In this document: in pieces, positions 1 through 64,000 of the stretch
Numbering within the stretch: the first letter of the stretch is position 1
How the letters are laid out: the number at the start of each line of letters is the position of its first letter
Origin: an uncultured bacterium
Lineage (GTDB): Bacteria > Omnitrophota > Omnitrophia > Omnitrophales > Abzuiibacteriaceae
Length of the DNA stretch: 64,000 bases
Direction: 5' to 3'
NCBI GenBank assembly: GCA_964387845.1
Contig: CAYLXA010000002.1
Span: forward strand, 96,001-160,000
The notes under the pieces: model-generated
What the model was told of the DNA's origin: nothing
The model's database searches: none
What the model saw: only the letters and a program-made list of their open reading frames with translations
Program-made: the position numbers and the translations under genes

Positions 1-29
1 GCTCTTACCGGATCCGTCCCAATTTATCC

Positions 30-989
30 ATGGTCCTTGGAGGAGGGGAAACTGTCCAAACCAATTCTTTTGGAATGAGATGGCGCGAGGTTTCTCCGGA
101 TAATCCTCAAAAAAAGCAAAGAATCGCATTTGTGGGCGATTCTTTTACTTTTGGAATGGCGGCCTCAAGTGTTGAAAAAACTTTTGTAGGCGTATTTGAT
201 TCGCTTATCGACCAATCGCGCTATGAAGTTTTGAATTTCGGTGTTCCCGGCTATGGTTTTCCGGATATGGAACTTGTGCTGCATGAAAAAGTGCTCCAAT
301 TCAAACCCCGCTACGTCATTTTGATGTCGTACAACGGGAATGACTTCTCGGACACATTTTTCGGGCTGAATCGCTTCAAGATTAAAAACGGCTACCTGGG
401 CCAGGGCCTTATTCAGGAGTGTGTGGATAAATTGCCAAAGCAGTACCGCACGCCGCCGCCGCAACAGTCTTTTCTGGAACGCATTGAGCTCCATAATCGC
501 ATCGCGGGATTGATGGCGAAGGTTCACGAGCGATTTTTTTGGAATGCGCCGCCTCGCATTGATTTTTGGATTGATGATAATTTTATGGGGAGCAATGTTT
601 TTTGGAGCCGGACCGATTACCCGCCGGTGGCGGTTGAGTCTAAAGACTTATCGTTGAAAACATTGGAGCGCATCAAAGCTTTTTGTGACAAGAATCAAAT
701 CGAATTAATCATCATGACTATTCCTTTTAAGGAGCAGATTTATGCAATGTCCGAAAAGGGAGAGGGTTATGACATTCAATACCCGCAAAAATATATCGCA
801 GATTTCGCAGACGGCCGAGAAATTCCTTTTTTTGACCTGCTCCCGCTCTTAAGGGCTGAACCGTTGGTTAAATCTAAAAATATATTTTCACCGGAAAGCC
901 ACTTTAGCGATGAAGGCTACGAGTTGGTCGGCAAAATTATATTTGATCTTTTTCAAAGTGAAGTTTTGCGCAAACATGCAGACAACTGA
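30..989 (+). CDS. SGNH/GDSL-family hydrolase (putative polysaccharide esterase/O-acetyltransferase-type); possibly 5'-truncated by window edge
   Basis: Block I motif FVGDSFTFG, block III YNGNDF, C-terminal HFSDEG segment; frame stays open back to nt 3 so true start may lie upstream. Confidence 0.5.
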   Translation: MVLGGGETVQTNSFGMRWREVSPDNPQKKQRIAFVGDSFTFGMAASSVEKTFVGVFDSLIDQSRYEVLNFGVPGYGFPDMELVLHEKVLQFKPRYVILMSYNGNDFSDTFFGLNRFKIKNGYLGQGLIQECVDKLPKQYRTPPPQQSFLERIELHNRIAGLMAKVHERFFWNAPPRIDFWIDDNFMGSNVFWSRTDYPPVAVESKDLSLKTLERIKAFCDKNQIELIIMTIPFKEQIYAMSEKGEGYDIQYPQKYIADFADGREIPFFDLLPLLRAEPLVKSKNIFSPESHFSDEGYELVGKIIFDLFQSEVLRKHADN

Positions 990-2016
990 TTTTAAAAGCA
1001 AGCTTCTTCTGTGGATTTTGTTACTACCGGCTTTGCTGCACGGCGTTCTAGCTGCCTATGCTGCTATCGTGAATGGTTACATGCCTTTCGGCCGATTTGA
1101 CTGCGTCATATACCTTCTTATTTTTGTGTATCTAACGGCCATTCTAATGTTGAGAAAAGACTTTGCGAAATTAACCAACCTCGCGTTGTTGATTTATTCC
1201 ATTTTAATTTCTATTTTAATTTTTGAGGCTGTGATCCGATTCGTTAAAAAAAGTGATTATTTACCGTGGGAGCCCATGCGCCGGGTGAGCGATGCGGCAC
1301 AGGGCGTTATGCCTGGCATCGAAGGTAAAATAGAGTTTTCGGTTAATCGGTATGGTGTCCGAGGCAGGGAGACAAGCTTGGATGAAGAAATTCGAATTTT
1401 GGTCATCGGCGGGAGTACGGCTGAATGTCTCTACGTGACCGATCATGCGAGTTGGCCATGGCAATTGGAAGAAAAATTAGCCCGCCGGACTGGCAAAAGT
1501 GTCTTTGTTGGAAACTCCGGAAAAGCAGGAGCTTTTACGGTTGATCATTTGCATCTCTTAAAAAATTATCATCATATCAATCAGTTCAAAACTATTTTAG
1601 TATTAAGTGGCGTCAATGATCTGGGCGCTTTTTTGAGAGGAACTTACGAGGAAAGAAAGCGCCAGGCAGCTGCCTCGGATTTTGTGCCGATTTATTATCA
1701 ACATCTTCGGCTATACAAAATTCTTAAGCGTGCACTTCCGTTAGATTTGAACAACCCCAATATCGCCTATCAGGATCCGGAAGGGTTGTGGTACGAAGAG
1801 GAAAGAAGAATTCGTAAAGCAGCAACCAAGCGAACATCGATTCCTAATGGATTTGAAGACGCCTTGACTGAGTATGGAATTAACTTAAGGGAAATGGTAA
1901 CGATCGCCAAAGCCAGGGGTCAGCAAATTATTTTTCTGACACAGCCTAGCATGTGGCAAGCAAGCATGGACCCCCTATTTAGAAAGTTTATTATGGGAGC
2001 ATACTTCAGACTCTAA
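976..2016 (+). CDS. membrane-anchored SGNH-like hydrolase, N-terminal part of a frameshifted gene
   Basis: N-terminal hydrophobic helices then SGNH-like blocks LVIGGSTAE and LSGVNDLG; start set at internal ATG 976 (track start 910 would overlap upstream gene by 80 nt); ORF stops at 2014-2016 but homology continues in +1 frame. Confidence 0.45.
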   Translation: MQTTDFKSKLLLWILLLPALLHGVLAAYAAIVNGYMPFGRFDCVIYLLIFVYLTAILMLRKDFAKLTNLALLIYSILISILIFEAVIRFVKKSDYLPWEPMRRVSDAAQGVMPGIEGKIEFSVNRYGVRGRETSLDEEIRILVIGGSTAECLYVTDHASWPWQLEEKLARRTGKSVFVGNSGKAGAFTVDHLHLLKNYHHINQFKTILVLSGVNDLGAFLRGTYEERKRQAAASDFVPIYYQHLRLYKILKRALPLDLNNPNIAYQDPEGLWYEEERRIRKAATKRTSIPNGFEDALTEYGINLREMVTIAKARGQQIIFLTQPSMWQASMDPLFRKFIMGAYFRL

Positions 2017-2035
2017 AGCATACGATGCTAAAACC

Positions 2036-2272
2036 TTGGCGCAAATGATGGATGCTTACAATCAAGTCGTGCTGGAGATTTGTAAAACGGAAAACGTGCC
2101 ATGTATCGATATCGCTTCAAAGCTTCCAAAAGACACTCGAGTTTTTTATGATGATATTCATTTCAATATTTCAGGCTGTGCGATGGTTGCCGATTTGGTT
2201 GTCGCAGGCCTTATGAATCACTACGAAAAGCATCCGGAAATCTTTGAATCGCGCATGCCGATTAATCGATAA
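2036..2272 (+). CDS. C-terminal fragment of the same SGNH hydrolase (block V DxxH: YDDIHFN) in +1 frame
   Basis: Contains catalytic-type DxxH block expected at C-terminus of SGNH hydrolases; the +1 frame is open from 1940, upstream of the 2014 stop of the preceding ORF; C5 homopolymer at 1971-1975 is a likely indel site. Confidence 0.4.
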   Translation: MAQMMDAYNQVVLEICKTENVPCIDIASKLPKDTRVFYDDIHFNISGCAMVADLVVAGLMNHYEKHPEIFESRMPINR

Positions 2273-2291
2273 GGGGATTTAAGAGCAGATA

Positions 2292-3884
2292 ATGAGCAAC
2301 GAATCGAGCATTGATTTATTTGAATTTTATTTGCAGCGGTTTTTTATGATCGCGTATGCTCTTTTTATTTGCGTTCATTTTTATGTCATTGCTGCAAATC
2401 AATTCATAGGATCATCGGATTCCGCGATTTACGCATCAACCTTACGGAATTGGGTAGAGGGAAGGGGTTTTACGGTCGATTTTATCTCCCATTTTTTTAG
2501 AGCGTATCCTCAAATTAATCACGCGCAAGATCAATACCCCGTGTTTCCCGTTATTTTGTCCGCTCCGTTTTATATCTTGTTTGGAAAATCTGTTTTTGGA
2601 GCAAAGATTTTAAATCTGTTGTTCTACCACGGTATTTTATGGATTGGTTATTGGTTTTGGCTTAAGTGGTTTAACAAAAAAGTTGCGATTCTCTCGGCTT
2701 TGATCTACATGACCTGCGTCCCGGCTTGGCAATTATCGATTTACTGCATGGCTGATTTGGGGTCCTGCTTCTTCATTTTTTTATTCATTGCAACGCTCGT
2801 GAAATTGCGTGTTATGGAAGGTTTGCAGCGCTCTGATTTATTGACGCTTATTCTGTGCGGGCTGTTCGGTGGAATGGTTGTTTTATATAAAACAGTGAAC
2901 CATATCGTCTTGTTTGCACTCCTATCATTCGTTCTTTTCCAGCCTCACGGGAAACTGTCGGAACGATTTCGCGCAGTGTTTGCAATCGGCTTGATCGCAT
3001 TGTTGATCAACCTCCCGGATTACATTCGGAACTGGCAGCTTTTTGGCTCTCCAATTTTTTCTTACGCAAGCTCTATTGCAGTTGCTGAGAAAATGGATCC
3101 CGGGCCCAACGGCGCCTATCATATTTACTTTGATAAACCTTTATCGTTTCTGACCTTGATAACCGAATTCGGTTGGGCGCACCTCATAAAACTAACCTTG
3201 TATAATTTTGAACAGTTTTTTCTTGGTTTATTTATCAAAGGCAATTTATTGCATCCGCTGGTAATGATTGCAGGTATTTGGGGAATTGCGGCAGGGTGTT
3301 TGCGGGCGCGGCTCCGATGGCTGCTTGGGTGGTGGTTTTTTGTATTTGCGGTATTGATGTGTTTTGTGCAGAGTTATCAAGTTCGTTATTACGTTGCTTT
3401 TGCACCTTTTCTAGCCGGTGGCAGTGCTTATTTGATAGTTGAGCGAGTTCTGCCGGTATTTAAAAATATACGAGGCAAGTTGCTAGTGGTTGGAATTATC
3501 GGTATAATTTCTTCATTTTCATTAGTCTTGGGGATGCTTCCCGAGGTCTTTGGCGAAAAAAAGGCCGGGTTTCTGCGTTTGGCGAGCTGGATTGCGGCCA
3601 ACACTCCTCCGGAGGCAGTCTTGATTACAAGAAGCCCTTGGGAGGTTGGCTTTCACACAAAGCGCGGAACAGTGATTACCCCAAAAGGGAGTAAGAGAGA
3701 ATTTGATCAAATAATAGAAAGATATGGCGCTTCTTATTTTGTCATTGATGGGTACCGGGAGACTTATCATCAGATTCAAGATTTAAGACCGCTTTATTCC
3801 GGAGTTGAAATGCCTGGTTTTCAGAAAGTATTTGAGCAAAAGTGGCGTTCAAAGGAGGCCTATGTTTATAAAATCATCCATTAA
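2292..3884 (+). CDS. GT-C superfamily integral-membrane glycosyltransferase (ArnT/PMT_2-like)
   Basis: 530 aa, >10 predicted TM helices, aromatic-rich loops typical of polyprenyl-phosphate-sugar dependent GT-C enzymes; by-eye family assignment. Confidence 0.4.
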   Translation: MSNESSIDLFEFYLQRFFMIAYALFICVHFYVIAANQFIGSSDSAIYASTLRNWVEGRGFTVDFISHFFRAYPQINHAQDQYPVFPVILSAPFYILFGKSVFGAKILNLLFYHGILWIGYWFWLKWFNKKVAILSALIYMTCVPAWQLSIYCMADLGSCFFIFLFIATLVKLRVMEGLQRSDLLTLILCGLFGGMVVLYKTVNHIVLFALLSFVLFQPHGKLSERFRAVFAIGLIALLINLPDYIRNWQLFGSPIFSYASSIAVAEKMDPGPNGAYHIYFDKPLSFLTLITEFGWAHLIKLTLYNFEQFFLGLFIKGNLLHPLVMIAGIWGIAAGCLRARLRWLLGWWFFVFAVLMCFVQSYQVRYYVAFAPFLAGGSAYLIVERVLPVFKNIRGKLLVVGIIGIISSFSLVLGMLPEVFGEKKAGFLRLASWIAANTPPEAVLITRSPWEVGFHTKRGTVITPKGSKREFDQIIERYGASYFVIDGYRETYHQIQDLRPLYSGVEMPGFQKVFEQKWRSKEAYVYKIIH

Positions 3885-3905
3885 ATTAATCGGCAGGAGC
3901 TCGAA

Positions 3906-4589
3906 ATGAACTGGATGCATAGAATTATCCGCGGCATTGGTTTGCGTTTGCAGAATATTTTTATACTTCGAGATGCCAAGAGCGAAATTAATAAAAAGCA
4001 GTATTTAAAAGGCGGGGAGTATGACGCCTACATTCAGAATCAATTGACTCACACGATTGGTCTCCGAACCAAGGACGCGGCGTTCCGATATAATAAATTT
4101 ATTACAACATTTTTAGAAAAAGTACCCGGCGTTGATCGTTCGAGCAAAGTCCTGTGCGTCGGTTGCCGTAACGTGCATGAACTTGACGCTTTTAGAGACG
4201 CAGGGTTTAAAAATATAGTCGGGGTTGATTTATTTTCGACCAATCCTCAAATTTTAGTCATGGATATGCATGATTTGAAATTTGATAATGATTCTTTTGA
4301 TATTTTATACAGCGCGGCAACCTTTGAAAAAGCGTATGACCCTCAAAGAGTTGCGAATGAGTTTTTAAGAGTCGTCAAATCTTCCGGTTATATTATTTTG
4401 GAAGTGGGCGCGCACTACAAAACAGGCGAAGTAGATCGCCATGATTTCGAAAATCTCCCAAATCTTTACCAGTTTTTTAAATCGTCAATGGGCTCAATAT
4501 TTTACGAAGCAGACACGGAGGATAGTTTGGTGACTATTTTCCAAGTTCAAAAATCAACCGCAAAAAGTTTTAGCGACACCCACCCATAA
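3906..4589 (+). CDS. class I SAM-dependent methyltransferase
   Basis: Motif I-like VLCVGCRNVHELDAFRDAGF, acidic motif II VGVDLF; RBS AGGAG upstream. Confidence 0.5.
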   Translation: MNWMHRIIRGIGLRLQNIFILRDAKSEINKKQYLKGGEYDAYIQNQLTHTIGLRTKDAAFRYNKFITTFLEKVPGVDRSSKVLCVGCRNVHELDAFRDAGFKNIVGVDLFSTNPQILVMDMHDLKFDNDSFDILYSAATFEKAYDPQRVANEFLRVVKSSGYIILEVGAHYKTGEVDRHDFENLPNLYQFFKSSMGSIFYEADTEDSLVTIFQVQKSTAKSFSDTHP

Positions 4590-4607
4590 GCACGTCAAAT
4601 AGTTGAC

Positions 4608-6560
4608 ATGAATACACTTTTAATTCTTGATGATTTGGCGGAGCTTCTATCATCTAAAAATAAAACCATACAAAAGCTGCTTTCGGCGTACTTGCAGCAT
4701 TTGGCGCGTTCAGCCGATGGCGCGGCTGAGGAGTTGTTGCGTGACGGTGATACGGTTTTTGCGGCAGGTCCGCAGGAGGTTTTAAGCCGTGTCACAGGAC
4801 CTTGCGAAAAGCTGGATTACGGAATCTGGTTCGATACAATCCCGTTTGCGCGCGGCGGGGAGATTGCAGGAAAGATAGTGGAGCAGATTCGGGTTTCCGA
4901 AGAGCTTAAGTCGATCTGCCCGTTTCTGTATCGGAACACGATTTCAATTCCAAAAATCGCCGCGATGCGGCTGATCATTACATTCTGCTACCACGCGGTC
5001 AATAATTATCTTTTACTTGAAAGCATCATTCGAAAAAAGCAAATTCAGAAAATCGTGGTTTTGGGGTCTGGTGCTGAAATTGAAATTTTAGGAAAAGAAT
5101 TGTCAAAGAAGCATCGCTTACAGTTTCAAGTCATGCGCCCTCATGATGTAATTTTAAAATTAAAAGTTAGGTTTGCTGATTATCTTTTTTATCGAGACAG
5201 AAAACTTCATGCCCTTCAATCGTTTCAAAACTGCGACAGCTTGCCTAAGCAAGAAATCAAGAAGAGGAACCATAAAAAATTGATCGCCATGCTTCCGGCG
5301 CATTCCCTTCATTTTAAAATCATGGACTCGCTCATGGGCGCGCTTCGCCAATCGCGCAATTATGAGCCATGCGTGCTGCTTCAAGATGCTTTTGAGCCGT
5401 ATCAAGGGGCATTGAAAAATTCGGGAATAGCATTCCGATTTCTTCATGATTTTTCGAGCAGGGAACTTATGGGAAAATTTCAAAATTATTTTAAAAATCT
5501 CAAATCTGCTTGGAAGAAATTAAGAAATTCGGATACATTTAAATCTGCGTTTGACTGCGATGGGCTCAATTGGTTCGATATTCTGAGAGTCGAAATGGAG
5601 TGGTTTTTTAAATTCAGCTATGCTGAAACGCTGGTCTTGCAGGAGCGCTTACGAAAAGCGATGGCAGATGTGCCGATAGATTCCGTTTTTACTTTTAGCG
5701 ATTCACGGTTTTTTGAAGCGGGAGGTGCGGCAATTGCACGGGAGATGAAAAAGCCCTCGTTTTTATATTCTCCTAATTTTTTATACGATACAGACGGTAT
5801 TAACGACTACGATACGGCGGAATTTGTTTTGACCGTGGGCAATCAAATGAAAGATTATATTGCGGCGCGCGGCAAGGTGAATCCGAGTCAAATTTTCACC
5901 GTTGGCGATATCCGTTTTGACGGAAGCGAAAAATGGCGAAGCAGCGATCAGGCCGAGAAAACTCGTGTACAGCTTCAAATTCCATCGGACAAAAAGGTAT
6001 TTATTCTAACCTCGTTTTACACTTGCTTTGGCTATAATGCATACGACAAGAAACGCTTCTTTGAAATGATTCGAGATGCCGCCAAAGCCAATCCGGACGT
6101 TGCGATTGTGATCAAGGCACATCCGAACGAGAGCGAAGAAGTTCTGCGGCAATTTGTTAAAAGTTTGGGCATGAGTGATTTTCCGTTAACAAAAACAATG
6201 CCGCTTTATTCGCTGTTTGGAATATCCAGCGGGCTTATTTCGTTGACGTCTCTTGCGGCAGTCGAAGCCATGGCATTGGATTTACCGGTTATCATTGCGA
6301 CGCTGCCGGATCGAAATTACGATTACTATATCCCATTTCGCCAATCCGATTCGGCAGCGTATGCTGCAAGCGCCGAAGAGCTCTCCTTGATTTTTAGAAA
6401 ATTAATTGATGAATCGAACTACAAAAAAAATTTGTTGGAACGGCATCGACAATTTGTTTCGCGTTATGTGGACCGAGGCGGGCAGAGCGCCGGCCAACGG
6501 GTTATTCAGGTTCTAGATAAAATTGTGAATTCCGAACGTGAGAATTTGGGGCAGCTCTAA
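4608..6560 (+). CDS. TagF-like GT-B glycosyl/glycerophosphotransferase family protein with HP motif (possible CMP-nonulosonate transferase)
   Basis: C-terminal half resembles CDP-glycerol glycerophosphotransferase/capsule biosynthesis family (KVFILTSFYT..., VIKAHPNESEE HP motif); sits directly upstream of CMP-sugar synthetase gene. Confidence 0.4.
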   Translation: MNTLLILDDLAELLSSKNKTIQKLLSAYLQHLARSADGAAEELLRDGDTVFAAGPQEVLSRVTGPCEKLDYGIWFDTIPFARGGEIAGKIVEQIRVSEELKSICPFLYRNTISIPKIAAMRLIITFCYHAVNNYLLLESIIRKKQIQKIVVLGSGAEIEILGKELSKKHRLQFQVMRPHDVILKLKVRFADYLFYRDRKLHALQSFQNCDSLPKQEIKKRNHKKLIAMLPAHSLHFKIMDSLMGALRQSRNYEPCVLLQDAFEPYQGALKNSGIAFRFLHDFSSRELMGKFQNYFKNLKSAWKKLRNSDTFKSAFDCDGLNWFDILRVEMEWFFKFSYAETLVLQERLRKAMADVPIDSVFTFSDSRFFEAGGAAIAREMKKPSFLYSPNFLYDTDGINDYDTAEFVLTVGNQMKDYIAARGKVNPSQIFTVGDIRFDGSEKWRSSDQAEKTRVQLQIPSDKKVFILTSFYTCFGYNAYDKKRFFEMIRDAAKANPDVAIVIKAHPNESEEVLRQFVKSLGMSDFPLTKTMPLYSLFGISSGLISLTSLAAVEAMALDLPVIIATLPDRNYDYYIPFRQSDSAAYAASAEELSLIFRKLIDESNYKKNLLERHRQFVSRYVDRGGQSAGQRVIQVLDKIVNSERENLGQL

Positions 6561-6564
6561 TCAC

Positions 6565-7281
6565 ATGGCAAAAAAAATATTACTAACCATTGCTGCCCGC
6601 GGCGGTTCAAAAGGTGTTAAGAATAAAAACATTCGAATGCTTCACGGAAAGCCGTTGATTGCCCACACAATTCATGCTGCGTTGAAATGGGGAAAGGCAG
6701 ATCGTGTAGTGGTCAGCACTGACTCGGCTGCAATTGCACGAGCAGCGCGGAAATATGGCGCTGAAGTCCCGTTCTTGCGGCCCGCTGCGTTTGCTCGGGA
6801 TTCTTCCCCAAAATGGCATGCATTAAAGCATGTATTGGAACAATCTGAGAAATTCTTCAACGAACGCTATGATTTGGTGATTGACCTGGATGTAACGGCG
6901 CCAATTCGCAGCGGGCAGGATATTGATGTGTGTCTTCAAAAGTTTTTACGCTTCAAACCCAAAACGCTTTTCAGCGTAACGCTCGCCCATAAGAATCCGT
7001 ATTTTAATATGGTGGAAGAAACAAAAAATGGTCGCGTGCGGGTCTCAAAGAAGTTGAGGACAAGCATTGTCCGGCGTCAGGATGCGCCCAAGGTTTACGC
7101 AATCAATGGTTCGATTTATGTTTATTCGCGTAATTACCTGCTCAAGTCTAAAAATCCTATTGCGACGAGCGATGATTCAATTATTCACGTGATGGATGAA
7201 CTAAGCGGTATCGACATAGACCGTGAAATCGATTTCAAATTCGTTGAATTCTTAATTCGCGAAGGCATGGTAAAGTTTTGA
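6565..7281 (+). CDS. neuA: acylneuraminate cytidylyltransferase family (CMP-nonulosonic acid synthetase, NeuA/LegF/PseF-like)
   Basis: N-terminal ILLTIAARGGSKGVKNKN motif diagnostic of CMP-NeuAc/CMP-Kdo synthetase family; start chosen at MAKKILL (6565), just after upstream stop at 6560. Confidence 0.75.
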   Translation: MAKKILLTIAARGGSKGVKNKNIRMLHGKPLIAHTIHAALKWGKADRVVVSTDSAAIARAARKYGAEVPFLRPAAFARDSSPKWHALKHVLEQSEKFFNERYDLVIDLDVTAPIRSGQDIDVCLQKFLRFKPKTLFSVTLAHKNPYFNMVEETKNGRVRVSKKLRTSIVRRQDAPKVYAINGSIYVYSRNYLLKSKNPIATSDDSIIHVMDELSGIDIDREIDFKFVEFLIREGMVKF

Positions 7282-8150
7282 AAACCACTCGCATTATTCC
7301 TCGCCTCGATATTAAAGGCCCTAACCTGGTGAAGGGAATTCACCTTGAGGGCTTACGTGTTCTTGGTAAGCCTGAAAAATTTGCTCGCTATTACTACGAA
7401 ACAGGTGCTGACGAACTTCTCTACATGGATGTTGTTGCTAGTCTGTATGGGCGAAATAGTTTGCTCGATATTATTTCCAAAACTTCAAAAGAGATTTTTA
7501 TTCCGTTAACGGTTGGCGGCGGCCTCAGATCTTTGGTTGATATGCAGGCTGTTCTTCATGCGGGTGCTGATAAGGTCGCGATCAATACTGCCGCAACGCA
7601 AAACCCGGAGATTATTCGCGAAGCCTCTAAACGCTTCGGATCTTCAACCATTGTCGTCTCGATTGAGGCCATTAAGCAACCCGACGGCACTTATCATGCT
7701 TTCATCGACAACGGACGTCAGGAAACCGGCTTGGATGTGTTCGATTGGGTTCAAAAAGTTGTCGAGTTGGGTGCTGGTGAAATTTTGCTGACCTCTGTCA
7801 ATCAAGAGGGAACGGGAAAGGGTTACGATCTTGACCTCATCAAAAAAGTTTCCGAAATGATTCCGATTCCCGTGATTGCTTGCGGCGGAGCGAAAAATAA
7901 ATCCGATGTGGCGAAAGTAATTATGGAAGGATGTGCGGATGCTGTGAGCGCTGCATCGATCTTTCATTATCATTATATTCGTGAAAACAGGTCAACCTCA
8001 GATTTTGAAACCGAAGGCAACGTTGAATTCTTAAAAAGCGGCAAGGGATTCAGCCAGTTTGACACAGTGACAGTTCGCGATGTTAAAAAGCATTTAACAG
8101 ATTTAGGGATCGAATGTCGTTATGAAAAAGGTTTGGTGGAACATGGCTAA
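7278..8150 (+). CDS. hisF: HisF-like cyclase subunit paralogue (WbuZ-type, polysaccharide amidotransferase system)
   Basis: Strong HisF similarity (RIIPRLDIKG, TVGGGLRS, GADKVAINTAA, GAGEILLTSVNQEGT, IACGGAKN); located in sugar cluster next to HisH paralogue and PP-loop amidotransferase, not in a his operon. Confidence 0.8.
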   Translation: MKTTRIIPRLDIKGPNLVKGIHLEGLRVLGKPEKFARYYYETGADELLYMDVVASLYGRNSLLDIISKTSKEIFIPLTVGGGLRSLVDMQAVLHAGADKVAINTAATQNPEIIREASKRFGSSTIVVSIEAIKQPDGTYHAFIDNGRQETGLDVFDWVQKVVELGAGEILLTSVNQEGTGKGYDLDLIKKVSEMIPIPVIACGGAKNKSDVAKVIMEGCADAVSAASIFHYHYIRENRSTSDFETEGNVEFLKSGKGFSQFDTVTVRDVKKHLTDLGIECRYEKGLVEHG

Positions 8151-8817
8151 ATCCAAACCGCGAGTCGCTATTGTCAATTACGGCATGGGAAATCTGTTCA
8201 GCGTGCAGCAAACCTGTGCTCATGTTGGCCTTGAAGCCGTGGTTACAAACCAAAAAAGGGATCTCCAAACGGCTGACGGAATCATTTTGCCTGGCGTTGG
8301 GGCATTTGGAGATGCTATGGACAACCTAAACCGTTTAGATATTACAGAAACCCTCCAGAAGGCCATTTTATCTGAAAAAAAGCCTTTTCTAGGGGTCTGC
8401 CTGGGCCTGCAATTACTTATGGAGGAAAGTGAGGAATTTGGGTATCATAGAGGCCTTGGTGTAGTCAAGGGGAAGGTAATTCGCTTTGGCGATCAGATAA
8501 AGGGCAGGGATGGCAGGGCAGCGAAAGTCCCTCAAGTCGGTTGGAATCAGATATATCCTACGCCAAGCGGAAGTGAATGGAGCCAGTCGCTTTTGTCCGG
8601 AGTTTCAGAGGGCGATTTCATGTATTTTGTGCATTCATACCACATTGAGCCAGAAGATAGAGGCGTTCGTTTGTCAATGACGCGCTATGGTAATTTTGAA
8701 TTTTGCTCCAGTGTACAGAAGGGAAATATCTTTGGCTGTCAGTTTCATCCGGAACGAAGCGGTGCCAAGGGCGTTACGGTTTACCAAAATTTTTTGAAAT
8801 TATTTTCTAAATCTTAG
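8143..8817 (+). CDS. hisH: HisH-like class I glutamine amidotransferase paralogue (WbuY-type)
   Basis: RVAIVNYGMGNLFSV, GVCLGLQLL (Cys nucleophile), FHPERSG; start set at MAKSKPRVAIV overlapping hisF-like by 8 nt. Confidence 0.8.
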   Translation: MAKSKPRVAIVNYGMGNLFSVQQTCAHVGLEAVVTNQKRDLQTADGIILPGVGAFGDAMDNLNRLDITETLQKAILSEKKPFLGVCLGLQLLMEESEEFGYHRGLGVVKGKVIRFGDQIKGRDGRAAKVPQVGWNQIYPTPSGSEWSQSLLSGVSEGDFMYFVHSYHIEPEDRGVRLSMTRYGNFEFCSSVQKGNIFGCQFHPERSGAKGVTVYQNFLKLFSKS

Positions 8818-8825
8818 GAGCAATA

Positions 8826-9659
8826 ATGAGTGTACTTTCAGCAAGTGTTTCATTAATGCGGCGATTTACTTTATCGCTTCCCAAACCCATTTCAAACCAT
8901 GCCGCAAAAGCATACGAAAAGATTGGATCAACATTCATTGGGCTTTCAGATCAAATGAATTTTGTTCAAAGCGCATCGGGAATACGAAATGATACAGAAT
9001 CTTTTCGACGTGATCTGTTGTGCAAGTTTAACCGTATTCAAAATAATATGATCTGCGCACATCAACCAAATGAGCTTCTCATATTGTCAGACACGATTTT
9101 AAAACTCTCAATTCCCGGCGATATTGTAGAGCTGGGTTGTTATAAAGGAGGTTCATCTGCCAAATTAAGCTGGATAGCGGCGACTACGGGTCGAAAATTG
9201 TATGTTTGCGATTCATTCGAGGGGTTGCCACAGCCTAACGAGCACGATCAATTCCACAAATCGCTCATTGGGCGAGATAAGCATTACAATCAGGGAGATT
9301 ATTGTGGTCAGCTAGACGAAGTAAAGGATAATATTAACCGTTATGGCAGCATGGCGTCTTGCGAATTTATAAAAGGTTTTTTCTCAAATTCGTTAAAAGA
9401 TCTAAAAGTAAAACCAGCACTCATTTTTATGGATGTGGACCTTATTGATTCAGCGCGTGATTGCCTCATTCATTTATGGAATAAGCTGGAAAAGGGCGGA
9501 AAATATTTTACTCACGAAGCCACGATGTTAAATTTTATAACTGAACTTACGAATCATGATTGGTGGCAAAGAAATTTTGGGCATCCAGCTCCTATTCTAA
9601 TGGGAGTCGGATTTGGCATGTCAGATCAAGCAAAAAATCTTGCTTTTTTCCAAAAATAA
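8826..9659 (+). CDS. TylF/MycF-family class I SAM-dependent (O- or N-)methyltransferase
   Basis: VELGCYKGGSSAKLS glycine-rich SAM motif, DSFEGLP, FMDVDL; family typical of sugar methyltransferases. Confidence 0.5.
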   Translation: MSVLSASVSLMRRFTLSLPKPISNHAAKAYEKIGSTFIGLSDQMNFVQSASGIRNDTESFRRDLLCKFNRIQNNMICAHQPNELLILSDTILKLSIPGDIVELGCYKGGSSAKLSWIAATTGRKLYVCDSFEGLPQPNEHDQFHKSLIGRDKHYNQGDYCGQLDEVKDNINRYGSMASCEFIKGFFSNSLKDLKVKPALIFMDVDLIDSARDCLIHLWNKLEKGGKYFTHEATMLNFITELTNHDWWQRNFGHPAPILMGVGFGMSDQAKNLAFFQK

Positions 9660-9661
9660 TT

Positions 9662-10495
9662 ATGACCAAAACAATGCCATCGATAATGATAAATTTAAAT
9701 AAAAAAGCATTGCTCGATATCGCTGAGCAAAAACACCATGAATATGTGACTGCAAGTCCGTTCCCGCATATAGTGATTGATGATTTTCTTCCTCCAGATA
9801 TTTTAGATGTTGTTTTAGAAGAATTTCCAAACCCAGGCGATCCTGTTTGGCTTCAGCATGTTCACGCGAATAGTAAAAAAATGGCATGTAACGATGTTGA
9901 TAAAATGGGACAAATCACTCAACAACTTTTTTATCAATTTAATTCTGCGCTTATCATTGAGTTTCTAGAGAAGCTAACCGGCATTTCGGGACTAATTCCA
10001 GACACAAATTTTACAGGTGGAGGACTTCATTGTATTGGAGAAGGGGGATTTCTAAAAATCCATGCGGATTTTAATTTTCATGAAAAATTAAAATTAGACC
10101 GACGTCTCAATCTACTTGTTTACCTCAACAAAAATTGGAAAGAAGATTACGGCGGCCATTTGGAATTATGGGACAAGAAAATGACTCATAGCGTTAAAAA
10201 AATTCTCCCCATTTTTAATCGTTGTGTTGTATTTGATACCACCGATTTTTCGTTTCATGGCCATCCCGATCCTTTGCAATGCCCTAATAACGTCTATCGA
10301 AAGTCATTAGCTCTCTATTATTATTCCAATGGACGTCCCCTGGAAGAGAAGTCAGATTCGCACTCTACTCTCTATCAGGCGCGGCCACATGAAATTCGGA
10401 TGAAGCACGTTGTTAAAAAGCTATTACCTCCGATTATTTTTGATTTTCTTGTGGATGCAAAAACAAATTTAAAGAAAAAATCTAAAAAAGCATGA
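9662..10495 (+). CDS. 2OG-Fe(II) oxygenase superfamily protein
   Basis: HADFNFH...H motif (HxD...H facial triad pattern: IHADFN, HGHPDP), family commonly found in LPS/glycan loci; start at MTKTMPS (9662). Confidence 0.45.
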   Translation: MTKTMPSIMINLNKKALLDIAEQKHHEYVTASPFPHIVIDDFLPPDILDVVLEEFPNPGDPVWLQHVHANSKKMACNDVDKMGQITQQLFYQFNSALIIEFLEKLTGISGLIPDTNFTGGGLHCIGEGGFLKIHADFNFHEKLKLDRRLNLLVYLNKNWKEDYGGHLELWDKKMTHSVKKILPIFNRCVVFDTTDFSFHGHPDPLQCPNNVYRKSLALYYYSNGRPLEEKSDSHSTLYQARPHEIRMKHVVKKLLPPIIFDFLVDAKTNLKKKSKKA

Positions 10496-10499
10496 AGCT

Positions 10500-11723
10500 A
10501 TGACGCAATCTGAAACTCAAAATAAATTTAAAACCAAGTACGGTTTGCCGTCAGAAGTAATTTTCTGCAAGCGTTGCGTCATGTCAAACCAGCGGCCCGC
10601 TTCAAGTAAAGAATTCAAGCATACCAAATCTCAAAAACACACAACGCTTAATATTCCAAACGATGGTATCTGCGATGCGTGCCGTTACGCGGATAAAAAA
10701 GAAGAAATCAATTGGAAAAGCCGAGAAGCCGAACTTTTGAAACTGCTCGACCGCCACCGCAAAACGGACGGAACTTACGATTGCATTGTTCCTGGAAGCG
10801 GCGGAAAAGACAGTGTTTATGCAGCGCACTTGCTCAAATACAAATACGGTATGCATCCTTTGACGGTCACTTGGCCGCCAATTCTTTACACCGATATTGG
10901 TTACGCGAATTTTAGAAATTGGCTCTACAAAGGCGGTTTCGATAACATTTCGTTTAATTACAACGCCAAAGTTCATGCACTATTAACAAGACTCGCCATC
11001 GAAAACCTTCTTCATCCTTTTCAACCTTTTATTCTTGGACAAAAAAACCTCGCGCCCAAGCTCGCTTTAAAATATGAAGTGCCTTTGATTTTCTACGGTG
11101 AAAGTGAAGCAGAATATGGAAATCCGCTTGCAGAGACCGCAACCTCGCTCCGCGATAAATCTTATTTCACGATGGAAAATCTTTCCGATATTCATTTGGG
11201 CGGCGTAAGCGTGAAAGAACTTCAGGAAAAATACAAACTCACAATCAACGACATTATGACTTATTTGCCGCCGACGGCATCCGAGGTCGCCAAAATGAAT
11301 ATGGAAGTTCATTACCTTGGTTATTATTTAAAATGGACACCGCAGGAAGCCTATTATTACTCGGTTGAAAATGTGGGTTTTCAGGCAAATCCATTCCGCA
11401 CCGAAGGCACTTACAGCAAATACAACAGTTTGGATGATAAAATAGACGGCTTCCACTATTACACCACTTTCATTAAATTTGGCTTAGGTCGCGCAAGTTA
11501 CGATGCATCACAAGAAATTCGCAACAAACATTTGACGCGGGAAGAAGGTATAGCGCTTGTCCGCAAGTTTGACGGGGAGTTTCCTCAAAAATATTTTCAG
11601 GAAATCATGGACTATATCGGCATGAAGCCCGATCATTTTCTGGATCTTTGCGACCAATTCCGGTCTCCGCATTTATGGAAAAAAGAAAATGGGAAGTGGA
11701 TCTTGCGCTATCCGGTCAATTAA
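10500..11723 (+). CDS. N-acetyl sugar amidotransferase (PP-loop ATP pyrophosphatase, WbuX/PseA-type)
   Basis: PP-loop SGGKDS within CIVPGSGGKDSVYAAHLL; N-terminal Cys cluster CKRCVMSN...CDACRY; genomic pairing with hisH/hisF paralogues as in WbuXYZ systems. Confidence 0.75.
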   Translation: MTQSETQNKFKTKYGLPSEVIFCKRCVMSNQRPASSKEFKHTKSQKHTTLNIPNDGICDACRYADKKEEINWKSREAELLKLLDRHRKTDGTYDCIVPGSGGKDSVYAAHLLKYKYGMHPLTVTWPPILYTDIGYANFRNWLYKGGFDNISFNYNAKVHALLTRLAIENLLHPFQPFILGQKNLAPKLALKYEVPLIFYGESEAEYGNPLAETATSLRDKSYFTMENLSDIHLGGVSVKELQEKYKLTINDIMTYLPPTASEVAKMNMEVHYLGYYLKWTPQEAYYYSVENVGFQANPFRTEGTYSKYNSLDDKIDGFHYYTTFIKFGLGRASYDASQEIRNKHLTREEGIALVRKFDGEFPQKYFQEIMDYIGMKPDHFLDLCDQFRSPHLWKKENGKWILRYPVN

Positions 11724-11747
11724 GCCGGTATTTACCGAGCGATTTTT

Positions 11748-13547
11748 ATGACACAGCCGCAAGCAATCAAATACAGCTCTCTGCTTTATTTTATATTGCA
11801 GTATAAAAAAAATTTTTTTGTTTTATTAACTGCAACTCTCGCCGTATCATTTTTTGAAATTTGTCAATTGGCCGCAATGCTGCCAATTTTGAACCGTTTA
11901 ATTCCTGCCACGTCACCCAACGTGCCTGTGCCCGGGTTAAAATTTTTTGAAGGTGCCATTGCAATGGCTCCCTTCAAAGAAACACTAATCTCGGCCGTGG
12001 CTGTGTTTGCTGTTGTTGTGATTGTGCGTTTTTTTATTGTATTCACCGCCGAGCTTTTAAATCATCGAACAACCCAGGAAATCATCTATCAAACAAAAAG
12101 AAAAATTCTCAAAAAAACCTTGGCATCCAAGTACCAATTTTTCCTCGACAGTAAGCACGGAGACCTTTTTTTTATTTGCATTACGGCGCCCGAGAATGCC
12201 GGCGCTTATTTGTCTATTTTCGTTTCAGCTGTGATTTACTTTTTTACCACCATTGCAATTCTAGGGTTTTTGCTATCGATCAATTTTGTTGTCACTTGTT
12301 CCATTATTTTACTCGGGCTTTTGTATTATTTAGGTACGCGGAAGATTTCCGTGCGCGTTTCGTATGTAGGTGGCCAAAAAAGGATCGGTTTGATCAAAGA
12401 ACAACATGGTCTGATTCAAGAATCTCTGCAAGGCATTAAATACATCATTACTTATGGAAAACAGGAGCCTTTGCAGCGAGTGTTTGACCGATCAAGCCGT
12501 GCATTTTGCGATCAAGTCCATCGAGACACTTTCTGGCAGACTCTATTGCAAAAAGTACCAGAGCCAGCACTTTTACTTCTCGCTTCTTCAGGCATCATTC
12601 TGTTGGTAACGTCTATCGGTCAACAAGCCGTCGGAAGTTATCTCAACATCATCGGCGTTTACTTTTTTGCAATCCAAAGAATTATTCCCGCCTTAAATAA
12701 ATTCAGCACCTCTGCTTTTCAAGTGCTGGCCGGCATGCCCAACTTAGAGGCGTGTCAGAATTTTTTGGAAGCTCCTATTGAAAAACAGGCTGACGGCAGC
12801 ATCGCCGTTGATCAGCTTAAGGATGCGATCAGATTTGAGAATGTCAGTTTGACATATCCAAACGGTAAGCATGTCTTGAAAAGTGTGAGTATGATTTTTA
12901 GGAAGGGGAAAACAACCGCAATTGTCGGGGAATCCGGATCCGGTAAGACTTCGGTGGTTAATTTAATTTTGGGCCTGCACCATGCGAGTAACGGCTCTAT
13001 CCTCATTGACGAACATTCGCTGAGCGATGTCAGAATGAGTACTTTGCTGAGCAAAATCGGCTATGTTGGGCAGGAGACATTTCTACTCCACGCCAGCGTT
13101 AAAGATAACATTGCTTTTTACGATCAGTACTCGGATGAAAAAATCATGGAAGCTGCCAAAATGGCGGACGCGGCTGAATTTATCGAAGAACTGCCAGATC
13201 GATATGACACCATTGTGGGGTCCGGAGGTATGAAGCTTTCGGGCGGCCAGCGTCAACGGCTTGCGATTGCGCGCGCATTGTTGCGGCGGCCGGAGATTTT
13301 AGTGTTAGATGAGGCAACCAGTAACTTGGATAGCATTTCAGAAGGCGTTGTGCAGCAAACCATCAATCACATTGCTCAGTATTATACGGTTATTGTCGTT
13401 GCGCACAAATTATCAACGGTGAAAAGTGCCGATCAGATCTACGTACTGCACGATGGTCAAATAGCAGAATCCGGTACGCATGAAGCATTGATGGAAAGAC
13501 GCGGAAAATATTACCAGCTGCATTTTATTTCCAGCGGTTCTGATTAA
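11748..13547 (+). CDS. ABC exporter, fused permease/ATPase (MsbA-like)
   Basis: 6 N-terminal TM helices; Walker A GESGSGKTS, signature LSGGQRQRLAIARAL, Walker B ILVLDEATSNLD. Confidence 0.85.
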   Translation: MTQPQAIKYSSLLYFILQYKKNFFVLLTATLAVSFFEICQLAAMLPILNRLIPATSPNVPVPGLKFFEGAIAMAPFKETLISAVAVFAVVVIVRFFIVFTAELLNHRTTQEIIYQTKRKILKKTLASKYQFFLDSKHGDLFFICITAPENAGAYLSIFVSAVIYFFTTIAILGFLLSINFVVTCSIILLGLLYYLGTRKISVRVSYVGGQKRIGLIKEQHGLIQESLQGIKYIITYGKQEPLQRVFDRSSRAFCDQVHRDTFWQTLLQKVPEPALLLLASSGIILLVTSIGQQAVGSYLNIIGVYFFAIQRIIPALNKFSTSAFQVLAGMPNLEACQNFLEAPIEKQADGSIAVDQLKDAIRFENVSLTYPNGKHVLKSVSMIFRKGKTTAIVGESGSGKTSVVNLILGLHHASNGSILIDEHSLSDVRMSTLLSKIGYVGQETFLLHASVKDNIAFYDQYSDEKIMEAAKMADAAEFIEELPDRYDTIVGSGGMKLSGGQRQRLAIARALLRRPEILVLDEATSNLDSISEGVVQQTINHIAQYYTVIVVAHKLSTVKSADQIYVLHDGQIAESGTHEALMERRGKYYQLHFISSGSD

Positions 13548-13550
13548 GCT

Positions 13551-14693
13551 ATGAAGTCCGTTTTATTTATCAAGCCGCCGATGCGGTACGGTAAGTTTTA
13601 TTTTCGGATCGCGCAATACATCGAGTATTTCAAGAAAAATGATTGGGAAATTAACGTTTTATATCCGGCTCCGGACGGCGCGACACTGGTTCAAAAGCTT
13701 TCAGCGGCGGACATTTTTTATAAAGCATGTCATTTGCTGGCGCAATTTCCAAAGTTTTTGGTAGATCTGGCAAAGTGCGACCTGGTTATTGTATTTCCTT
13801 CGCCCACGATGGTACTTTATGCGGTTTGGGTTGGCTTGTTTCAGAAAAAAATGCTAATTGAACACACGGTTTCTTACATCTCTCACCGGGATGTGTGGCC
13901 TTGGTATCCTGTTTGGCTGGACAGGTTGCTATATCGGCAGTCAGCCGCGGTCATGACTCATACCGAAAGTATGCGCGAAAGCTTGGTGAAGCAGTTTAAG
14001 CTTCCTGGCCGTCAAGTTGTTGCGTCGTACTGTAATGTGGATCTGGAGAAATTTTCTCCCCGATACGATAATGAGGTTTTGTCGTTAAAGAAAAAGTTAG
14101 GCATTCTTTCGAAGAAAGTAGTGTTTTATCATGGGCTGATGCATGAGTGGCATGGCGTGGACTTGATTTTAGAGGCGGCAAATCGAGTATCCCAAAAACA
14201 TTCGGATGTTGTATTCGTGTTCATGACAGGCGTATCGGATATTTTTAACGGATTACCGGATTATATTTTGCATCTAAACGAACGCGATTACTATACGTGG
14301 GAAACGTTGCCGGTTTTTATTCAATTGGCGGATATTTGGGTTAGTGGATTTCGAAATGTTCAGCGCGGCGATCAAACGTTTGGATCTACTTTAATTCAGG
14401 CGCTGGCCATGGGTCGAACCGTTATTACATCCGACAGCCCGGAAAAAAGAAAATTCTTAAGAAATCAAGAAAATGCATTGCTGGTAAAGTCCGAATCCGC
14501 TTCGGCGATCGAGGAAGGTATTTTGTATTGCTTGAGTCATGAATCAGAGAGTAAAAGACTGGGCGCCGAAGCCAGAAAGATAGCGGAGCGTTCTTTCTCG
14601 ATTCAAGCACTCGAGGAAAAGCTTGATCAACTGAGCGCGCATAATTCCGACCGTGCAATTAAAGAATCGCAGCAGAAAGTTTTTGCGCCATGA
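13551..14693 (+). CDS. glycosyltransferase family 4 (GT-B, retaining)
   Basis: Glycos_transf_1-like C-terminal domain (VFYHGLMHEWHGVDL, GRTVITSDSPE). Confidence 0.6.
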   Translation: MKSVLFIKPPMRYGKFYFRIAQYIEYFKKNDWEINVLYPAPDGATLVQKLSAADIFYKACHLLAQFPKFLVDLAKCDLVIVFPSPTMVLYAVWVGLFQKKMLIEHTVSYISHRDVWPWYPVWLDRLLYRQSAAVMTHTESMRESLVKQFKLPGRQVVASYCNVDLEKFSPRYDNEVLSLKKKLGILSKKVVFYHGLMHEWHGVDLILEAANRVSQKHSDVVFVFMTGVSDIFNGLPDYILHLNERDYYTWETLPVFIQLADIWVSGFRNVQRGDQTFGSTLIQALAMGRTVITSDSPEKRKFLRNQENALLVKSESASAIEEGILYCLSHESESKRLGAEARKIAERSFSIQALEEKLDQLSAHNSDRAIKESQQKVFAP

Positions 14694-15355
14694 AACCGGC
14701 AATGGATTCATTGTCATATACTTTCCGAAGGCGGTTGTTGGATAATTCTTTAAATCGCCACTGTGCTCATTTGGAAGAGCCGGTCGTTGAGATTGGGAAC
14801 GGCACCCGCGACCGGCGCGGGCGGTATCAACCGCGGCAATCTAAATGGTTTGTTGTTGATATCGAAAATAGCAAACGCCCTAATTTGCTCGCTGATGGAG
14901 AGCAGCTGCCGTTTCACGACCAATCAGTAGCAACCGTAGTTGCGCTTGAAGTTTTAGAACATGTAAAAAGGCCCGAGCATTTCTTAAAAGAAATTCACAG
15001 GGCGTTAAAACCAAACGGAGAATTTCTTTTAAGCATGCCTTTTTTGTACCGATATCACGCGGCTCCTCATGATTTTCAGCGGTATACGGAACCTAAATTG
15101 AGAACGATTCTGGCGGAATCCGGTTTTTCGATTGAGCAACTTGAATATCACGGATTTTATTTTACGGTGATGAGCGAGCAGATTAAATCGCTGCTGGCTA
15201 GAATTGCACCCAAGTGGTTGCGGCAGTTGTTGGGCATTATGGTGTTGCCGTTTTTATGGTTTCTTGTTTTTCTTGATCGCACATCATGGGTTGCAAAATC
15301 TGATTTTTTGACGAGTTATACAACAGGTTTTTTTGTCGTAGCACGCAAAGCCTAG
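14690..15355 (+). CDS. class I SAM-dependent methyltransferase (Methyltransf_11-like)
   Basis: LKPNGEFLLSMPF motif; ATGA overlap with upstream gene. Confidence 0.5.
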   Translation: MKPAMDSLSYTFRRRLLDNSLNRHCAHLEEPVVEIGNGTRDRRGRYQPRQSKWFVVDIENSKRPNLLADGEQLPFHDQSVATVVALEVLEHVKRPEHFLKEIHRALKPNGEFLLSMPFLYRYHAAPHDFQRYTEPKLRTILAESGFSIEQLEYHGFYFTVMSEQIKSLLARIAPKWLRQLLGIMVLPFLWFLVFLDRTSWVAKSDFLTSYTTGFFVVARKA

Positions 15356-15368
15356 AACGGAGAAACAA

Positions 15369-16379
15369 ATGAATCTTAAAGGCAAAAGAGTTCTGGTTAC
15401 CGGAGCCGATGGTTTTATCGGTTCTCATTTGACCGAAGCGCTGGTGAGGCGTGGATGTAACGTACGCGCGTTCGTATTTTACAATTCGTTCAATTCATGG
15501 GGCTGGCTGGATGAGTCGCCAAAGGATATCAGAAAGTCTTTGGACGTGGTTGCTGGAGATGTCCGCGATCCGCACGGTGTCCGAGAAGCCGTAAAGGGAT
15601 GTGACGTTGTCATGCACCTGGCAGCGCTTATTTCAATTCCGTTTTCGTATCATTCGCCGGATGCTTTTGTTGATACAAACATAAAGGGGACTCTCAACGT
15701 GTTGCAGGCATCTCGAGATTCAAAAGTAAGCAAAATTATTCATACCTCCACGAGCGAAGTTTACGGAACCGCGCAGTTTGTGCCCATTACGGAAGAGCAC
15801 CCATTGCAGGGCCAATCACCCTATTCGGCCTCAAAAATTGGGGCTGATCAGATGGCTACGGCTTTTCACTCAGCGTTCCAAACACCGGTTTGTATTTTTC
15901 GGCCGTTCAATACATATGGTCCAAGGCAGTCAGCGCGCGCGGTTATTCCTTCTATTATTATTCAAATCGCAACGGGAAAGAGTGAGATCAAGCTTGGATC
16001 TGTCCATCCAACTCGAGATTTTACCTATGTATCCGACACGGTCGAAGGTTTTATCAAAGCCGCGGAATCAGAAAAGTCGGTTGGCGAGGTGATTAACGGG
16101 GGTAGTAATTTTGAGATCTCAATTTCGGATACCGTAAAATTGATTAGCAAAATCTTAAACCGAAAAATTGCGGTCATAAGCGATAATCAAAGAATTCGCC
16201 CGAAAGCAAGCGAGGTGGAGCGATTGTGGGCTGACAATAAGAAGGCAAAAAAACTACTTAACTGGAAGCCTGCGCATAGCGGTTTAGAAGGTTTTGAAAA
16301 GGGGCTAAGAAAAACCGTGGACTGGATCTCGCAAGCGGATATTTTAAAGCGATACAAAGAAGAGATTTATAACATTTAA
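15369..16379 (+). CDS. NAD-dependent sugar-nucleotide 4,6-dehydratase/epimerase, extended SDR (LegB/PseB/RmlB-like)
   Basis: Rossmann VLVTGADGFIGSHL, catalytic YSASK (SPYSASKIGADQ); RBS GGAGA. Confidence 0.8.
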   Translation: MNLKGKRVLVTGADGFIGSHLTEALVRRGCNVRAFVFYNSFNSWGWLDESPKDIRKSLDVVAGDVRDPHGVREAVKGCDVVMHLAALISIPFSYHSPDAFVDTNIKGTLNVLQASRDSKVSKIIHTSTSEVYGTAQFVPITEEHPLQGQSPYSASKIGADQMATAFHSAFQTPVCIFRPFNTYGPRQSARAVIPSIIIQIATGKSEIKLGSVHPTRDFTYVSDTVEGFIKAAESEKSVGEVINGGSNFEISISDTVKLISKILNRKIAVISDNQRIRPKASEVERLWADNKKAKKLLNWKPAHSGLEGFEKGLRKTVDWISQADILKRYKEEIYNI

Positions 16380-16381
16380 CA

Positions 16382-17557
16382 ATGAAGCGAATAAAATCCA
16401 ACATAGACGCCACAAGTGTTCTGAAGGCTGTTAGGAAGTGCTTGCCCGGGGACAGTCGCCCCATCCAACTTCACGAGCCCTGGTTTGCCGGCAACGAGCA
16501 GAAGTATGTCAGTGCGTGCATTAAGAGCGGGATTGTTTCATCGATCGGGCCTTATGTTGAACAGTTTGAGAAACAATTGATCCGATTGACAGGCTCAAAA
16601 TTTGCAATTGCCACGATCAACGGAACAGCTGGGCTTCATACGGCACTCCGAATGGCCGGAGTAGAGGCAAATGATGAGGTTTTAGTGCCGTCATTGTCAT
16701 TCGTTGCAACATCAAATGCGATCGCGTATTGCGGCGCTATTCCTCATTTTATTGACAGTGAGATGCGGGCGCTTGGCGTTGATCCGCACAAGCTTCAGGA
16801 TTATTTGGTAAAAATATCCAAACGGCGAAATAGCGGCTTCATCAATAAAACAACAGGCCGGAGAATAAGAGCGGCGGTTGTGGTGCATACATTCGGCCAC
16901 CCGGCGGATCTTGACGCTATCCAGGCAGTTTGCAAAAAATTTAAACTTCCACTAATTGAAGATGCTGCAGAATCGATCGGATCCTATTACAAAGGGAAGC
17001 ACACCGGTACAATCGGAGACTTTGGTGTTTTAAGCTTTAACGGCAACAAAACAATCACGTCAGGCGGCGGAGGCGCGATTTTAGTACAGAATCAAAAACT
17101 GGCAAAACATCTCCGGCACATTACAACCACCGCTAAAATACCTCATGCTTGGCGTTATTATCATGATGAAATCGGATATAATTATCGGCTTCCCAATCTA
17201 AACGCTGCGCTTGGCTGTGCGCAATTGGAGTCGCTGCCGATGTTTATCAAGCGCAAACGGGCCTTAGCCAAACGTTACGAGAAGGCTTTCTCCCATATTA
17301 ATGGAGTTAGTTTTATTAAGGAACCTCCTTTTGCAAAAAGCAACTACTGGCTAAATGCTGTCAGGCTGGAAGGTGTTGGATTGCGGGAAAGAGATCGGTT
17401 TTTAACGCTTATGCACACGCACAACATTAAAACAAGGCCGGTGTGGACACTGACGCATCGTCTTCCTATGTATCGAAATTGCCCGCGAATGGATATGTCC
17501 GTATCAGAGAAAATTGAAAAAGAAACTATTAACCTGCCCAGCAGCCCAGCGTTATGA
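16382..17557 (+). CDS. DegT/DnrJ/EryC1/StrS-family PLP-dependent sugar aminotransferase (LegC/PseC-like)
   Basis: Family-typical segments GDEVLVPSLSFVATSNAI, FGVLSFNGNKTITSGGGGAIL (PLP-lysine region). Confidence 0.8.
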   Translation: MKRIKSNIDATSVLKAVRKCLPGDSRPIQLHEPWFAGNEQKYVSACIKSGIVSSIGPYVEQFEKQLIRLTGSKFAIATINGTAGLHTALRMAGVEANDEVLVPSLSFVATSNAIAYCGAIPHFIDSEMRALGVDPHKLQDYLVKISKRRNSGFINKTTGRRIRAAVVVHTFGHPADLDAIQAVCKKFKLPLIEDAAESIGSYYKGKHTGTIGDFGVLSFNGNKTITSGGGGAILVQNQKLAKHLRHITTTAKIPHAWRYYHDEIGYNYRLPNLNAALGCAQLESLPMFIKRKRALAKRYEKAFSHINGVSFIKEPPFAKSNYWLNAVRLEGVGLRERDRFLTLMHTHNIKTRPVWTLTHRLPMYRNCPRMDMSVSEKIEKETINLPSSPAL

Positions 17558-19737
17558 AGCGAAGAATTTGTGTAGTTACTAGTTCGCGCGCCGATTTTGG
17601 TCATCTGCAGTGGGTCATGACCTATCTGAAAAAAGATCCGAGAGTTCGCTTGCAAGTTGTGGTGACCGGCTCACACTTATCTCGCGCGCATGGAACCACC
17701 TTGCGCGAAATTCAGGACGCGGGAATTTCTGAATCTGCTCGGATTCCAATCATTGCAAAAGGGGATTCTGTTGTTGCGATAACGCAAGCGGCTGGAATGG
17801 CATTGAGCAGATTTGCAAAGGTCTTTGACAGGCTCAAACCCGAATTGCTGCTGGTTGTGGGAGATCGTTATGAAATTCATTCGGCCGTAACGGCGGCGCT
17901 TCTCGCTAAAATTCCGGTTGCACATATTGCCGGTGGCGACATTACGGAAGGGGCATTCGATGACGCGTTGCGGCACAGTATCACCAAAATGGCTCATTTG
18001 CACTTTGTGACAAATGCCGTGTCGGCGAAACGAATTCGGCACATGGGAGAAAACCCTTCGCATATTTTTAACGTTGGAAATCCTGCGCTTGACCATGTAA
18101 CGAAATCAAAATTATTCACTAAAAACGAAATTGAGGAGAAGCTTGCTTTCAAAATGCGCTCACGCAATATCTTGATTACGTTTCATCCGGTTACGCTGGA
18201 CACCGAACCATCTGACCGGCAATTTAAACAGTTGCTGAGCTCGCTGAATCGGTTGGGAGACGAATATGGCCTTATTTTTACTAGGCCCAACGCGGATCCG
18301 GCAGGACAAAAGATATCTAAATTGATCGATCATTTTGTCAAAACGCATTCAAACGCTATTGTAAAAGCCTCGCTAGGTCATTTGTTATACTTAAGCATCA
18401 TGAATGAAGTTGATTTGGTTGTCGGAAATTCATCAAGCGGGATTTATGAGGCGCCAACATTTAAAATTCCCACAGTTAACATCGGAAACCGGCAAAAAGG
18501 CCGCTTGCGAGCGGCTTCTGTGATTGATTGCGCGCCGAGCAGGGCGGCAATTAGCCGAGCAATTCGGTCAGCTCTAGCAAAGGATTGCTCGCAGGTTGAA
18601 AATCCTTACGGACGGGGAAATAGTTCCGAGCAAATTTATAAGATTATTCGCTCTGTCCAGAACCCAAAAACACTAATTCAAAAGAAATTTTATGATGCCG
18701 GCGTGCCCACTAAAACTGGGCCGGTTTATGTGATCGCCGAAGCGGGGGTGAATCATGGCGGCTCGCTGAAACTTGCAAAAAAACTGATCGACGCAGCTTC
18801 GCAAGCCGGCGCTAATGCGGTCAAGTTTCAAACTTTTGATTCGGATATGCTGGTAACGCGACAAGCTAAAAAAGCAAAATACCAGCAAGACACAACCGGC
18901 AAAAATGGGTCTCAATATGAAATGCTCAAAAAATTAGAACTCAGCCAGAAAGATCATTTTGCGCTGAAAGCTCACTGCAAAAAAAGAAAAATTGATTTTT
19001 TATCGACCCCTTTTGATTTAAAAAGCCTTGATTTCTTAATCAACAATCTGCAGGTCCGGAAAATTAAAATATCTTCAGGCGATATTACCAACGGGCCGCT
19101 ACTGTTGAAAGCTGCGGAATCAAAACTTCCGATTATTTTATCAACCGGAATGTCAACGCTTGACGAAATTGAAGCTGCCGTAAGATTGATCGAGAAAGGA
19201 TATCGATCCAGCGCCTCTCTTTTAAAATCAAACTTAAAACTGCTTCATTGTACAAGCGAATATCCGGCCTCATTTTCTGATATGAATTTGTTATCGATCG
19301 ATTTTTTAAGAAATTATTTTCAATTGGATGCCGGGCTGTCAGATCATTCGAGCGGGATAGCAGCTGCAATTGCAGCCGTAGGGCGCGGCGCATCCATTAT
19401 TGAAAAACACATTACTTTGAATAAAAGCATGGCAGGCCCCGATCACCGCGCATCGCTTGATCCGAATGAGTTTCGAGAACTGGTTCGATCAATTCGCCAA
19501 GTCGAAGAAGCTATGGGATCCTACGTAAAAAGGCCGGCAGCGTCAGAATTAAAAAACCGAAGCGCAGCCAGAAAGAGCATCGTCGCTTCCAAGCCGATTA
19601 AACGCGGAGAAAGGCTGACCCGTCACAATCTGGCGCTGAAGCGTCCCGGTGTCGGGATCAGCCCCATGAATCTTTCGGAAGTCATAGGACGACTATCAAC
19701 CAAAAATTATAAAAAAGACGATATCATTGTTATCTAA
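17554..19737 (+). CDS. bifunctional fusion: N-terminal hydrolysing UDP/GDP-HexNAc 2-epimerase (NeuC/LegG-like) + C-terminal nonulosonic acid synthase with SAF domain (NeuB/LegI-like)
   Basis: N-term RICVVTSSRADFGHL...VVTGSHL, LLVVGDRYEIHS (NeuC family); C-term YVIAEAGVNHGGSL...NAVKFQTF, LLHCTSEYPA, SDHSSG (NeuB TIM barrel) and C-terminal SAF/antifreeze-like domain. Confidence 0.8.
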   Translation: MKRRICVVTSSRADFGHLQWVMTYLKKDPRVRLQVVVTGSHLSRAHGTTLREIQDAGISESARIPIIAKGDSVVAITQAAGMALSRFAKVFDRLKPELLLVVGDRYEIHSAVTAALLAKIPVAHIAGGDITEGAFDDALRHSITKMAHLHFVTNAVSAKRIRHMGENPSHIFNVGNPALDHVTKSKLFTKNEIEEKLAFKMRSRNILITFHPVTLDTEPSDRQFKQLLSSLNRLGDEYGLIFTRPNADPAGQKISKLIDHFVKTHSNAIVKASLGHLLYLSIMNEVDLVVGNSSSGIYEAPTFKIPTVNIGNRQKGRLRAASVIDCAPSRAAISRAIRSALAKDCSQVENPYGRGNSSEQIYKIIRSVQNPKTLIQKKFYDAGVPTKTGPVYVIAEAGVNHGGSLKLAKKLIDAASQAGANAVKFQTFDSDMLVTRQAKKAKYQQDTTGKNGSQYEMLKKLELSQKDHFALKAHCKKRKIDFLSTPFDLKSLDFLINNLQVRKIKISSGDITNGPLLLKAAESKLPIILSTGMSTLDEIEAAVRLIEKGYRSSASLLKSNLKLLHCTSEYPASFSDMNLLSIDFLRNYFQLDAGLSDHSSGIAAAIAAVGRGASIIEKHITLNKSMAGPDHRASLDPNEFRELVRSIRQVEEAMGSYVKRPAASELKNRSAARKSIVASKPIKRGERLTRHNLALKRPGVGISPMNLSEVIGRLSTKNYKKDDIIVI

Positions 19738-19746
19738 AGACGCGTC

Positions 19747-20340
19747 ATGAGAGAAGAGATTGATAAACCCATTATTGTGATTGGGGCTGGAGGGCATGCC
19801 AAAGTCCTGATCGACGCACTGCGGTTAATGGGATGCCAGGTGTTGGGCGCAACCGAAAAAAAACCGGAAATAATTGATCAGGCAAAACTTCCGGTGAAGC
19901 TTTTGGGAAACGACGATGAAATATTAAAGCATTCACCCGACAGCATACTGCTCGTTAACGGTGTAGGCCAAGTTGGGGTAGGGCCAAGTCGCTCTCAGAT
20001 ATTTGATAGATATAAATCAAAAGGCTATCGGTTTGCAATCATCCAACATCCCCGAGCCGTTGTCGCGGCTGATGTTGAATTGCATGAGGGCGCACAAATT
20101 ATGGCTGGTGCAATCATTCAAACTGCTTCCAAAATTGGCTGTAACACCATTGTGAATACAGGCGCATCGATTGACCATGATTGCCAAATTGAAAGCCATG
20201 TCCATATTGCGCCTGGAGCCATTTTGTGCGGGATGGTTGAAGTGGGAGAGGGATCTCATATTGGCGTTGGTGCTATTCTCATTAACAATACAAAAGTGCC
20301 GCGAAACAGTTTTATTAAGTCCGGTACTCTGGTGAAGTAA
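19747..20340 (+). CDS. NeuD/PglD/LegH-family sugar N-acetyltransferase (hexapeptide repeat, left-handed beta-helix)
   Basis: N-terminal IIVIGAGGHAKVLIDAL Rossmann-like segment followed by hexapeptide repeats (IGCNTIVNTGASIDHDCQI...). Confidence 0.7.
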   Translation: MREEIDKPIIVIGAGGHAKVLIDALRLMGCQVLGATEKKPEIIDQAKLPVKLLGNDDEILKHSPDSILLVNGVGQVGVGPSRSQIFDRYKSKGYRFAIIQHPRAVVAADVELHEGAQIMAGAIIQTASKIGCNTIVNTGASIDHDCQIESHVHIAPGAILCGMVEVGEGSHIGVGAILINNTKVPRNSFIKSGTLVK

Positions 20341-20350
20341 GGAGTTTGTT

Positions 20351-21397
20351 ATGGAAATTTGGAAAAAAACGCTCGTATCAAAGTTAACGCCGATCAAAGA
20401 AGTGATTAAAGTAATCGATGCGGGATCTTTGCAAATTGCTTTGGTCGTTGATGAAAATTATAAGCTTTTAGGAACCGTTACCGACGGTGATGTTCGCCGC
20501 GGCATTTTAAAAAACATATCCATGAATGATCCCGTGCACAAAATTATGCAGTCGAAACCAGTCATTGCAAAACTGGGCGAGGAGCGAGAAAAAGTTTTGG
20601 TACGCATGAAAGAAAAGCAGATCAATCAAATTCCATATCTTGATCAAGCGGGGCGTGTCAAAGGACTTGAAGTTATCCATGATTTGCTTAACGGATCCGC
20701 AAAAGATAATCCTGTATTATTGATGGTGGGCGGCCTGGGAAGCCGGCTGCAACCAATCACAAACGATCTTCCGAAGCCGCTCATTAAAGTCGGTGGCAAG
20801 CCGATTTTGGAACGCATTTTAGAGGATTTGATTGAATACGGCTTCCGGAAGTTTTACTTTTCCGTATTTTATAAATCCGAAATGATTCAAGAATATTTCG
20901 GTGATGGCAGCCGCTGGGATGTGGAAATTCGGTATATTCGCGAGCAAAAGAGAATGGGCACTGCCGGCGCCTTGAGCCTTCTTCCTGAAAAGCCTTCGGC
21001 ACCAATTTTAATTATGAACGGAGATTTGGTTACAAAAGTTAATTTTCAGCATCTTTTTGATTTTCATCAGCAGCAATCCGGCGATTTGACCGTGTGCGTC
21101 CGTGAGTATGATTTTCAAGTGCCTTACGGCGTTATTAAAATGAACGGTCATCTTATTTCAGGCATCGACGAAAAACCGGTGCATAAGTTTTTTGTAAACG
21201 CCGGAATTTATTTGATGGAGCCTGCGCTTTTGCGAAACATATCCAAAAACCGTTTTTTAGACATGACCCAGCTGATTGAAAAATTGAAGTCCAAAAAGAA
21301 AATTCTCGCATTTCCGATCCGTGAATATTGGCTCGATATCGGCCGGCACGACGACTTAAAGCGTGCAACCGAAGAAATCGAGTCGTTGTTTAAATAA
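20351..21397 (+). CDS. CBS-domain pair fused to sugar-phosphate nucleotidyltransferase (PtmE-like)
   Basis: Two CBS-like segments at N-term then LLMVGGLGSRLQPITNDLPKPLIKVGGKPILE nucleotidyltransferase signature; strong RBS AAGGAG. Confidence 0.65.
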   Translation: MEIWKKTLVSKLTPIKEVIKVIDAGSLQIALVVDENYKLLGTVTDGDVRRGILKNISMNDPVHKIMQSKPVIAKLGEEREKVLVRMKEKQINQIPYLDQAGRVKGLEVIHDLLNGSAKDNPVLLMVGGLGSRLQPITNDLPKPLIKVGGKPILERILEDLIEYGFRKFYFSVFYKSEMIQEYFGDGSRWDVEIRYIREQKRMGTAGALSLLPEKPSAPILIMNGDLVTKVNFQHLFDFHQQQSGDLTVCVREYDFQVPYGVIKMNGHLISGIDEKPVHKFFVNAGIYLMEPALLRNISKNRFLDMTQLIEKLKSKKKILAFPIREYWLDIGRHDDLKRATEEIESLFK

Positions 21398-21420
21398 GCC
21401 GTCGTGGCTCCTCAAGATTT

Positions 21421-22224
21421 ATGAACTCATCAACCGTACCCCAAATCAGCATTTTACTTTGTGTTCACAACGGTGAACGAACAGTTGAGCAAGCGATCAA
21501 CAGTCTTCTTGCTCAGACGTTTAAGGATTTTGAGCTCATCGTGATCAATGATGGGTCAACCGATTCTACTCTCGCTCAGTTAGAGAAATTTCAAGACCCA
21601 AGAATCTTCATTCAAAGCATCCCCCGGCGCGGACTCACGAAAGCGCTCAATGTGGGGCTTGCTCAATGCCGCGGTGAATTCATTGCGCGCGTCGATGCTG
21701 ATGATGTTGCGCTGCCTAATCGGCTTGAGCGCCAGGCTGTATTCTTAAATAAGCATCGAAGCGTGGGCGTGATTGGGACCGGGTATGAAATTTTAACTGA
21801 AAACGGTTCGCGAAAACGGGCGACCGTCCCTCTCCTGGAAACCGATTATGAAATCAAGCAAGCTCTTCCGAAATTTAACCCGTTTCACCACGGGTCAGTC
21901 ATGATTCGCCGGCAAATTTTGATCGAAGAGGGCGGCTATGATGAAAATTTTAAACTGGCTCAGGATTATGAACTGTGGCTCAGGCTATCAGGACGTTGCC
22001 AAATGGCTAATATCGGGGAAGTTCTGATGGTGCGCAGAGAGGGCCGAGAAACACTCAAAAAAGAACGCGAACAAAATTGGTACGGAATCAAGGCCAGATT
22101 GAAAGCAATTCAGCGAGGGAATTTAAGTTTTTGGAACGTGATCTACATTCTTCGCCCATTTTTAGTTGTGCTAACACCGGACTGGATAAAATCCGTTATT
22201 CGAAAATTGATCCGAAATGCCTAA
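21421..22224 (+). CDS. glycosyltransferase family 2
   Basis: ISILLCVHNGERTVEQAINSLLAQTFKDFELIVINDGSTDST (GT2 N-terminal signature), DxD-type ARVDADD. Confidence 0.7.
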   Translation: MNSSTVPQISILLCVHNGERTVEQAINSLLAQTFKDFELIVINDGSTDSTLAQLEKFQDPRIFIQSIPRRGLTKALNVGLAQCRGEFIARVDADDVALPNRLERQAVFLNKHRSVGVIGTGYEILTENGSRKRATVPLLETDYEIKQALPKFNPFHHGSVMIRRQILIEEGGYDENFKLAQDYELWLRLSGRCQMANIGEVLMVRREGRETLKKEREQNWYGIKARLKAIQRGNLSFWNVIYILRPFLVVLTPDWIKSVIRKLIRNA

Positions 22225-24412
22225 AATTAAAATCCTATTCATTGATTCTCGCGGAGACTTTGGCGGGGGATCGAACCATCTGCTGTCCATTTTGGAATCT
22301 CTGGATCCGAATAAATTCGACGCATTTGTTGCAGCGCCGTCCGGTCAAGGCAATTCGGAGAAATACCGGAAACTTTGCCGTGCATTCTGTGATATTCCAT
22401 TCCGGAAATTTTCACTCGATGCTTTTCGTGATTTAGTTGAGTTTGCCGAAACCCACCAAGTTCATTTTGTCCATTCCCACGGCCGCGGGGCTGGCATCTA
22501 TAGCCGCTTTATTTTTTGGAAAACCAAAATTCCGGCCATTCATACTTTTCACGGAATTTCTTATGGATTCTTCGGAGCATTCATCGACCGCTTTTTAAAA
22601 AAATGGACAGCCAGGTTTATCCATGTTTCTGATTCTGAGCGGGAAGCCGCGGCTAATCTTGGGGTTTCCGATCCGCGCAGGGCAGTGACCATCTACAACG
22701 GGATCGACTACAGGTGTTTTCAATCGGGTAAAAGCAGAAAAGATGCAAAAGCATCGCTTGGGTTAAGTTTAGATCATTTTGTCATTGGATGCGTGGCTAG
22801 ATTTGATGCTTGCAAGCGCCACCAAGATTTAATCGAAGCCTTGGCTTTATTGACTACTCGCTATCCCAATCTGCGTTTAGTGCTGGCTGGTGACGGCGAA
22901 ACGCGTATAAAGATCGAGCAATTGGCAAATGAATGTGGTGTCTTGGGTAAAGTTTTATTTTTGGGAGAACAAAAAAATCCTCAAATCGTTTATGCGGCAT
23001 CTGATGTATTCGTGCTCGCATCCGAATTTGAGGGCCTTCCTTTAGCGCCTCTGGAGGCGATGGCAGCGGGTTGTGCGGTTGTGTTATCGAATGTGCGCGG
23101 CAACCGGGATGTGGTTCAGGATGAAAAAGACGGCCTGCTATTCGAAGCAAAAAATCCGGAAGCGCTTGCTGCTGCCATTGCGCGGTTAATCGGCAGCCAG
23201 GAGCTGCAGTCAAGACTTATCGAATCGGCCCACAGGACCGTGATTGAGCGATTTTCCATCGATCGCATGCGTGCACAAATTTATGCTTTTTATGAAACCC
23301 TTGTTCCGGTTCCGAAATTCCGGAAAGCCGCGTTGACGCACGACTGGCTTTTTCATATGCGCGGAGGGGAAAAAGTTTTGGAGTCCATCGGAGAACTTTT
23401 TCCGCTTGCGCCCATCTACACGCTTTTTCTCGATCAGAAAAAACTGTCTGAATCCATTAACCGGCACCAGATAATTGCCTCGTGGCTGAACCAGATCCCT
23501 CTCATTGCCGGGTTTTACCGGTATCTACTCCCCCTATTTCCGTTGGTGATGAAGCAATTTGATATCAAAGATCATCTTTTAATCGTTAGCAGCAATCACT
23601 GCGCTGCTAAATCTATCTCGAAGGGGAGGCGCGCGCTACACATTTGCTATTGTCACGCACCAATGCGCTACGCATGGGGTTTTGAATCAGAATATTTTGG
23701 CCGGTTTCCGTTTTTTCTCCGCAGTCTGATCAGGACAGTTCTGAGCTGGCTTCGTTATCGCGATCTCGGATCTAATCCCGGCGTCGATCACTTTATTGCA
23801 AACTCTCAGAATATTAGAAAACGCATCAACCAATACTATGCAAGAGAAGCTGATGTGATTTACCCGCCGATTCAGAAGCGGTTGAAACAGTGTGAGCCTG
23901 CCCAATCGAGCGAGTACTTGATTGTCTCGGCGCTCGTTCCTTACAAACGGATCGATATAGCCGTGCAGGCATTCAACGAATTACAGCTTCCGCTAACAAT
24001 CATCGGGTCCGGCCCCTTATTGCCATCTCTGCAAAAGCAAGCGAAATCGAATATCCGGTTTTTGGGTTGGCAGCCTGATCATGAAGTCGCAAAATATTAT
24101 GCCAGCTGCAAAGCGCTCATTTTTCCGACCGAAGAAGACTTTGGCATGGTTCCGGTTGAGGCAATGATGTACGGAAAGCCGGTGATTGCGTTTGCGTGCG
24201 GCGGCGCGCTTGAAACCGTGATTCCCGGAAAAACAGGACTGCTTTTTGATGCACAAACACCGGAAGCGCTAACCAACGCCGTAAAACAGTTTTCCATTAA
24301 TCAGTTTGACTCTAAAGCCATTACAGCCTATGCTCAGAAATTTAGCGCCGAGCACTTTAATGATGCCGTTATAAAACTTTTGTCGGAATTTACCAATGGT
24401 CAAGCAAACTAA
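22217..24412 (+). CDS. two-module GT4 glycosyltransferase (tandem GT-B domains)
   Basis: 731 aa; first module ends with EFEGLPLAPLEAMAAGCAVV (EX7E), second with EDFGMVPVEAMMYGKPVIAF; ATG overlaps upstream stop. Confidence 0.6.
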   Translation: MPKIKILFIDSRGDFGGGSNHLLSILESLDPNKFDAFVAAPSGQGNSEKYRKLCRAFCDIPFRKFSLDAFRDLVEFAETHQVHFVHSHGRGAGIYSRFIFWKTKIPAIHTFHGISYGFFGAFIDRFLKKWTARFIHVSDSEREAAANLGVSDPRRAVTIYNGIDYRCFQSGKSRKDAKASLGLSLDHFVIGCVARFDACKRHQDLIEALALLTTRYPNLRLVLAGDGETRIKIEQLANECGVLGKVLFLGEQKNPQIVYAASDVFVLASEFEGLPLAPLEAMAAGCAVVLSNVRGNRDVVQDEKDGLLFEAKNPEALAAAIARLIGSQELQSRLIESAHRTVIERFSIDRMRAQIYAFYETLVPVPKFRKAALTHDWLFHMRGGEKVLESIGELFPLAPIYTLFLDQKKLSESINRHQIIASWLNQIPLIAGFYRYLLPLFPLVMKQFDIKDHLLIVSSNHCAAKSISKGRRALHICYCHAPMRYAWGFESEYFGRFPFFLRSLIRTVLSWLRYRDLGSNPGVDHFIANSQNIRKRINQYYAREADVIYPPIQKRLKQCEPAQSSEYLIVSALVPYKRIDIAVQAFNELQLPLTIIGSGPLLPSLQKQAKSNIRFLGWQPDHEVAKYYASCKALIFPTEEDFGMVPVEAMMYGKPVIAFACGGALETVIPGKTGLLFDAQTPEALTNAVKQFSINQFDSKAITAYAQKFSAEHFNDAVIKLLSEFTNGQAN

Positions 24413-25616
24413 AGCAGTTCTTATTTTGGATCAAATAGTACATATTGCGGTAGCGCTTGCTATCATGTCTTATATTTTTTCACGTGGGCTCTTGCTTGTC
24501 GGTATTTATACAGCGCTGATTGCTTGGCTGCTTGGCCGAATCTTAAAGCGAAAGACCATGCTTCCGCACACAGAGTGGAATATTTATCTGGGAATTATTT
24601 TGACTGCACTCATAGCTTCGGTGATCGTAAACGGAAATTGGTACGAAGGAGCGCGGGGCCTGCACAAGTGGCTAAGAGCTCTATTGCTATTTCTATTTGC
24701 CGCTGATTACCTGAGAGATAAGGAAAGCAAAAAAAACGTTTTACTGGCCCTTGGCACCGCGTTTTTGGTTGCTGTACTAGACGGGATTGCGCAGTATTTT
24801 ACTGGCAGAGACTGGATCCGCGGATTTGAGCTTGGGTATGCCGATTTTGTACCGCGCGTGACTTCATCGTTTGGTTATTTTGGCATGTTCGCTTCGTTCC
24901 TGGTCATGGCAGGGCCTATTGTATTTTGGTTTTTTTGGAAAAATTCTTCAAAACTAATCCGTTACGGACTTCTAGGAATTTCAATGTCTTTGGGTCTTCT
25001 AAATCTTTATCTGACTCGGGCGCGCGGTGCGTGGATTTCGCTGGCAGCAATGTTCGTTGCTTATTTGGTAATTACAAAGCGATGGGTCATGATTACGGTG
25101 CTGGCAGTAGCAACCGCTGCATTTTTGTTTTTACTGCCTCGCGACATTGTGCTGCACAGTCCAAAGGAAGTGGGAATCGACAAAACAATTCACCACCGCA
25201 TAATCTTATCCAACGAAGCCCTGACGATTTGGAGAGCGAACCCGCTTTTTGGATGCGGGCTTAATACGTATGTGCAGAATGTGGAAAAATATAATTTACC
25301 AAATTCACATGAGGTTAGAAATTATTACGCTCACAATGGCTACCTTCAATATGGCGCAGAGACCGGTATTGTTGGTTTTTTAGCGCTCGTATTCTTTTTA
25401 TTTCGGTATGGGATGGTGGCTATCTATAAATGCATTACTGAGCGCGCCGCTAGATTTTCTTTGAATCACGCATTATTAGTTTCAAACGGCAGTTTCCTCT
25501 TTTACATGTTTTTTGATACAATTTTTCACAATTTACAGCCATTTTTACTTTTTTGGTTTTTGCTTGGTTGGCATGCGTCTGTATTGCGGTATTCCCATGA
25601 AAACATTACGTCATAG
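24396..25616 (+). CDS. O-antigen ligase / Wzy_C-family membrane protein (WaaL-, Wzy- or PglL-like)
   Basis: ~11 TM helices; conserved LTRARGAWISL and HNGYLQYGAETG motifs of the O-antigen ligase family; start uncertain (alternative ATG 24465). Confidence 0.6.
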   Translation: MVKQTKAVLILDQIVHIAVALAIMSYIFSRGLLLVGIYTALIAWLLGRILKRKTMLPHTEWNIYLGIILTALIASVIVNGNWYEGARGLHKWLRALLLFLFAADYLRDKESKKNVLLALGTAFLVAVLDGIAQYFTGRDWIRGFELGYADFVPRVTSSFGYFGMFASFLVMAGPIVFWFFWKNSSKLIRYGLLGISMSLGLLNLYLTRARGAWISLAAMFVAYLVITKRWVMITVLAVATAAFLFLLPRDIVLHSPKEVGIDKTIHHRIILSNEALTIWRANPLFGCGLNTYVQNVEKYNLPNSHEVRNYYAHNGYLQYGAETGIVGFLALVFFLFRYGMVAIYKCITERAARFSLNHALLVSNGSFLFYMFFDTIFHNLQPFLLFWFLLGWHASVLRYSHENITS

Positions 25617-27024
25617 ACGGAAGCGGAAAGGCGACTTTTTATCTTCTGTTATATTCCTAGCGTCCGATATTGCATCAATCTCAGCCGCGTTTGTTGTAGC
25701 TTATTTGGCGCGGTTCGACTGGCTCCAAAATTTCTTTCAAAAAGAGCCGCCCGACTTTAACCGGTACTTGTATGTGCTACCGGTAGTGATTGCCATCTTT
25801 ATCGCCACATTCCGGCAAAAGCAAATTTACGTTTTTGATACGCTTCGGAGGCGCCTCGATGAGATCGGTATTCTTTTTGCTTCGGTCGTTATTGCCGGCA
25901 TCCTGCTGATGGCACTCACGTTCTTGTACCGTGATTTTTCATATTCAAGAACATTTTTTGCCCTTCATTTAATCTTGTCATTTGTATTAATTTGTTTTTT
26001 TAGACATTTAGCCTATTGGCTGGATGGTGCAGTTAGATTAGCGACCGGAACCCGGATTCGGATTCTGGTAATGGGCGCTAACCGCAGCGCGCGTCAAATT
26101 ATTCGCCGAATTAACAAGAGCTACCGGAATCGATATGAGGTTGTCGGTGTATTGACAGGAGGGAAATCTCACGGTGAAAAGCATTTTGAACAGGCGCCGA
26201 TTGTCGGAAGTCTTGAGGATGTCTTTAAAAAAATGCCGCAGCTAAACGCCGATGAAGTGATTTTGACGGTTTCCGATTTTCCGGATGAAAAACTAACCGA
26301 GCTTTTCCTGAAATGCGAGAATGAAATGGTTTCATTTCTTAAAATTCCAGATTTATTCGGCATTTTCACAAGCGGAGTGGATATTCATTATATTGACAAC
26401 GTCCCTTTGATCGGGATTAAAAAATCGCCGCTCGATAAATTTGTGAACCGGCTTTTTAAGAGGTCTTTTGACCTTGCCACATCCCTGGTCGGCGTTGTTT
26501 TGCTCTCACCGGTTTATGTGGTGATTGCCATATTGGTAAAATGCACGGACGGCGGGCCGATTTTGTATCGCCAGGACCGGACCGGGATGGACGGGCGGAG
26601 TTTTTTTATGTATAAATTCAGAACCATGCGCGTAGATGCCGAATCGAAGTCAGGGCCCGTATGGGCAGTGGCTGACGATCAGCGGGTGACATCGGTCGGG
26701 AAATTTTTACGCCGCTTTAATCTCGATGAATTGCCGCAGTTTTTTAACGTTTTGCGCGGAGAAATGAGTATCGTGGGGCCCCGTCCGGAGCGCCCTCACT
26801 TTGTAGGGAAATTCCGCGACCAAGTGCCTCGATACATGGCGCGTCACAAAATCAAATCCGGAATCACAGGATGGGCACAAGTAAACGGCTTTCGCGGTAA
26901 CACGTCTATCGCGGAGCGCACCAAATACGACCTCTATTATTATGAAAATTGGTCGTTATTCTTAGACATTAAAATCATTCTCCTAACTTTGTTTTCACCG
27001 AAAGGTTTTCAAAACGCGTATTGA
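25597..27024 (+). CDS. polyprenyl-phosphate sugar phosphotransferase (WbaP/EpsB-like initiating transferase)
   Basis: N-terminal TM helices, central Rossmann-like domain, C-terminal bacterial sugar transferase domain ([25 protein letters not shown]); start chosen at MKTLRHRRK. Confidence 0.75.
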
Positions 27025-27025
27025 T

Positions 27026-27793
27026 ATGTCCAAAACCCCGATCACCATTGCTGTCATGGCAAAAAACGAAGAAAAAAGATTGCCGGCATGCCTCGAGTCT
27101 GTGCGCTGGGCAGATGAAATTCTGATTCTGGATGACGAAAGTACGGACCGTACCGTTCAAATTGCAGAATCTTTCGGTGCTCGCGTGATCAAGCGAAAAT
27201 TGGATGTTGAGGGCCGTCACCGCAATTTTCTATATGCACACGCCAAAAACGAATGGGTCTTGAGTTTGGATGCCGATGAGCACGTAACGCCCGAGCTCGC
27301 TAAAGAAATTGACGAAGTAATCAAGAAAAACGACCCGGGATTCGCCGGTTATTCCATGCCGATGCAGATTTTTATCGGAACCCGATGGATCCGAGGAGCG
27401 GGTTATTACCCATCCGCGCGCTTAAAAATGTTTCGCCGCGATAAATTCAAATACGAGGAAACCGGTGTTCATCCGCGCGTTTTTCTCGATGGGAAGTGTG
27501 GACGCTTAAAAGGAGAGCTGCTTCATTATTCTTTCCGGGATTTCTCGCATTTTATTGCCAAATTCAACCGGGAAACCGATTTGGAAGCCGTGAAATGGCT
27601 TGAAGATAAGCGTAAAATGAGTTTTGGGCTTGCGTTTTACAAGTCGACCGACCGTTTTTTCCGCGCATTCATTACAAAAAAGGGTTACCGCGATGGTTTT
27701 CTCGGATTTATTCTGTCTTGTTTTTCATCCTGGTATCAACTTGTGACTTATGCCAAATACTGGTTCGCAAAGCAAAACCAAGCGCCCCAATAA
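27026..27793 (+). CDS. glycosyltransferase family 2 (LPS-core-type)
   Basis: ITIAVMAKNEEKRLPACLESV...ILILDDESTDRT. Confidence 0.6.
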   Translation: MSKTPITIAVMAKNEEKRLPACLESVRWADEILILDDESTDRTVQIAESFGARVIKRKLDVEGRHRNFLYAHAKNEWVLSLDADEHVTPELAKEIDEVIKKNDPGFAGYSMPMQIFIGTRWIRGAGYYPSARLKMFRRDKFKYEETGVHPRVFLDGKCGRLKGELLHYSFRDFSHFIAKFNRETDLEAVKWLEDKRKMSFGLAFYKSTDRFFRAFITKKGYRDGFLGFILSCFSSWYQLVTYAKYWFAKQNQAPQ

Positions 27794-28343
27794 TTTTCAA
27801 AATGTTGTCTTCGTTGACCGCGACGGCGTCATTAATTATGACAATCTTGCCGGTTACATTACGCAATGGAAATATTTTAAGTTCATTCCGGGGTCGCTCA
27901 AGGCTCTCGCTCAGTTAACGAAAGCAGGGTTCAAGATCGTGATCATCTCCAACCAAGCCGGAATCGGTGACGGTGTTTACCCTAAAAAAGCACTGATCGA
28001 TATCACGTGGAGAATGAAACGCAAGATGAAGCAATCGGGAGTTGAAGTCGTTGGAATTTATTACTGTTTACATGGCAAAAAAGCCGGCTGCAAATGCCGC
28101 AAACCCGAAACCGGGCTTTTCAAAAAAGCCGCGCGGGATTTTCGTTTTAACAAAAAGAAAACTTATTTTATCGGTGATAAAATTTCTGATTTATTGGCAG
28201 GAAAGCGTTTTGGTCTGCGGACCGGTTTTGTGTTAACCGGTCACGGAAAACATGAAGCTCCGAAAATTCCCGTGCGCCTCAAACCGGATGTTCGCGGCGC
28301 TAATTTACTCCAGTTAACCCGCCGTTTATTGAAATCTTTATGA
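27750..28343 (+). CDS. gmhB: D,D-heptose 1,7-bisphosphate phosphatase, HAD-IIIA (GmhB-like)
   Basis: HAD motif I VFVDRDGVIN, zinc-binding CLHGKKAGCKCRKPETGL, motif GDKISD; 44-nt overlap with upstream gene so start uncertain. Confidence 0.6.
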   Translation: MPNTGSQSKTKRPNNFQNVVFVDRDGVINYDNLAGYITQWKYFKFIPGSLKALAQLTKAGFKIVIISNQAGIGDGVYPKKALIDITWRMKRKMKQSGVEVVGIYYCLHGKKAGCKCRKPETGLFKKAARDFRFNKKKTYFIGDKISDLLAGKRFGLRTGFVLTGHGKHEAPKIPVRLKPDVRGANLLQLTRRLLKSL

Positions 28344-29455
28344 AGATTTTTGTTTTGTATTCCTGCGCCGGTGAAGGACATAAAAAAATTGCGGAAGCGG
28401 CGATCCAAGAATTAGAAAGGCAGAATCTCGGCGCCATTCATGGATTCGATGCTTTTGAAAAAACATTGCCTGTATTTCGGGACGCCTATCCGGCTGTTTA
28501 TTTCTATCTGGTTAAATATGCCACGCAGTTTTGGAGTTTTCTTTATCATGCATCAGACTATCCGCTGGTAGCGCGCCTTTTAGTGCCGTTCCGGCGGCTG
28601 TGGAACCGGTTTCATTCGATCGGATTACGGAAATACTTACGGGAAGAAAAACCGGATATTATGATTGTGACGCATTTTTATGCTGCAGAAGTCATTGCTT
28701 CCGCAAAATTATGCGGTGAAATCTCCGGCAAATTAATTACTATTATTACCGACGCAATGCCGCATGCGTTTTGGATCAATGACGGCACGGATTATTATTG
28801 GGTCATGTGTGAGGAAAATAAAAAAGTTCTCATGCAGCGGGGCGTTTCGGAAAATTGTATCCGAGTCGGCGGCATTCCGGTCCGCCACGAATTTGCGGAG
28901 CCTGCGGATCGCCGCGCATTAAGGCAAAAACACGGACTTCAGCCGGATCGGTTTACGATATTGTTTACGAGCGGTAGTTTTGGATTAGGCCCGACCGAAG
29001 AGCTCTTAAAAGCTCTGGAAGATTTTAAAGACCGCATTCAAGCGGCGGTTGTTTGCGGTAGAAATCAGGCGCTCTATGATCATCTGACAAAGCAAACCTG
29101 GCAATATCCTGTCATTGTAACGGGTTTTACCGATGTGATGCACGAATGGATGAGCGTGGCGGATATCATGATCGCAAAGTCGGGCGGTTCGACGATGTGC
29201 GAGGGGCTTGCCAAAACTCTGCCGATGCTGATTAGTGCGCCAATTCCGGGACAAGAGACCCGAAATCGCGATTGGCTTTTTGCGCACCAGGCTGCTGTCG
29301 GAATTGAATCGGCAGATGATGTGAAGAATTTAGTGCGGACACTTTTGTCGGATCCTAAAAAATTAACCGAATTGCACAACAATATACAAAAAATTGCAAA
29401 ACCAGCCGCTGCAGCGGATTTGACAGCGTTTGTCTCCCAAATTTCCAAATCATGA
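28340..29455 (+). CDS. GT28-family glycosyltransferase (MGDG synthase/UgtP/MurG-like)
   Basis: MKIFVLYSCAGEGHKK N-terminus and C-terminal AKSGGSTMCEGLAKTLPMLI typical of GT28. Confidence 0.55.
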   Translation: MKIFVLYSCAGEGHKKIAEAAIQELERQNLGAIHGFDAFEKTLPVFRDAYPAVYFYLVKYATQFWSFLYHASDYPLVARLLVPFRRLWNRFHSIGLRKYLREEKPDIMIVTHFYAAEVIASAKLCGEISGKLITIITDAMPHAFWINDGTDYYWVMCEENKKVLMQRGVSENCIRVGGIPVRHEFAEPADRRALRQKHGLQPDRFTILFTSGSFGLGPTEELLKALEDFKDRIQAAVVCGRNQALYDHLTKQTWQYPVIVTGFTDVMHEWMSVADIMIAKSGGSTMCEGLAKTLPMLISAPIPGQETRNRDWLFAHQAAVGIESADDVKNLVRTLLSDPKKLTELHNNIQKIAKPAAAADLTAFVSQISKS

Positions 29456-30165
29456 CAGATCCAAGATTGAGCAAGCTGATTAAATCCATCGAATCTAAGT
29501 TTGAAGCCATGCGCACCGATGGCGTTCAAATATTAACACTGCCGAAAGTAGGCACTGGGCCAGTTGCTGAGAAATCGGAGTCAGTCCAAACCGCCTCGGC
29601 CACATCACCAAAAAATATTTTGATTCAATTCAAGAATGAAGTCAGTCAATGCACAAAGTGCGGTGAGCTGGCATCGAGCCGCCAAAACGTTGTTTTTGGT
29701 GCGGGGAATGCAAAAGCAAAATTAGTTTTTGTCGGCGAAGCCCCCGGACGGGATGAAGATGAGCAAGGCTTGCCATTTGTGGGGCTTGCGGGCCAGCTTT
29801 TAACCAAAATGATCGAAGCGATCGGGATGAGCCGCAACGAAGTCTTTATTTGCAATGTATTGAAATGCCGGCCTCCGCAAAACCGGAACCCGATGCCGGA
29901 AGAAATCATTAATTGCTCGCCTTATCTGTGGCGCCAACTTGAATTAATTCAGCCGAAAATGATTTGCGCGCTGGGTAAATTTGCCGCACAAACCTTACTT
30001 AATTCCACTGCGTCAATTTCACAGCTGCGCGGCACGATTCACGACTGCCGCGGGTTTAGATTGATTTGCACGTTTCATCCCGCTTACTTACTGCGCAATC
30101 CGGCTGACAAAAGGAAGGCGTGGGAAGATTTGAAGCGGGTCAAAGCCGAATTGGTTGAAGCTTAA
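29452..30165 (+). CDS. uracil-DNA glycosylase, family 4
   Basis: Fe-S Cys CTKCGELASSRQ, GEAPGRDEDEQGLPFVGLAGQLL, FHPAYLLRNP. Confidence 0.8.
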   Translation: MTDPRLSKLIKSIESKFEAMRTDGVQILTLPKVGTGPVAEKSESVQTASATSPKNILIQFKNEVSQCTKCGELASSRQNVVFGAGNAKAKLVFVGEAPGRDEDEQGLPFVGLAGQLLTKMIEAIGMSRNEVFICNVLKCRPPQNRNPMPEEIINCSPYLWRQLELIQPKMICALGKFAAQTLLNSTASISQLRGTIHDCRGFRLICTFHPAYLLRNPADKRKAWEDLKRVKAELVEA

Positions 30166-30179
30166 AGAAAGATTCCGCG

Positions 30180-32222
30180 GTGAACACACTTTTCGAAGAA
30201 GCAAAAAAAACCGACCTACAACTGATCCAAGTTGCCATTCCACTGGCTGTCGATGACCCGTTTACCTATGCGGTGCCTCATGAATTCTCCGGAAAAATAA
30301 AACCCGGCGTCCGCGTCCGAATTCCGTTTAAAAACCGCGACATCGTCGGCTATGTGGTTGGAATTTCAGAATCCGAACCTACAGCCAAGATTAAAAATGT
30401 CCTTGAGGTTTTAGATGAATCTCCTGTGATTTCCGAACATTTTCTTGAGTTGTCAAAGTGGATCAAAAATTATTATTTTTCCAGTTGGGGAGAAGCCATT
30501 CAAACCTGCATTCCGAAACAATACCGGCAAGCCAAGACATTAAAAGAAAAGAAGAGCAAAGCAGAAATCGCAAAAGATTCTGCGGTGGCCTTTAAAGATT
30601 TTTCACTCACCAGCGAGCAGAAGAATGCATTGGAGAAGATTTTGTCGCTTGTGCGTTCAGAAAAGTTTTCCGAGATTGTTCTTCTGGGCGTGACCGGGAG
30701 CGGAAAAAGTGAAATTTACATTCGCGCAATGAAGGAGGCAATTGCGAGCGGAAAATCGGCGATTTGTCTGGTTCCCGAAATTGCGCTCACCGAACAAATC
30801 GAGCGGTTTTTTGAAGGCCATTTTGGCGATCAATTGGAAATTATTCACAGCAAATTGTCAGACGGTGAACGTTGGCAAGCCTGGGAACGCATCCGCCGCG
30901 GTGAGAAAAAAGTCGTATTGGGTGTTCGCTCTGCGATTTTTGCGCCCATTCATCACTTAGGCCTGATTATTATTGATGAGGAGCAGGAGCCTTCGTACAA
31001 ACAAGATCAAACACCACGTTACCATGCGCGTGAAGTGGCAAGGTGGCGCGCTGAGCATCTCGGAGCAACGCTCGTCATGGGCAGCGCAACGCCTTCGATG
31101 GAAGTACTGCATGAAGCGCAAACCGGCCGCATTCACATGATGGAACTTTCCGGGCGAATCGGAAACCGGCCCATGCCCGAAATCCAAATTATTGACCTCA
31201 AACAAGCGCAGCAAATTTCACGCGAGAAGGTTATTGTTTCATCAACGCTTGCACAAGCCGTTCAATCAGCGCTTGAGAAAAAAGAAGGCGTTATGCTGAT
31301 GCTGAATCGGCGTGGCTTTTCAACACAGGCGCAGTGCCTGCAGTGCGGAAAAGCGATTATGTGCCGGCATTGCGATGTCGCGCTCACATTTCATCAAGCT
31401 GATCAGAGGCTCTTGTGCCATTACTGTAATTACGCGATCGGCGAGTCGGATAAGTGCGTATATTGCCAACACCCGCTTTTCCGGTATATGGGTGCCGGCA
31501 CGGAAAAAGTAGAGAGCGAAGTCGCACGCCTCTTTCCGCAGGCAAGAGTCGCGCGGCTCGATTCGGATACCGCCCGCAAAAAGGGAAGCCATCAGGCGAT
31601 TTTGGCCAAATTTAGAGCGCGCGAAATCGATATCTTGGTCGGCACGCAGATGATTGCCAAAGGCTTCGATTTTCCGCACGTCAGTCTCGTGGGCGTCATT
31701 TTGGCGGACACGGCACTTTTACTGCCGGATTACCGCTCCAGCGAAAAAACATTTCAACTGGTCACGCAGGTGGCGGGCCGTTCAGGCCGGGGCGAGCAAG
31801 CCGGTAAGGTAATGGTCCAAACGTTCTCACCTTTTCATTACAGCATCCAATGCGCTAAAAATCACGACACCAAAGGTTTTTACACTGAAGAACTTAAGCA
31901 TCGGCAGGAGTTTTCTTATCCGCCGTTTGTTAAATTAATCAACATCATTATCCGGTCAAAGACTGAAAAGAAAGTTATAGAACAGGCAGAAATTTTGAAA
32001 TCAGAAATCTCCAAGTCTTTGTCCAATGCTCAAACTGAGATTTTGGGCCCGGCGCCGCTGCCGTTCTATAGGTTAAGAGGCCATTTTCGCTGGCATCTAA
32101 TGATAAAAGTCAAAAACCAGACCGAGCATCCGCTGCTCGCAATTCGCCAGGCGATTCAATCAGCTAAAAAAGTCAGCAAAGTCTTTATGGCGGTTGATAC
32201 GGACCCGGTCTCCATTCTCTAG
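30180..32222 (+). CDS. priA: primosomal protein N' (PriA helicase)
   Basis: GTG start; Walker A GVTGSGKSEIY, DEEQE, Cys-rich zinc-binding insert CLQCGKAIMCRHCDVALTFH...CHYCNY...CVYC, helicase C motifs. Confidence 0.9.
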   Translation: MNTLFEEAKKTDLQLIQVAIPLAVDDPFTYAVPHEFSGKIKPGVRVRIPFKNRDIVGYVVGISESEPTAKIKNVLEVLDESPVISEHFLELSKWIKNYYFSSWGEAIQTCIPKQYRQAKTLKEKKSKAEIAKDSAVAFKDFSLTSEQKNALEKILSLVRSEKFSEIVLLGVTGSGKSEIYIRAMKEAIASGKSAICLVPEIALTEQIERFFEGHFGDQLEIIHSKLSDGERWQAWERIRRGEKKVVLGVRSAIFAPIHHLGLIIIDEEQEPSYKQDQTPRYHAREVARWRAEHLGATLVMGSATPSMEVLHEAQTGRIHMMELSGRIGNRPMPEIQIIDLKQAQQISREKVIVSSTLAQAVQSALEKKEGVMLMLNRRGFSTQAQCLQCGKAIMCRHCDVALTFHQADQRLLCHYCNYAIGESDKCVYCQHPLFRYMGAGTEKVESEVARLFPQARVARLDSDTARKKGSHQAILAKFRAREIDILVGTQMIAKGFDFPHVSLVGVILADTALLLPDYRSSEKTFQLVTQVAGRSGRGEQAGKVMVQTFSPFHYSIQCAKNHDTKGFYTEELKHRQEFSYPPFVKLINIIIRSKTEKKVIEQAEILKSEISKSLSNAQTEILGPAPLPFYRLRGHFRWHLMIKVKNQTEHPLLAIRQAIQSAKKVSKVFMAVDTDPVSIL

Positions 32223-32274
32223 AGCTATTTTCACATCTTTTCCGCTTTTCTGAATCGTGCTAAAATATGCCGCT

Positions 32275-32763
32275 ATGGCGATTCTAAAAGTGCTGACATA
32301 TCCCGATCCGATCCTCAAAAAGAAGGCAGAGCCTGTTCAAACAATCGGCCCCATAGAGAAAAAACTCATCCGCGACATGATCGAGACCATGTATACCGAT
32401 GACGGAGTCGGCCTTGCAGCGCCGCAGGTCGGTGTATCGAAACGCATTTTTGTAGCCAGCCCGCACGCAAAGCCCGGAGAAGAAATGGTTTTCATTAATC
32501 TTGAGATTCTAGAATCCTCCGGAACTCAAACCGGGCCGGAAGGGTGCTTGAGTCTTCCCGGCGTATCCGGACAAGTTCAGCGCGCCAGGAAAATTAAATA
32601 CAAAATGATGACTGAGGACGGCAAATGGGTCGAGGGTGAAGCCGCTGATTTCTTGGCACGAGTTATTCAGCATGAATTAGACCATTTGGACGGAAAATTA
32701 CTGATTGATCGCGTTGATTTTACGCAGCGCCAGGAAATCCTCAGCGAGTACCAGCTCATATAA
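32275..32763 (+). CDS. def: peptide deformylase
   Basis: GVGLAAPQVG, EGCLSLPG, HELDHLDG metal-binding motifs; start set at MAILKV (track start 32257). Confidence 0.9.
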   Translation: MAILKVLTYPDPILKKKAEPVQTIGPIEKKLIRDMIETMYTDDGVGLAAPQVGVSKRIFVASPHAKPGEEMVFINLEILESSGTQTGPEGCLSLPGVSGQVQRARKIKYKMMTEDGKWVEGEAADFLARVIQHELDHLDGKLLIDRVDFTQRQEILSEYQLI

Positions 32764-32770
32764 ATACCCG

Positions 32771-33706
32771 ATGAAACTTGTTTTTTTTGGCTCTTCCGAT
32801 TTTTCCATTTCTGTATTAAACGTGCTCACGGACTCTGATCATCAAGTCGTGTGCATCGTCACAACGCCGCCCCGCAAAAAAGGCAGGGGACAAAAAGAAT
32901 CTCCGACGGTCGTGCAAAGCTGGGCCGAAAATAAATCAATTCCCGTTTTAGCGCCTGAAAAAATTAATACGCCGGAATTTGTCGAAAAAATAAAATCCTT
33001 ACAACCGGATTGTTTGGTAGTGGCTTCGTATGGAAAAATGATTCCTGATGCGGTGTTAAAAATCCCCGCACAGCAGCCGCTGAATGTACACCCCTCCTTG
33101 CTTCCAAGGTATCGAGGTGCAGCGCCCATCGCGCGGCAGCTTTTAAACGGAGAAGCGATCAGCGGCGTCACAATTGCACGCATCACATCAAAATTGGATG
33201 CCGGTGAAATCATTGCCCAGCAGCAAGTTAAGATTCTGCCGGATGATAATGGTATTTCGCTCGCCCTTCGGCTGGCAAAATTGGGCGGAGATCTAGCGCT
33301 TAAAGTACTTGGTGAAATTGCCAAAAATAAAATCAAACTTACACCCCAAGATGAATCAAACTCCAGTTATGCCGAGAAGCTCAGGCCTGAAGAGGGGCGA
33401 ATTGATTGGAGCCAATCGGCTGATCAAATAAATCGGCAAGTACAGGCCTTGGTTCCGTGGCCATGCGCTTACGCATTTTTCAATAAAATCCGCATCAAGG
33501 TCCTGGAGGCCGGCGTGGGGCAAAAAATCTCGGAAGATTTACAACCTGGAAGCATTGTTAAAATTGACCCGAAAGGTACCCTTGCCATTCAAACGGGATC
33601 GGGAATCTTAAATCTTAAGACAATTCATCCGGAATCAGGAAAAGCAATGAATGCTTATCAATTCGCGCTCGGGCGGCATCTGAAAGCGGGCGATCTTTTC
33701 TTATGA
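32771..33706 (+). CDS. fmt: methionyl-tRNA formyltransferase
   Basis: MKLVFFGS N-terminus, NVHPSLLPRYRGAAPI, C-terminal Fmt domain; start at 32771 (track start 32705 overlaps def). Confidence 0.9.
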   Translation: MKLVFFGSSDFSISVLNVLTDSDHQVVCIVTTPPRKKGRGQKESPTVVQSWAENKSIPVLAPEKINTPEFVEKIKSLQPDCLVVASYGKMIPDAVLKIPAQQPLNVHPSLLPRYRGAAPIARQLLNGEAISGVTIARITSKLDAGEIIAQQQVKILPDDNGISLALRLAKLGGDLALKVLGEIAKNKIKLTPQDESNSSYAEKLRPEEGRIDWSQSADQINRQVQALVPWPCAYAFFNKIRIKVLEAGVGQKISEDLQPGSIVKIDPKGTLAIQTGSGILNLKTIHPESGKAMNAYQFALGRHLKAGDLFL

Positions 33707-34860
33707 ACAAAACAAAAATACTACATCTAACGACCCATTTGAATATTGGCGGTATCACAACCTATATTTATTTATTGGGCAAGGGACTTGACTCGGCTCA
33801 TTATGAGACCTCTGTTTTTTCAAGCGGCGGTGAAATGGAAAAACAATTCAACAAGTCCGGAATTCGTACTTACGCGTCACCATTCAGAACCAAGAGCGAA
33901 TTAAGCCCGAAGCTTTATTTCGCCATTCCGGAAGTAATTCGCATTATTAAAAACGAAAATATTAATTTATTGCATGCACACACCCGCGTTACGCAAGTCA
34001 TGGCGTGGTGGATCCAGAAAATCACCGGGATTCCTTATGTCTCAACCTGTCATGGTTTCTATAAAAGACGGCTAGGCAGGCGTTTGCTGCCGGCTTGGGG
34101 CAATAAAGTAATCGCGATTAGCCCGCCGGTGGCTGACTCTCTGGTAAACGAATTTAAGGTTCCTGCTGAAAAAGTTAAAACCATTTTGAATGCTATCGAT
34201 ATTGATACTTTAGAGGATTTGGTTCGACAAAAAAATCAGTCAAGCATTACCATCGAATATGATTTGCAATCCACAAAACCTATTTTGGGAATAGTGGCTC
34301 GGATTGTAAAAGATAAGGGGCATGAATATTTGCTTAAGGCCTTCGCGCAGCTGCTGCCTCAATATCCGGACTTGAAATTATTGGTGGTTGGAACCGGCAG
34401 TTATTTGTCCGACGTTAAAAAGCTGGCTGATCAGTTAAGCCTCACTAAAAATTTAACATTTGTGGGCAATCTTAATGATGTTACGAAAGCGCTGGCAGTG
34501 ATTGATATTTTTATATTACCCGCTGTCTGGCGCGAGGGTTTTGGCTTGTCGATTGTCGAGGCGATGGCATTAAAGAAACCAGTTATTGCAACCAATATCT
34601 GGGCTCTCAATTCATTGGTCCAAAACAAAGTGAACGGACTTTTGATTCAACCCAAAAACGTTACAGAGCTGGCTAGTGCGATTACGGAGCTGATTGAAAA
34701 TCAAGACCTGAGAAGAGCGGTAGGTGAAAAAGCTTACAAAACCGTGCAGGAACAATTCTCAATCAAGCGAATGACACGGGATTTCGATCGCCTATATCAA
34801 CAAATACTGCAATCTGACAGCAGATTAGCCGGCAAGAAATCTTCAGCGATGGCGCGTTGA
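33703..34860 (+). CDS. glycosyltransferase family 4
   Basis: NIGGITTYIY N-term, EGFGLSIVEAMALKKPVIAT (EX7E). Confidence 0.65.
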   Translation: MNKTKILHLTTHLNIGGITTYIYLLGKGLDSAHYETSVFSSGGEMEKQFNKSGIRTYASPFRTKSELSPKLYFAIPEVIRIIKNENINLLHAHTRVTQVMAWWIQKITGIPYVSTCHGFYKRRLGRRLLPAWGNKVIAISPPVADSLVNEFKVPAEKVKTILNAIDIDTLEDLVRQKNQSSITIEYDLQSTKPILGIVARIVKDKGHEYLLKAFAQLLPQYPDLKLLVVGTGSYLSDVKKLADQLSLTKNLTFVGNLNDVTKALAVIDIFILPAVWREGFGLSIVEAMALKKPVIATNIWALNSLVQNKVNGLLIQPKNVTELASAITELIENQDLRRAVGEKAYKTVQEQFSIKRMTRDFDRLYQQILQSDSRLAGKKSSAMAR

Positions 34861-34884
34861 CAGTCTTTTCAGTATCTGTATAAT
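34857..34884 (+). promoter_or_regulatory. consensus sigma70-type promoter TTGACA-N16-TATAAT for gap
   Basis: TTGACA 34857-34862 (overlapping upstream stop), TATAAT 34879-34884; RBS GGAGGAAAA before ATG 34944. Confidence 0.55.
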
Positions 34885-34931
34885 ACCGAGATTGCGTCTT
34901 TTTAAAATGTTTAGTCATTTAGTGTCATTAG

Positions 34932-36047
<1,116 letters not shown>

Positions 36048-36084
36048 CCCGGACTACTTTTCTTAAATTCCTAAAGGTGGGGAA

Positions 36085-36381
36085 ATGCTGAAGTTCCGCC
36101 TTCAAGTAATGAGCCTGAAAAGAATCTTGTTTGACGCTGACGTCGAACAAGTTCATATTTTCGGCGATGAGGGCGAGTACGATCTTTTGGCCTATCACTA
36201 CCCTATTATTGGCGCCTTGCCGGAAGGCGAGGTCCACATCAAAGACCACAAAAACATCCCGCTTCGGGCAGGTGTGGCGCTTTTTCGTCAGAACCGCTGC
36301 CTGATTATTATCGAAGAAAAGGATGCGGAAGGCGCACCAACCGACAAGCCTTCCATCAACCCAATAGGCAAGAAAGACTAG
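36085..36381 (+). CDS. ATP synthase epsilon-subunit-like beta-sandwich protein (orphan atpC-like)
   Basis: 98 aa; pattern LQVMSLKRILFDADVEQVHIFGDEGEYDLLAYHYPIIGALPEGEVHI matches AtpC N-terminal domain consensus (V.S...F.G.V..V...G.EGE.GIL.gH.P....L..G...I); good RBS AAGGTGGGG; not in an atp operon. Confidence 0.4.
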   Translation: MLKFRLQVMSLKRILFDADVEQVHIFGDEGEYDLLAYHYPIIGALPEGEVHIKDHKNIPLRAGVALFRQNRCLIIIEEKDAEGAPTDKPSINPIGKKD

Positions 36382-37143
36382 ATGTGGCTTTCAGCGTTTG
36401 CTTTTATTGTTTCCATCGTTTTTCTGATCCGCAGTCTTGAAATAATTCCCGGCGGCCAGCCGCTTTTAAATGCATTGGTGTGCCTATTTTCACTGTTAGC
36501 AGCCCTCTTCTTTCTTCCTGGCGAGTTGATTAGTTCGGCAATTTTAGAGGGTTTCGGGTGGTTTGTTGCAATCTTTGCCGGCAGTCTTGTTTTGATTGAA
36601 TTTGTTCAATTGATTTTTAAAAGACTTTTGCGGTGGGGATCGCTCCGATTGCAAACCACGGCCGGTCTTTCTCCGGAACATGACGAAATTTGCAAAGCGC
36701 TTGATCACATGGCAAAGCAGAAAACCGGCGCCCTTATCGTCCTTGAACGTAAAGGATCATTGAAGCATTTGTATGAAAATGGGTTTCAATTCGATAGTGA
36801 TGTTCGAGCTGAAGTCATCATCTCGCTTTTCGACAAAAATTCGCCGTTGCATGACGGCGCAATGATTATCAGCCAAAACCGGATCAAAGCATTAAAAATC
36901 ATCCTTCCATTAACTACGCGTTCTGATGTACCGCTCGGGATCGGGACCCGCCACCGTTCGGCAATCGGCCTGACTGAGACAACGGATGCCATTGCGCTTA
37001 TCTCATCGGAAGAGCGGGGCATGCTAAGCATTTCTTACCAAGGCGCTTTGGTAGTAGCCAACTCTAAAAACCAGTTCGCAGAACTCTTAAAACGAGCACT
37101 GAAGGGCTTTCCGATCATTGAGCCTGTGCAAGAGTCTGACTAA
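36382..37143 (+). CDS. cdaA: diadenylate cyclase CdaA (DisA_N/DAC domain, membrane-anchored)
   Basis: 3 N-terminal TM helices; DAC motifs DGAMII and GTRHRSA; translationally coupled to upstream atpC-like gene (TAG-ATG). Confidence 0.85.
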   Translation: MWLSAFAFIVSIVFLIRSLEIIPGGQPLLNALVCLFSLLAALFFLPGELISSAILEGFGWFVAIFAGSLVLIEFVQLIFKRLLRWGSLRLQTTAGLSPEHDEICKALDHMAKQKTGALIVLERKGSLKHLYENGFQFDSDVRAEVIISLFDKNSPLHDGAMIISQNRIKALKIILPLTTRSDVPLGIGTRHRSAIGLTETTDAIALISSEERGMLSISYQGALVVANSKNQFAELLKRALKGFPIIEPVQESD

Positions 37144-37158
37144 TTTTGTCATATTTTC

Positions 37159-37186
37159 TTGATTTTCCGCTAAACTCGCGTATAAT
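37159..37186 (+). promoter_or_regulatory. near-consensus sigma70 promoter TTGATT-N16-TATAAT
   Basis: TTGATT 37159-37164, TATAAT 37181-37186; predicted TSS ~37193. Confidence 0.5.
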
Positions 37187-37209
37187 TACATTACTTTTTG
37201 GAAAACTCG

Positions 37210-37359
37210 ATGGAAAACACTCTGAACCTAAAACACTTTAAAAGCAGTGTAAAACCCGCGACAGGCGCCGTGTCGATGGCGTGGTCTATTATGGGCCACG
37301 GCTATTGTCATCGCCGCAAGCTCGTGGGCTTGAAGGAGGTTCAAGCGTTACTATCGTAA
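37210..37359 (+). CDS. hypothetical 49-aa micro-protein (alternative reading of the same unit)
   Basis: ATG..TAA ORF MENTLNLKHFKSSVKPATGAVSMAWSIMGHGYCHRRKLVGLKEVQALLS; only weak SD (GGAA) 8-11 nt upstream. Confidence 0.2.
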   Translation: MENTLNLKHFKSSVKPATGAVSMAWSIMGHGYCHRRKLVGLKEVQALLS

Positions 37360-37395
37360 AGTAGTTTAAAGTAGTAAAAGCAAAATCAACTTAAG

Positions 37396-37427
37396 CCCAT
37401 GGCTGAAATTCAGTCATGGGTTTTTTT
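37396..37427 (+). terminator. Rho-independent terminator
   Basis: CCCATGGCTG-aaatt-CAGTCATGGG (10-bp stem with one G.U) followed by TTTTTTT. Confidence 0.7.
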
Positions 37428-37445
37428 ATTTTCAGGAGGTTTCAG

Positions 37446-37661
37446 ATGAGACAGACAGCAAAGCTGGTCCCAAAAGCCGGCTTCTTTACGGTCAACAAGG
37501 ACCCGGTAAAATTGACGGCCCTTTTATACCTGCGGGAAGCGCTTTTGGCGGAGCAGTATGAAGAGTGCGCCGAATTTGTGCGGATCGCGGAAGAATTCGG
37601 TGCGCACGGGTTTGAAATCCAGAATTTACTGGAAGACCCGAGGCGCATGCCGAAGGCGTGA
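37446..37661 (+). CDS. small UVR-motif (UvrB/UvrC-like) domain protein, hypothetical
   Basis: 72 aa; LTALLYLREALLAEQYEECAEFVRIAEE resembles UVR motif (E.YE.AA..RD.I); RBS CAGGAGG; track start 37416 lies inside the terminator hairpin so 37446 chosen. Confidence 0.3.
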   Translation: MRQTAKLVPKAGFFTVNKDPVKLTALLYLREALLAEQYEECAEFVRIAEEFGAHGFEIQNLLEDPRRMPKA

Positions 37662-37846
37662 TTTTGGTGCCGGTGTTATGACTTTAACTAATCGCAACTT
37701 GAGATTCCTTGTTCGCCATTGGTTTTTGAAGGGGACGGGTGTGTTCGGGTTTTGTAAAATAGCGCTAGTGTTTATCGGAAGTGAACTATATAATCAAAAA
37801 CAGAAATTATTTTTTACCATTTATTCTATTGACTGCACGATGCCGT

Positions 37847-38221
37847 ATGAATCAAAAAATCGCTCTTTTCCTTTTATTGTCTGTGATTACAAGCTGTTCT
37901 GGAGGGCATGTTCTCGCTAAATGGGCGGTCGTTCAAGCGGAAGACACGTTTGCAAAAGCGTCCGATATGCGCCATGATAAGAACAAGCACGCTGGGCGCA
38001 TCCGCCTTTACGAACGTGCCTGCGCGCAGTTTGTTAAGGCTTATGAATTAGATCCGGGCGTATTTACGCTTTACCGCATTGAAAACGCAATCACCGCCTG
38101 TGCGTGGGCAGAAAACTATGCCGCAAAAGAAATCATGCAGAATTTTGAATTTGATTACATTGATCAACATCCGACCGAAGCCGAATACGGCGATGCCATG
38201 CCGCCCATAAGTTTTGAGTAA
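37847..38221 (+). CDS. hypothetical lipoprotein
   Basis: Signal peptide MNQKIALFLLLSVITSCSG with lipobox-like LSVITSC... Cys; start at internal ATG 37847. Confidence 0.4.
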   Translation: MNQKIALFLLLSVITSCSGGHVLAKWAVVQAEDTFAKASDMRHDKNKHAGRIRLYERACAQFVKAYELDPGVFTLYRIENAITACAWAENYAAKEIMQNFEFDYIDQHPTEAEYGDAMPPISFE

Positions 38222-38223
38222 TT

Positions 38224-38916
38224 ATGCCGCCAACGACTCAGAAAAACTTCAAATTATCACCCTCAACGCTAAATTTATTTCTAGACTGTCCAAGGTGTTT
38301 TTGGCTCGAGAAAGTGAAGGGGATCAAGCGGCCGCGCGGCATTTTTCCGTCGCTTCCGGGCGGCATGGACCGCGAAATCAAAAATCATTTTGATATTTTC
38401 CGCGCAAAAAAGAAACTCCCGCCGGAATTGTCATCACCGGTTTTTACGGGCATAAACCTTTTTGATGCTCAAAAACAGCTCGACTTGTGGCGCAATTGGC
38501 GCACCGGTTTGGAATATCATGACGAAGGCGGTAATGTGTTGAGCGGTGCGCTCGATGATCTGCTCGTCCAAGGCGATCTCTACATTCCGTTTGATTACAA
38601 AACGAAAGGCTCGCCGACGACCGAAGAAGATGCGGTCAAATATTATCAAAATCAATTAGACTGTTACACGCTCATGCTGGAAGCCAATGGAATGAAAAGT
38701 GCCGGATTCGGAATTCTTTTGTATTATTCGCCAAAATTAGTTTCAGAAAACGGAAGTGTTGCATTTCAAACACAACCGATTAAAATAGAAACAAAGTCGG
38801 AGCGCGCCAAATCAACCTTTGCGCGCGCCCTTAATTTAGTGAAAGGTCCAATCCCTTCGGTTAATTTTAATTGCGAGTACTGCACCTGGAACAACAAGCT
38901 GCGTGCCGCCAACTGA
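38224..38916 (+). CDS. PD-(D/E)XK nuclease with Cys4 cluster (Cas4/AddB-nuclease-domain-like), standalone
   Basis: N-terminal SPSTLNLFLDCPRCFWL (Cas4-type start with CxxC), core GDLYIPFDYKTKG (D...D/ExK), C-terminal CEYCTW; 3-nt gap to upstream gene. Confidence 0.45.
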   Translation: MPPTTQKNFKLSPSTLNLFLDCPRCFWLEKVKGIKRPRGIFPSLPGGMDREIKNHFDIFRAKKKLPPELSSPVFTGINLFDAQKQLDLWRNWRTGLEYHDEGGNVLSGALDDLLVQGDLYIPFDYKTKGSPTTEEDAVKYYQNQLDCYTLMLEANGMKSAGFGILLYYSPKLVSENGSVAFQTQPIKIETKSERAKSTFARALNLVKGPIPSVNFNCEYCTWNNKLRAAN

Positions 38917-38929
38917 GTAAAGGTGTTTT

Positions 38930-39742
38930 ATGAAACCCAATTTTGTTCCGTTTATTATTGCATTCATTGTCATCACATTTATCGCTTCGGGCTGCTCGGT
39001 CAAAGTGATCGAGGACGGCGAAGCGGGCGTCAAGGCAACTCTCGGAAAAATCGAAGACAAGCCACTGGGGCCGGGGTGGTACATTTTCTTTCCGATTGTT
39101 TCTTGGATTGAAAAATGGAACGTAAAAACACAAGAAATAAAAGAAACCGCCAGCGTTCCTTCATCGGAAGGCCTCATTTCCACGCTGGACGTTTCGGTGC
39201 TTTACAATACATCGATTGATAAGGTCGTGTCTGTCCGCACAACAACAGGCTACAATTATAAAGAAATCATCTTGGAGCCCTTTGTCCGCGAGTCAATCCG
39301 CAATGTCGTGAGCGGCTATGAAGTGAAAGCGCTTTTTAGCGAAAAAAGCAGGAAGGAAATCGGAGAAAAAATTCTTCAGTTTCTGAGAGAAAAATTAGAA
39401 AGCCGCGGCATCACGGTCCAGGACGTTCTGTTGCGTGATGTGCGCCTGCCGCAAGCGTTTAGCCAAAGCATCGAAATCAAGCTCAAAACCGAGCAAGAGG
39501 CCCTTCAAAAGGAATTTGAGCTGCAAAAAGCCAAGAAAGACGCTGAAATTGAAGTTGCGCGCGCAGAAGGCGTTGCCAAAAGCAACCGAATCATTGCCGA
39601 CAGCATCAATGAAAACTATCTTCGGTATAAATGGATTCAAGGCCTTCAAAACACGAGCTCTCAAGTGGTTTATGTGCCGACCGAAGCAAACCTTCCGATT
39701 TTAGAGGCAAATCGGTGGAAAGCCGCGGCTGAAAAGAAATAA
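38930..39742 (+). CDS. SPFH/Band-7 (prohibitin/HflKC-like) domain lipoprotein
   Basis: Signal peptide + IASGCS lipobox; SPFH core and coiled-coil region (EIKLKTEQEALQKEFELQKAKKDAEIEVARAEG). Confidence 0.65.
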   Translation: MKPNFVPFIIAFIVITFIASGCSVKVIEDGEAGVKATLGKIEDKPLGPGWYIFFPIVSWIEKWNVKTQEIKETASVPSSEGLISTLDVSVLYNTSIDKVVSVRTTTGYNYKEIILEPFVRESIRNVVSGYEVKALFSEKSRKEIGEKILQFLREKLESRGITVQDVLLRDVRLPQAFSQSIEIKLKTEQEALQKEFELQKAKKDAEIEVARAEGVAKSNRIIADSINENYLRYKWIQGLQNTSSQVVYVPTEANLPILEANRWKAAAEKK

Positions 39743-39747
39743 TATCA

Positions 39748-40302
39748 ATGAACAAAAAAGCTTTGGTGATACTGGCAAATGGTTGCGAAGAAATCGAAGC
39801 CGTTACTCCGATCGACGTCCTGCGCCGTGCAGGCGTTGAAGTAACGGTTGCAGGCCTGGATAGCAAGGTCATTACGGGCGCTCAAGGTATTAAATTCGAG
39901 ACAGATTTATTGTTGAAAGATTACAAAGTAACGCCGGATGCCATTATTTTACCCGGCGGTGCCCAGGGTGCGCGGAATTTAAGCCAATCCAAAGAAGTTT
40001 TGGAAGTCGTAAAATACTTGCACGATCAAAAGCGGCTCGTGGCTGCCATTTGCGCGTCTCCGGCTGTTGCATTATCGCCGACTGGGATTTTGGCAAACCG
40101 CCAGGCCACTTGCTATCCCGGCTTCGAGAAGGAATTCCCGAGAAATGTTATTTTTAAAGAAGACCGCGTCGTGATTGATCAAAATATCATTACGAGCCGC
40201 GGCCCCGGATCAGCGCTTGAGTTTGCACTTAAAATTGTCGAAGAATTGGTATCCAAAGAAAAGGCGCAGACACTCAGGGAAGGGATGCTTGTGAAGGTAT
40301 GA
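39748..40302 (+). CDS. DJ-1/PfpI-family protein (ThiJ/YajL-like)
   Basis: KALVILANGCEEIEA, nucleophile elbow VAAICASPAV, ITSRGPGSALEF. Confidence 0.8.
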   Translation: MNKKALVILANGCEEIEAVTPIDVLRRAGVEVTVAGLDSKVITGAQGIKFETDLLLKDYKVTPDAIILPGGAQGARNLSQSKEVLEVVKYLHDQKRLVAAICASPAVALSPTGILANRQATCYPGFEKEFPRNVIFKEDRVVIDQNIITSRGPGSALEFALKIVEELVSKEKAQTLREGMLVKV

Positions 40303-40421
40303 TTACCGAGAGCAAATGTCCGGCCTGCAATTCGGAGTTGGTGATAAAAAAAGCAAAATTCATCTGCTCGGTCTGTCATTTAATTGTTGAAACTTGCTGC
40401 GACGGCGGAAAGTGTGATTAA
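40299..40421 (+). CDS. 40-aa zinc-ribbon micro-protein (not in ORF track)
   Basis: MITESKCPACNSELVIKKAKFICSVCHLIVETCCDGGKCD: CPxC...CxxC ribbon plus CC..C tail; ATGA overlap with DJ-1 stop and TAATG overlap with next gene start. Confidence 0.4.
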   Translation: MITESKCPACNSELVIKKAKFICSVCHLIVETCCDGGKCD

Positions 40422-40690
40422 TGGCTAAATTTTTTGACCGGCACTTCAAAACAGCGCTTGTGGTCCTTGCCGCGGTTTTTCTGTGGATTTATTACGTAAG
40501 CAGCCAAAACGGGCGTTATCAGGTAGAGCGCTACGATACGGATATTCATATTTTTGACACTCAGCGCGGCATTTACTATAAAACCACTTCCAGCGGTTCT
40601 GTTGATGTCATCGATCCGATCGGCGGGTCTGTTAAGTTCAAAAAACTTCCCTTTATGATTAAAGAGCGGAAATTCATTGCCCGCGAATAG
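40421..40690 (+). CDS. hypothetical small membrane-anchored protein
   Basis: 89 aa, N-terminal TM helix ALVVLAAVFLWIYYV; translationally coupled to zinc-ribbon ORF. Confidence 0.35.
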   Translation: MAKFFDRHFKTALVVLAAVFLWIYYVSSQNGRYQVERYDTDIHIFDTQRGIYYKTTSSGSVDVIDPIGGSVKFKKLPFMIKERKFIARE

Positions 40691-40746
40691 TTTGATAAAC
40701 CCCCTGGAAAGCCCTCTTTTTATCTGACCCAAATCCTCCGAACGGC

Positions 40747-40775
40747 TTGTAACTTCGCGCAGTCAGCGCTATAAT
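40747..40775 (+). promoter_or_regulatory. sigma70-like promoter TTGTAA-N17-TATAAT upstream of glgB
   Basis: TTGTAA 40747-40752, TATAAT 40770-40775; RBS AGAGAGGGA before ATG 40816. Confidence 0.45.
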
Positions 40776-40815
40776 AAAAGCCTTTTCCTAACTATAATCA
40801 AGAGAGGGACTTGGG

Positions 40816-43062
40816 ATGGCAGTAAAAAAATCACTGCAAAAAACCTCGCACCTGTCCAACGAACGCGATAAACGCATCGAACTCATCGCGCGATTCGAAG
40901 ACGATCAACCGGCGCTTACTTTAGGAGCCCATCTTTTATCCGATCCCGATAAAAGAATCATTATCAGCGCTTATTTGCCGCGCGCTGCCGAAGCTTGGGT
41001 AAAACCGCTCAACGGCAAACAAAAAAAGCAGCCGATGAAAAAAATTCATCCCTCCGGGCTGTTTCAAACCGTTTATACCGATGAAAAGAGCTTGTTTCCG
41101 TATCGTTTCGAATCCGTTGATGATTCCGGTTATCGCACGGAATTTGATGATCCGTATGTCTATTCAACCGATATTACGGACTATGATCTGCATTTGATGG
41201 GTGAGGGAAACCATTTCAAAAGCTATGAAAAGTTGGGCGCAAGAGTCAAAACATTCAACGGAGTAAGCGGCGTTCATTTTTCCGTCTGGGCACCGAATGC
41301 CAAAAGCGTTAGCGTTATCGGCAACTTTAATCATTGGCAGCCGGGCGTGCACCCGATGAATCGACTGCAATCCAGCGGTGTCTGGGCATTATTTATTCCC
41401 GGGCTTAAATCCGGAGAAGTCTATAAATATGCGATTAAATCCTGGGTGGATGGTAAAATTCGGGAAAAATCAGACCCCTACGCATTTCAAACCGAACTCA
41501 GGCCGCGCTCGGCTTCAGTGGTCCCCTCAACAATTCCATACAACTGGCACGACTCCGGCTGGCTTAAAGAACGTGCGCAAACCGATATTTTCCGCAAGCC
41601 AATCGCAATTTACGAAGTGCATCTGGGCTCTTGGAAACGTGACGAAAAGAAAAATTGTGGGTTTCTGAATTACAGAGAGCTGGCGCACCAGTTGGTGGAA
41701 TATGTGAAGTGGATGGGATATACCCATATCGAATTATTGCCGATCGCGGAACATCCGCTCGATGAATCGTGGGGCTATCAGGTCATTAATTATTTTGCAC
41801 CGACCAGCCGGTTCGGAACGCCGGATGATTTTCGTTACTTTATTGATCATTGCCATCAAAACCAAATCGGCATCATTTTAGATTGGGTACCCGCACATTT
41901 TCCGAAAGATGATCATGGGCTTGCCGATTTCGACGGAAAACAAATTTACGCATATGAAAATTGGAAAAAGGGCGAACACAAAGAATGGGGAACTTACGTT
42001 TTTGACTACGGGCGCAACGAAGTCCGGAACTTTTTAATCTCGAACGCTCTTTTCTGGCTCAGCGAGTATCACATTGACGGGCTCCGGATTGATGCGGTTG
42101 CTTCAATGCTTTACTTGGATTATTCGCGCGCAGAAGGAGAATGGGAACCAAATGAGCACGGCGGCAGGGACAATCCCGAGGCGGTACAATTCCTCAAGCA
42201 ATTAAATGAAGTGGTGCATTCAAATTATCCCGGCGTTTTGACCATCGCCGAAGAATCAACCGCGTGGCCCGCAGTTTCCAGGCCGACCTATATGAATGGC
42301 CTTGGCTTCAGCATGAAATGGAACATGGGTTGGATGCACGACATGCTGGACTACTTTTCAAAAGAACCGGTTCACCGGAAATTCCATCAAAACATGCTTA
42401 CATTTTCAATGCTCTATGCATTCACAGAAAATTTTATCCTTCCGATTTCGCATGATGAGGTTGTGTATGGAAAGCGTTCTCTTTTTGAAAAAATGCCTGG
42501 CGATGACTGGCAGAAATTTGCAAATACACGGCTCTTTTTGGCTTACATGTACGCACATCCGGGTAAAAAACTGCTGTTTATGAGCAGTGATTTTGGCCAG
42601 CGATCTGAATGGGATGCGTCGCGATCTATTGACTGGCACTTCATGGACTACGAACCGCACAGACGGCTGAGCCAGTGCGTGCGTGATTTAAATCAAATTT
42701 ACAAAAACCACCGGGCGCTCTACGAAGTTGATTTTGACTGGCCCGGTTTCGAGTGGATCGATTTTTCAGATGCTGATACCAGTTTGATTAGTTTTGCGCG
42801 ATGGTCGCTGGATAAAAAGCAACTCGTCATTTGCGCATTTAATATGACACCCGTGCCGCGCATGCAATACCGAGTCGGGGTTCCGCGAGATGGATACTAT
42901 CAGGAAATTTTTAACAGTGATGCAAAAGAATACGGCGGCAGCGGAATTGGTAATTGCGGCGGGTTTCATTCCGAGAGCATCCCGTGGCACGGCCAGTCAC
43001 ACTCGCTTCATTTAAATCTACCGCCTTTAGGCGCCGTTATATTTTGCTTAAACCAAACGTAA
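40816..43062 (+). CDS. glgB: 1,4-alpha-glucan branching enzyme (GH13)
   Basis: N-terminal CBM48-like region (HFSVWAPNAKSVSVIGNFNHW), GH13 catalytic motifs (DGLRIDAVASMLY, TIAEESTAWP, FILPISHDEVV). Confidence 0.92.
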   Translation: MAVKKSLQKTSHLSNERDKRIELIARFEDDQPALTLGAHLLSDPDKRIIISAYLPRAAEAWVKPLNGKQKKQPMKKIHPSGLFQTVYTDEKSLFPYRFESVDDSGYRTEFDDPYVYSTDITDYDLHLMGEGNHFKSYEKLGARVKTFNGVSGVHFSVWAPNAKSVSVIGNFNHWQPGVHPMNRLQSSGVWALFIPGLKSGEVYKYAIKSWVDGKIREKSDPYAFQTELRPRSASVVPSTIPYNWHDSGWLKERAQTDIFRKPIAIYEVHLGSWKRDEKKNCGFLNYRELAHQLVEYVKWMGYTHIELLPIAEHPLDESWGYQVINYFAPTSRFGTPDDFRYFIDHCHQNQIGIILDWVPAHFPKDDHGLADFDGKQIYAYENWKKGEHKEWGTYVFDYGRNEVRNFLISNALFWLSEYHIDGLRIDAVASMLYLDYSRAEGEWEPNEHGGRDNPEAVQFLKQLNEVVHSNYPGVLTIAEESTAWPAVSRPTYMNGLGFSMKWNMGWMHDMLDYFSKEPVHRKFHQNMLTFSMLYAFTENFILPISHDEVVYGKRSLFEKMPGDDWQKFANTRLFLAYMYAHPGKKLLFMSSDFGQRSEWDASRSIDWHFMDYEPHRRLSQCVRDLNQIYKNHRALYEVDFDWPGFEWIDFSDADTSLISFARWSLDKKQLVICAFNMTPVPRMQYRVGVPRDGYYQEIFNSDAKEYGGSGIGNCGGFHSESIPWHGQSHSLHLNLPPLGAVIFCLNQT

Positions 43063-43077
43063 ATTGAGCGGAGCCGT

Positions 43078-45573
43078 ATGTCAAAAAATGTTTTTATTGC
43101 AGTTCATGGACATTTTTACCAACCGCCGCGGGAAAACCCTTGGCTGGAAGAGATCGAGGCGCAGGATACGGCAGCTCCGTTTCATGATTGGAATGAGCGG
43201 ATTTATCATGAGTGCTATTTGCCCAATGCTACTGCGCGCGTTCTGGATGAGCATGGGAAAATCATCGATATCGTAAACAATTACGAATCGATCAGCTTTA
43301 ATTTTGGCCCGACACTCCTGACTTGGCTCCAGCACAAACATCCTGAAATTTATCAAAGAATAATTGAAGCCGACAAAAAGAGCTTGTCAGCCCAAAACGG
43401 CCATGGCAATGCAATTGCGCAAGCCTATAGCCACCTCATTATGCCGCTCGCTAATACAAGGGATAAAGAAACGCAGGTGCGGTGGGGGATTGAAGAATTC
43501 AAATTCCGGTTTAATCGAGCGCCAGAATCTATGTGGCTTCCGGAAACGGCCTGCAATGAGCAAACGCTTGAGGTTTTGGTTGCTCACGGCATCCGGTTTA
43601 TCATCCTAGAACCCAATCAAGCAGAAGCTGTCCGGCCGCTGGGCCATCATGATTGGCAGGATGTTTCATCCGGTACAATTGACCCGAAACACCCATACCG
43701 GTGTTTTCTAAAGAATAATCCTCACCAATTCATCGATATTTTCTTTTATGATGGCCCGATCTCAAAAGATATTGGTTTTGCAAATTTGGCTTTTGATGCA
43801 AAAATTTTTGTAGATCGCTTGATCCACTCGATCGATCACCACAACACTCAAAACCAAATTATTCATACGGCAACGGATGGTGAAACTTACGGTCATCACA
43901 AGGCATTTGGTGAGCGGGCGCTGGCGTATTTATTGCAAAGGGAAATTCACAATCATAACATTCAGCTCACCAATTACGGCGAATACCTGTCCAAAAATCT
44001 GCCGCAACACGAAGTGAAGTTAAAAGAAGGAATTAACGGGCTCGGTACCAGCTGGAGCTGTGCGCATGGCGTGGGCCGTTGGATGGAAAATTGCGGATGC
44101 CGCGGCGGCGGGCCCGCGTCTTGGACGCAGCATTGGCGCAAACCGCTTCGGGAAGCGTTGGACTGGCTGCGCGATGAACTGTCAAAAGTTTATGAAGAGT
44201 TTGGCGGTAAATATTTGAAGAATCCCTGGGAAGCGCGCAATCAATATATCCGCGTCGTGCTCGACCGCAGCGATCAAAATGTCAAAAATTTCTTATCGGA
44301 GCAGGCGCATTCGCTTAATGATATCCCGGCCTGCTTGAAACTGCTTGAGATGCAGCGCCATGCAATGCAGATGTATACCAGTTGCGGCTGGTTTTTTACG
44401 GAACTTTCCGGAATTGAAACCGTTCAAATCATGCAATATGCAGCGCGAGCCATTCAGCTTGCCCGCGAATTGACCGGAAAATCTCTCGAGGAAGAATTTG
44501 TGGAACGGCTTTTCCATGCCAAAAGCAACGTAGCGGAATTTAAAGACGGACGGGGTGTTTATGAAAAACTAATCCGGCCGAAAGAGATCACGCTAAATCA
44601 TATTGCGGCTTATTACGCAATCACGTCGCTTTTTGACGACGACGAGACGCACCGCGATGAAGTCGACCTTTATTGCTTCAAGCTTAAAATTCATCATTAT
44701 CACAGCGAATCGTTCGGTAATTTAAAACTGACCTACGGCCGCGCTTCAGTCAAATCTCAACTGACCTGGGAAGAAAAAGATCTGGCCTTTACCGTTTTGC
44801 AGTTTGGGCTTTACGATTTCCGGTGTTGCGTCAAAGATTTCACCGAAGAACAAAAATTCGAATCGGAAGGGAGGGTCCTGTCAGAGGCCCTCCATTCACT
44901 TGATTTGGTGGGATTGCTCCGGAAAATCGATTCCTTTTTCGGCGATGTTAATTTTTCGCTCCGCGATTTGCCTTATCCCGAGCGGCACAAAATCGTTTCA
45001 ACGCTGTCTAAAGAGGCCATCGAAAAAATCAGCGCTGCTTACGAAACGCTTTATGCAGAAAACAGTAAAATGAATAAAATTTACCGAGACATCAACTTGC
45101 CGATTCCGGCCGAGATACGCTTTGCCGTTCAGCACACACTCGGGAAGCAGTTGGAATTACAGCTTAAGAAATTATCCGCTGCCGGTTTTCAGGCTAAAAA
45201 AGCCCAAAGCGTTTCACGCACCATCGAAACAGCAAGATCTCTGGGCGTTGAAATTAAAACGGAAGCGATCACGCACATGCTCAGCCACGAACTCGCTCAG
45301 AAAGCGCGGCTATTGGCGGTTGAAATGAAGGCTGAGTTTATCTCCGAATGCCTTTATATTTTGCGGATTGCGAAAAAATTGGGCACAGAATTGGAAATCC
45401 GGGAGGCGCAGGATTATTTGTTTAATTTCCTCCAAAAATCAAAACAAGGCGTCAATGCTGCGGCTGAAATCATTAATAACCCGGCGAATCATCTCGCTCA
45501 ATTGGTGACCAATTTAAACATGCATCCTCATTTAATTCCGAAGTCAGCCTCAAAACAGGAGCAGGCGTGTTGA
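43078..45573 (+). CDS. glycoside hydrolase family 57 alpha-glucan-active enzyme with ~300-aa C-terminal extension
   Basis: GH57 N-terminal signature VHGHFYQPPRENPW; catalytic-region WLPETA and TDGETYGHH; 831 aa versus ~500 for core GH57. Confidence 0.7.
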   Translation: MSKNVFIAVHGHFYQPPRENPWLEEIEAQDTAAPFHDWNERIYHECYLPNATARVLDEHGKIIDIVNNYESISFNFGPTLLTWLQHKHPEIYQRIIEADKKSLSAQNGHGNAIAQAYSHLIMPLANTRDKETQVRWGIEEFKFRFNRAPESMWLPETACNEQTLEVLVAHGIRFIILEPNQAEAVRPLGHHDWQDVSSGTIDPKHPYRCFLKNNPHQFIDIFFYDGPISKDIGFANLAFDAKIFVDRLIHSIDHHNTQNQIIHTATDGETYGHHKAFGERALAYLLQREIHNHNIQLTNYGEYLSKNLPQHEVKLKEGINGLGTSWSCAHGVGRWMENCGCRGGGPASWTQHWRKPLREALDWLRDELSKVYEEFGGKYLKNPWEARNQYIRVVLDRSDQNVKNFLSEQAHSLNDIPACLKLLEMQRHAMQMYTSCGWFFTELSGIETVQIMQYAARAIQLARELTGKSLEEEFVERLFHAKSNVAEFKDGRGVYEKLIRPKEITLNHIAAYYAITSLFDDDETHRDEVDLYCFKLKIHHYHSESFGNLKLTYGRASVKSQLTWEEKDLAFTVLQFGLYDFRCCVKDFTEEQKFESEGRVLSEALHSLDLVGLLRKIDSFFGDVNFSLRDLPYPERHKIVSTLSKEAIEKISAAYETLYAENSKMNKIYRDINLPIPAEIRFAVQHTLGKQLELQLKKLSAAGFQAKKAQSVSRTIETARSLGVEIKTEAITHMLSHELAQKARLLAVEMKAEFISECLYILRIAKKLGTELEIREAQDYLFNFLQKSKQGVNAAAEIINNPANHLAQLVTNLNMHPHLIPKSASKQEQAC

Positions 45574-47435
45574 TCGACTCTGAATCAAACAAACTCGGAG
45601 CCGGGCATGCCGATGAGCGTTACGCTTACTTTTTGTCGGCTCCCAGCGCCGAACATTGGAAACGCATCGGCCTGCGCCGGCGCGGTGGAATTTTGGCGCC
45701 TCTTTTTTCGATTTATTCTGAAAGCAGTATCGGAATCGGGGAATTTCCGGATCTTCGACTGCTGGCAGACTGGTGCAGAGACACGGGTCTTTCCATCATC
45801 CAGTTATTACCGCTCAACGATGTCGGATTTACTTTCCGTCCTTACGATGCCGACAGCACCTTCGCAATTGATCCGATGTATTTATCGCTTGATCGCTTAG
45901 TCGGAGTTGACCCAAGGCCCCTTCGGATGCGGTCGGCGGTTCTGCGTGCGCGCTATCCTCGCAATCATTCGAGAGTCGATTATGGAATCAAGCGTGCTAA
46001 ACTGGATTTTTTATGGGAAGCTTTCGCCAAATCCGAGCACAAACAAAATTCCAGATTTCTCGAGTTTGTGCGCCAAAACGCTTATTGGCTCAGCGATTAC
46101 GCCATGTTCCGCGTTCTAAAAACTCTCCACAAAGAAAAATCCTGGGAAGCTTGGCCTGAAAAATTCAAAAGCCGAAACAAATCGGCCCTGCGAGAAGCAG
46201 AGAACGAACACAGAGAGAAAATTGAATTTCACAAGTGGGTTCAGTGGCAGGTTTTTGAACAATTTCGCGGAGCCAAAAACGATTTAGCGCAAAGAAATAT
46301 TTTGCTGATGGGTGATTTGCCTTTCTTGGTTTCGCGCGATAGTGCCGATGTGTGGTCTCATCCGAATTTATTTAAACTCGACCGCCTGGCCGGCGCGCCT
46401 CCCGATCTTTACTTTGCGTTGGGGCAGCGCTGGGGAATGCCGCCTTACAATTGGGAGAATATTGAAAGCGAAAATTTTTCTTATTTAATTGAACGGCTTC
46501 GCTACGCGGAAAATTTTTATGACTGCTTCCGTATTGATCATTTTGTCGGGCTTTTCCGAATCTGGACAATCGCAGCTGATGAACCACTTGAAAACGGCGG
46601 TTTAAACGGCGCATTTGATCCGCCGGAAGAAACGAAGTGGGAAGAACACGGAAGACGCATTTTGTCGGTCATAACTCGGAATACAAAAATGCTCCCGTGC
46701 GCCGAAGACCTCGGCGTTGTGCCGCCGTGTTCGTTTAAAGTCCTTGAAGAGTTCGGCCTGCCCGGTATGGACATCCAGCGCTGGATGCGCGACTGGGGAA
46801 AAACGTACGAATTTTTGAATGCCGAACGTTACCGGAAAAATTCCTTGTCTACCATTTCGACGCACGATATGTCTATCTTCGCTGCCTGGTGGCAATTTGA
46901 GGCCGGAACCGTCGACGAGGAGCTGTATCGGCGCGCTTTAAAAAAGGCCGGGCTTGATTTCGAAAAACTCAAAAATCACTTATTTGATATCAAGCATTCG
47001 ATGCACAAAAAATTACGGTGGAAAAAAGACATCAAAACTGTTTCAAAGTATCTTCAGATATTGCAAATTCCCGAAACTGCGGCCGGAGAGTTAATTTATT
47101 TGTTTGTGTCATCGTTTGATGAAAAGGAAAAAGCGCTCAGGTTTTTTGATTTTGAGAACGGAGCAAAATCGCCGGAAGTCCGCGAGCTCCTGAAAACCGC
47201 GATCCGTAAAAATTTGGAAACCGATTCCATTTTCAATATCCAATTAATCCAGGATTGGCTGTGCCTTTCGGAAAATTGCTTCGCCGACGCTTGGAATGCA
47301 CGGGTTAATTTTCCGGGTATAATGAGCGACCAAAATTGGTCAATCGTGATGCCGATATCGCTGGAAGAAATGCGGCAGCTGGAAATCAATCCTTTCATCA
47401 AGTCTATGGCCGAGGCTTCTTACCGCACAGAATAA
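45567..47435 (+). CDS. malQ: 4-alpha-glucanotransferase (amylomaltase, GH77) with C-terminal extension
   Basis: GTG start overlapping GH57 stop; RRRGGILAPLFSIYSESSIGIGEFPDL N-terminal GH77 signature, IDHFVGLFRIW, LPCAEDLGVVP. Confidence 0.85.
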   Translation: MLIDSESNKLGAGHADERYAYFLSAPSAEHWKRIGLRRRGGILAPLFSIYSESSIGIGEFPDLRLLADWCRDTGLSIIQLLPLNDVGFTFRPYDADSTFAIDPMYLSLDRLVGVDPRPLRMRSAVLRARYPRNHSRVDYGIKRAKLDFLWEAFAKSEHKQNSRFLEFVRQNAYWLSDYAMFRVLKTLHKEKSWEAWPEKFKSRNKSALREAENEHREKIEFHKWVQWQVFEQFRGAKNDLAQRNILLMGDLPFLVSRDSADVWSHPNLFKLDRLAGAPPDLYFALGQRWGMPPYNWENIESENFSYLIERLRYAENFYDCFRIDHFVGLFRIWTIAADEPLENGGLNGAFDPPEETKWEEHGRRILSVITRNTKMLPCAEDLGVVPPCSFKVLEEFGLPGMDIQRWMRDWGKTYEFLNAERYRKNSLSTISTHDMSIFAAWWQFEAGTVDEELYRRALKKAGLDFEKLKNHLFDIKHSMHKKLRWKKDIKTVSKYLQILQIPETAAGELIYLFVSSFDEKEKALRFFDFENGAKSPEVRELLKTAIRKNLETDSIFNIQLIQDWLCLSENCFADAWNARVNFPGIMSDQNWSIVMPISLEEMRQLEINPFIKSMAEASYRTE

Positions 47436-47438
47436 CCG

Positions 47439-47466
47439 TTTGACAAGTCGTCGGAATCTCCTAAAA
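47439..47466 (+). promoter_or_regulatory. sigma70-like promoter TTGACA-N16-TAAAAT upstream of pgk
   Basis: TTGACA 47439-47444, TAAAAT 47461-47466. Confidence 0.45.
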
Positions 47467-47497
47467 TACAGTTTTCGCTACCCATCCGGAACAGATT

Positions 47498-48691
47498 ATG
47501 AATAAGCAGACCATTTCAGATATCGATGTCAAAGGCAAGCGCGTTATTATCCGTGCCGATTTCAATGTGCCTCTTGATAAGTCGGGAAACATTACAGATG
47601 ATGCCCGCATTGCCAAAACCATTCCAACAATCAAAAATTTGCTCGAGCGGAAAGCAAAAGTTGTTTTAATGTCTCACTTGGGTCGCCCAAAAGGGAAGCC
47701 GGAGGCAGAGTTCAGCCTGGCGCCCGTCGCCAAACGGTTAACCGAACTTTTGAAGCAACCTATCGAACTAACGCCGGACTGCGTCGGGCCGGAAGTCGAA
47801 TCAAAAGTGAAAAACCTGAAAGATGGCCAAGCGCTTCTGCTTGAAAATTTGAGATTTCACAAAGAAGAAGAAAAGAACGATCCCGCATTCTCCAAACAAC
47901 TCGCTTCGCTTGCTGATATTTATGTCAATGACGCATTTGGCGCCGCGCACAGGGCACATGCATCAACGGAAGGTATCGCGAAGCATTTGCCGGCTGTTGC
48001 AGGCTTTTTACTTGCAAAGGAAATTGAATATTTCAGTAAGGCGCTCGAAAACCCCGACCGGCCGTTTGTAACGATCCTGGGCGGAGCCAAAGTTTCGGAC
48101 AAGATTAAAGTCATTGAAAACCTGCTTTCAAAAGTAGACGGGTTGTTGATCGGCGGCGCCATGGCATACACGTTTTTAAAATCGCAGGGACTGGCAATCG
48201 GAAAATCCAAACTCGATGAGCCCGGCATCGATATTGCCAAACAGATTTTAGCGAAGGCAAAGCAAGAAAAAATAGAAATTCTGCTTCCTGTCGATCATGT
48301 CGTGTCGCAGGAGATTTCTGAAAATGCCCCTACTAAAGTTGTCGACGAGATTCCTGAGGGCTGGATGGCGGTCGATATCGGTCCTAAAACCGTTCAGGAA
48401 TTTTCAAAGCGTTTATCCGCCTCCAAAATGGTGATTTGGAACGGCCCGGTGGGCATATTTGAAATGAAACCATTCGCTAACGGAACCAAACAACTTGCCG
48501 ATACATTAAGCAAGTTAAAAGCAACTACCATTATCGGCGGCGGAGACACGGCTGCAGCGGTTAAAGAATTTGGATACGAAGAAAAAATGTCGCACGTCTC
48601 AACCGGCGGCGGCGCATCGCTTGAATTTCTAGAAGGAATTGAACTTCCGGGCGTTCGTGCGCTGAACAACAAATCGAAAGCAAAGGTTTAA
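47498..48691 (+). CDS. pgk: phosphoglycerate kinase
   Basis: [25 protein letters not shown] motifs. Confidence 0.95.
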
Positions 48692-48692
48692 T

Positions 48693-49478
48693 ATGAATCG
48701 TCCTCTGATTGTCGGAAATTGGAAAATGTACAAGAACATTCCGGAAACGGTTTCGCTCATTAACAGCATCAAAGCCGGCGTTCATTCCGTGACGAATGTC
48801 GATATTGTCGTCTGTCCGCCGTTCACCGCGCTCGCATCAGCGTCTACGGCCTTAAAAGATAGCAAGATTGATTTGGGTGCTCAGGATATGTATCACGAAA
48901 CGGAAGGCGCATTTACGGGCGAGGTTTCGCCGTTGATGCTAAAAGATGTGGGTTGTCGGTATGTCATCTTAGGCCATTCGGAACGCCGCACGATTTTCAA
49001 AGAACCGGACGAGCTGATTGAAAAGAAGCTGCTCGCTGCAATGAAGTACAGTTTTATTCCGATTTTATGCATTGGTGAAACCTTGGAAGAGCGGGAAGCC
49101 CGCAAAGCGTTCGAAGTCGTGAAGCGTCAGTTTGACATCGCCATGGTCCACATTGATCCCAGCGAAATGGAAAGGATCGTCATTGCCTATGAACCCGTGT
49201 GGGCGATTGGTACCGGGCGCACAGCAACGCCGGAACAGGCTGAACAGATGCATTCTTATATCCGAAGATTGCTGCATGAAAAGCACGGTGACGACATCGC
49301 GCAAAAAGTAAAAATTCTTTACGGCGGCAGCGTGAAGCCGGATAATATTGCACAGCTCATGGAACGTCCGAATTTGGACGGCGCTCTTGTCGGCGGCGCT
49401 TCCTTGAAAGCCGAATCATTCATTCAAATCGTTAAAAATTCCGTTGCGCTTGAAACCCAGGAGAAATCCTCATCATGA
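48693..49478 (+). CDS. tpiA: triosephosphate isomerase
   Basis: GNWKM, ILGHSERR, AYEPVWAIGTG. Confidence 0.95.
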   Translation: MNRPLIVGNWKMYKNIPETVSLINSIKAGVHSVTNVDIVVCPPFTALASASTALKDSKIDLGAQDMYHETEGAFTGEVSPLMLKDVGCRYVILGHSERRTIFKEPDELIEKKLLAAMKYSFIPILCIGETLEEREARKAFEVVKRQFDIAMVHIDPSEMERIVIAYEPVWAIGTGRTATPEQAEQMHSYIRRLLHEKHGDDIAQKVKILYGGSVKPDNIAQLMERPNLDGALVGGASLKAESFIQIVKNSVALETQEKSSS

Positions 49479-49867
49479 CCGTTCTTATTACAGCGATTCA
49501 TATTCTCGTTTGCTTGGTTTTAATTTTAGTAATTCTATTGCAAGCCGGGCGCGGAGCTGGTTTGAGCTGGGGTTCTTTCGGCGGCGACCCGCAATCCGTA
49601 TTCGGAACCAAGTCAGCTACATTCTTAAAAAAAGCAACCACCGTGTCTGCGATTTTATTTTTATTAACCTGCATCGGGCTTAATATTATCGAGACGCATA
49701 AGTCAAAATCACTTTTTTCGACCGGTAATACGCAAGTCGACATCGAAAAAATCAAGCAGGCATTAGAGCAAGTGAAAGCCGAAGAAGCGAAAAACCCCCA
49801 GACCGCTACGCCGGCAGCCGGCGCGACAACGGAAACACCGGCCGCTGAAACCAAATCCGAAAACTAA
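49475..49867 (+). CDS. secG: preprotein translocase subunit SecG with Ala/Thr/Glu-rich C-terminal tail
   Basis: ILVCLVLILVILLQAGRGAGLS SecG signature; ATGA overlap with tpiA. Confidence 0.85.
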   Translation: MTVLITAIHILVCLVLILVILLQAGRGAGLSWGSFGGDPQSVFGTKSATFLKKATTVSAILFLLTCIGLNIIETHKSKSLFSTGNTQVDIEKIKQALEQVKAEEAKNPQTATPAAGATTETPAAETKSEN

Positions 49868-49887
49868 ACCAGCATTGACTGGTTTTT
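49867..49887 (+). terminator. weak intrinsic terminator-like hairpin after secG
   Basis: AACCAG-cattga-CTGGTT followed by TTTTTG; short stem, low confidence. Confidence 0.3.
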
Positions 49888-51976
49888 GAGTCGGCCGATG
49901 ATTCAATCTCAGACTCACGCAGCCAGCAAGCCTGTCCGATATTTAAAGGGGATTGGCCCTAAACGCTCGGAAGCATTGGAGCGCTTGGGAATCAAAACCA
50001 TCTACGATCTCTGTTTTTTCCTTCCGCGCCAATACCAAGACCGCAGCAACTTTGCCCAAATTGCGGATATACGCCCAAATACTTATGTAACCTTAAAAGG
50101 AAAGGTGTCTGCCGTGACGTGGCGCCCCATGAAACGGATCGGGGTTCTAGAATTGTGGCTTCAGGACAAAAGCGGGGCTATTCTTGCTATTTGGTTCAAC
50201 CAGCCGTTTCTTAAGAAAAATTTTCAGGAAGGCGCGGAGCTTATTTTAAGCGGAAAAGCAGAAGTTTATAAAAACCGGCTGCAAATTGTATCACCGGAAT
50301 ACGAGATCGTGGATGCGCAAGATGACGATACGGTCCATACCGGCAGGATTACACCCATCTATCCGCTGAGCGAAGGACTTTTTCAGCGTTCAGTACGCCT
50401 GGCGATGAAAGAGCTGGTTGATCATCATTTGGCCGAAGAGGTGAGTGACTACATGCCAGATGCTATCAAAAAAGAACACAAGCTTTTGAATTTGATTGAA
50501 GCAGTCCGAGAACTTCATTTCCCATCCGAATTTGACGCGTTAAAAAAAGCACAAGACCGGATCATTTTTGATGATTTCTTTTTATTCGAGCTTCAGTTGC
50601 TTAAAAAAATGCAGCAGATCAAAGAAAAATATAAAAGCGCCTCGATTCCATTTTCGGAAAGTGACCTAGAGCAGTTTGAAAAAACTTTGCCGTTCCGATT
50701 AACCCAAGGACAGCGAAAAGCCATCCAAGAAATCGGTGCCGAGATTGCATCGCCGATGCCGATGAGCCGGCTGCTGCAAGGCGAGGTCGGATCCGGAAAG
50801 ACGGTGGTTGCGGCATTCTTTTTTCAACTCGCCGCCAAATGTAAAATACAGTCTGCCTTTTTAATCCCAACCGAGGTGTTGGCAGAGCAGCATGAAGCAA
50901 CGCTTAAAAAAACACTCGAGCAATATCCGGTCCGGGTTGAGCTGCTCACAGCAAGCGTTGATGATCAAAAGCGCGGTGAAATTTTACGCGATTTGCAGCT
51001 TGGAAAAGTCGATGTCCTGGTCGGAACGCACGCCATGCTTCAGGAGTCGGTTTCTTTCCGAAAGTTGGGCTTTGTTGTGATTGACGAACAGCACAAGTTC
51101 GGCGTCCGGCAGCGAGCCCAACTCTTGAGCCGAGATCCGCGGCCGCATCTTTTGGTGATGTCTGCAACGCCGATTCCCAGGACTTTGGGGCTGACGTTAT
51201 ACGGCGACCTCAGTATTTCAACCATTCGCGAACTTCCCAAAAACAGAAAGCCGATTAAAACCGAATGGATGCCTGAAGCAAGGCGGACTGATGTCTATAA
51301 GCAAGTCAAAACCCGTATTGCAAAAGGCGAGCAGGCTTACATGATGTTCCCGATTATCGAAGAAACCGAAAGATTAGATTTGCAGGCCGCTTCACAGGAA
51401 TTTGAAAAATTAAAACGCGGCGAATTTAAGGATTTCCGTTTGGGACTGATTCACGGCAGAATGTCGAAAGACGAGCGCAATAAAGCGATGAGTGATTTTA
51501 AATCGGGCAAATTGCATATGTTGGTCAGCACATCCGTCATCGAGGTCGGCGTCGATAATCCAAATGCCACAATGATGATCATTCAACACGCGGACCGGTT
51601 TGGCCTTTCGCAGCTCCACCAAATCCGGGGCCGGATCGGCCGGGGAGAGCTAGAGTCAATTTGTTTTTTAATCGCCGATCCCAAAACGGAGAATGCCAAA
51701 ATCAGGCTTGAAGCGCTTGTCAAAACAAACAACGGCTTTGAAATTGCGGAGGAAGATTTAAAATTGCGCGGGCCCGGTGAATTTTTCGGGCTTCGGCAGA
51801 GCGGCGCACCTATGTTTCGGCTGGCCGATATTACGCGCGACTATCAAGTGCTGGAAACTACTCGGGAAAGTGCAAAGCGAGTTTTAAAATCAGACCCAAG
51901 CCTCTCCCGCGAGGACCATCGTCTTCTTGCTCGGGAATTAATAAAGCAATACGGCGGAGGCTCGGCTCAAGAATGA
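49886..51976 (+). CDS. recG: ATP-dependent DNA helicase RecG
   Basis: Wedge/OB N-terminal region, Walker A GEVGSGKT, DEQHKFG, helicase C-terminal motifs QIRGRIGRG. Confidence 0.92.
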   Translation: MSRPMIQSQTHAASKPVRYLKGIGPKRSEALERLGIKTIYDLCFFLPRQYQDRSNFAQIADIRPNTYVTLKGKVSAVTWRPMKRIGVLELWLQDKSGAILAIWFNQPFLKKNFQEGAELILSGKAEVYKNRLQIVSPEYEIVDAQDDDTVHTGRITPIYPLSEGLFQRSVRLAMKELVDHHLAEEVSDYMPDAIKKEHKLLNLIEAVRELHFPSEFDALKKAQDRIIFDDFFLFELQLLKKMQQIKEKYKSASIPFSESDLEQFEKTLPFRLTQGQRKAIQEIGAEIASPMPMSRLLQGEVGSGKTVVAAFFFQLAAKCKIQSAFLIPTEVLAEQHEATLKKTLEQYPVRVELLTASVDDQKRGEILRDLQLGKVDVLVGTHAMLQESVSFRKLGFVVIDEQHKFGVRQRAQLLSRDPRPHLLVMSATPIPRTLGLTLYGDLSISTIRELPKNRKPIKTEWMPEARRTDVYKQVKTRIAKGEQAYMMFPIIEETERLDLQAASQEFEKLKRGEFKDFRLGLIHGRMSKDERNKAMSDFKSGKLHMLVSTSVIEVGVDNPNATMMIIQHADRFGLSQLHQIRGRIGRGELESICFLIADPKTENAKIRLEALVKTNNGFEIAEEDLKLRGPGEFFGLRQSGAPMFRLADITRDYQVLETTRESAKRVLKSDPSLSREDHRLLARELIKQYGGGSAQE

Positions 51977-52557
51977 GAATCATCGGAGGAGAATTCAAAA
52001 GCCGTAAAATCAAGTTCCCAAAGTCAAAAAAAACACGTCCTGCCACCGACCGGAGCAAGGAAACGATTTTTAACATTCTCGGAGAAACAGTCCAAGACAG
52101 CCGTGTTTTGGACCTTTTTGCCGGAAGCGGAAGCTTAGGTCTCGAAGCGCTGAGCCGCGGAGCAAAAATGGTTTATTTTGTCGATTCCGGCGATTTTGCC
52201 TGCAAAGTCATTAAAAACAACCTCAAAACGTTCAAACTTTGGGACAAAAGCCGTGTTCACTGCATGCCGGTTGAGCGGGCCATTAAAATTTTGGCGAAGC
52301 GCAAGGAAATGATGAATCTCGTGTTTCTGGATCCCCCTTATAATAAAGGACTTATAAAAAAAATATTGCGCCTTCTGAACCGTTTTGATATAGTGGCTCC
52401 CTTTGGAAAAGTGGTGATTGGGAGGTCTCGTTTAGAGGATTTGCCGTTAGAATTAGGTAAATTTAAGGTGGAGCGGGATCAAGCGATCGGGCAAGCATTT
52501 TTAAGTATTTTATATTTTGATCCGAAATTATCTGTCATTCAATCTGAAGGCGCTTGA
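51973..52557 (+). CDS. rsmD: 16S rRNA (guanine966-N2)-methyltransferase
   Basis: DLFAGSGSLGLEALSRGA, LDPPY motif. Confidence 0.85.
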   Translation: MRIIGGEFKSRKIKFPKSKKTRPATDRSKETIFNILGETVQDSRVLDLFAGSGSLGLEALSRGAKMVYFVDSGDFACKVIKNNLKTFKLWDKSRVHCMPVERAIKILAKRKEMMNLVFLDPPYNKGLIKKILRLLNRFDIVAPFGKVVIGRSRLEDLPLELGKFKVERDQAIGQAFLSILYFDPKLSVIQSEGA

Positions 52558-52569
52558 GCAGTTAAAAAA

Positions 52570-53058
52570 ATGCCAGCTTCAAAACGCATCGCTCTATATC
52601 CCGGCAGTTTCGATCCACTGACCTACGGCCACCTTGATCTTATTGAGCGCGCACTTGAACTTTTTGATCAAGTACATGTCGCGATTGCGAGAAATCAGGA
52701 TAAAACAGCGCTCTTTAGCACCGAGGAACGTCTGGAAATGGCCGGGAAAGTGTTGAAAGGCAAGCGAGTTGTCGTAGAAACCTTCGACGGCTTGGTGGTG
52801 GATCATGCGAAGCGGAAAAAAATCAGGACAATTATTCGCGGCCTGAGAGCAACCTCAGATTTTGATTATGAATTTCAGATGGCGCTCACGAATCGCGGTT
52901 TGGCGGCCAATATCAACACGATTTTTCTAATGCCGTCAGAGAATCATTTTTATTTATCGTCTCGATTAGTCAAAGAGATTGCACAGCTCGGCGGGAACGT
53001 CCGGAAGTTCGTACCCGCACTGGTTGAAAAAGCGTTGAAAGAAAAGCTCTCGTTTTAA
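52570..53058 (+). CDS. coaD: phosphopantetheine adenylyltransferase
   Basis: IALYPGSFDPLTYGHLDLIERA (H/TxGH nucleotidyltransferase motif). Confidence 0.95.
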   Translation: MPASKRIALYPGSFDPLTYGHLDLIERALELFDQVHVAIARNQDKTALFSTEERLEMAGKVLKGKRVVVETFDGLVVDHAKRKKIRTIIRGLRATSDFDYEFQMALTNRGLAANINTIFLMPSENHFYLSSRLVKEIAQLGGNVRKFVPALVEKALKEKLSF

Positions 53059-53089
53059 TTTTGATTTATTTTTTGAATTAGGATTTGAT

Positions 53090-53566
53090 ATGATCATCCT
53101 CGTCGCTTCTTTGAAAGAAGGAAAGCCGGAACCGGTTGTCGAAGAGCTTGATGCGAAAGAAATCGACGTTGAATTCAGTGATTTACAGTATCTGGGTAAA
53201 ATAAAGGTCGATGGCACGGTTGAGAAAAGCATGAGCATGGTTACTTTTAAAGCCACGCTCAATCGCAATGTCAGACACTCTTGCGCCCGGTGCTTGTCGG
53301 AAGTAGACGAAAGTCTTTCTGGGCCGGTTGAATTTAATTACGATGCTTCGAACATCGAAGAGATTGACACGCTGCCGGATATCCGGGACGAACTGATTTT
53401 GTCGCATCCGGACCGGTTTTTGTGCAAAGAAGATTGCAAAGGGCTGTGCCCGAATTGCGGAACCAATTTGAACACTTCAAAGTGTAAGTGTTCTGTAAAT
53501 CCGTCGCAGAATGCTTTTTCAAAGTTGTCAAAATTAAAAAAAGAAAAAAATAAAAGTAACGAGTAG
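53090..53566 (+). CDS. yceD: YceD/DUF177 family protein (ribosomal-subunit accumulation/23S maturation associated)
   Basis: CxxC...CxxC pattern (SCARCL, CKGLCPNCG), conserved position upstream of rpmF-plsX. Confidence 0.8.
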   Translation: MIILVASLKEGKPEPVVEELDAKEIDVEFSDLQYLGKIKVDGTVEKSMSMVTFKATLNRNVRHSCARCLSEVDESLSGPVEFNYDASNIEEIDTLPDIRDELILSHPDRFLCKEDCKGLCPNCGTNLNTSKCKCSVNPSQNAFSKLSKLKKEKNKSNE

Positions 53567-53583
53567 AATCACAAGGAGTTGTC

Positions 53584-53790
53584 ATGGGTCTTCCTAAAAG
53601 GCGCCACTCAAACGAAAGAACGCGCACGCGCCGCGCGCATGATTTTCTGACGGCGACTGCACTGGCGAAGTGTGCCAATTGCGGAGCGCCGAAACTATCG
53701 CACAGAATTTGCCCGTCCTGCGGCTACTACCGGGGCAAGCAAGTCATCACCATTAAAGTTAAATCCAAGAAAGAAGACAAGGCATCATGA
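53584..53790 (+). CDS. rpmF: 50S ribosomal protein L32
   Basis: MGLPKRRHS N-terminus, zinc ribbon CANCG...CPSCG; RBS AAGGAG. Confidence 0.9.
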   Translation: MGLPKRRHSNERTRTRRAHDFLTATALAKCANCGAPKLSHRICPSCGYYRGKQVITIKVKSKKEDKAS

Positions 53791-54860
53791 TCCGAATCGC
53801 GGTCGACGGGATGGGCGGTGATTTTGCCCCTCAAACCGTAGTAGACGGCGCTGTGGACGCTGCGATCAGCTTTCCCGAAATCGATGAAATCGTCATCGTG
53901 GGAAAAGAAGACGCGATTAAGCGCGAACTTAACCGGCACAAAATTCCGGGCGGTCGAATCTCAATTCACCATGCTTCAGAGGTGGTGGAAATGGGGGAAT
54001 CACCGGTTCAAGCAATTCGTAGGAAAAAAGATTCTTCGCTGGCGGTCTGCATTAATTTACTCAAAAATAAAAAAGTCGATGCCGTCATTACAGCGGGAAA
54101 CACAGGCGCTGCGGTAGCTGCCTCAACTTTGAATCTGGGCTTACTCGCAGGTGTTAAACGGCCCGGTATCGCCATCACATATCCGACCACCCATGGCGTT
54201 TCGCTCGTAATCGACGTCGGCGCCAATATTGACCCCCACCCGGAGCACTTACTGCAGTATGCGGTCATGGCTGAAGTTTTTTCGCGTTATCTTTTAAAGA
54301 AAAAGCGTCCGACCGTCGGACTCCTCAATATCGGCGAAGAAGAATCAAAGGGAACGGAAGTGCTGCAGGAAGCTTACAAACTCATCCGGGATTCCGGCCT
54401 TAATTTTGTCGGCAATATCGAGGGCAGGGATTTCTTTACCGGCAAAGGCGACTGTATCGTGACCGACGGCTTCGTGGGAAATGTTGTCTTGAAGATGGTG
54501 GAGAGCGTGATCGAAATTTTTGTCAGCCTCATTCGAACGGAAATCAAAAAGGATGTTTTGGCGCAGATCGGTGCGCTTTTCATGAAGAATACGTTTGACT
54601 CCATCCGCAAGCAAACCAATTACGAAGAAGCGGGCGGTGCACCGCTCTTAGGGGTCGACGGAGTTGTGATGATCGGCCACGGCATTTCATCCGCGCGCGC
54701 GATCCGGAATGCAATTCGCGCCGGTTATAAAATGGTCGATTGCCAAATCAACGAGCATATCGTCGAAGAAATTAAAAAGAAAAGTTTGAAAAACGGTTCC
54801 GCTGCTAACGGCGACGAGCATAGCCGATTTAACATTGACTCGATGGACATCCCCGCATGA
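53787..54860 (+). CDS. plsX: phosphate:acyl-ACP acyltransferase PlsX
   Basis: IAVDGMGGDFAP N-terminus, PlsX core; ATGA overlap. Confidence 0.95.
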   Translation: MIRIAVDGMGGDFAPQTVVDGAVDAAISFPEIDEIVIVGKEDAIKRELNRHKIPGGRISIHHASEVVEMGESPVQAIRRKKDSSLAVCINLLKNKKVDAVITAGNTGAAVAASTLNLGLLAGVKRPGIAITYPTTHGVSLVIDVGANIDPHPEHLLQYAVMAEVFSRYLLKKKRPTVGLLNIGEEESKGTEVLQEAYKLIRDSGLNFVGNIEGRDFFTGKGDCIVTDGFVGNVVLKMVESVIEIFVSLIRTEIKKDVLAQIGALFMKNTFDSIRKQTNYEEAGGAPLLGVDGVVMIGHGISSARAIRNAIRAGYKMVDCQINEHIVEEIKKKSLKNGSAANGDEHSRFNIDSMDIPA

Positions 54861-55843
54861 GCCAAGACCCTGTTTGCATTCTCGGGGTCGGCGCAAGCCT
54901 TCCTCCGAAAATCCTTACCAATGCCGATCTCGAAAAAATAGTCGATACGACTGATGAGTGGATCCAGACCCGCACCGGCATCAAAGAACGCCGGATCGTT
55001 GAAAAAGGGGTCGGCGCCAGCGACCTCGGTTCGGAGGCAGCTCAAATCGCGCTCAAGCAAGCCGGAATTTCTGCGACTGATTTGGATTTAATTATTGTCG
55101 GCACTGTCACAGCCGACATGATTTTTCCCTCCGCTGCATGTCTCATCCAGAAAAAGATCGGCGCCAAATGCCCGGCTTTTGACGTATCGGCCGCCTGTTC
55201 GGGTTTTGCTTACGCACTTGGAACCGGCGAAGCTTTCATCAAAGCCGGAGTGCATCGGTATGTCCTGATCGTTGGCGCCGAAATTACATCATCATTCGTA
55301 AACTGGAAAGACCGATCGACCTGCGTTTTGTTTGGGGACGGCGCGGGCGCTGCTGTTCTCGGCCGTAAAAGCGACGATGGCCACGAGGTTCTTGCAAATT
55401 TGCTTGGAGCCGATGGCAATGAGGCAGACATTCTCAAAATCCCTGCCGGCGGATCGATATGCCCGATCAATGAACAAGTTATGAAAGATGGGTTGCAGTA
55501 TCTTAAAATGGACGGCGCAGAGGTTTTTAAAATTGCTATCAAAACGATGGGTGATGCAATTCAGCAAGTCTGCAAAAAAGCCGGGTTGACGTTAAACGAT
55601 ATTGATTGCCTGATTCCACACCAAGCCAATATGCGGATTTTGAATGCAGTTGCCGATCGCGTTAAAATCCCTGCAGAGAAAGTATTTATCAATGTAGACC
55701 GTTACGGTAATATGTCGGCCGCATCAACCATTGTCGCGCTTTACGAAGCAGCCGAGCAAAAGGTCATTAAGAAAGGGTCTATCGTGGTTTTGGTCGCTTT
55801 CGGCGGCGGTCTAACCTGGGGCGCTAGTGTGATTCGGTGGTAA
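54857..55843 (+). CDS. fabH: 3-oxoacyl-ACP synthase III
   Basis: Active-site AACSGF Cys, HQAN, GGGLTWGA. Confidence 0.95.
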   Translation: MSQDPVCILGVGASLPPKILTNADLEKIVDTTDEWIQTRTGIKERRIVEKGVGASDLGSEAAQIALKQAGISATDLDLIIVGTVTADMIFPSAACLIQKKIGAKCPAFDVSAACSGFAYALGTGEAFIKAGVHRYVLIVGAEITSSFVNWKDRSTCVLFGDGAGAAVLGRKSDDGHEVLANLLGADGNEADILKIPAGGSICPINEQVMKDGLQYLKMDGAEVFKIAIKTMGDAIQQVCKKAGLTLNDIDCLIPHQANMRILNAVADRVKIPAEKVFINVDRYGNMSAASTIVALYEAAEQKVIKKGSIVVLVAFGGGLTWGASVIRW

Positions 55844-55847
55844 TACT

Positions 55848-56780
55848 ATGAAATCTTACGCGTTTTTATTTCCCGGGCAAGGCGCTCAATATGCGGGAAT
55901 GGGGAAAAATGTCTACGAATCGTTTTCAGAGGCGAAACAAACTTTTGATCAAGCCGATCAAATTCTCGGTTTCCCGCTTTCGAAATTGTGTTTTGAGGGC
56001 CCGGAAGACGAGCTGACTAAAACAGTCAACGCGCAAATCGCAATTTTCGTAACCAGCATCGCAACACTTCGCGCTCTTCAAGCGCGTCGGCCGGATTTAA
56101 AGCCTGCTGCGACTTGCGGCCTGAGTCTCGGTGAATTTAGCGCGCTCGTTGCGTGCGAATCGCTTTCATTTGAAGATGGTGTAAAACTCGTCAAGCGGCG
56201 CGGCGAACTAATGCAGGAAGCGGGCAAAAAAAATCCGGGCTCTATGGTGTCCGTGATTGGCTTACCGCAAGCAGATTGCCAGACAGTTTGCGAGGAAGCG
56301 GGTGTCCAGATCGCCAACATCAATTCCTCGGAGCAGATTGTTCTGTCGGGTACCGTGCAGGGCATCGAAAAAGCAGCTGCTTTAGCAACACAAAAGGGAG
56401 CTAAGAAAGCCATTATATTGAAGGTGAGCGGCGCGTTCCATTCTCGCCTCATGCAAGACGCCATGAACGGGCTTGTAGAATACCTAAAAAACATTCAACT
56501 TAAAGACCCAAAGGCCGTATTTATTCCCAATGTAACCGGGTCTCCGGCAGGCACAGCCGATGAAATTCGCAAGCTCCTCGGAGAGCAAGTTACTCAATCG
56601 GTTCTCTGGACAAAGACGATCAGCTATTTGAAAACAAAAAATTTTTTAGATGCATTTGAAATCGGCCCCGGTAAGGTTTTAAAAGGTCTTGCGCGGCGCA
56701 TCGAGCCAACGATCCAAGTGGTCAATCTTGAGTCCAAAGATGATATCGAGCAGACGGTTAAAATTTTGGAAACGGTTTAA
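55848..56780 (+). CDS. fabD: malonyl-CoA:ACP transacylase
   Basis: FPGQGAQY, GLSLGEFSAL active Ser, GAFHS. Confidence 0.95.
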   Translation: MKSYAFLFPGQGAQYAGMGKNVYESFSEAKQTFDQADQILGFPLSKLCFEGPEDELTKTVNAQIAIFVTSIATLRALQARRPDLKPAATCGLSLGEFSALVACESLSFEDGVKLVKRRGELMQEAGKKNPGSMVSVIGLPQADCQTVCEEAGVQIANINSSEQIVLSGTVQGIEKAAALATQKGAKKAIILKVSGAFHSRLMQDAMNGLVEYLKNIQLKDPKAVFIPNVTGSPAGTADEIRKLLGEQVTQSVLWTKTISYLKTKNFLDAFEIGPGKVLKGLARRIEPTIQVVNLESKDDIEQTVKILETV

Positions 56781-57523
56781 TGAAACTCGCGGGTAAAGTC
56801 GCTATCATTACGGGGGCGGGGCAAGGAATCGGACGTGCGATTGCCGTTCAATTCGCAAAAAATGGAGCATCTACCGTTTTGGTTGGCCGGAGACCGGAGC
56901 CGCTTCAGCAGGTAGCGGATGAAATTTCAAAGAATTTCAACCAAAAATCAATTTGTTTGACATGCGATGTGTCTGATGTTAAACAAGTTGACGAAGTTAT
57001 CAAGAAAACGCTTGACACCCTAGGTCGCATCGATATACTTGTCAACAACGCGGGGGTCACGCGCGATCAATTGCTTGCGCTGATGACCGAAAGCGATTGG
57101 GACTCTGTTCTTTCGACAAACTTGAAAGGCTGTTTCTTATTCACGAAAGCGGTGTCGCGTCAAATGATCCGCCAGAGATGGGGCAGGGTTATTAACATGT
57201 CATCCGTGATCGGCGTAATGGGAAATGCCGGACAAGCCAACTATGCAGCATCGAAGGGCGGCATTATCGCCTTCACGAAAAGTGTCGCAAGGGAACTAGC
57301 CAAGCGAAGTATCACCGTGAATGCAATTGCGCCTGGGTTTATTGATACAGCAATGACTGCAGAGTTAAAAGAAGAAGCAAAAAAAGAACTCTTAAATCAA
57401 ATTCCTTTGGGAAGATTTGGAGTCCCTGATGATGTGGCCCATTCAGCTGTTTTTTTAGCGTCAGATGAAGCGGGTTATATCACCGGTCAGGTACTGCAAG
57501 TTTGTGGTGGAATGTTGACTTAA
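56780..57523 (+). CDS. fabG: 3-oxoacyl-ACP reductase
   Basis: ITGAGQGIGRA, NNAG, YAASKGG SDR motifs. Confidence 0.95.
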   Translation: MKLAGKVAIITGAGQGIGRAIAVQFAKNGASTVLVGRRPEPLQQVADEISKNFNQKSICLTCDVSDVKQVDEVIKKTLDTLGRIDILVNNAGVTRDQLLALMTESDWDSVLSTNLKGCFLFTKAVSRQMIRQRWGRVINMSSVIGVMGNAGQANYAASKGGIIAFTKSVARELAKRSITVNAIAPGFIDTAMTAELKEEAKKELLNQIPLGRFGVPDDVAHSAVFLASDEAGYITGQVLQVCGGMLT

Positions 57524-57547
57524 CGCTACTAACGAGGGAGAGACTAA

Positions 57548-57787
<240 letters not shown>

Positions 57788-57837
57788 GTGAGCGCATTCG
57801 CACTTCAAGTTGTCCAATTAATTAGTCTTCCTCTCAT

Positions 57838-59088
57838 ATGAAATCACGTGTCGTTGTCACCGGCGTTGGAGCCTTAACGCCGGTCGGCAACACAACTCAA
57901 CTCACATGGCAAAACATCGTCCAGGGCAAAAGCGGTACCGGACGGCTTACGCAGATTCCCCAAGAAATCGCGTCACACTTTAACTCCCAGGTTGCCGCCG
58001 AAATCAACAGCTTCGATCCGGCGCTTTACGTCACGCCGAAGCAAATCAAAAAAACCGACCGTTTTGTGCAATTTGCGCTCGCCGGTGCCAAAATGGCCAT
58101 CGAAAACGCCAAGCTTGATTTTTCGAAAGAAGATCCGTCTCAAGTCGGAGTTTTAGTCGGTTCGGGAATTGGCGGGCTTCGAACAATCGAAGAGCAATAC
58201 CAAACCATGCTGGAACGCGGGCCCGAAAAAATTTCGCCGTTTTTGATTCCCATGTTAATCGTTAATATGGCTCCGGGCCAAATTTCGATTCAGTATGGGC
58301 TAAAAGGGCCTAATAACTGCGTTGCAACCGCCTGCGCAACGGGCGCACATGCCATCGGCGATGCGTTCAAAATCATTCAGCGCGGTGAGGCAACCATTAT
58401 GCTTACGGGCGGCACCGAATCCTGCATTACGCCGCTTGGTTTCGGCGGATTTGATTCTATGAAAGCTTTGAGCACACACAATGAAGCGCCGGAAACGGCG
58501 TCGCGCCCCTTTGACAAAACCCGGAATGGTTTTGTGATGGGTGAAGGCTGCGGCGTTTTGGTTCTTGAAGAGCTGGAGCATGCGTTAAAGCGCAACGCTA
58601 CTATATATGCTGAAATTGTGGGTTATGGCATGACGTCTGATGCATCCCATATGACAGCCCCCGATCCGACGGGCGACGGAGCTTCCCGGTGCATGATCCG
58701 CGCCATGACCGATGCGGGTTTGAAGCCGGATGACATTGATTACATCAATGCGCACGGCACTTCCACAAGTTTAAATGACAAGGTCGAAACTTTGGCAATT
58801 AAGAACGCGCTTGGCCACGAGAGGGCTAAAAAAGTCATGGTCAGCTCCACCAAATCAATGACCGGGCATTTGCTAGGTGCGGCGGGCGGGGTAGAAGCCG
58901 TGTTTTGCGTTTTGGCTATCAAAGAAGGGATTGTGCCGCCCACCATTAACTATAAAAATCCGGACCCGGATTGCGACTTGGATTATGTGCCCAATGAAGC
59001 CAGAAAGTTTCAAATCCGTGCTGCGTTGTCGAATTCTCTCGGATTTGGCGGCCACAATGCCTCGCTTTGTTTCAAGAAGTACGCGTAA
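57838..59088 (+). CDS. fabF: 3-oxoacyl-ACP synthase II
   Basis: Active-site [30 protein letters not shown]. Confidence 0.95.
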
Positions 59089-59198
59089 AACCATCGCCTC
59101 ATAAACCACACCTTACATTTATCTGATATTTCTGCTAAACTTCTCCTTCTGACGGACGATAAATAAGTAATCAAATAACGTTGATTGGCATTTAGATT

Positions 59199-62100
59199 AT
59201 GCACCTTAAAAAATTAGAACTTTCTGGATTTAAATCCTTCTGCGATCCCACCGAAGTCGTTTTCGAAAAAGGTGTCACTTGCGTTGTCGGCCCAAACGGC
59301 TGCGGTAAGAGCAATATCTCAGACTCCATTCGCTGGGTTCTCGGCGAGCGTAGCGCTAAACTGCTCCGTGGTTCTAAAATGGAAGACGTGATTTTCCAGG
59401 GAACCGATTCGCGAAAGCCCGTCAATTTCGCCGAAGTATCACTCACGATCGATAACTCCGACCATTCGCTTCCGATCCAATATGAAGAAGTCGTCATTAC
59501 GCGCCGCTTGCACCGCTCCGGCGAAAGCGAATATTTGATTAATAAAACCGCATGCCGCTTGAAGGACGTTCAGAATTTGATTCTCGACACCGGGCTCGGC
59601 TCCAACACTTATTCAATGATCGAGCAGGGCCGCATTGATTACATTTTAAATGCCGAAGCCGAAGAGCGCCGCTTTTTGATTGAAGAAGCGGCGGGGATTT
59701 CGAAATTCAAAGTCAAAAAGGAAGAGGCGCTTCGAAAGCTAGACCACACCGAACAAAATTTGCTCCGCTTAAACGATATCATTGCCGAGGTTGAGCGGAA
59801 TATTAAATACGCCGAACGTCAGGCGCGGCGCGCTGAGAAATACAAAGAACATTTTGAAAAATTAAAAACACTCGAACTCACACGCCTTGCTCATACGGTT
59901 TCAAGGTTCAAAGAGCAGCTCGGTGCTTATTCCGGTGACCACGCATCGCTTCAAAAACTTACCGCCGAAGCCACGCAACAACTAAACGCATTGACCGAAA
60001 CGCTCCGTTCGGTTGAATCGGATTACAACACAGCTGAAAGCGCCTATCTAGAAGCAGAGCAAAACCGAATCAACGCCGAACATCAATTGACGTCAACATC
60101 GCGTGAAAGAGAAACGGTTCAGGAGCGCTATCATGAAACCAGAGCGCAAATCACTAAAACCGAGCAGGAAATCCAGAGCTTGATTGAAACCCTGGGTCAA
60201 CTCACGCAAGATTTAAAAGTAAAAGAATCCGAAATTGCCGTTTTTGAAGACAAAAAGCAGGCGCTTGAGCATGAAAAATCTGCTTTCGATACCCGATTGT
60301 CTCAACTTCTCGCCGAACTCAATCAGCGCAATGCGCAGTCTGTTGAATATCGTAACCAAAATTTTGAAATCGCAAGCCATATCGCGCAGGCTAAAAGCGA
60401 GCTCGGAAAATTGACGCTTGCGAGCGCAAACCGTTCCGATCAAAAGAATAAAATTTATGAATCAGCAGGCAAAACCACGGAAGAAATTAAATCTCTTCAA
60501 GCAACCCTTAGCAGCGCTGAACGCGCTTTGATTGACCTGAAGTCTGACGCCGGAACTAAAGAGAAAGTTGCGGAGGATTTGTTCCATCAAAAAGAAAATC
60601 TGGTTACTGTGCTTTCGCAAACCAGCGAAGAGCTGGTTATGACCAAAGAAAAGCTTTCTCAGACCGTTCACCGGCTCGAGCTCTTGAATGAACTAGACGG
60701 TGCAGGCTATGCCTGTGTCAAAGAAATGCTGGAAAAACGCAGCGACCTGGGCGAGCTGGAGCCGGGCAGTGTTAATGCATTCTTGGATTTGCTAGAAATT
60801 GAGGAAGGCTACGAAGTCGCTGCCGCTGCAGTGTTGGCCGATGTTTCGAAAGCCGTTGTCGCAGACAACGCCAAAACGGCGATTCAGCTTTTAAAACACA
60901 TTCAAACAAAAGGCCATCACCAGGCAACCATCCTCATCAAAGAGTTCTCTCAAAATCAATCCGCACCCAATCAGTCGACTGAGATCAAACACGAACTGAT
61001 TCAGACACGGCTCCTGGACAAAATCAAAATTAAAGAAGGTTACGAGGCAATGTTTCAAAGCCTTTTGGGCGATGTTTATGTGGTGGAGGAAATCACGCAT
61101 GAAAATTCCGCCCAACTTGCACCTTTGACCGAACAAAACCGGATTGTGTCGAAACGTGGTACCTATCTTAGCAACGGTTTTCATTTAGGGCTTCGCAACG
61201 GTTCCATCAAGCCGATTCAAGATTATTTAAATCGTGAACGTGAAAAGGGAGAGCTGATTCAGCTAGCCGATGAATTAAGCGCCGGATTAATCAAACTTAA
61301 TGAAACAAAAATTAAAGTTGAATCTGATTTAAAAGAGCTGGAAAGCAAAACAAAATCACACAATGCAGAGTTGATGGAAGCGCAAGTAGAGCTGCAGCGC
61401 CAAGAGTTGGCAATGCAATCCCTTCAGCAGCAATTGACTCGGTGCAACCAGGAAGTCGAGCTTGGCCAAACCGATTTACACGAACTAACACAGGAAGAAA
61501 AAAGTCAGTTGGAGTTGCGTGCCCAGCTAGAACAAACCGTTTCCGAACTAGAAGCAAAAGAACAAGAGGTTCTTGCTCATTTACAAACCAATGAGTCTTG
61601 GCAAGAGCAAAAGAAAACTGAAAAAGAAAATCTCATTATTGAAATTACGCGCTTCAAGACTTTGATTGAAGGCCAGACTGCAAGCGAAGCGCAGCTTGTC
61701 AAAACCGCGGAATTCCTAAAAACCAGCCAAGCAGACGGTGAAAGACGCCTTGAAAACCTCCGCCAAGAACTTCAAAGCCTTCAAACACGGACGGAATCGC
61801 TAAACACAAAATCACAAACCCTTGCATCGCAGGCCGAGCAGCTTCAAGCTGACTTAATTTCTTATTCAACGAAATCCGCACAGAAAAAGGAAGTTAGAGA
61901 CACTTTGTCGGTTAAAAAGTCGGAAGTCGCACAGCAAAATTTTGACCTTCAGCAGCAGCTCTCAGAAATCAAGACCAAAGTATACGATTCCGAGAAAAAA
62001 ACGATGGAACTCGAATATCAAAAAAATGCGGCAATTGAAAAAGTAAGAAATGTCTATCAGCTCACGATTTCAGAAGAAGATCTGGCGCGATATTCTCAGG

Positions 62101-62822
62101 ACGGGCTGAATTTAGAGCCGCTCGAAGCTGAACTTGCGGAGCTCAAATCAAAGGTAGAGTCAATCGGCACCGTTAACTTGCTGGCCATCGAAGAATATGA
62201 AGAAATGAAACAGCGTTTTGAATTTATGTCCGGCCAACGAAAGGACTTGGAGGACTCAAAGGAGCAATTAATCGAAGCCATTCGTAAAATCAACCGTGAA
62301 ACCAAAAAGCTTTTCGATGAGACGTTCGTCAAGGTCAGGGAAATGTTCCAGGCTTATTTCAAAATCTTATTTGAGGGCGGCCATGCTGATCTTGTGTTAG
62401 TCGATGAAACTAATCCTTTAGATTCCGGAATTGATATCATTGCACGCCCTCCGGGCAAAAAACCGCAGCACATTTCGCTATTATCAGGCGGCGAAAAGGC
62501 ATTAACGGCCATGGCTCTTTTATTCGCACTCTTCAAAGTCAAGCCGTCGCCTTTCTGCGTTCTGGACGAAGTCGACGCACCGCTTGATGAAGCCAACAAT
62601 GAGCGCTTTGTCCGCGTCGTGAAAGAATTTATCAACAACACGCAGTTTGTGATTGTGACCCACAGCCGCAAGACCATCGCGATGGGTAACACGCTTTACG
62701 GTGTGACCATGGAAGAGCCTGGCGTTTCTAAAATTGTCTCGGTCAAGGTCGGACACGACGGCAGCAGTCTCGAGCACGAAAACTCCAAGATTCAGAAAGA
62801 ACTCAATACGATTCTGCAATAA
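59199..62822 (+). CDS. smc: chromosome segregation protein SMC
   Basis: 1207 aa; N-terminal Walker A GPNGCGKSN, long coiled coils, hinge, C-terminal signature LSGGEKALTAMALLFAL and Walker B CVLDEVDAPLD. Confidence 0.95.
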   Translation: MHLKKLELSGFKSFCDPTEVVFEKGVTCVVGPNGCGKSNISDSIRWVLGERSAKLLRGSKMEDVIFQGTDSRKPVNFAEVSLTIDNSDHSLPIQYEEVVITRRLHRSGESEYLINKTACRLKDVQNLILDTGLGSNTYSMIEQGRIDYILNAEAEERRFLIEEAAGISKFKVKKEEALRKLDHTEQNLLRLNDIIAEVERNIKYAERQARRAEKYKEHFEKLKTLELTRLAHTVSRFKEQLGAYSGDHASLQKLTAEATQQLNALTETLRSVESDYNTAESAYLEAEQNRINAEHQLTSTSRERETVQERYHETRAQITKTEQEIQSLIETLGQLTQDLKVKESEIAVFEDKKQALEHEKSAFDTRLSQLLAELNQRNAQSVEYRNQNFEIASHIAQAKSELGKLTLASANRSDQKNKIYESAGKTTEEIKSLQATLSSAERALIDLKSDAGTKEKVAEDLFHQKENLVTVLSQTSEELVMTKEKLSQTVHRLELLNELDGAGYACVKEMLEKRSDLGELEPGSVNAFLDLLEIEEGYEVAAAAVLADVSKAVVADNAKTAIQLLKHIQTKGHHQATILIKEFSQNQSAPNQSTEIKHELIQTRLLDKIKIKEGYEAMFQSLLGDVYVVEEITHENSAQLAPLTEQNRIVSKRGTYLSNGFHLGLRNGSIKPIQDYLNREREKGELIQLADELSAGLIKLNETKIKVESDLKELESKTKSHNAELMEAQVELQRQELAMQSLQQQLTRCNQEVELGQTDLHELTQEEKSQLELRAQLEQTVSELEAKEQEVLAHLQTNESWQEQKKTEKENLIIEITRFKTLIEGQTASEAQLVKTAEFLKTSQADGERRLENLRQELQSLQTRTESLNTKSQTLASQAEQLQADLISYSTKSAQKKEVRDTLSVKKSEVAQQNFDLQQQLSEIKTKVYDSEKKTMELEYQKNAAIEKVRNVYQLTISEEDLARYSQDGLNLEPLEAELAELKSKVESIGTVNLLAIEEYEEMKQRFEFMSGQRKDLEDSKEQLIEAIRKINRETKKLFDETFVKVREMFQAYFKILFEGGHADLVLVDETNPLDSGIDIIARPPGKKPQHISLLSGGEKALTAMALLFALFKVKPSPFCVLDEVDAPLDEANNERFVRVVKEFINNTQFVIVTHSRKTIAMGNTLYGVTMEEPGVSKIVSVKVGHDGSSLEHENSKIQKELNTILQ

Positions 62823-62827
62823 CACCT

Positions 62828-63397
62828 ATGGATTACGTTTCAATCCGTAATCTGCCTAATTATTTAACCATTTTGAGAATTTTGCTCGTTCCGGCTTTTT
62901 ATACCATGCTGGTTTACTATCGTCCGGAAAATGATCAATATCGCTGGTACGCGCTAAGTCTTTTTATCTTTGCAAGCCTCACAGACGCCGCGGATGGTTT
63001 TATCGCACGCCGCTGGAAATGCAAAACCGAATTCGGGACCTTTTTAGACCCGTTGGCTGACAAACTGCTTCTGGTCTCGGCCTTTATTGGAATCAGTGTT
63101 TCTGCGCTTCCTGTCAAGCCGCCGCTTTGGGTTTTGTCTATCGTTATATTCCGGGAAATCATCATCCTGATCGGCTTGGCAGCGATTTTCGCCGCCACAC
63201 AATCACTTAAAATTCAACCGAACATGCTCGGAAAGGCCACAACTTTTTTTCAAATGCTGGCCATTATCGTATTGCTTGCCCAATACAAAATCGCCCTTTT
63301 TTTCTGGTTTCTCACCGCGAGCTTGACCGTCGCTTCGGGAATCGTCTATATTGTGCGCGAAATGAGGCGACTCAATGGTATCTCAATCTCCAAGTGA
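62828..63397 (+). CDS. pgsA: CDP-alcohol phosphatidyltransferase (phosphatidylglycerophosphate synthase-like)
   Basis: DAADGFIARRW...GTFLDPLADK CDP-OH_P_transf motif; 5 TM helices. Confidence 0.85.
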   Translation: MDYVSIRNLPNYLTILRILLVPAFYTMLVYYRPENDQYRWYALSLFIFASLTDAADGFIARRWKCKTEFGTFLDPLADKLLLVSAFIGISVSALPVKPPLWVLSIVIFREIIILIGLAAIFAATQSLKIQPNMLGKATTFFQMLAIIVLLAQYKIALFFWFLTASLTVASGIVYIVREMRRLNGISISK

Positions 63398-64000
63398 ATC
63401 AATTAAATCCCTGACTTCGACGCTGCAAAAGGTGGTTATCGTCGGCCGCCCCAATGCGGGCAAATCAACGCTTTTTAACCGCATTCTAGGCCGCCGCAAG
63501 GCCATTGTGCAGCATGAAAGCGGTACCACCCGCGACCGTGTTTATGGGAAAGTTTCCTGGCAGCATCGAAATTTTACCATGATCGATACCGGTGGCTTTA
63601 ATTTTAAAACCCAAACCGAGCTCGAGAACCTCGTAAACCGGGAAATTGAAAAGGGAATTAGGGAAGCGGCTTTGGTCGTTTTTCTGTGTGATGGCTCTAA
63701 CGGCCTTAATCCCATGGATGAACGCCTCTCGGAAAAATTACGCCGCCTAAAACACAAGGTCATCGTGTGTGTCAATAAACTGGATGAGCCTAAAAATTTT
63801 GCGCAAGGAGACGAATTCTTCAAACTTGGATTTCAAAATCTCGTCAAAATTTCGGCGCTTCACGGAATAGGCGTCGATGATCTACTGGACAGCATCGCCA
63901 AGCTTCTTCCCACGGAATCAAGCATCGCGACTTTGCCTGAGGATATCCTTTTCACTTTAAGCATTGTCGGCGAGCCCAACGTCGGAAAATCGACGTTTTT
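63375..64000 (+). CDS. der: ribosome-associated GTPase Der/EngA (3'-truncated by window edge)
   Basis: Open frame to window end not in ORF track; G1 GRPNAGKST, G3 DTGG, G4 NKLD, second GTPase domain begins GEPNVGKST at window end; alternative GTG start at 63432. Confidence 0.85.
   Translation, partial: MVSQSPSESIKSLTSTLQKVVIVGRPNAGKSTLFNRILGRRKAIVQHESGTTRDRVYGKVSWQHRNFTMIDTGGFNFKTQTELENLVNREIEKGIREAALVVFLCDGSNGLNPMDERLSEKLRRLKHKVIVCVNKLDEPKNFAQGDEFFKLGFQNLVKISALHGIGVDDLLDSIAKLLPTESSIATLPEDILFTLSIVGEPNVGKSTF

Follow-up and report, generated by a model that had tools for sequence, protein, structure and literature searches.

Attenuators of the amino-acid biosynthetic operons (trpL, hisL, pheL, leuL, and thrL; Trp_leader, His_leader, and other families in Rfam) are organized around four RNA segments, in which 1:2 pairing together with 3:4 pairing (the terminator) alternates with 2:3 pairing (the antiterminator); the reading frame of a short peptide overlaps segments 1 and 2 and closes upstream of segment 3, and the terminator stands just 5' of the regulated gene. 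Ribosome-stalling attenuators are also known from translation-stress and antibiotic-resistance genes, including the ermK, vmlR, lmo0919, bmrB-bmrCD, and hflXr leaders, where the leader ORF is free of amino-acid-specific codon runs and works together with a terminator/antiterminator switch. The locus described here, which lies in a 64-kb window (the whole stretch of DNA that was analyzed, 64,000 nt) on a contig from a metagenome assembly, has the structural features of a leader-peptide attenuator: a terminator, an antiterminator, and a short ORF that extends over the antiterminator strand and ends ahead of the terminator. It would follow the four-segment layout of the amino-acid attenuators, with 1:2 as a candidate pairing, but differs from them in several respects: it lacks a run of regulatory codons; the target is a 71-aa protein instead of a biosynthetic operon; the ORF is longer (42-56 codons) and reaches well past segment 2; an SD-like GGAGG is conserved after segment 2; an extra hairpin, P1, competes for segment 1; and the host phylum is Omnitrophota, an assignment based on the nearest named homologs. 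With the stalling attenuators it shares a codon-run-free leader ORF tied to a switch and, as we infer the direction, a downstream gene that would be turned on by slowed leader translation; on the other hand, that gene encodes neither an ABC-F protein, a methylase, nor HflX, and no sign of stall-site or antibiotic specificity was seen. If anything sets the element apart mechanistically, it would be the GGAGG beside the switch strand.

The attenuator family has no match in Rfam 15 and no description in the literature searched, and neither Rfam 15 nor the literature on Omnitrophota and leader peptides yielded a described RNA regulator for this phylum. An anonymous gap of ~300 nt is thereby resolved into a regulatory element whose working parts all have coordinates, and an attenuator family is added from the uncultivated phylum Omnitrophota.

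The intergenic gap and the gene it precedes

The genes of the window are tightly packed, which makes conspicuous the 302 nt between a DAC-domain ORF (DAC/cdaA, PF02457; 36382-37143, + strand) and the next ORF (ATG at 37446). The first-pass annotation had described a gap of ~300 nt after cdaA free of ORFs of 60 aa or more, and none was found; the longest are 49 aa (ATG at 37210) and 53 aa (TTG at 37198). It had also read the interval between promoter and terminator as an unannotated but strongly signalled transcription unit, and the promoter, the terminator, and the fold are all present. The promoter is sigma-70-type and near consensus, as first described (TTGATT-N16-TATAAT, 37159-37186, + strand, 10/12 consensus positions), with transcription predicted to start near 37193. 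Its -35 and -10 boxes are invariant in two related loci, L002 and L005, and 36 of 48 family members have a promoter with at least 9/12 matches in the 100 nt before the leader ATG. The intrinsic terminator is also present, although with other dimensions than the 10-bp stem and 5-nt loop originally given: positions 37393-37406 pair with 37410-37423 in a 14-bp stem closed by a 3-nt loop, followed by a T-run that ends at 37427 (+ strand). The terminator motif occurs once in the 64-kb window and is not a repeated genomic element there. Folding of the transcript 37193-37428 gives a minimum free energy (MFE) of -86.7 kcal/mol (z = -6.3), which none of 200 shuffled sequences equalled.

The position of the element after cdaA could suggest a functional tie to that gene. 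In L002 and L005, the same DAC-gap-71-aa gene synteny is present as in the window, the whole unit is ~89% identical at the nucleotide level, the DAC proteins share 65-67% amino acid identity, and gene callers annotate a 51-aa ORF in the gap. A tie to cdaA was nevertheless rejected, as DAC synteny is lost beyond these two loci: a scan of 185,579 species genomes with the DAC alignment returned 80 loci, the best of which are from Omnitrophota (40-46% identity), and neither the RNA element nor the 71-aa gene was nearby in any of them.

The 71-aa gene behaves differently. It lies at 37446-37661 on the + strand (SD AGGAGG at 37434-37439) and encodes a small Omnitrophota protein with 365 homologs at 55-80% identity, mostly in Omnitrophota and in many cases labelled Omnitrophica hypothetical proteins; a metagenome scan with this family added 80 more loci. 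The upstream neighbors of these homologs vary (PilZ/FeeM on the opposite strand in some, an unknown 574-aa gene in others), yet a 400-550-nt gap with the same features precedes the 71-aa gene, so that the element stands directly 5' of it in at least three different genomic contexts, whatever lies further upstream. Among 68 distinct upstream regions of the 71-aa gene, 56 have the layout of the element and about 12 are without it, and 65 have a terminator, nearly all sharing the 5' arm AAGCCCA(U/C)(G/U)A. The layout common to the 56 consists of a promoter, an ATG ORF of ~42-56 codons, a segment that we call R2 (..GUCAUGGGCUU..), an SD-like GGAGG, and a terminator that contains the segment R3 (AAGCCCAUGA..). 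Because DAC synteny is lost while the element is kept before 71-aa homologs, the element belongs to the 71-aa gene and not to cdaA, and positions 37159-37445 are, on sequence evidence, the promoter and 5' regulatory leader of the gene at 37446.

The 71-aa protein itself has no match in Pfam, NCBIfam, or the PDB. In an AlphaFold2 model (pLDDT 77), three helices follow an N-terminal tail that is basic and predicted to be disordered. Codon differences within the gene family are mostly silent, with 1719 synonymous vs 989 non-synonymous changes, distributed 27/16/57% over the three codon positions. The family also carries an invariant motif, KLTAL..L..A..YE.C..A..FG..E..LE..R, and the model shows a weak but recurring fold similarity to AhpD/CMD-like helices.

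Competing pairings in the leader RNA

Four strands of the leader are relevant to the switch, all on the + strand. R1 (CCCGCGAC, 37255-37262) covers codons 16-18 of the leader ORF and supplies the 5' strand of the helix with R2 that closes a long rod at its base, a pairing present in the MFE structure of the window. R2 (GCUCGUGGGCUUGA, 37320-37333) is the switch strand, which can pair either with R1 in the rod or with R3 in the antiterminator. R3 (UUAAGCCCAUGGCUGA, 37391-37406) is the 5' arm of the terminator and can pair with R4 or with R2, and R4 (UCAGUCAUGGGUUU), together with the T-run, forms the terminator 3' arm at 37410-37427. The R2:R3 antiterminator in the window comprises 12 bp (37322-37333 with 37391-37402). 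Just 3' of R2 lies the SD-like GGAGG (37335-37339), which in the window clade forms the loop of a hairpin at 37328-37346.

Across the family, R2 has the consensus ..GGUCAUGGGCUU.. and is located 56-76 nt upstream of the terminator; in nearly all loci it can form 9-16 contiguous bp with R3, and the distance between the two stays constant. In a 42-sequence alignment, 84.2% of R2:R3 cells are paired, vs 29-47% when the partner is slid, and the pairing contains 75 double-change cells vs 32.3 in shuffles (0/500 shuffles as high). The terminator R3:R4 is paired in 97.4% of cells, with 67 double-change cells vs 24.1 in shuffles (again 0/500); for all these covariation counts, the shuffled and slid-partner controls remove phylogenetic relatedness only in part. 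R2, R3, and R4 vary jointly, in AUGA, AUUA, and ACGA variants, and such a joint change of three strands is expected because R3 must pair with both R2 and R4. Comparison with relatives, a check named in the first-pass annotation, did reveal covariation, which supports the antiterminator and terminator and not a 6S-like rod.

The alternative pairing of R2 is weaker and has modest covariation. R1:R2 is paired in 77% of cells, vs 36-47% with slid partners, and has 25 double-change cells vs 16 in shuffles, a count reached by 8/500 of them. RNAduplex energies of R1:R2 against shuffled upstream sequence are not significant (mean z -0.63). In most relatives, R1 is the 5' arm of a local hairpin, P1 (CCCAUGA..UCAUGG), for which RNAalifold reports compensatory changes. 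Between the ORF start and R2, the RNA has unusually strong structure (mean z = -2.46, with 32 of 48 leaders below -2). A core of CCCAUG/CAUGGG recurs five times, in R1, the P1 3' arm, R2, R3, and R4, with CCC:GGG pairs that are the same throughout. In 43 of 48 leaders, the 21 nt after R2 contain a GGAG or GAGG, vs 1% of control windows in the same ORFs; this GGAGG has no start codon after it, and its reading frame differs between loci. Apart from it, no conserved unpaired core of the aptamer kind is obvious in the family alignment, nor is there an Rfam riboswitch match.

Thermodynamic folding shows a balance between the two states. In the MFE structures of full leaders, the terminator is formed in 45 of 48 and R2 is paired upstream, with ORF codons 7-19, in 41 of 48; when the transcripts are cut after R3, the MFE contains R2:R3 in 31 of 48. 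Mean stabilities are -27.3 kcal/mol for the antiterminator and -22.3 kcal/mol for the terminator. For the full leader of the window, rod plus terminator is the more stable (-86.7 vs -74.9 kcal/mol with the antiterminator forced), and truncation at R3 leaves two competing folds at -70.1 and -66.2 kcal/mol, a close balance whose outcome is sensitive to the exact 5' end assumed. Taken together, the pairing and covariation data make it very likely that the element acts as a terminator/antiterminator transcription attenuator.

A further pairing was noted in the rod of the window clade, where the start-codon region of the leader ORF, CGAUGG (37207-37214), pairs with CUAUCG (37350-37355) just 5' of the leader stop; it would also mask the start site of the ORF and is kept in L002 and L005.

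The first-pass annotation had proposed a 6S-like small RNA as a candidate, a reading that did not survive comparison with relatives. Its basis was real: the hairpin GCTTGAA-GGAGG-TTCAAGC followed by GTTAC is found at exactly 37328-37351, and the E. coli 6S 3' hairpin it cited, CUUGAAC...GUUCAAG-GGUUAC, is correct, since ssrS contains CCTTGAACCAAGGGTTCAAGGGTTAC. A trans-acting small RNA gene, 6S-like or other, would also be in keeping with the rod-like fold (z = -6.3), a length similar to that of 6S RNA, and a promoter and terminator of its own, and a terminated leader of ~235 nt could have a secondary role in trans. The resemblance, however, is limited to 24 nt, and the CUUGAA/UUCAAG hairpin with its GUUAC occurs in the window's own clade only; the family consensus retains only the local 5' hairpin and the terminator, and the rod of the window clade is not conserved as such. 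What is conserved is the terminator, the antiterminator, and the ORF instead of a large two-sided central bubble, and in the loci compared the element always stands in cis before the same protein gene.

Covariance models lead to the same result. A scan of the whole 64-kb window with Rfam 15 gave no match at the gathering score, and a permissive scan of 37050-37500 (E <= 10) returned no 6S (RF00013, gathering score 46.4 bits), in a search where E. coli ssrS, as a positive control, scores 139.8 bits; five relatives of the element gave no match either. 6S RNA was rejected as the identity of the element, as was every known Rfam family, all of which fall below their gathering thresholds, and a trans-acting small RNA gene, whether 6S-like or not, is in our view highly improbable. 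The weak matches in 37050-37500 are to His_leader (RF00514, 27.0 vs a gathering score of 49 bits), trpB (25.4 vs 59), and rnk_leader (17.8 vs 50), all of them terminator-containing leaders whose alignments are driven by the terminator; the His_leader match reflects the four-segment attenuator layout that the two have in common.

Coding signature of the leader ORF

The leader ORF (37210-37359, + strand) was found as first described, an in-frame ATG..TAA ORF of 49 codons preceded by a weak SD (GGAAAA). After crossing R1 and R2, it reaches its stop codon ahead of R3. The arrangement is general: in about 50 of 56 loci, R2 lies inside an ATG ORF of 42-56 codons whose stop is 13-27 nt beyond R2 and 21-44 nt short of R3, a complete layout that arises in 7% of dinucleotide shuffles. 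A frame open over the 120 nt that end at R2 is present in 56/56 loci, vs 62% of dinucleotide shuffles and 26/56 on the reverse strand. Most leader ORFs have an SD or a near-leaderless start.

The starts themselves fall at two distances from the promoter. Where an SD is present, the ORF starts 17-29 nt past the -10 box, and the ORFs without one (L088, L125, L126, L128, L134, L138, L164, and L169) are nearly leaderless, since they begin 9-16 nt after it; the pattern suggests that the leaders use two modes of initiation.

The encoded peptide, unlike the open frame, is poorly conserved. The frame across the invariant UGGG of R2 differs between subfamilies (phase 1 in 28 loci, phase 2 in 17, and phase 0 in 11), and the C-terminus therefore reads ..MGLRR.., ..CGLLR.., or ..SWASRE... 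Codon differences comprise 402 synonymous vs 999 non-synonymous changes, distributed 39/23/38% over the codon positions, so the synonymous-codon conservation that a micro-protein would have shown did not appear. Within the window clade, amino acid identity of the leader peptide (71-78%) is below nucleotide identity (83-84%). A profile search with the 51-aa peptide among 5.8 billion proteins recovered two close relatives only. It is the paired segments (CCC AUG and CAU GG) that encode the residues that do recur (K-P-M, M, and W), and the leader peptides of the family contain no runs of regulatory codons.

These results bear on the proposal, offered in the first-pass annotation as an alternative to the small RNA, that the gap holds a stand-alone micro-protein gene, in which a functional 49-aa peptide is made from a dedicated promoter-terminator unit, complementarity to the terminator being a by-product. 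The conserved open frame upholds one half of that proposal and the poor conservation of the product undoes the other. The ORF is indeed kept together with its start signals, a mid-peptide motif (K-P-M..M..W..C.H) is found in all subfamilies, second codon positions change least, and some leader peptides, such as peTrpL, are functional in their own right. The recurring residues, however, are explained by paired RNA (CCC AUG for P-M, and UGG GC in R2); the C-terminal third is read in three frames with non-synonymous changes in excess; amino acid identity falls below nucleotide identity; homologs amount to two close relatives; and R2:R3 covariation is not accounted for by coding. We judge a micro-protein gene improbable. 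The signature is instead that of an ORF which, as predicted from these comparisons, must be translated but whose peptide matters little. For annotation, it follows that the 46-51-aa "genes" called in relatives are leader ORFs.

Proposed attenuation and the signal sensed

We propose that transcription would begin near 37193 and yield a leader with two mutually exclusive folds. In the OFF state, R2 would be paired with R1 at the base of the rod, leaving R3 free to pair with R4 as the intrinsic terminator, and termination would release a leader RNA of ~235 nt. In the ON state, R2:R3 pairing would prevent the terminator from forming, and RNA polymerase would read into the 71-aa gene. On balance, we favor a ribosome- and leader-ORF-dependent, trp-like attenuator, in which a ribosome translating 37210-37359 would set the outcome: when lagging or stalled over R1 or the 5' part of the ORF, it would free R2 for R3 and permit read-through, whereas a ribosome over R2 would block the antiterminator and lead to termination. 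The GGAGG adjoining R2 may hold the ribosome there through the anti-SD. Given that no run of regulatory codons is present, the sensed signal is probably general translation status.

Masking of a ribosome in silico, with a 28-nt footprint on transcripts cut after R3, is consistent with this sequence of events. The antiterminator is the MFE structure in 70-97% with the ribosome upstream of R2 and in 0% with the ribosome covering R2, and it comes back when the P site has moved ~8 or more codons beyond the R2 start. A ribosome at the stop codon, with the same 28-nt footprint, no longer covers R2 in most loci, and the OFF step therefore needs either GGAGG/anti-SD contact or timing. When a masked ribosome is placed on full-length leaders, equilibrium folding gives the terminator almost everywhere, wherever the ribosome is placed, which makes that calculation uninformative for a kinetic switch and the truncated transcripts the better guide.

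The same switch could instead be set by a sensor other than the ribosome, a factor acting in trans that shifts the balance between rod and antiterminator, with the ORF incidental or secondary. Candidate factors are the 71-aa protein itself (autoregulation via the CAUGGG/CCCAUG repeats or the GGAGG), another RNA-binding protein, or a small ligand. Sequence-specific recognition could be reflected in the five CCCAUG/CAUGGG copies with their invariant CCC:GGG pairs; the predicted basic, disordered tail of the 71-aa protein, the unusual structure between the ORF start and R2, and a GGAGG that no start codon follows all accord with such a factor. However, the open frame, its start signals, and the position of its stop are kept far beyond chance, and a pure RNA or protein sensor needs none of them; no unpaired core of the aptamer kind stands out and no Rfam riboswitch matches; and the invariance of CCC:GGG is also explained by the two or three partners that each strand has. 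We therefore hold a non-ribosome sensor to be unlikely and retain the ribosome-dependent attenuator as the preferred reading.

Within the ribosome-dependent attenuator, a more specific role for the GGAGG can be envisaged. The leader may sense translational capacity instead of an amino acid, with the GGAGG parking a terminating 70S or a free 30S on R2: plentiful, fast ribosomes would then lead to termination, and with ribosomes scarce or stalled, R2 would be set free and the 71-aa protein turned on. This version is speculative, and we would not expect it to be the correct one; if it were, Omnitrophota as a whole would have a previously unknown translation-stress factor in the 71-aa protein. More generally, the element singles out a widespread and highly conserved 71-aa protein as one that the cell would control tightly, and read-through upon disturbed leader translation, as proposed above, would hint at when that protein is needed.

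Several observations concern the neighborhood of the locus. All ORFs of 150 aa or more in the 64-kb window are on the + strand, with the sole exception of 32842-33336 (- strand), which overlaps a + strand ORF and is probably spurious. A perfect 12/12 sigma-70 promoter (TTGACA-16-TATAAT, 34857-34884) lies just 5' of the GAPDH gene (34944-36047). Directly upstream of the DAC gene, a 98-aa ORF (36085-36381) encodes the N-terminal beta-sandwich domain of ATP synthase epsilon (PF02823) and no other domain; it lies apart from any ATP synthase operon in the window and is syntenic in L002 and L005. On the 3' side of the 71-aa gene, the ORF at 37781-38221 begins with a lipoprotein-like signal (..LLLSVITSCSG) and has no family match; its start differs between gene callers (124 aa in L001).

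Follow-up and report, generated by a model that had tools for sequence, protein, structure and literature searches.

In streamlined bacteria, extended series of unrelated core genes on one strand, their frames abutting or overlapping, have been termed housekeeping 'uber-operons'; their gene order is kept among members of a lineage and is lost as distance grows. Among the protein families that concern us here, SPFH/prohibitin proteins (HflK/C, QmcA, stomatin, prohibitin) are membrane-tethered and carry a full-length Band 7 domain, and their genes are often paired with a gene for the small membrane protein NfeD. Members of the DJ-1/YajL family have been reported to act as nucleotide deglycases, a claim that is contested. 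Cas4 nucleases carry one cysteine in their N-terminal part and three in a C-terminal CX2CX5C motif (a 1+3 layout). Solo, i.e., non-CRISPR, Cas4-like nucleases of the family PF12705 were treated by Hudaiberdiev et al. 2017 (PMC5704561), with proposed roles in defence or repair that are uncharacterised; they combine a PD-(D/E)XK core and the motifs D...D-x-K and QxxxY with cysteines at both termini.

Here, we analysed a cluster of six genes (Table 1) in a window of 64 kb, the whole stretch of DNA under study, which comes from an uncultured Candidatus Omnitrophota bacterium with a streamlined genome whose genes lie almost all on one strand. All six open reading frames lie on the + strand between positions 37847 and 40690, and all were confirmed as genuine genes; tool results underlie the frames, the family assignments, the statistics on spacing and the gene orders of relatives. 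The five junctions from LIPO to TM89 measure 2, 13, 5, -4 and -1 nt, the last two being an ATGA overlap between DJ-1 and ZNR and a TAATG overlap between ZNR and TM89. The first-pass annotation had listed the same six frames and both overlaps, which are all present in the sequence, together with gaps of 3, 14 and 5 nt, from which the third is right and the first two are off by one, an immaterial difference. The close spacing is not special against the norm of this genome: the median over all 61 same-strand junctions in the window was 4 nt, 41 of them were 15 nt or shorter, 23 were overlapping, and elsewhere the window holds three tight runs that are longer, with 6, 7 and 8 junctions. The + strand holds 59 of the 62 called genes, and base composition is flat throughout. 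By collinearity with the relative L081, the upstream neighbours were assigned as PriA, Def, Fmt, a GT4 protein, GAPDH and CdaA and the downstream neighbours as GlgB, GH57, GH77, PGK, TIM and SecG. Searches of the 64 kb with Rfam (gathering thresholds) and ARAGORN returned neither an RNA element nor a tRNA, and tandem or CRISPR-like repeats were not found in the window either. The locus shares the single-strand layout of unrelated genes and the decay of gene order with the 'uber-operons', and we noted no difference from them. A literature search on gene density and operons in Omnitrophota yielded nothing specific to the six-gene locus.

Table 1. Genes and promoter-like sites of the six-gene locus (positions in the 64-kb window).
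Feature	Coordinates	Strand	Length	Description
LIPO	37847-38221	+	124 aa	Predicted lipoprotein; signal peptide ending ITSC (lipobox)
NUC	38224-38916	+	230 aa	Stand-alone PD-(D/E)XK nuclease, Cas4/RecB-like superfamily
SPFH	38930-39742	+	270 aa	Prohibitin-type SPFH/Band 7 lipoprotein; lipobox ASGC
DJ-1	39748-40302	+	184 aa	DJ-1/YajL-type protein (glyoxalase III/deglycase family); nucleophile-elbow Cys in AICASP
ZNR	40299-40421	+	40 aa	Cys-rich zinc-ribbon micro-protein; CPAC...CSVC...CC...C
TM89	40421-40690	+	89 aa	One N-terminal transmembrane helix; short beta-rich tail with (I/V)FDTxxGxxY motif
TATAAT -10-like hexamer	37789-37794	+		In the 185-nt spacer upstream of LIPO; read from the sequence
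TTGTAA-17-TATAAT promoter-like site	40747-40775	+		Upstream of glgB; 10/12 in the consensus scan

No other intergenic gap in the window is as large as the two that enclose the cluster, one of 185 nt upstream of LIPO and one of 125 nt at the other end. Within the longer one, the TATAAT hexamer is invariant in the window, L081 and L085 amid varying surrounding bases, and the adjacent block CTAGTGTTT (37765-37773) is likewise invariant. A consensus promoter scan did not flag this site because its -35 element is weak; the six-gene unit is probably transcribed from it. The site upstream of glgB, with both hexamers invariant in L081 and L086, would mark the downstream edge of the unit. No terminator was found after TM89. 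Because both flanking gaps carry a promoter-like element conserved in relatives, it is plausible that the six genes constitute one transcription unit. The earlier proposal of a single translationally coupled unit is supported by these bounds and by internal gaps that nowhere exceed 13 nt.

The order LIPO-NUC-SPFH-DJ1-ZNR-TM89-GlgB recurred in L085-87. L081 and L082, two independent assemblies, have the same order minus SPFH, with 9 nt between NUC and DJ-1; the nuclease of this sister lineage, which lacks SPFH at the exact site, is 79% identical. Among 80 wider species-level nuclease loci, the six-gene order was found in none (0/80). About 22 of them share the arrangement CdaA-YbbR-PdxJ-NnrD-radical SAM-NUC-cupin-DUF6941-DJ1-CYTH-EF-P, a loose CdaA...NUC...DJ-1 synteny with other housekeeping genes interleaved, and the nuclease has unrelated neighbours in the remaining loci. 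The six-gene order is therefore confined to the closest relatives, with nucleases about 80% identical. The first-pass annotation had itself stated that an order restricted to close relatives, together with independent housekeeping orthologues of each gene elsewhere, would make the grouping incidental, and that is the picture given by the 80 nuclease loci with their diverse neighbours, by the SPFH orthologues in unrelated contexts and by the full-length DJ-1/YajL orthology of DJ-1. Since genes in this genome are generally packed this tightly and the full set occurs only in the closest relatives, we regard the cluster as an ordinary, incidental and lineage-specific mixed operon within an extended collinear run of housekeeping genes, and not as a new stress or defence system (rough probability 0.8). 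Two observations count against this reading, namely the proximity of NUC and DJ-1 in two sub-clades and the recurrence of LIPO upstream of the nuclease in L018.

The first-pass annotation had suggested a stress, defence or membrane-quality-control module, and its domain calls held, as PF12705, PF01145 and the DJ-1 model TIGR01383 were all matched above their cut-offs. In such a dedicated module, NUC would be the effector, and SPFH together with the small membrane proteins would serve as sensor or anchor. The tight coupling within a discrete, promoter-bounded unit speaks for it, as do the proposed defence or repair roles of solo Cas4-like genes (PMC5704561) and the matches of NUC to Cas4 models in PADLOC. 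These matches were weak, though: when the six proteins and orf81 (seven in all) were scanned with PADLOC (PADLOC-DB v2), only NUC matched, its hits being generic Cas4 models with E-values no better than 1.7e-9, and apart from one noise match at E 0.07 the others gave none, so that no defence system was found and the defence reading was rejected. The composition is not conserved either, given the sister lineage without SPFH at the same junction and the lack of the order in the wider loci. Moreover, orthologues of SPFH occur in unrelated contexts, DJ-1 is a full-length DJ-1/YajL orthologue, and the surroundings consist of core metabolism with no defence island. The identity of 50-80% among the homologues of NUC would also fit a housekeeping gene better than one in an arms race. 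We therefore consider a dedicated module very improbable. A role shared by the six products, with LIPO, ZNR and TM89 being without known function, stays formally conceivable.

The incidental, mixed operon leaves NUC as the only mildly interesting part of the locus: it is a member of a stand-alone Cas4-like family that is widely conserved and uncharacterised. NUC belongs to PF12705 (49.8 bits, cut-off 22) and falls below the cut-offs of the Cas4 models (PF01930, 14.7 vs 22.7 bits; TIGR00372, 26.9 vs 65). In an alignment of 22 sequences, the catalytic residues D111/D112, D124-Y-K126 and Q144...Y148 are invariant, and so are the cysteines C22, C25, C217 and C220. A profile search against solved structures gave only E 0.0035, to a Cas4 (4r5q), and a fold search was thus needed to place the protein. 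The AlphaFold model (pLDDT 88) matched best the nuclease domain of AdnAB, Cas4, MGME1, lambda exonuclease and RecE. The fold class of the 'Fe-S PD-(D/E)XK nuclease' called by the first-pass annotation is therefore right; its Fe-S part is putative, the four invariant cysteines being arranged 2+2 and not 1+3.

NUC resembles the solo Cas4-like nucleases in its core, its motifs and the cysteines at both termini, in its fold matches (Cas4, the AdnAB nuclease domain, MGME1, lambda exonuclease), in its origin from an environmental bacterium with a small genome, and in standing alone with no cas gene or CRISPR array nearby. It differs from them by its sub-threshold scores on the Cas4 models, by the 2+2 cysteines and by an invariant segment, KRPRGIFPSLPxGMDR, which is without counterpart in solved structures; moreover, it is neither fused to nor located beside a helicase. 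Compared with Cas4 proper, the cysteines follow the pattern CxxC...CxxC and a third C-terminal cysteine is lacking. A CRISPR association was rejected as well, given the lack of tandem repeats in the window and of cas genes nearby; in the annotated neighbourhood of collinear relatives, cas genes were absent and the surrounding 10 kb on either side held housekeeping genes.

The homologue search recovered 1802 proteins for NUC, which share 50-80% identity with the query in the sampled lineages. Nearly all named homologues are proteins from Candidatus Omnitrophota metagenome-assembled genomes (MAGs), and the members come from MAGs labelled Omnitrophota, Elusimicrobia, Auribacterota, Aerophobetes and Planctomycetia. 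One may picture this uncharacterised family of more than 1800 members as mostly vertically inherited solo Cas4/RecB-like nucleases with a rearranged 2+2 cysteine metal site and the invariant KRPRGIFPSLPxGMDR segment, acting as a core enzyme of DNA end processing or repair, with the proximity to DJ-1 as a real link to the repair of carbonyl-damaged nucleic acids; taken as a whole, we consider this picture unlikely.

DJ-1 itself is a clear member of its family. It scored 195 bits against TIGR01383 (equivalog cut-off 131.25) and 162 bits against PF01965, and its alignment with DJ-1 beta, human DJ-1 and YajL spans the full length. Its AICASP motif lines up with AICAAP and AICAGP in the first two of these, and an EE(I/M)E motif is aligned too, as is the glutamate that we take to be Glu18 of DJ-1. 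Apart from the overlap of its stop codon with ZNR, which occurs in this lineage only, it shows no notable difference from DJ-1/YajL proteins. Could NUC and DJ-1 be the only functionally linked pair, e.g., in the repair of glycated or otherwise carbonyl-damaged nucleic acid, with DJ-1 deglycating and NUC processing damaged DNA ends? In two nuclease sub-clades, the two genes stay within about 0.8-1.7 kb of each other, DJ-1 lying 0.75-1.7 kb downstream of the nuclease in 22 of the 80 loci as well as in the lineage of the window, and in L081 they are direct neighbours. The contested deglycase activity would supply the chemistry, and this closeness could reflect more than inherited synteny. However, the large clade separates the two genes by those for a cupin and a DUF6941 protein, the same degree of conservation extends over all 12 genes of the stretch, pdxJ, nnrD and efp among them, which is the signature of inherited synteny, and at least 40 loci with enough flank show no DJ-1 near the nuclease. 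These counts were obtained with tblastn, as a greedy gene caller missed DJ-1 in L008, L009, L010 and L021. A functional link between just these two genes thus appears quite unlikely to us.

SPFH matched PF01145 with 111.6 bits (cut-off 23.6) over profile positions 1-173 of 176, and its best solved relatives were prohibitin-2 and prohibitin-1, followed by QmcA, erlin and stomatin. We found 1806 homologues, with the source name 'prohibitin family protein'. It thus has the full-length Band 7 domain and the membrane tether of SPFH/prohibitin proteins but differs from them in its predicted lipobox anchor in place of a transmembrane hairpin. It does not qualify as HflK/HflC, with 40.4 vs 134.4 bits for TIGR01932 (HflC) and a single SPFH copy in the window. 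At the six-gene locus SPFH is a variable insert, present in L085-87 and absent in L081/82, and orthologues with 69-79% identity reside in three unrelated contexts, by TauE/PFK, by a VWA protein and inside a purine operon. Neither an NfeD nor an FtsH partner gene was found at the locus, where SPFH is flanked by NUC and DJ-1, and the six proteins and orf81 gave no match to the NfeD Pfam family. As SPFH genes commonly pair with NfeD, ZNR and TM89 might be imagined as non-canonical counterparts of this partner, all the more since the three genes share one unit and TM89 combines a single transmembrane helix with a short beta-rich tail. Yet both small proteins are kept (82-90% identical) in L081/82, where the locus is devoid of SPFH, the orthologues of SPFH elsewhere have no such neighbours, neither small protein matches NfeD, and DJ-1 intervenes between SPFH and the two small genes. 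Such a pairing would be extremely improbable.

The remaining three products are small. Judging by its homologues, LIPO is lineage-specific: it had no match in Pfam, NCBIfam or PADLOC, and a homologue search returned only 5 proteins in 5.8 billion clusters, with no functional lead. Its identity is 60-64% in L081-L087; in L018 it drops to 38-39%, and there too the gene lies directly upstream of the nuclease. An alternative start codon, GTG at 37781, was rejected in favour of the ATG at 37847, which yields the lipoprotein signal peptide; the relatives and a 100% database match have 124 aa, and the longer frame would enclose the conserved -10 element.

ZNR is 87.5-90% identical in L081, L082 and L086, with 18-19 synonymous codon changes vs 5-6 amino-acid changes, and TM89 is 81-82% identical in relatives. 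In two relatives, third codon positions account for 22 of 29-30 nucleotide differences in ZNR and for 49-52 of 70-74 in TM89. These substitution patterns indicate that both are genuine genes under purifying selection. An antisense ORF of 104 aa (40418-40732), which a crude gene caller had chosen over TM89, was rejected, as it is 42% conserved vs 82% for TM89 and the substitutions fall at third positions in the + frame. ZNR gave only sub-threshold zinc-ribbon matches in Pfam and was not found in the 80 wider loci. For TM89, we found 35 representatives at E<=1e-3 in 1.84 billion proteins, mostly of 60-100 aa and of the same layout. The ATGA overlap of ZNR with DJ-1 is conserved in relatives; the TAATG overlap with TM89 is specific to the window, the spacer of the relatives being about 14 to 75 nt. 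The gene calls for L081 and L086 omitted ZNR, and the sizes of both micro-proteins are in a range that gene callers may overlook.

Altogether, the incidental mixed operon can be pictured as follows. Transcription of the six genes, whose functions are unrelated, probably starts from a promoter some 55 nt ahead of LIPO, and their translation is probably coupled, since nearly every gene in this genome touches or overlaps the next. The inherited backbone would be cdaA ... nuclease ... DJ-1, located between gap and glgB-GH57-malQ-pgk-tpiA-secG, and the small lineage-specific genes and SPFH would have been gained by or lost from it. The products most likely act independently of one another: the nuclease presumably takes part in repair or in the processing of DNA ends, SPFH would form a membrane scaffold and DJ-1 would detoxify reactive carbonyls.

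These results dispose of a misleading clue: where genes are dense and share one strand, neither ATGA and TAATG overlaps nor spacers only a few nucleotides long signal a functional module. As a system, the six-gene set is of little weight, and its residual value is descriptive. The nuclease family is very conserved, unstudied and widespread in MAGs labelled Omnitrophota and in those of several other candidate phyla, and biochemical studies of DNA repair in these uncultured lineages could take it as a target.

Six consecutive plus-strand ORFs lie exactly where the first-pass annotation had placed them, and its domain labels agree with the domain profile scores (PF12705, PF01145 and TIGR01383). 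They encode a lipoprotein (LIPO), a PD-(D/E)XK nuclease (NUC), a Band 7 lipoprotein (SPFH), a DJ-1/YajL-type protein (DJ-1), a Cys-rich zinc-ribbon micro-protein (ZNR) and a small protein with one transmembrane helix (TM89). Successive junctions measure 2, 13 and 5 nt, followed by an ATGA and a TAATG overlap; the first two had been put at 3 and 14 nt, each off by one, and the other three were right.

Positions of the six genes and of further features in the window
Feature	Position	Strand	Length	Remark
Tight run	4608-11723			6 junctions
Tight run	11748-21397			7 junctions
Tight run	21421-32222			8 junctions
gap	34944-36047			
Orphan epsilon-like gene	36085-36381		98 aa	0-nt gap to cdaA
Promoter-like TTGATT-16-TATAAT	37159-37186			just after cdaA
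Conserved ORF	37198-37359		53 aa	
Strong terminator-like hairpin	37393-37423			14 pairs and T-run; upstream of LIPO spacer signals
Conserved small ORF	37416-37661		71-81 aa	probable start 37446
Promoter-like TATAAT	37789-37794			about 50 nt upstream of LIPO start; invariant in spacer alignment
LIPO	37847-38221	+	124 aa	
NUC	38224-38916	+	230 aa	
SPFH	38930-39742	+	270 aa	
DJ-1	39748-40302	+	184 aa	
ZNR	40299-40421	+	40 aa	
TM89	40421-40690	+	89 aa	
Promoter-like TTGTAA-17-TATAAT	40747-40775			upstream of glgB; invariant in spacer alignment
pgk-tpiA-secG	47498-49867			

The two largest intergenic gaps of the window flank the six genes (185 nt before LIPO, 125 nt after TM89). Aligned with those of two related lineages, both spacers contain invariant islands within otherwise diverged DNA, including the promoter-like sites, of which TATAAT before LIPO is preceded by an invariant CTAGTGTTT. 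From the large gaps, these islands and the upstream hairpin we infer a single transcription unit for the six genes; the coupling proposed earlier is reasonable. No terminator was detected 3′ of TM89, and transcription may therefore continue into glgB. Upstream, the promoter-like site after cdaA, the 53-aa ORF (69–74% identical in relatives, no family match) and the hairpin look like a self-contained mini-gene (37159-37430). Between hairpin and LIPO promoter region sits a second conserved small ORF (75–79% identical in relatives), which matched nothing in Pfam, NCBIfam or PADLOC.

Both micro-ORFs, ZNR and TM89, are real genes. Their proteins are 81–90% identical to those of the two related lineages, and 22 of 29–30 nucleotide differences in ZNR and 49–52 of 70–74 in TM89 fall at third codon positions, with 18–19 and 38–41 synonymous codon changes, respectively. 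The TAATG overlap between them is confined to the window, the corresponding spacing in relatives being about 14 to 75 nt. An antisense ORF longer than TM89 (40418-40732) was rejected as spurious, with a conservation of only 42%.

The tight spacing of the six genes is nothing special for the window, where 59 of 62 genes in a crude gene call lie on the plus strand. Among the 61 junctions of a hand-corrected gene list, the median is 4 nt; 41 measure 15 nt or less, 23 overlap and only eight reach at least 50 nt. With five tight junctions, the six genes constitute the fourth longest tight run. Stop/start overlaps are the default in this genome and therefore uninformative on shared function. Base composition is flat, and GC skew is positive over most of the window.

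Exact-protein look-ups identified the two closest lineages. One (L085-L087, NUC 80% identical) has the order LIPO-NUC-SPFH-DJ-1-ZNR-TM89-GlgB; the other (L081/L082, two independent assemblies, NUC 79% identical) shares it without SPFH, leaving 9 nt between NUC and DJ-1, so SPFH is an indel even inside this narrow group. The wider setting, collinear with L081, is housekeeping: PriA, Def, Fmt, GT4, GAPDH, an ATP-synthase-epsilon-like orphan, CdaA and two small ORFs upstream, and GlgB, GH57, GH77, PGK, TIM and SecG downstream. The orphan corresponds to the N-terminal beta-sandwich domain alone of ATP synthase epsilon (PF02823, 40.8 bits), with no other ATP synthase genes nearby, and is 93–94% identical in relatives vs 65–67% for CdaA. 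In many bacteria the glycolytic genes gap, pgk, tpiA and secG form one operon; here, as in L081, about 11 kb separate gap from pgk-tpiA-secG, an interval occupied by cdaA, the six genes and a glycogen block made up of glgB, GH57 and GH77. The window contains no CRISPR or tandem repeats, Rfam matches or tRNAs. As for a defence system, a PADLOC scan gave only generic weak Cas4 matches, to NUC, and nothing for the other members.

We retrieved 80 species-level genome loci encoding NUC, together with flanks of up to 10 kb, and scored them by tblastn with all window genes and by de novo ORF clustering. The first-pass annotation had suggested a possible stress, defence or membrane-quality-control module and had proposed recurrence of the gene order as a check; the gene set fails it, the six-gene order occurring in 0 of the 80 loci. 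Homologues of SPFH, ZNR and TM89 were likewise absent near NUC in these loci, bar remote SPFH paralogues (19–28% identity) in L065 and L063, and LIPO was found once, preceding NUC in L018 (38–39% identity). A longer and different order, CdaA-YbbR-PdxJ-NnrD-radical SAM-NUC-cupin-DUF6941-DJ-1-CYTH-EF-P, is common to about 22 loci; in this collinear series of housekeeping genes with no relation to one another, NUC and DJ-1 are close together but not adjacent. This 12-gene block is kept in a large Omnitrophota clade (L002 5480-13076 and ~21 similar loci); the radical SAM gene lies directly 5′ of NUC in 19 loci and near it in L057 and L058 as well, which are more distant. The remaining loci, whose MAGs carry labels such as Omnitrophota, Elusimicrobia, Auribacterota, Aerophobetes and Planctomycetia, have unrelated NUC neighbours, and ORF clustering revealed no recurring family beside NUC. 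In L083 (9615-10711) and L084 (NUC 68% identical), a DUF1318 protein gene overlaps the NUC start and IspH/LytB follows; a small gene directly upstream of NUC, as also in the window and L018, is probably coincidence.

The suggested dedicated module is not supported. Three rival readings are all disfavoured by the variable presence of SPFH, the diversity of neighbourhoods and the housekeeping setting: a true six-gene module is very unlikely; a functional partnership of NUC and DJ-1, near each other in the longer arrangement, is improbable; and a functional pairing of SPFH with a small membrane protein is extremely unlikely. We favour, with a probability of roughly 0.8, an incidental lineage-specific operon inside a long collinear housekeeping array, each product of which would act independently.

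The six genes are further members of already known families. DJ-1 scores 195 bits against TIGR01383 (DJ-1 family glyoxalase III, cut-off 131) and can be aligned over its full length with DJ-1 beta, human DJ-1 and YajL, catalytic Cys elbow included. SPFH (PF01145, 111.6 bits), closest to prohibitins, is not accompanied by NfeD or FtsH at the locus. It is a ‘prohibitin family protein’ of wide distribution, with 1806 homologues and an identity of about 70% across many contigs; three orthologues (69–79% identity) lie beside TauE/PFK, beside a VWA protein and amid a purine-biosynthesis operon. The N termini of LIPO and SPFH are signal peptides of the lipoprotein type, with the lipoboxes ITSC and ASGC, respectively. 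LIPO has five homologues in all, and those of ZNR occur only in the two sister lineages. The small TM89 family (35 representatives at E<=1e-3) comprises proteins of about 80 aa that carry a single transmembrane helix together with an (I/V)FDTxxGxxY motif. In two long proteins, P0271 (501 aa; FG-GAP/VCBS-like repeats) and P0250 (532 aa), the FDxxxGxWY-like motif of TM89 has matches in four to five repeated stretches; the one in P0250 resembles a repeat of low complexity or of TPR type and could be spurious.

NUC is the most interesting member. Its 1802 homologues are 50–80% identical across the lineages sampled and have no constant neighbour; those named are nearly all Omnitrophota MAG proteins, which places the window in a Candidatus Omnitrophota genome. 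Invariant are D111/D112, D124-Y-K126, Q144...Y148, a KRPRGIFPSLPxGMDR segment and four Cys (CxxC...CxxC) that form a putative Fe-S or Zn site. It matches PF12705 with 49.8 bits, falls under the Cas4 family cut-offs in a family profile search and reaches E 0.0035 at best against solved Cas4 sequences; a confident structural model (pLDDT 88) shows fold matches to nuclease domains, namely those of AdnAB, Cas4, MGME1, lambda exonuclease and RecE. NUC thus fits the ‘solo Cas4-like, PF12705’ class of Hudaiberdiev et al. 2017 (PMC5704561), and we infer a role in DNA end-processing or repair.
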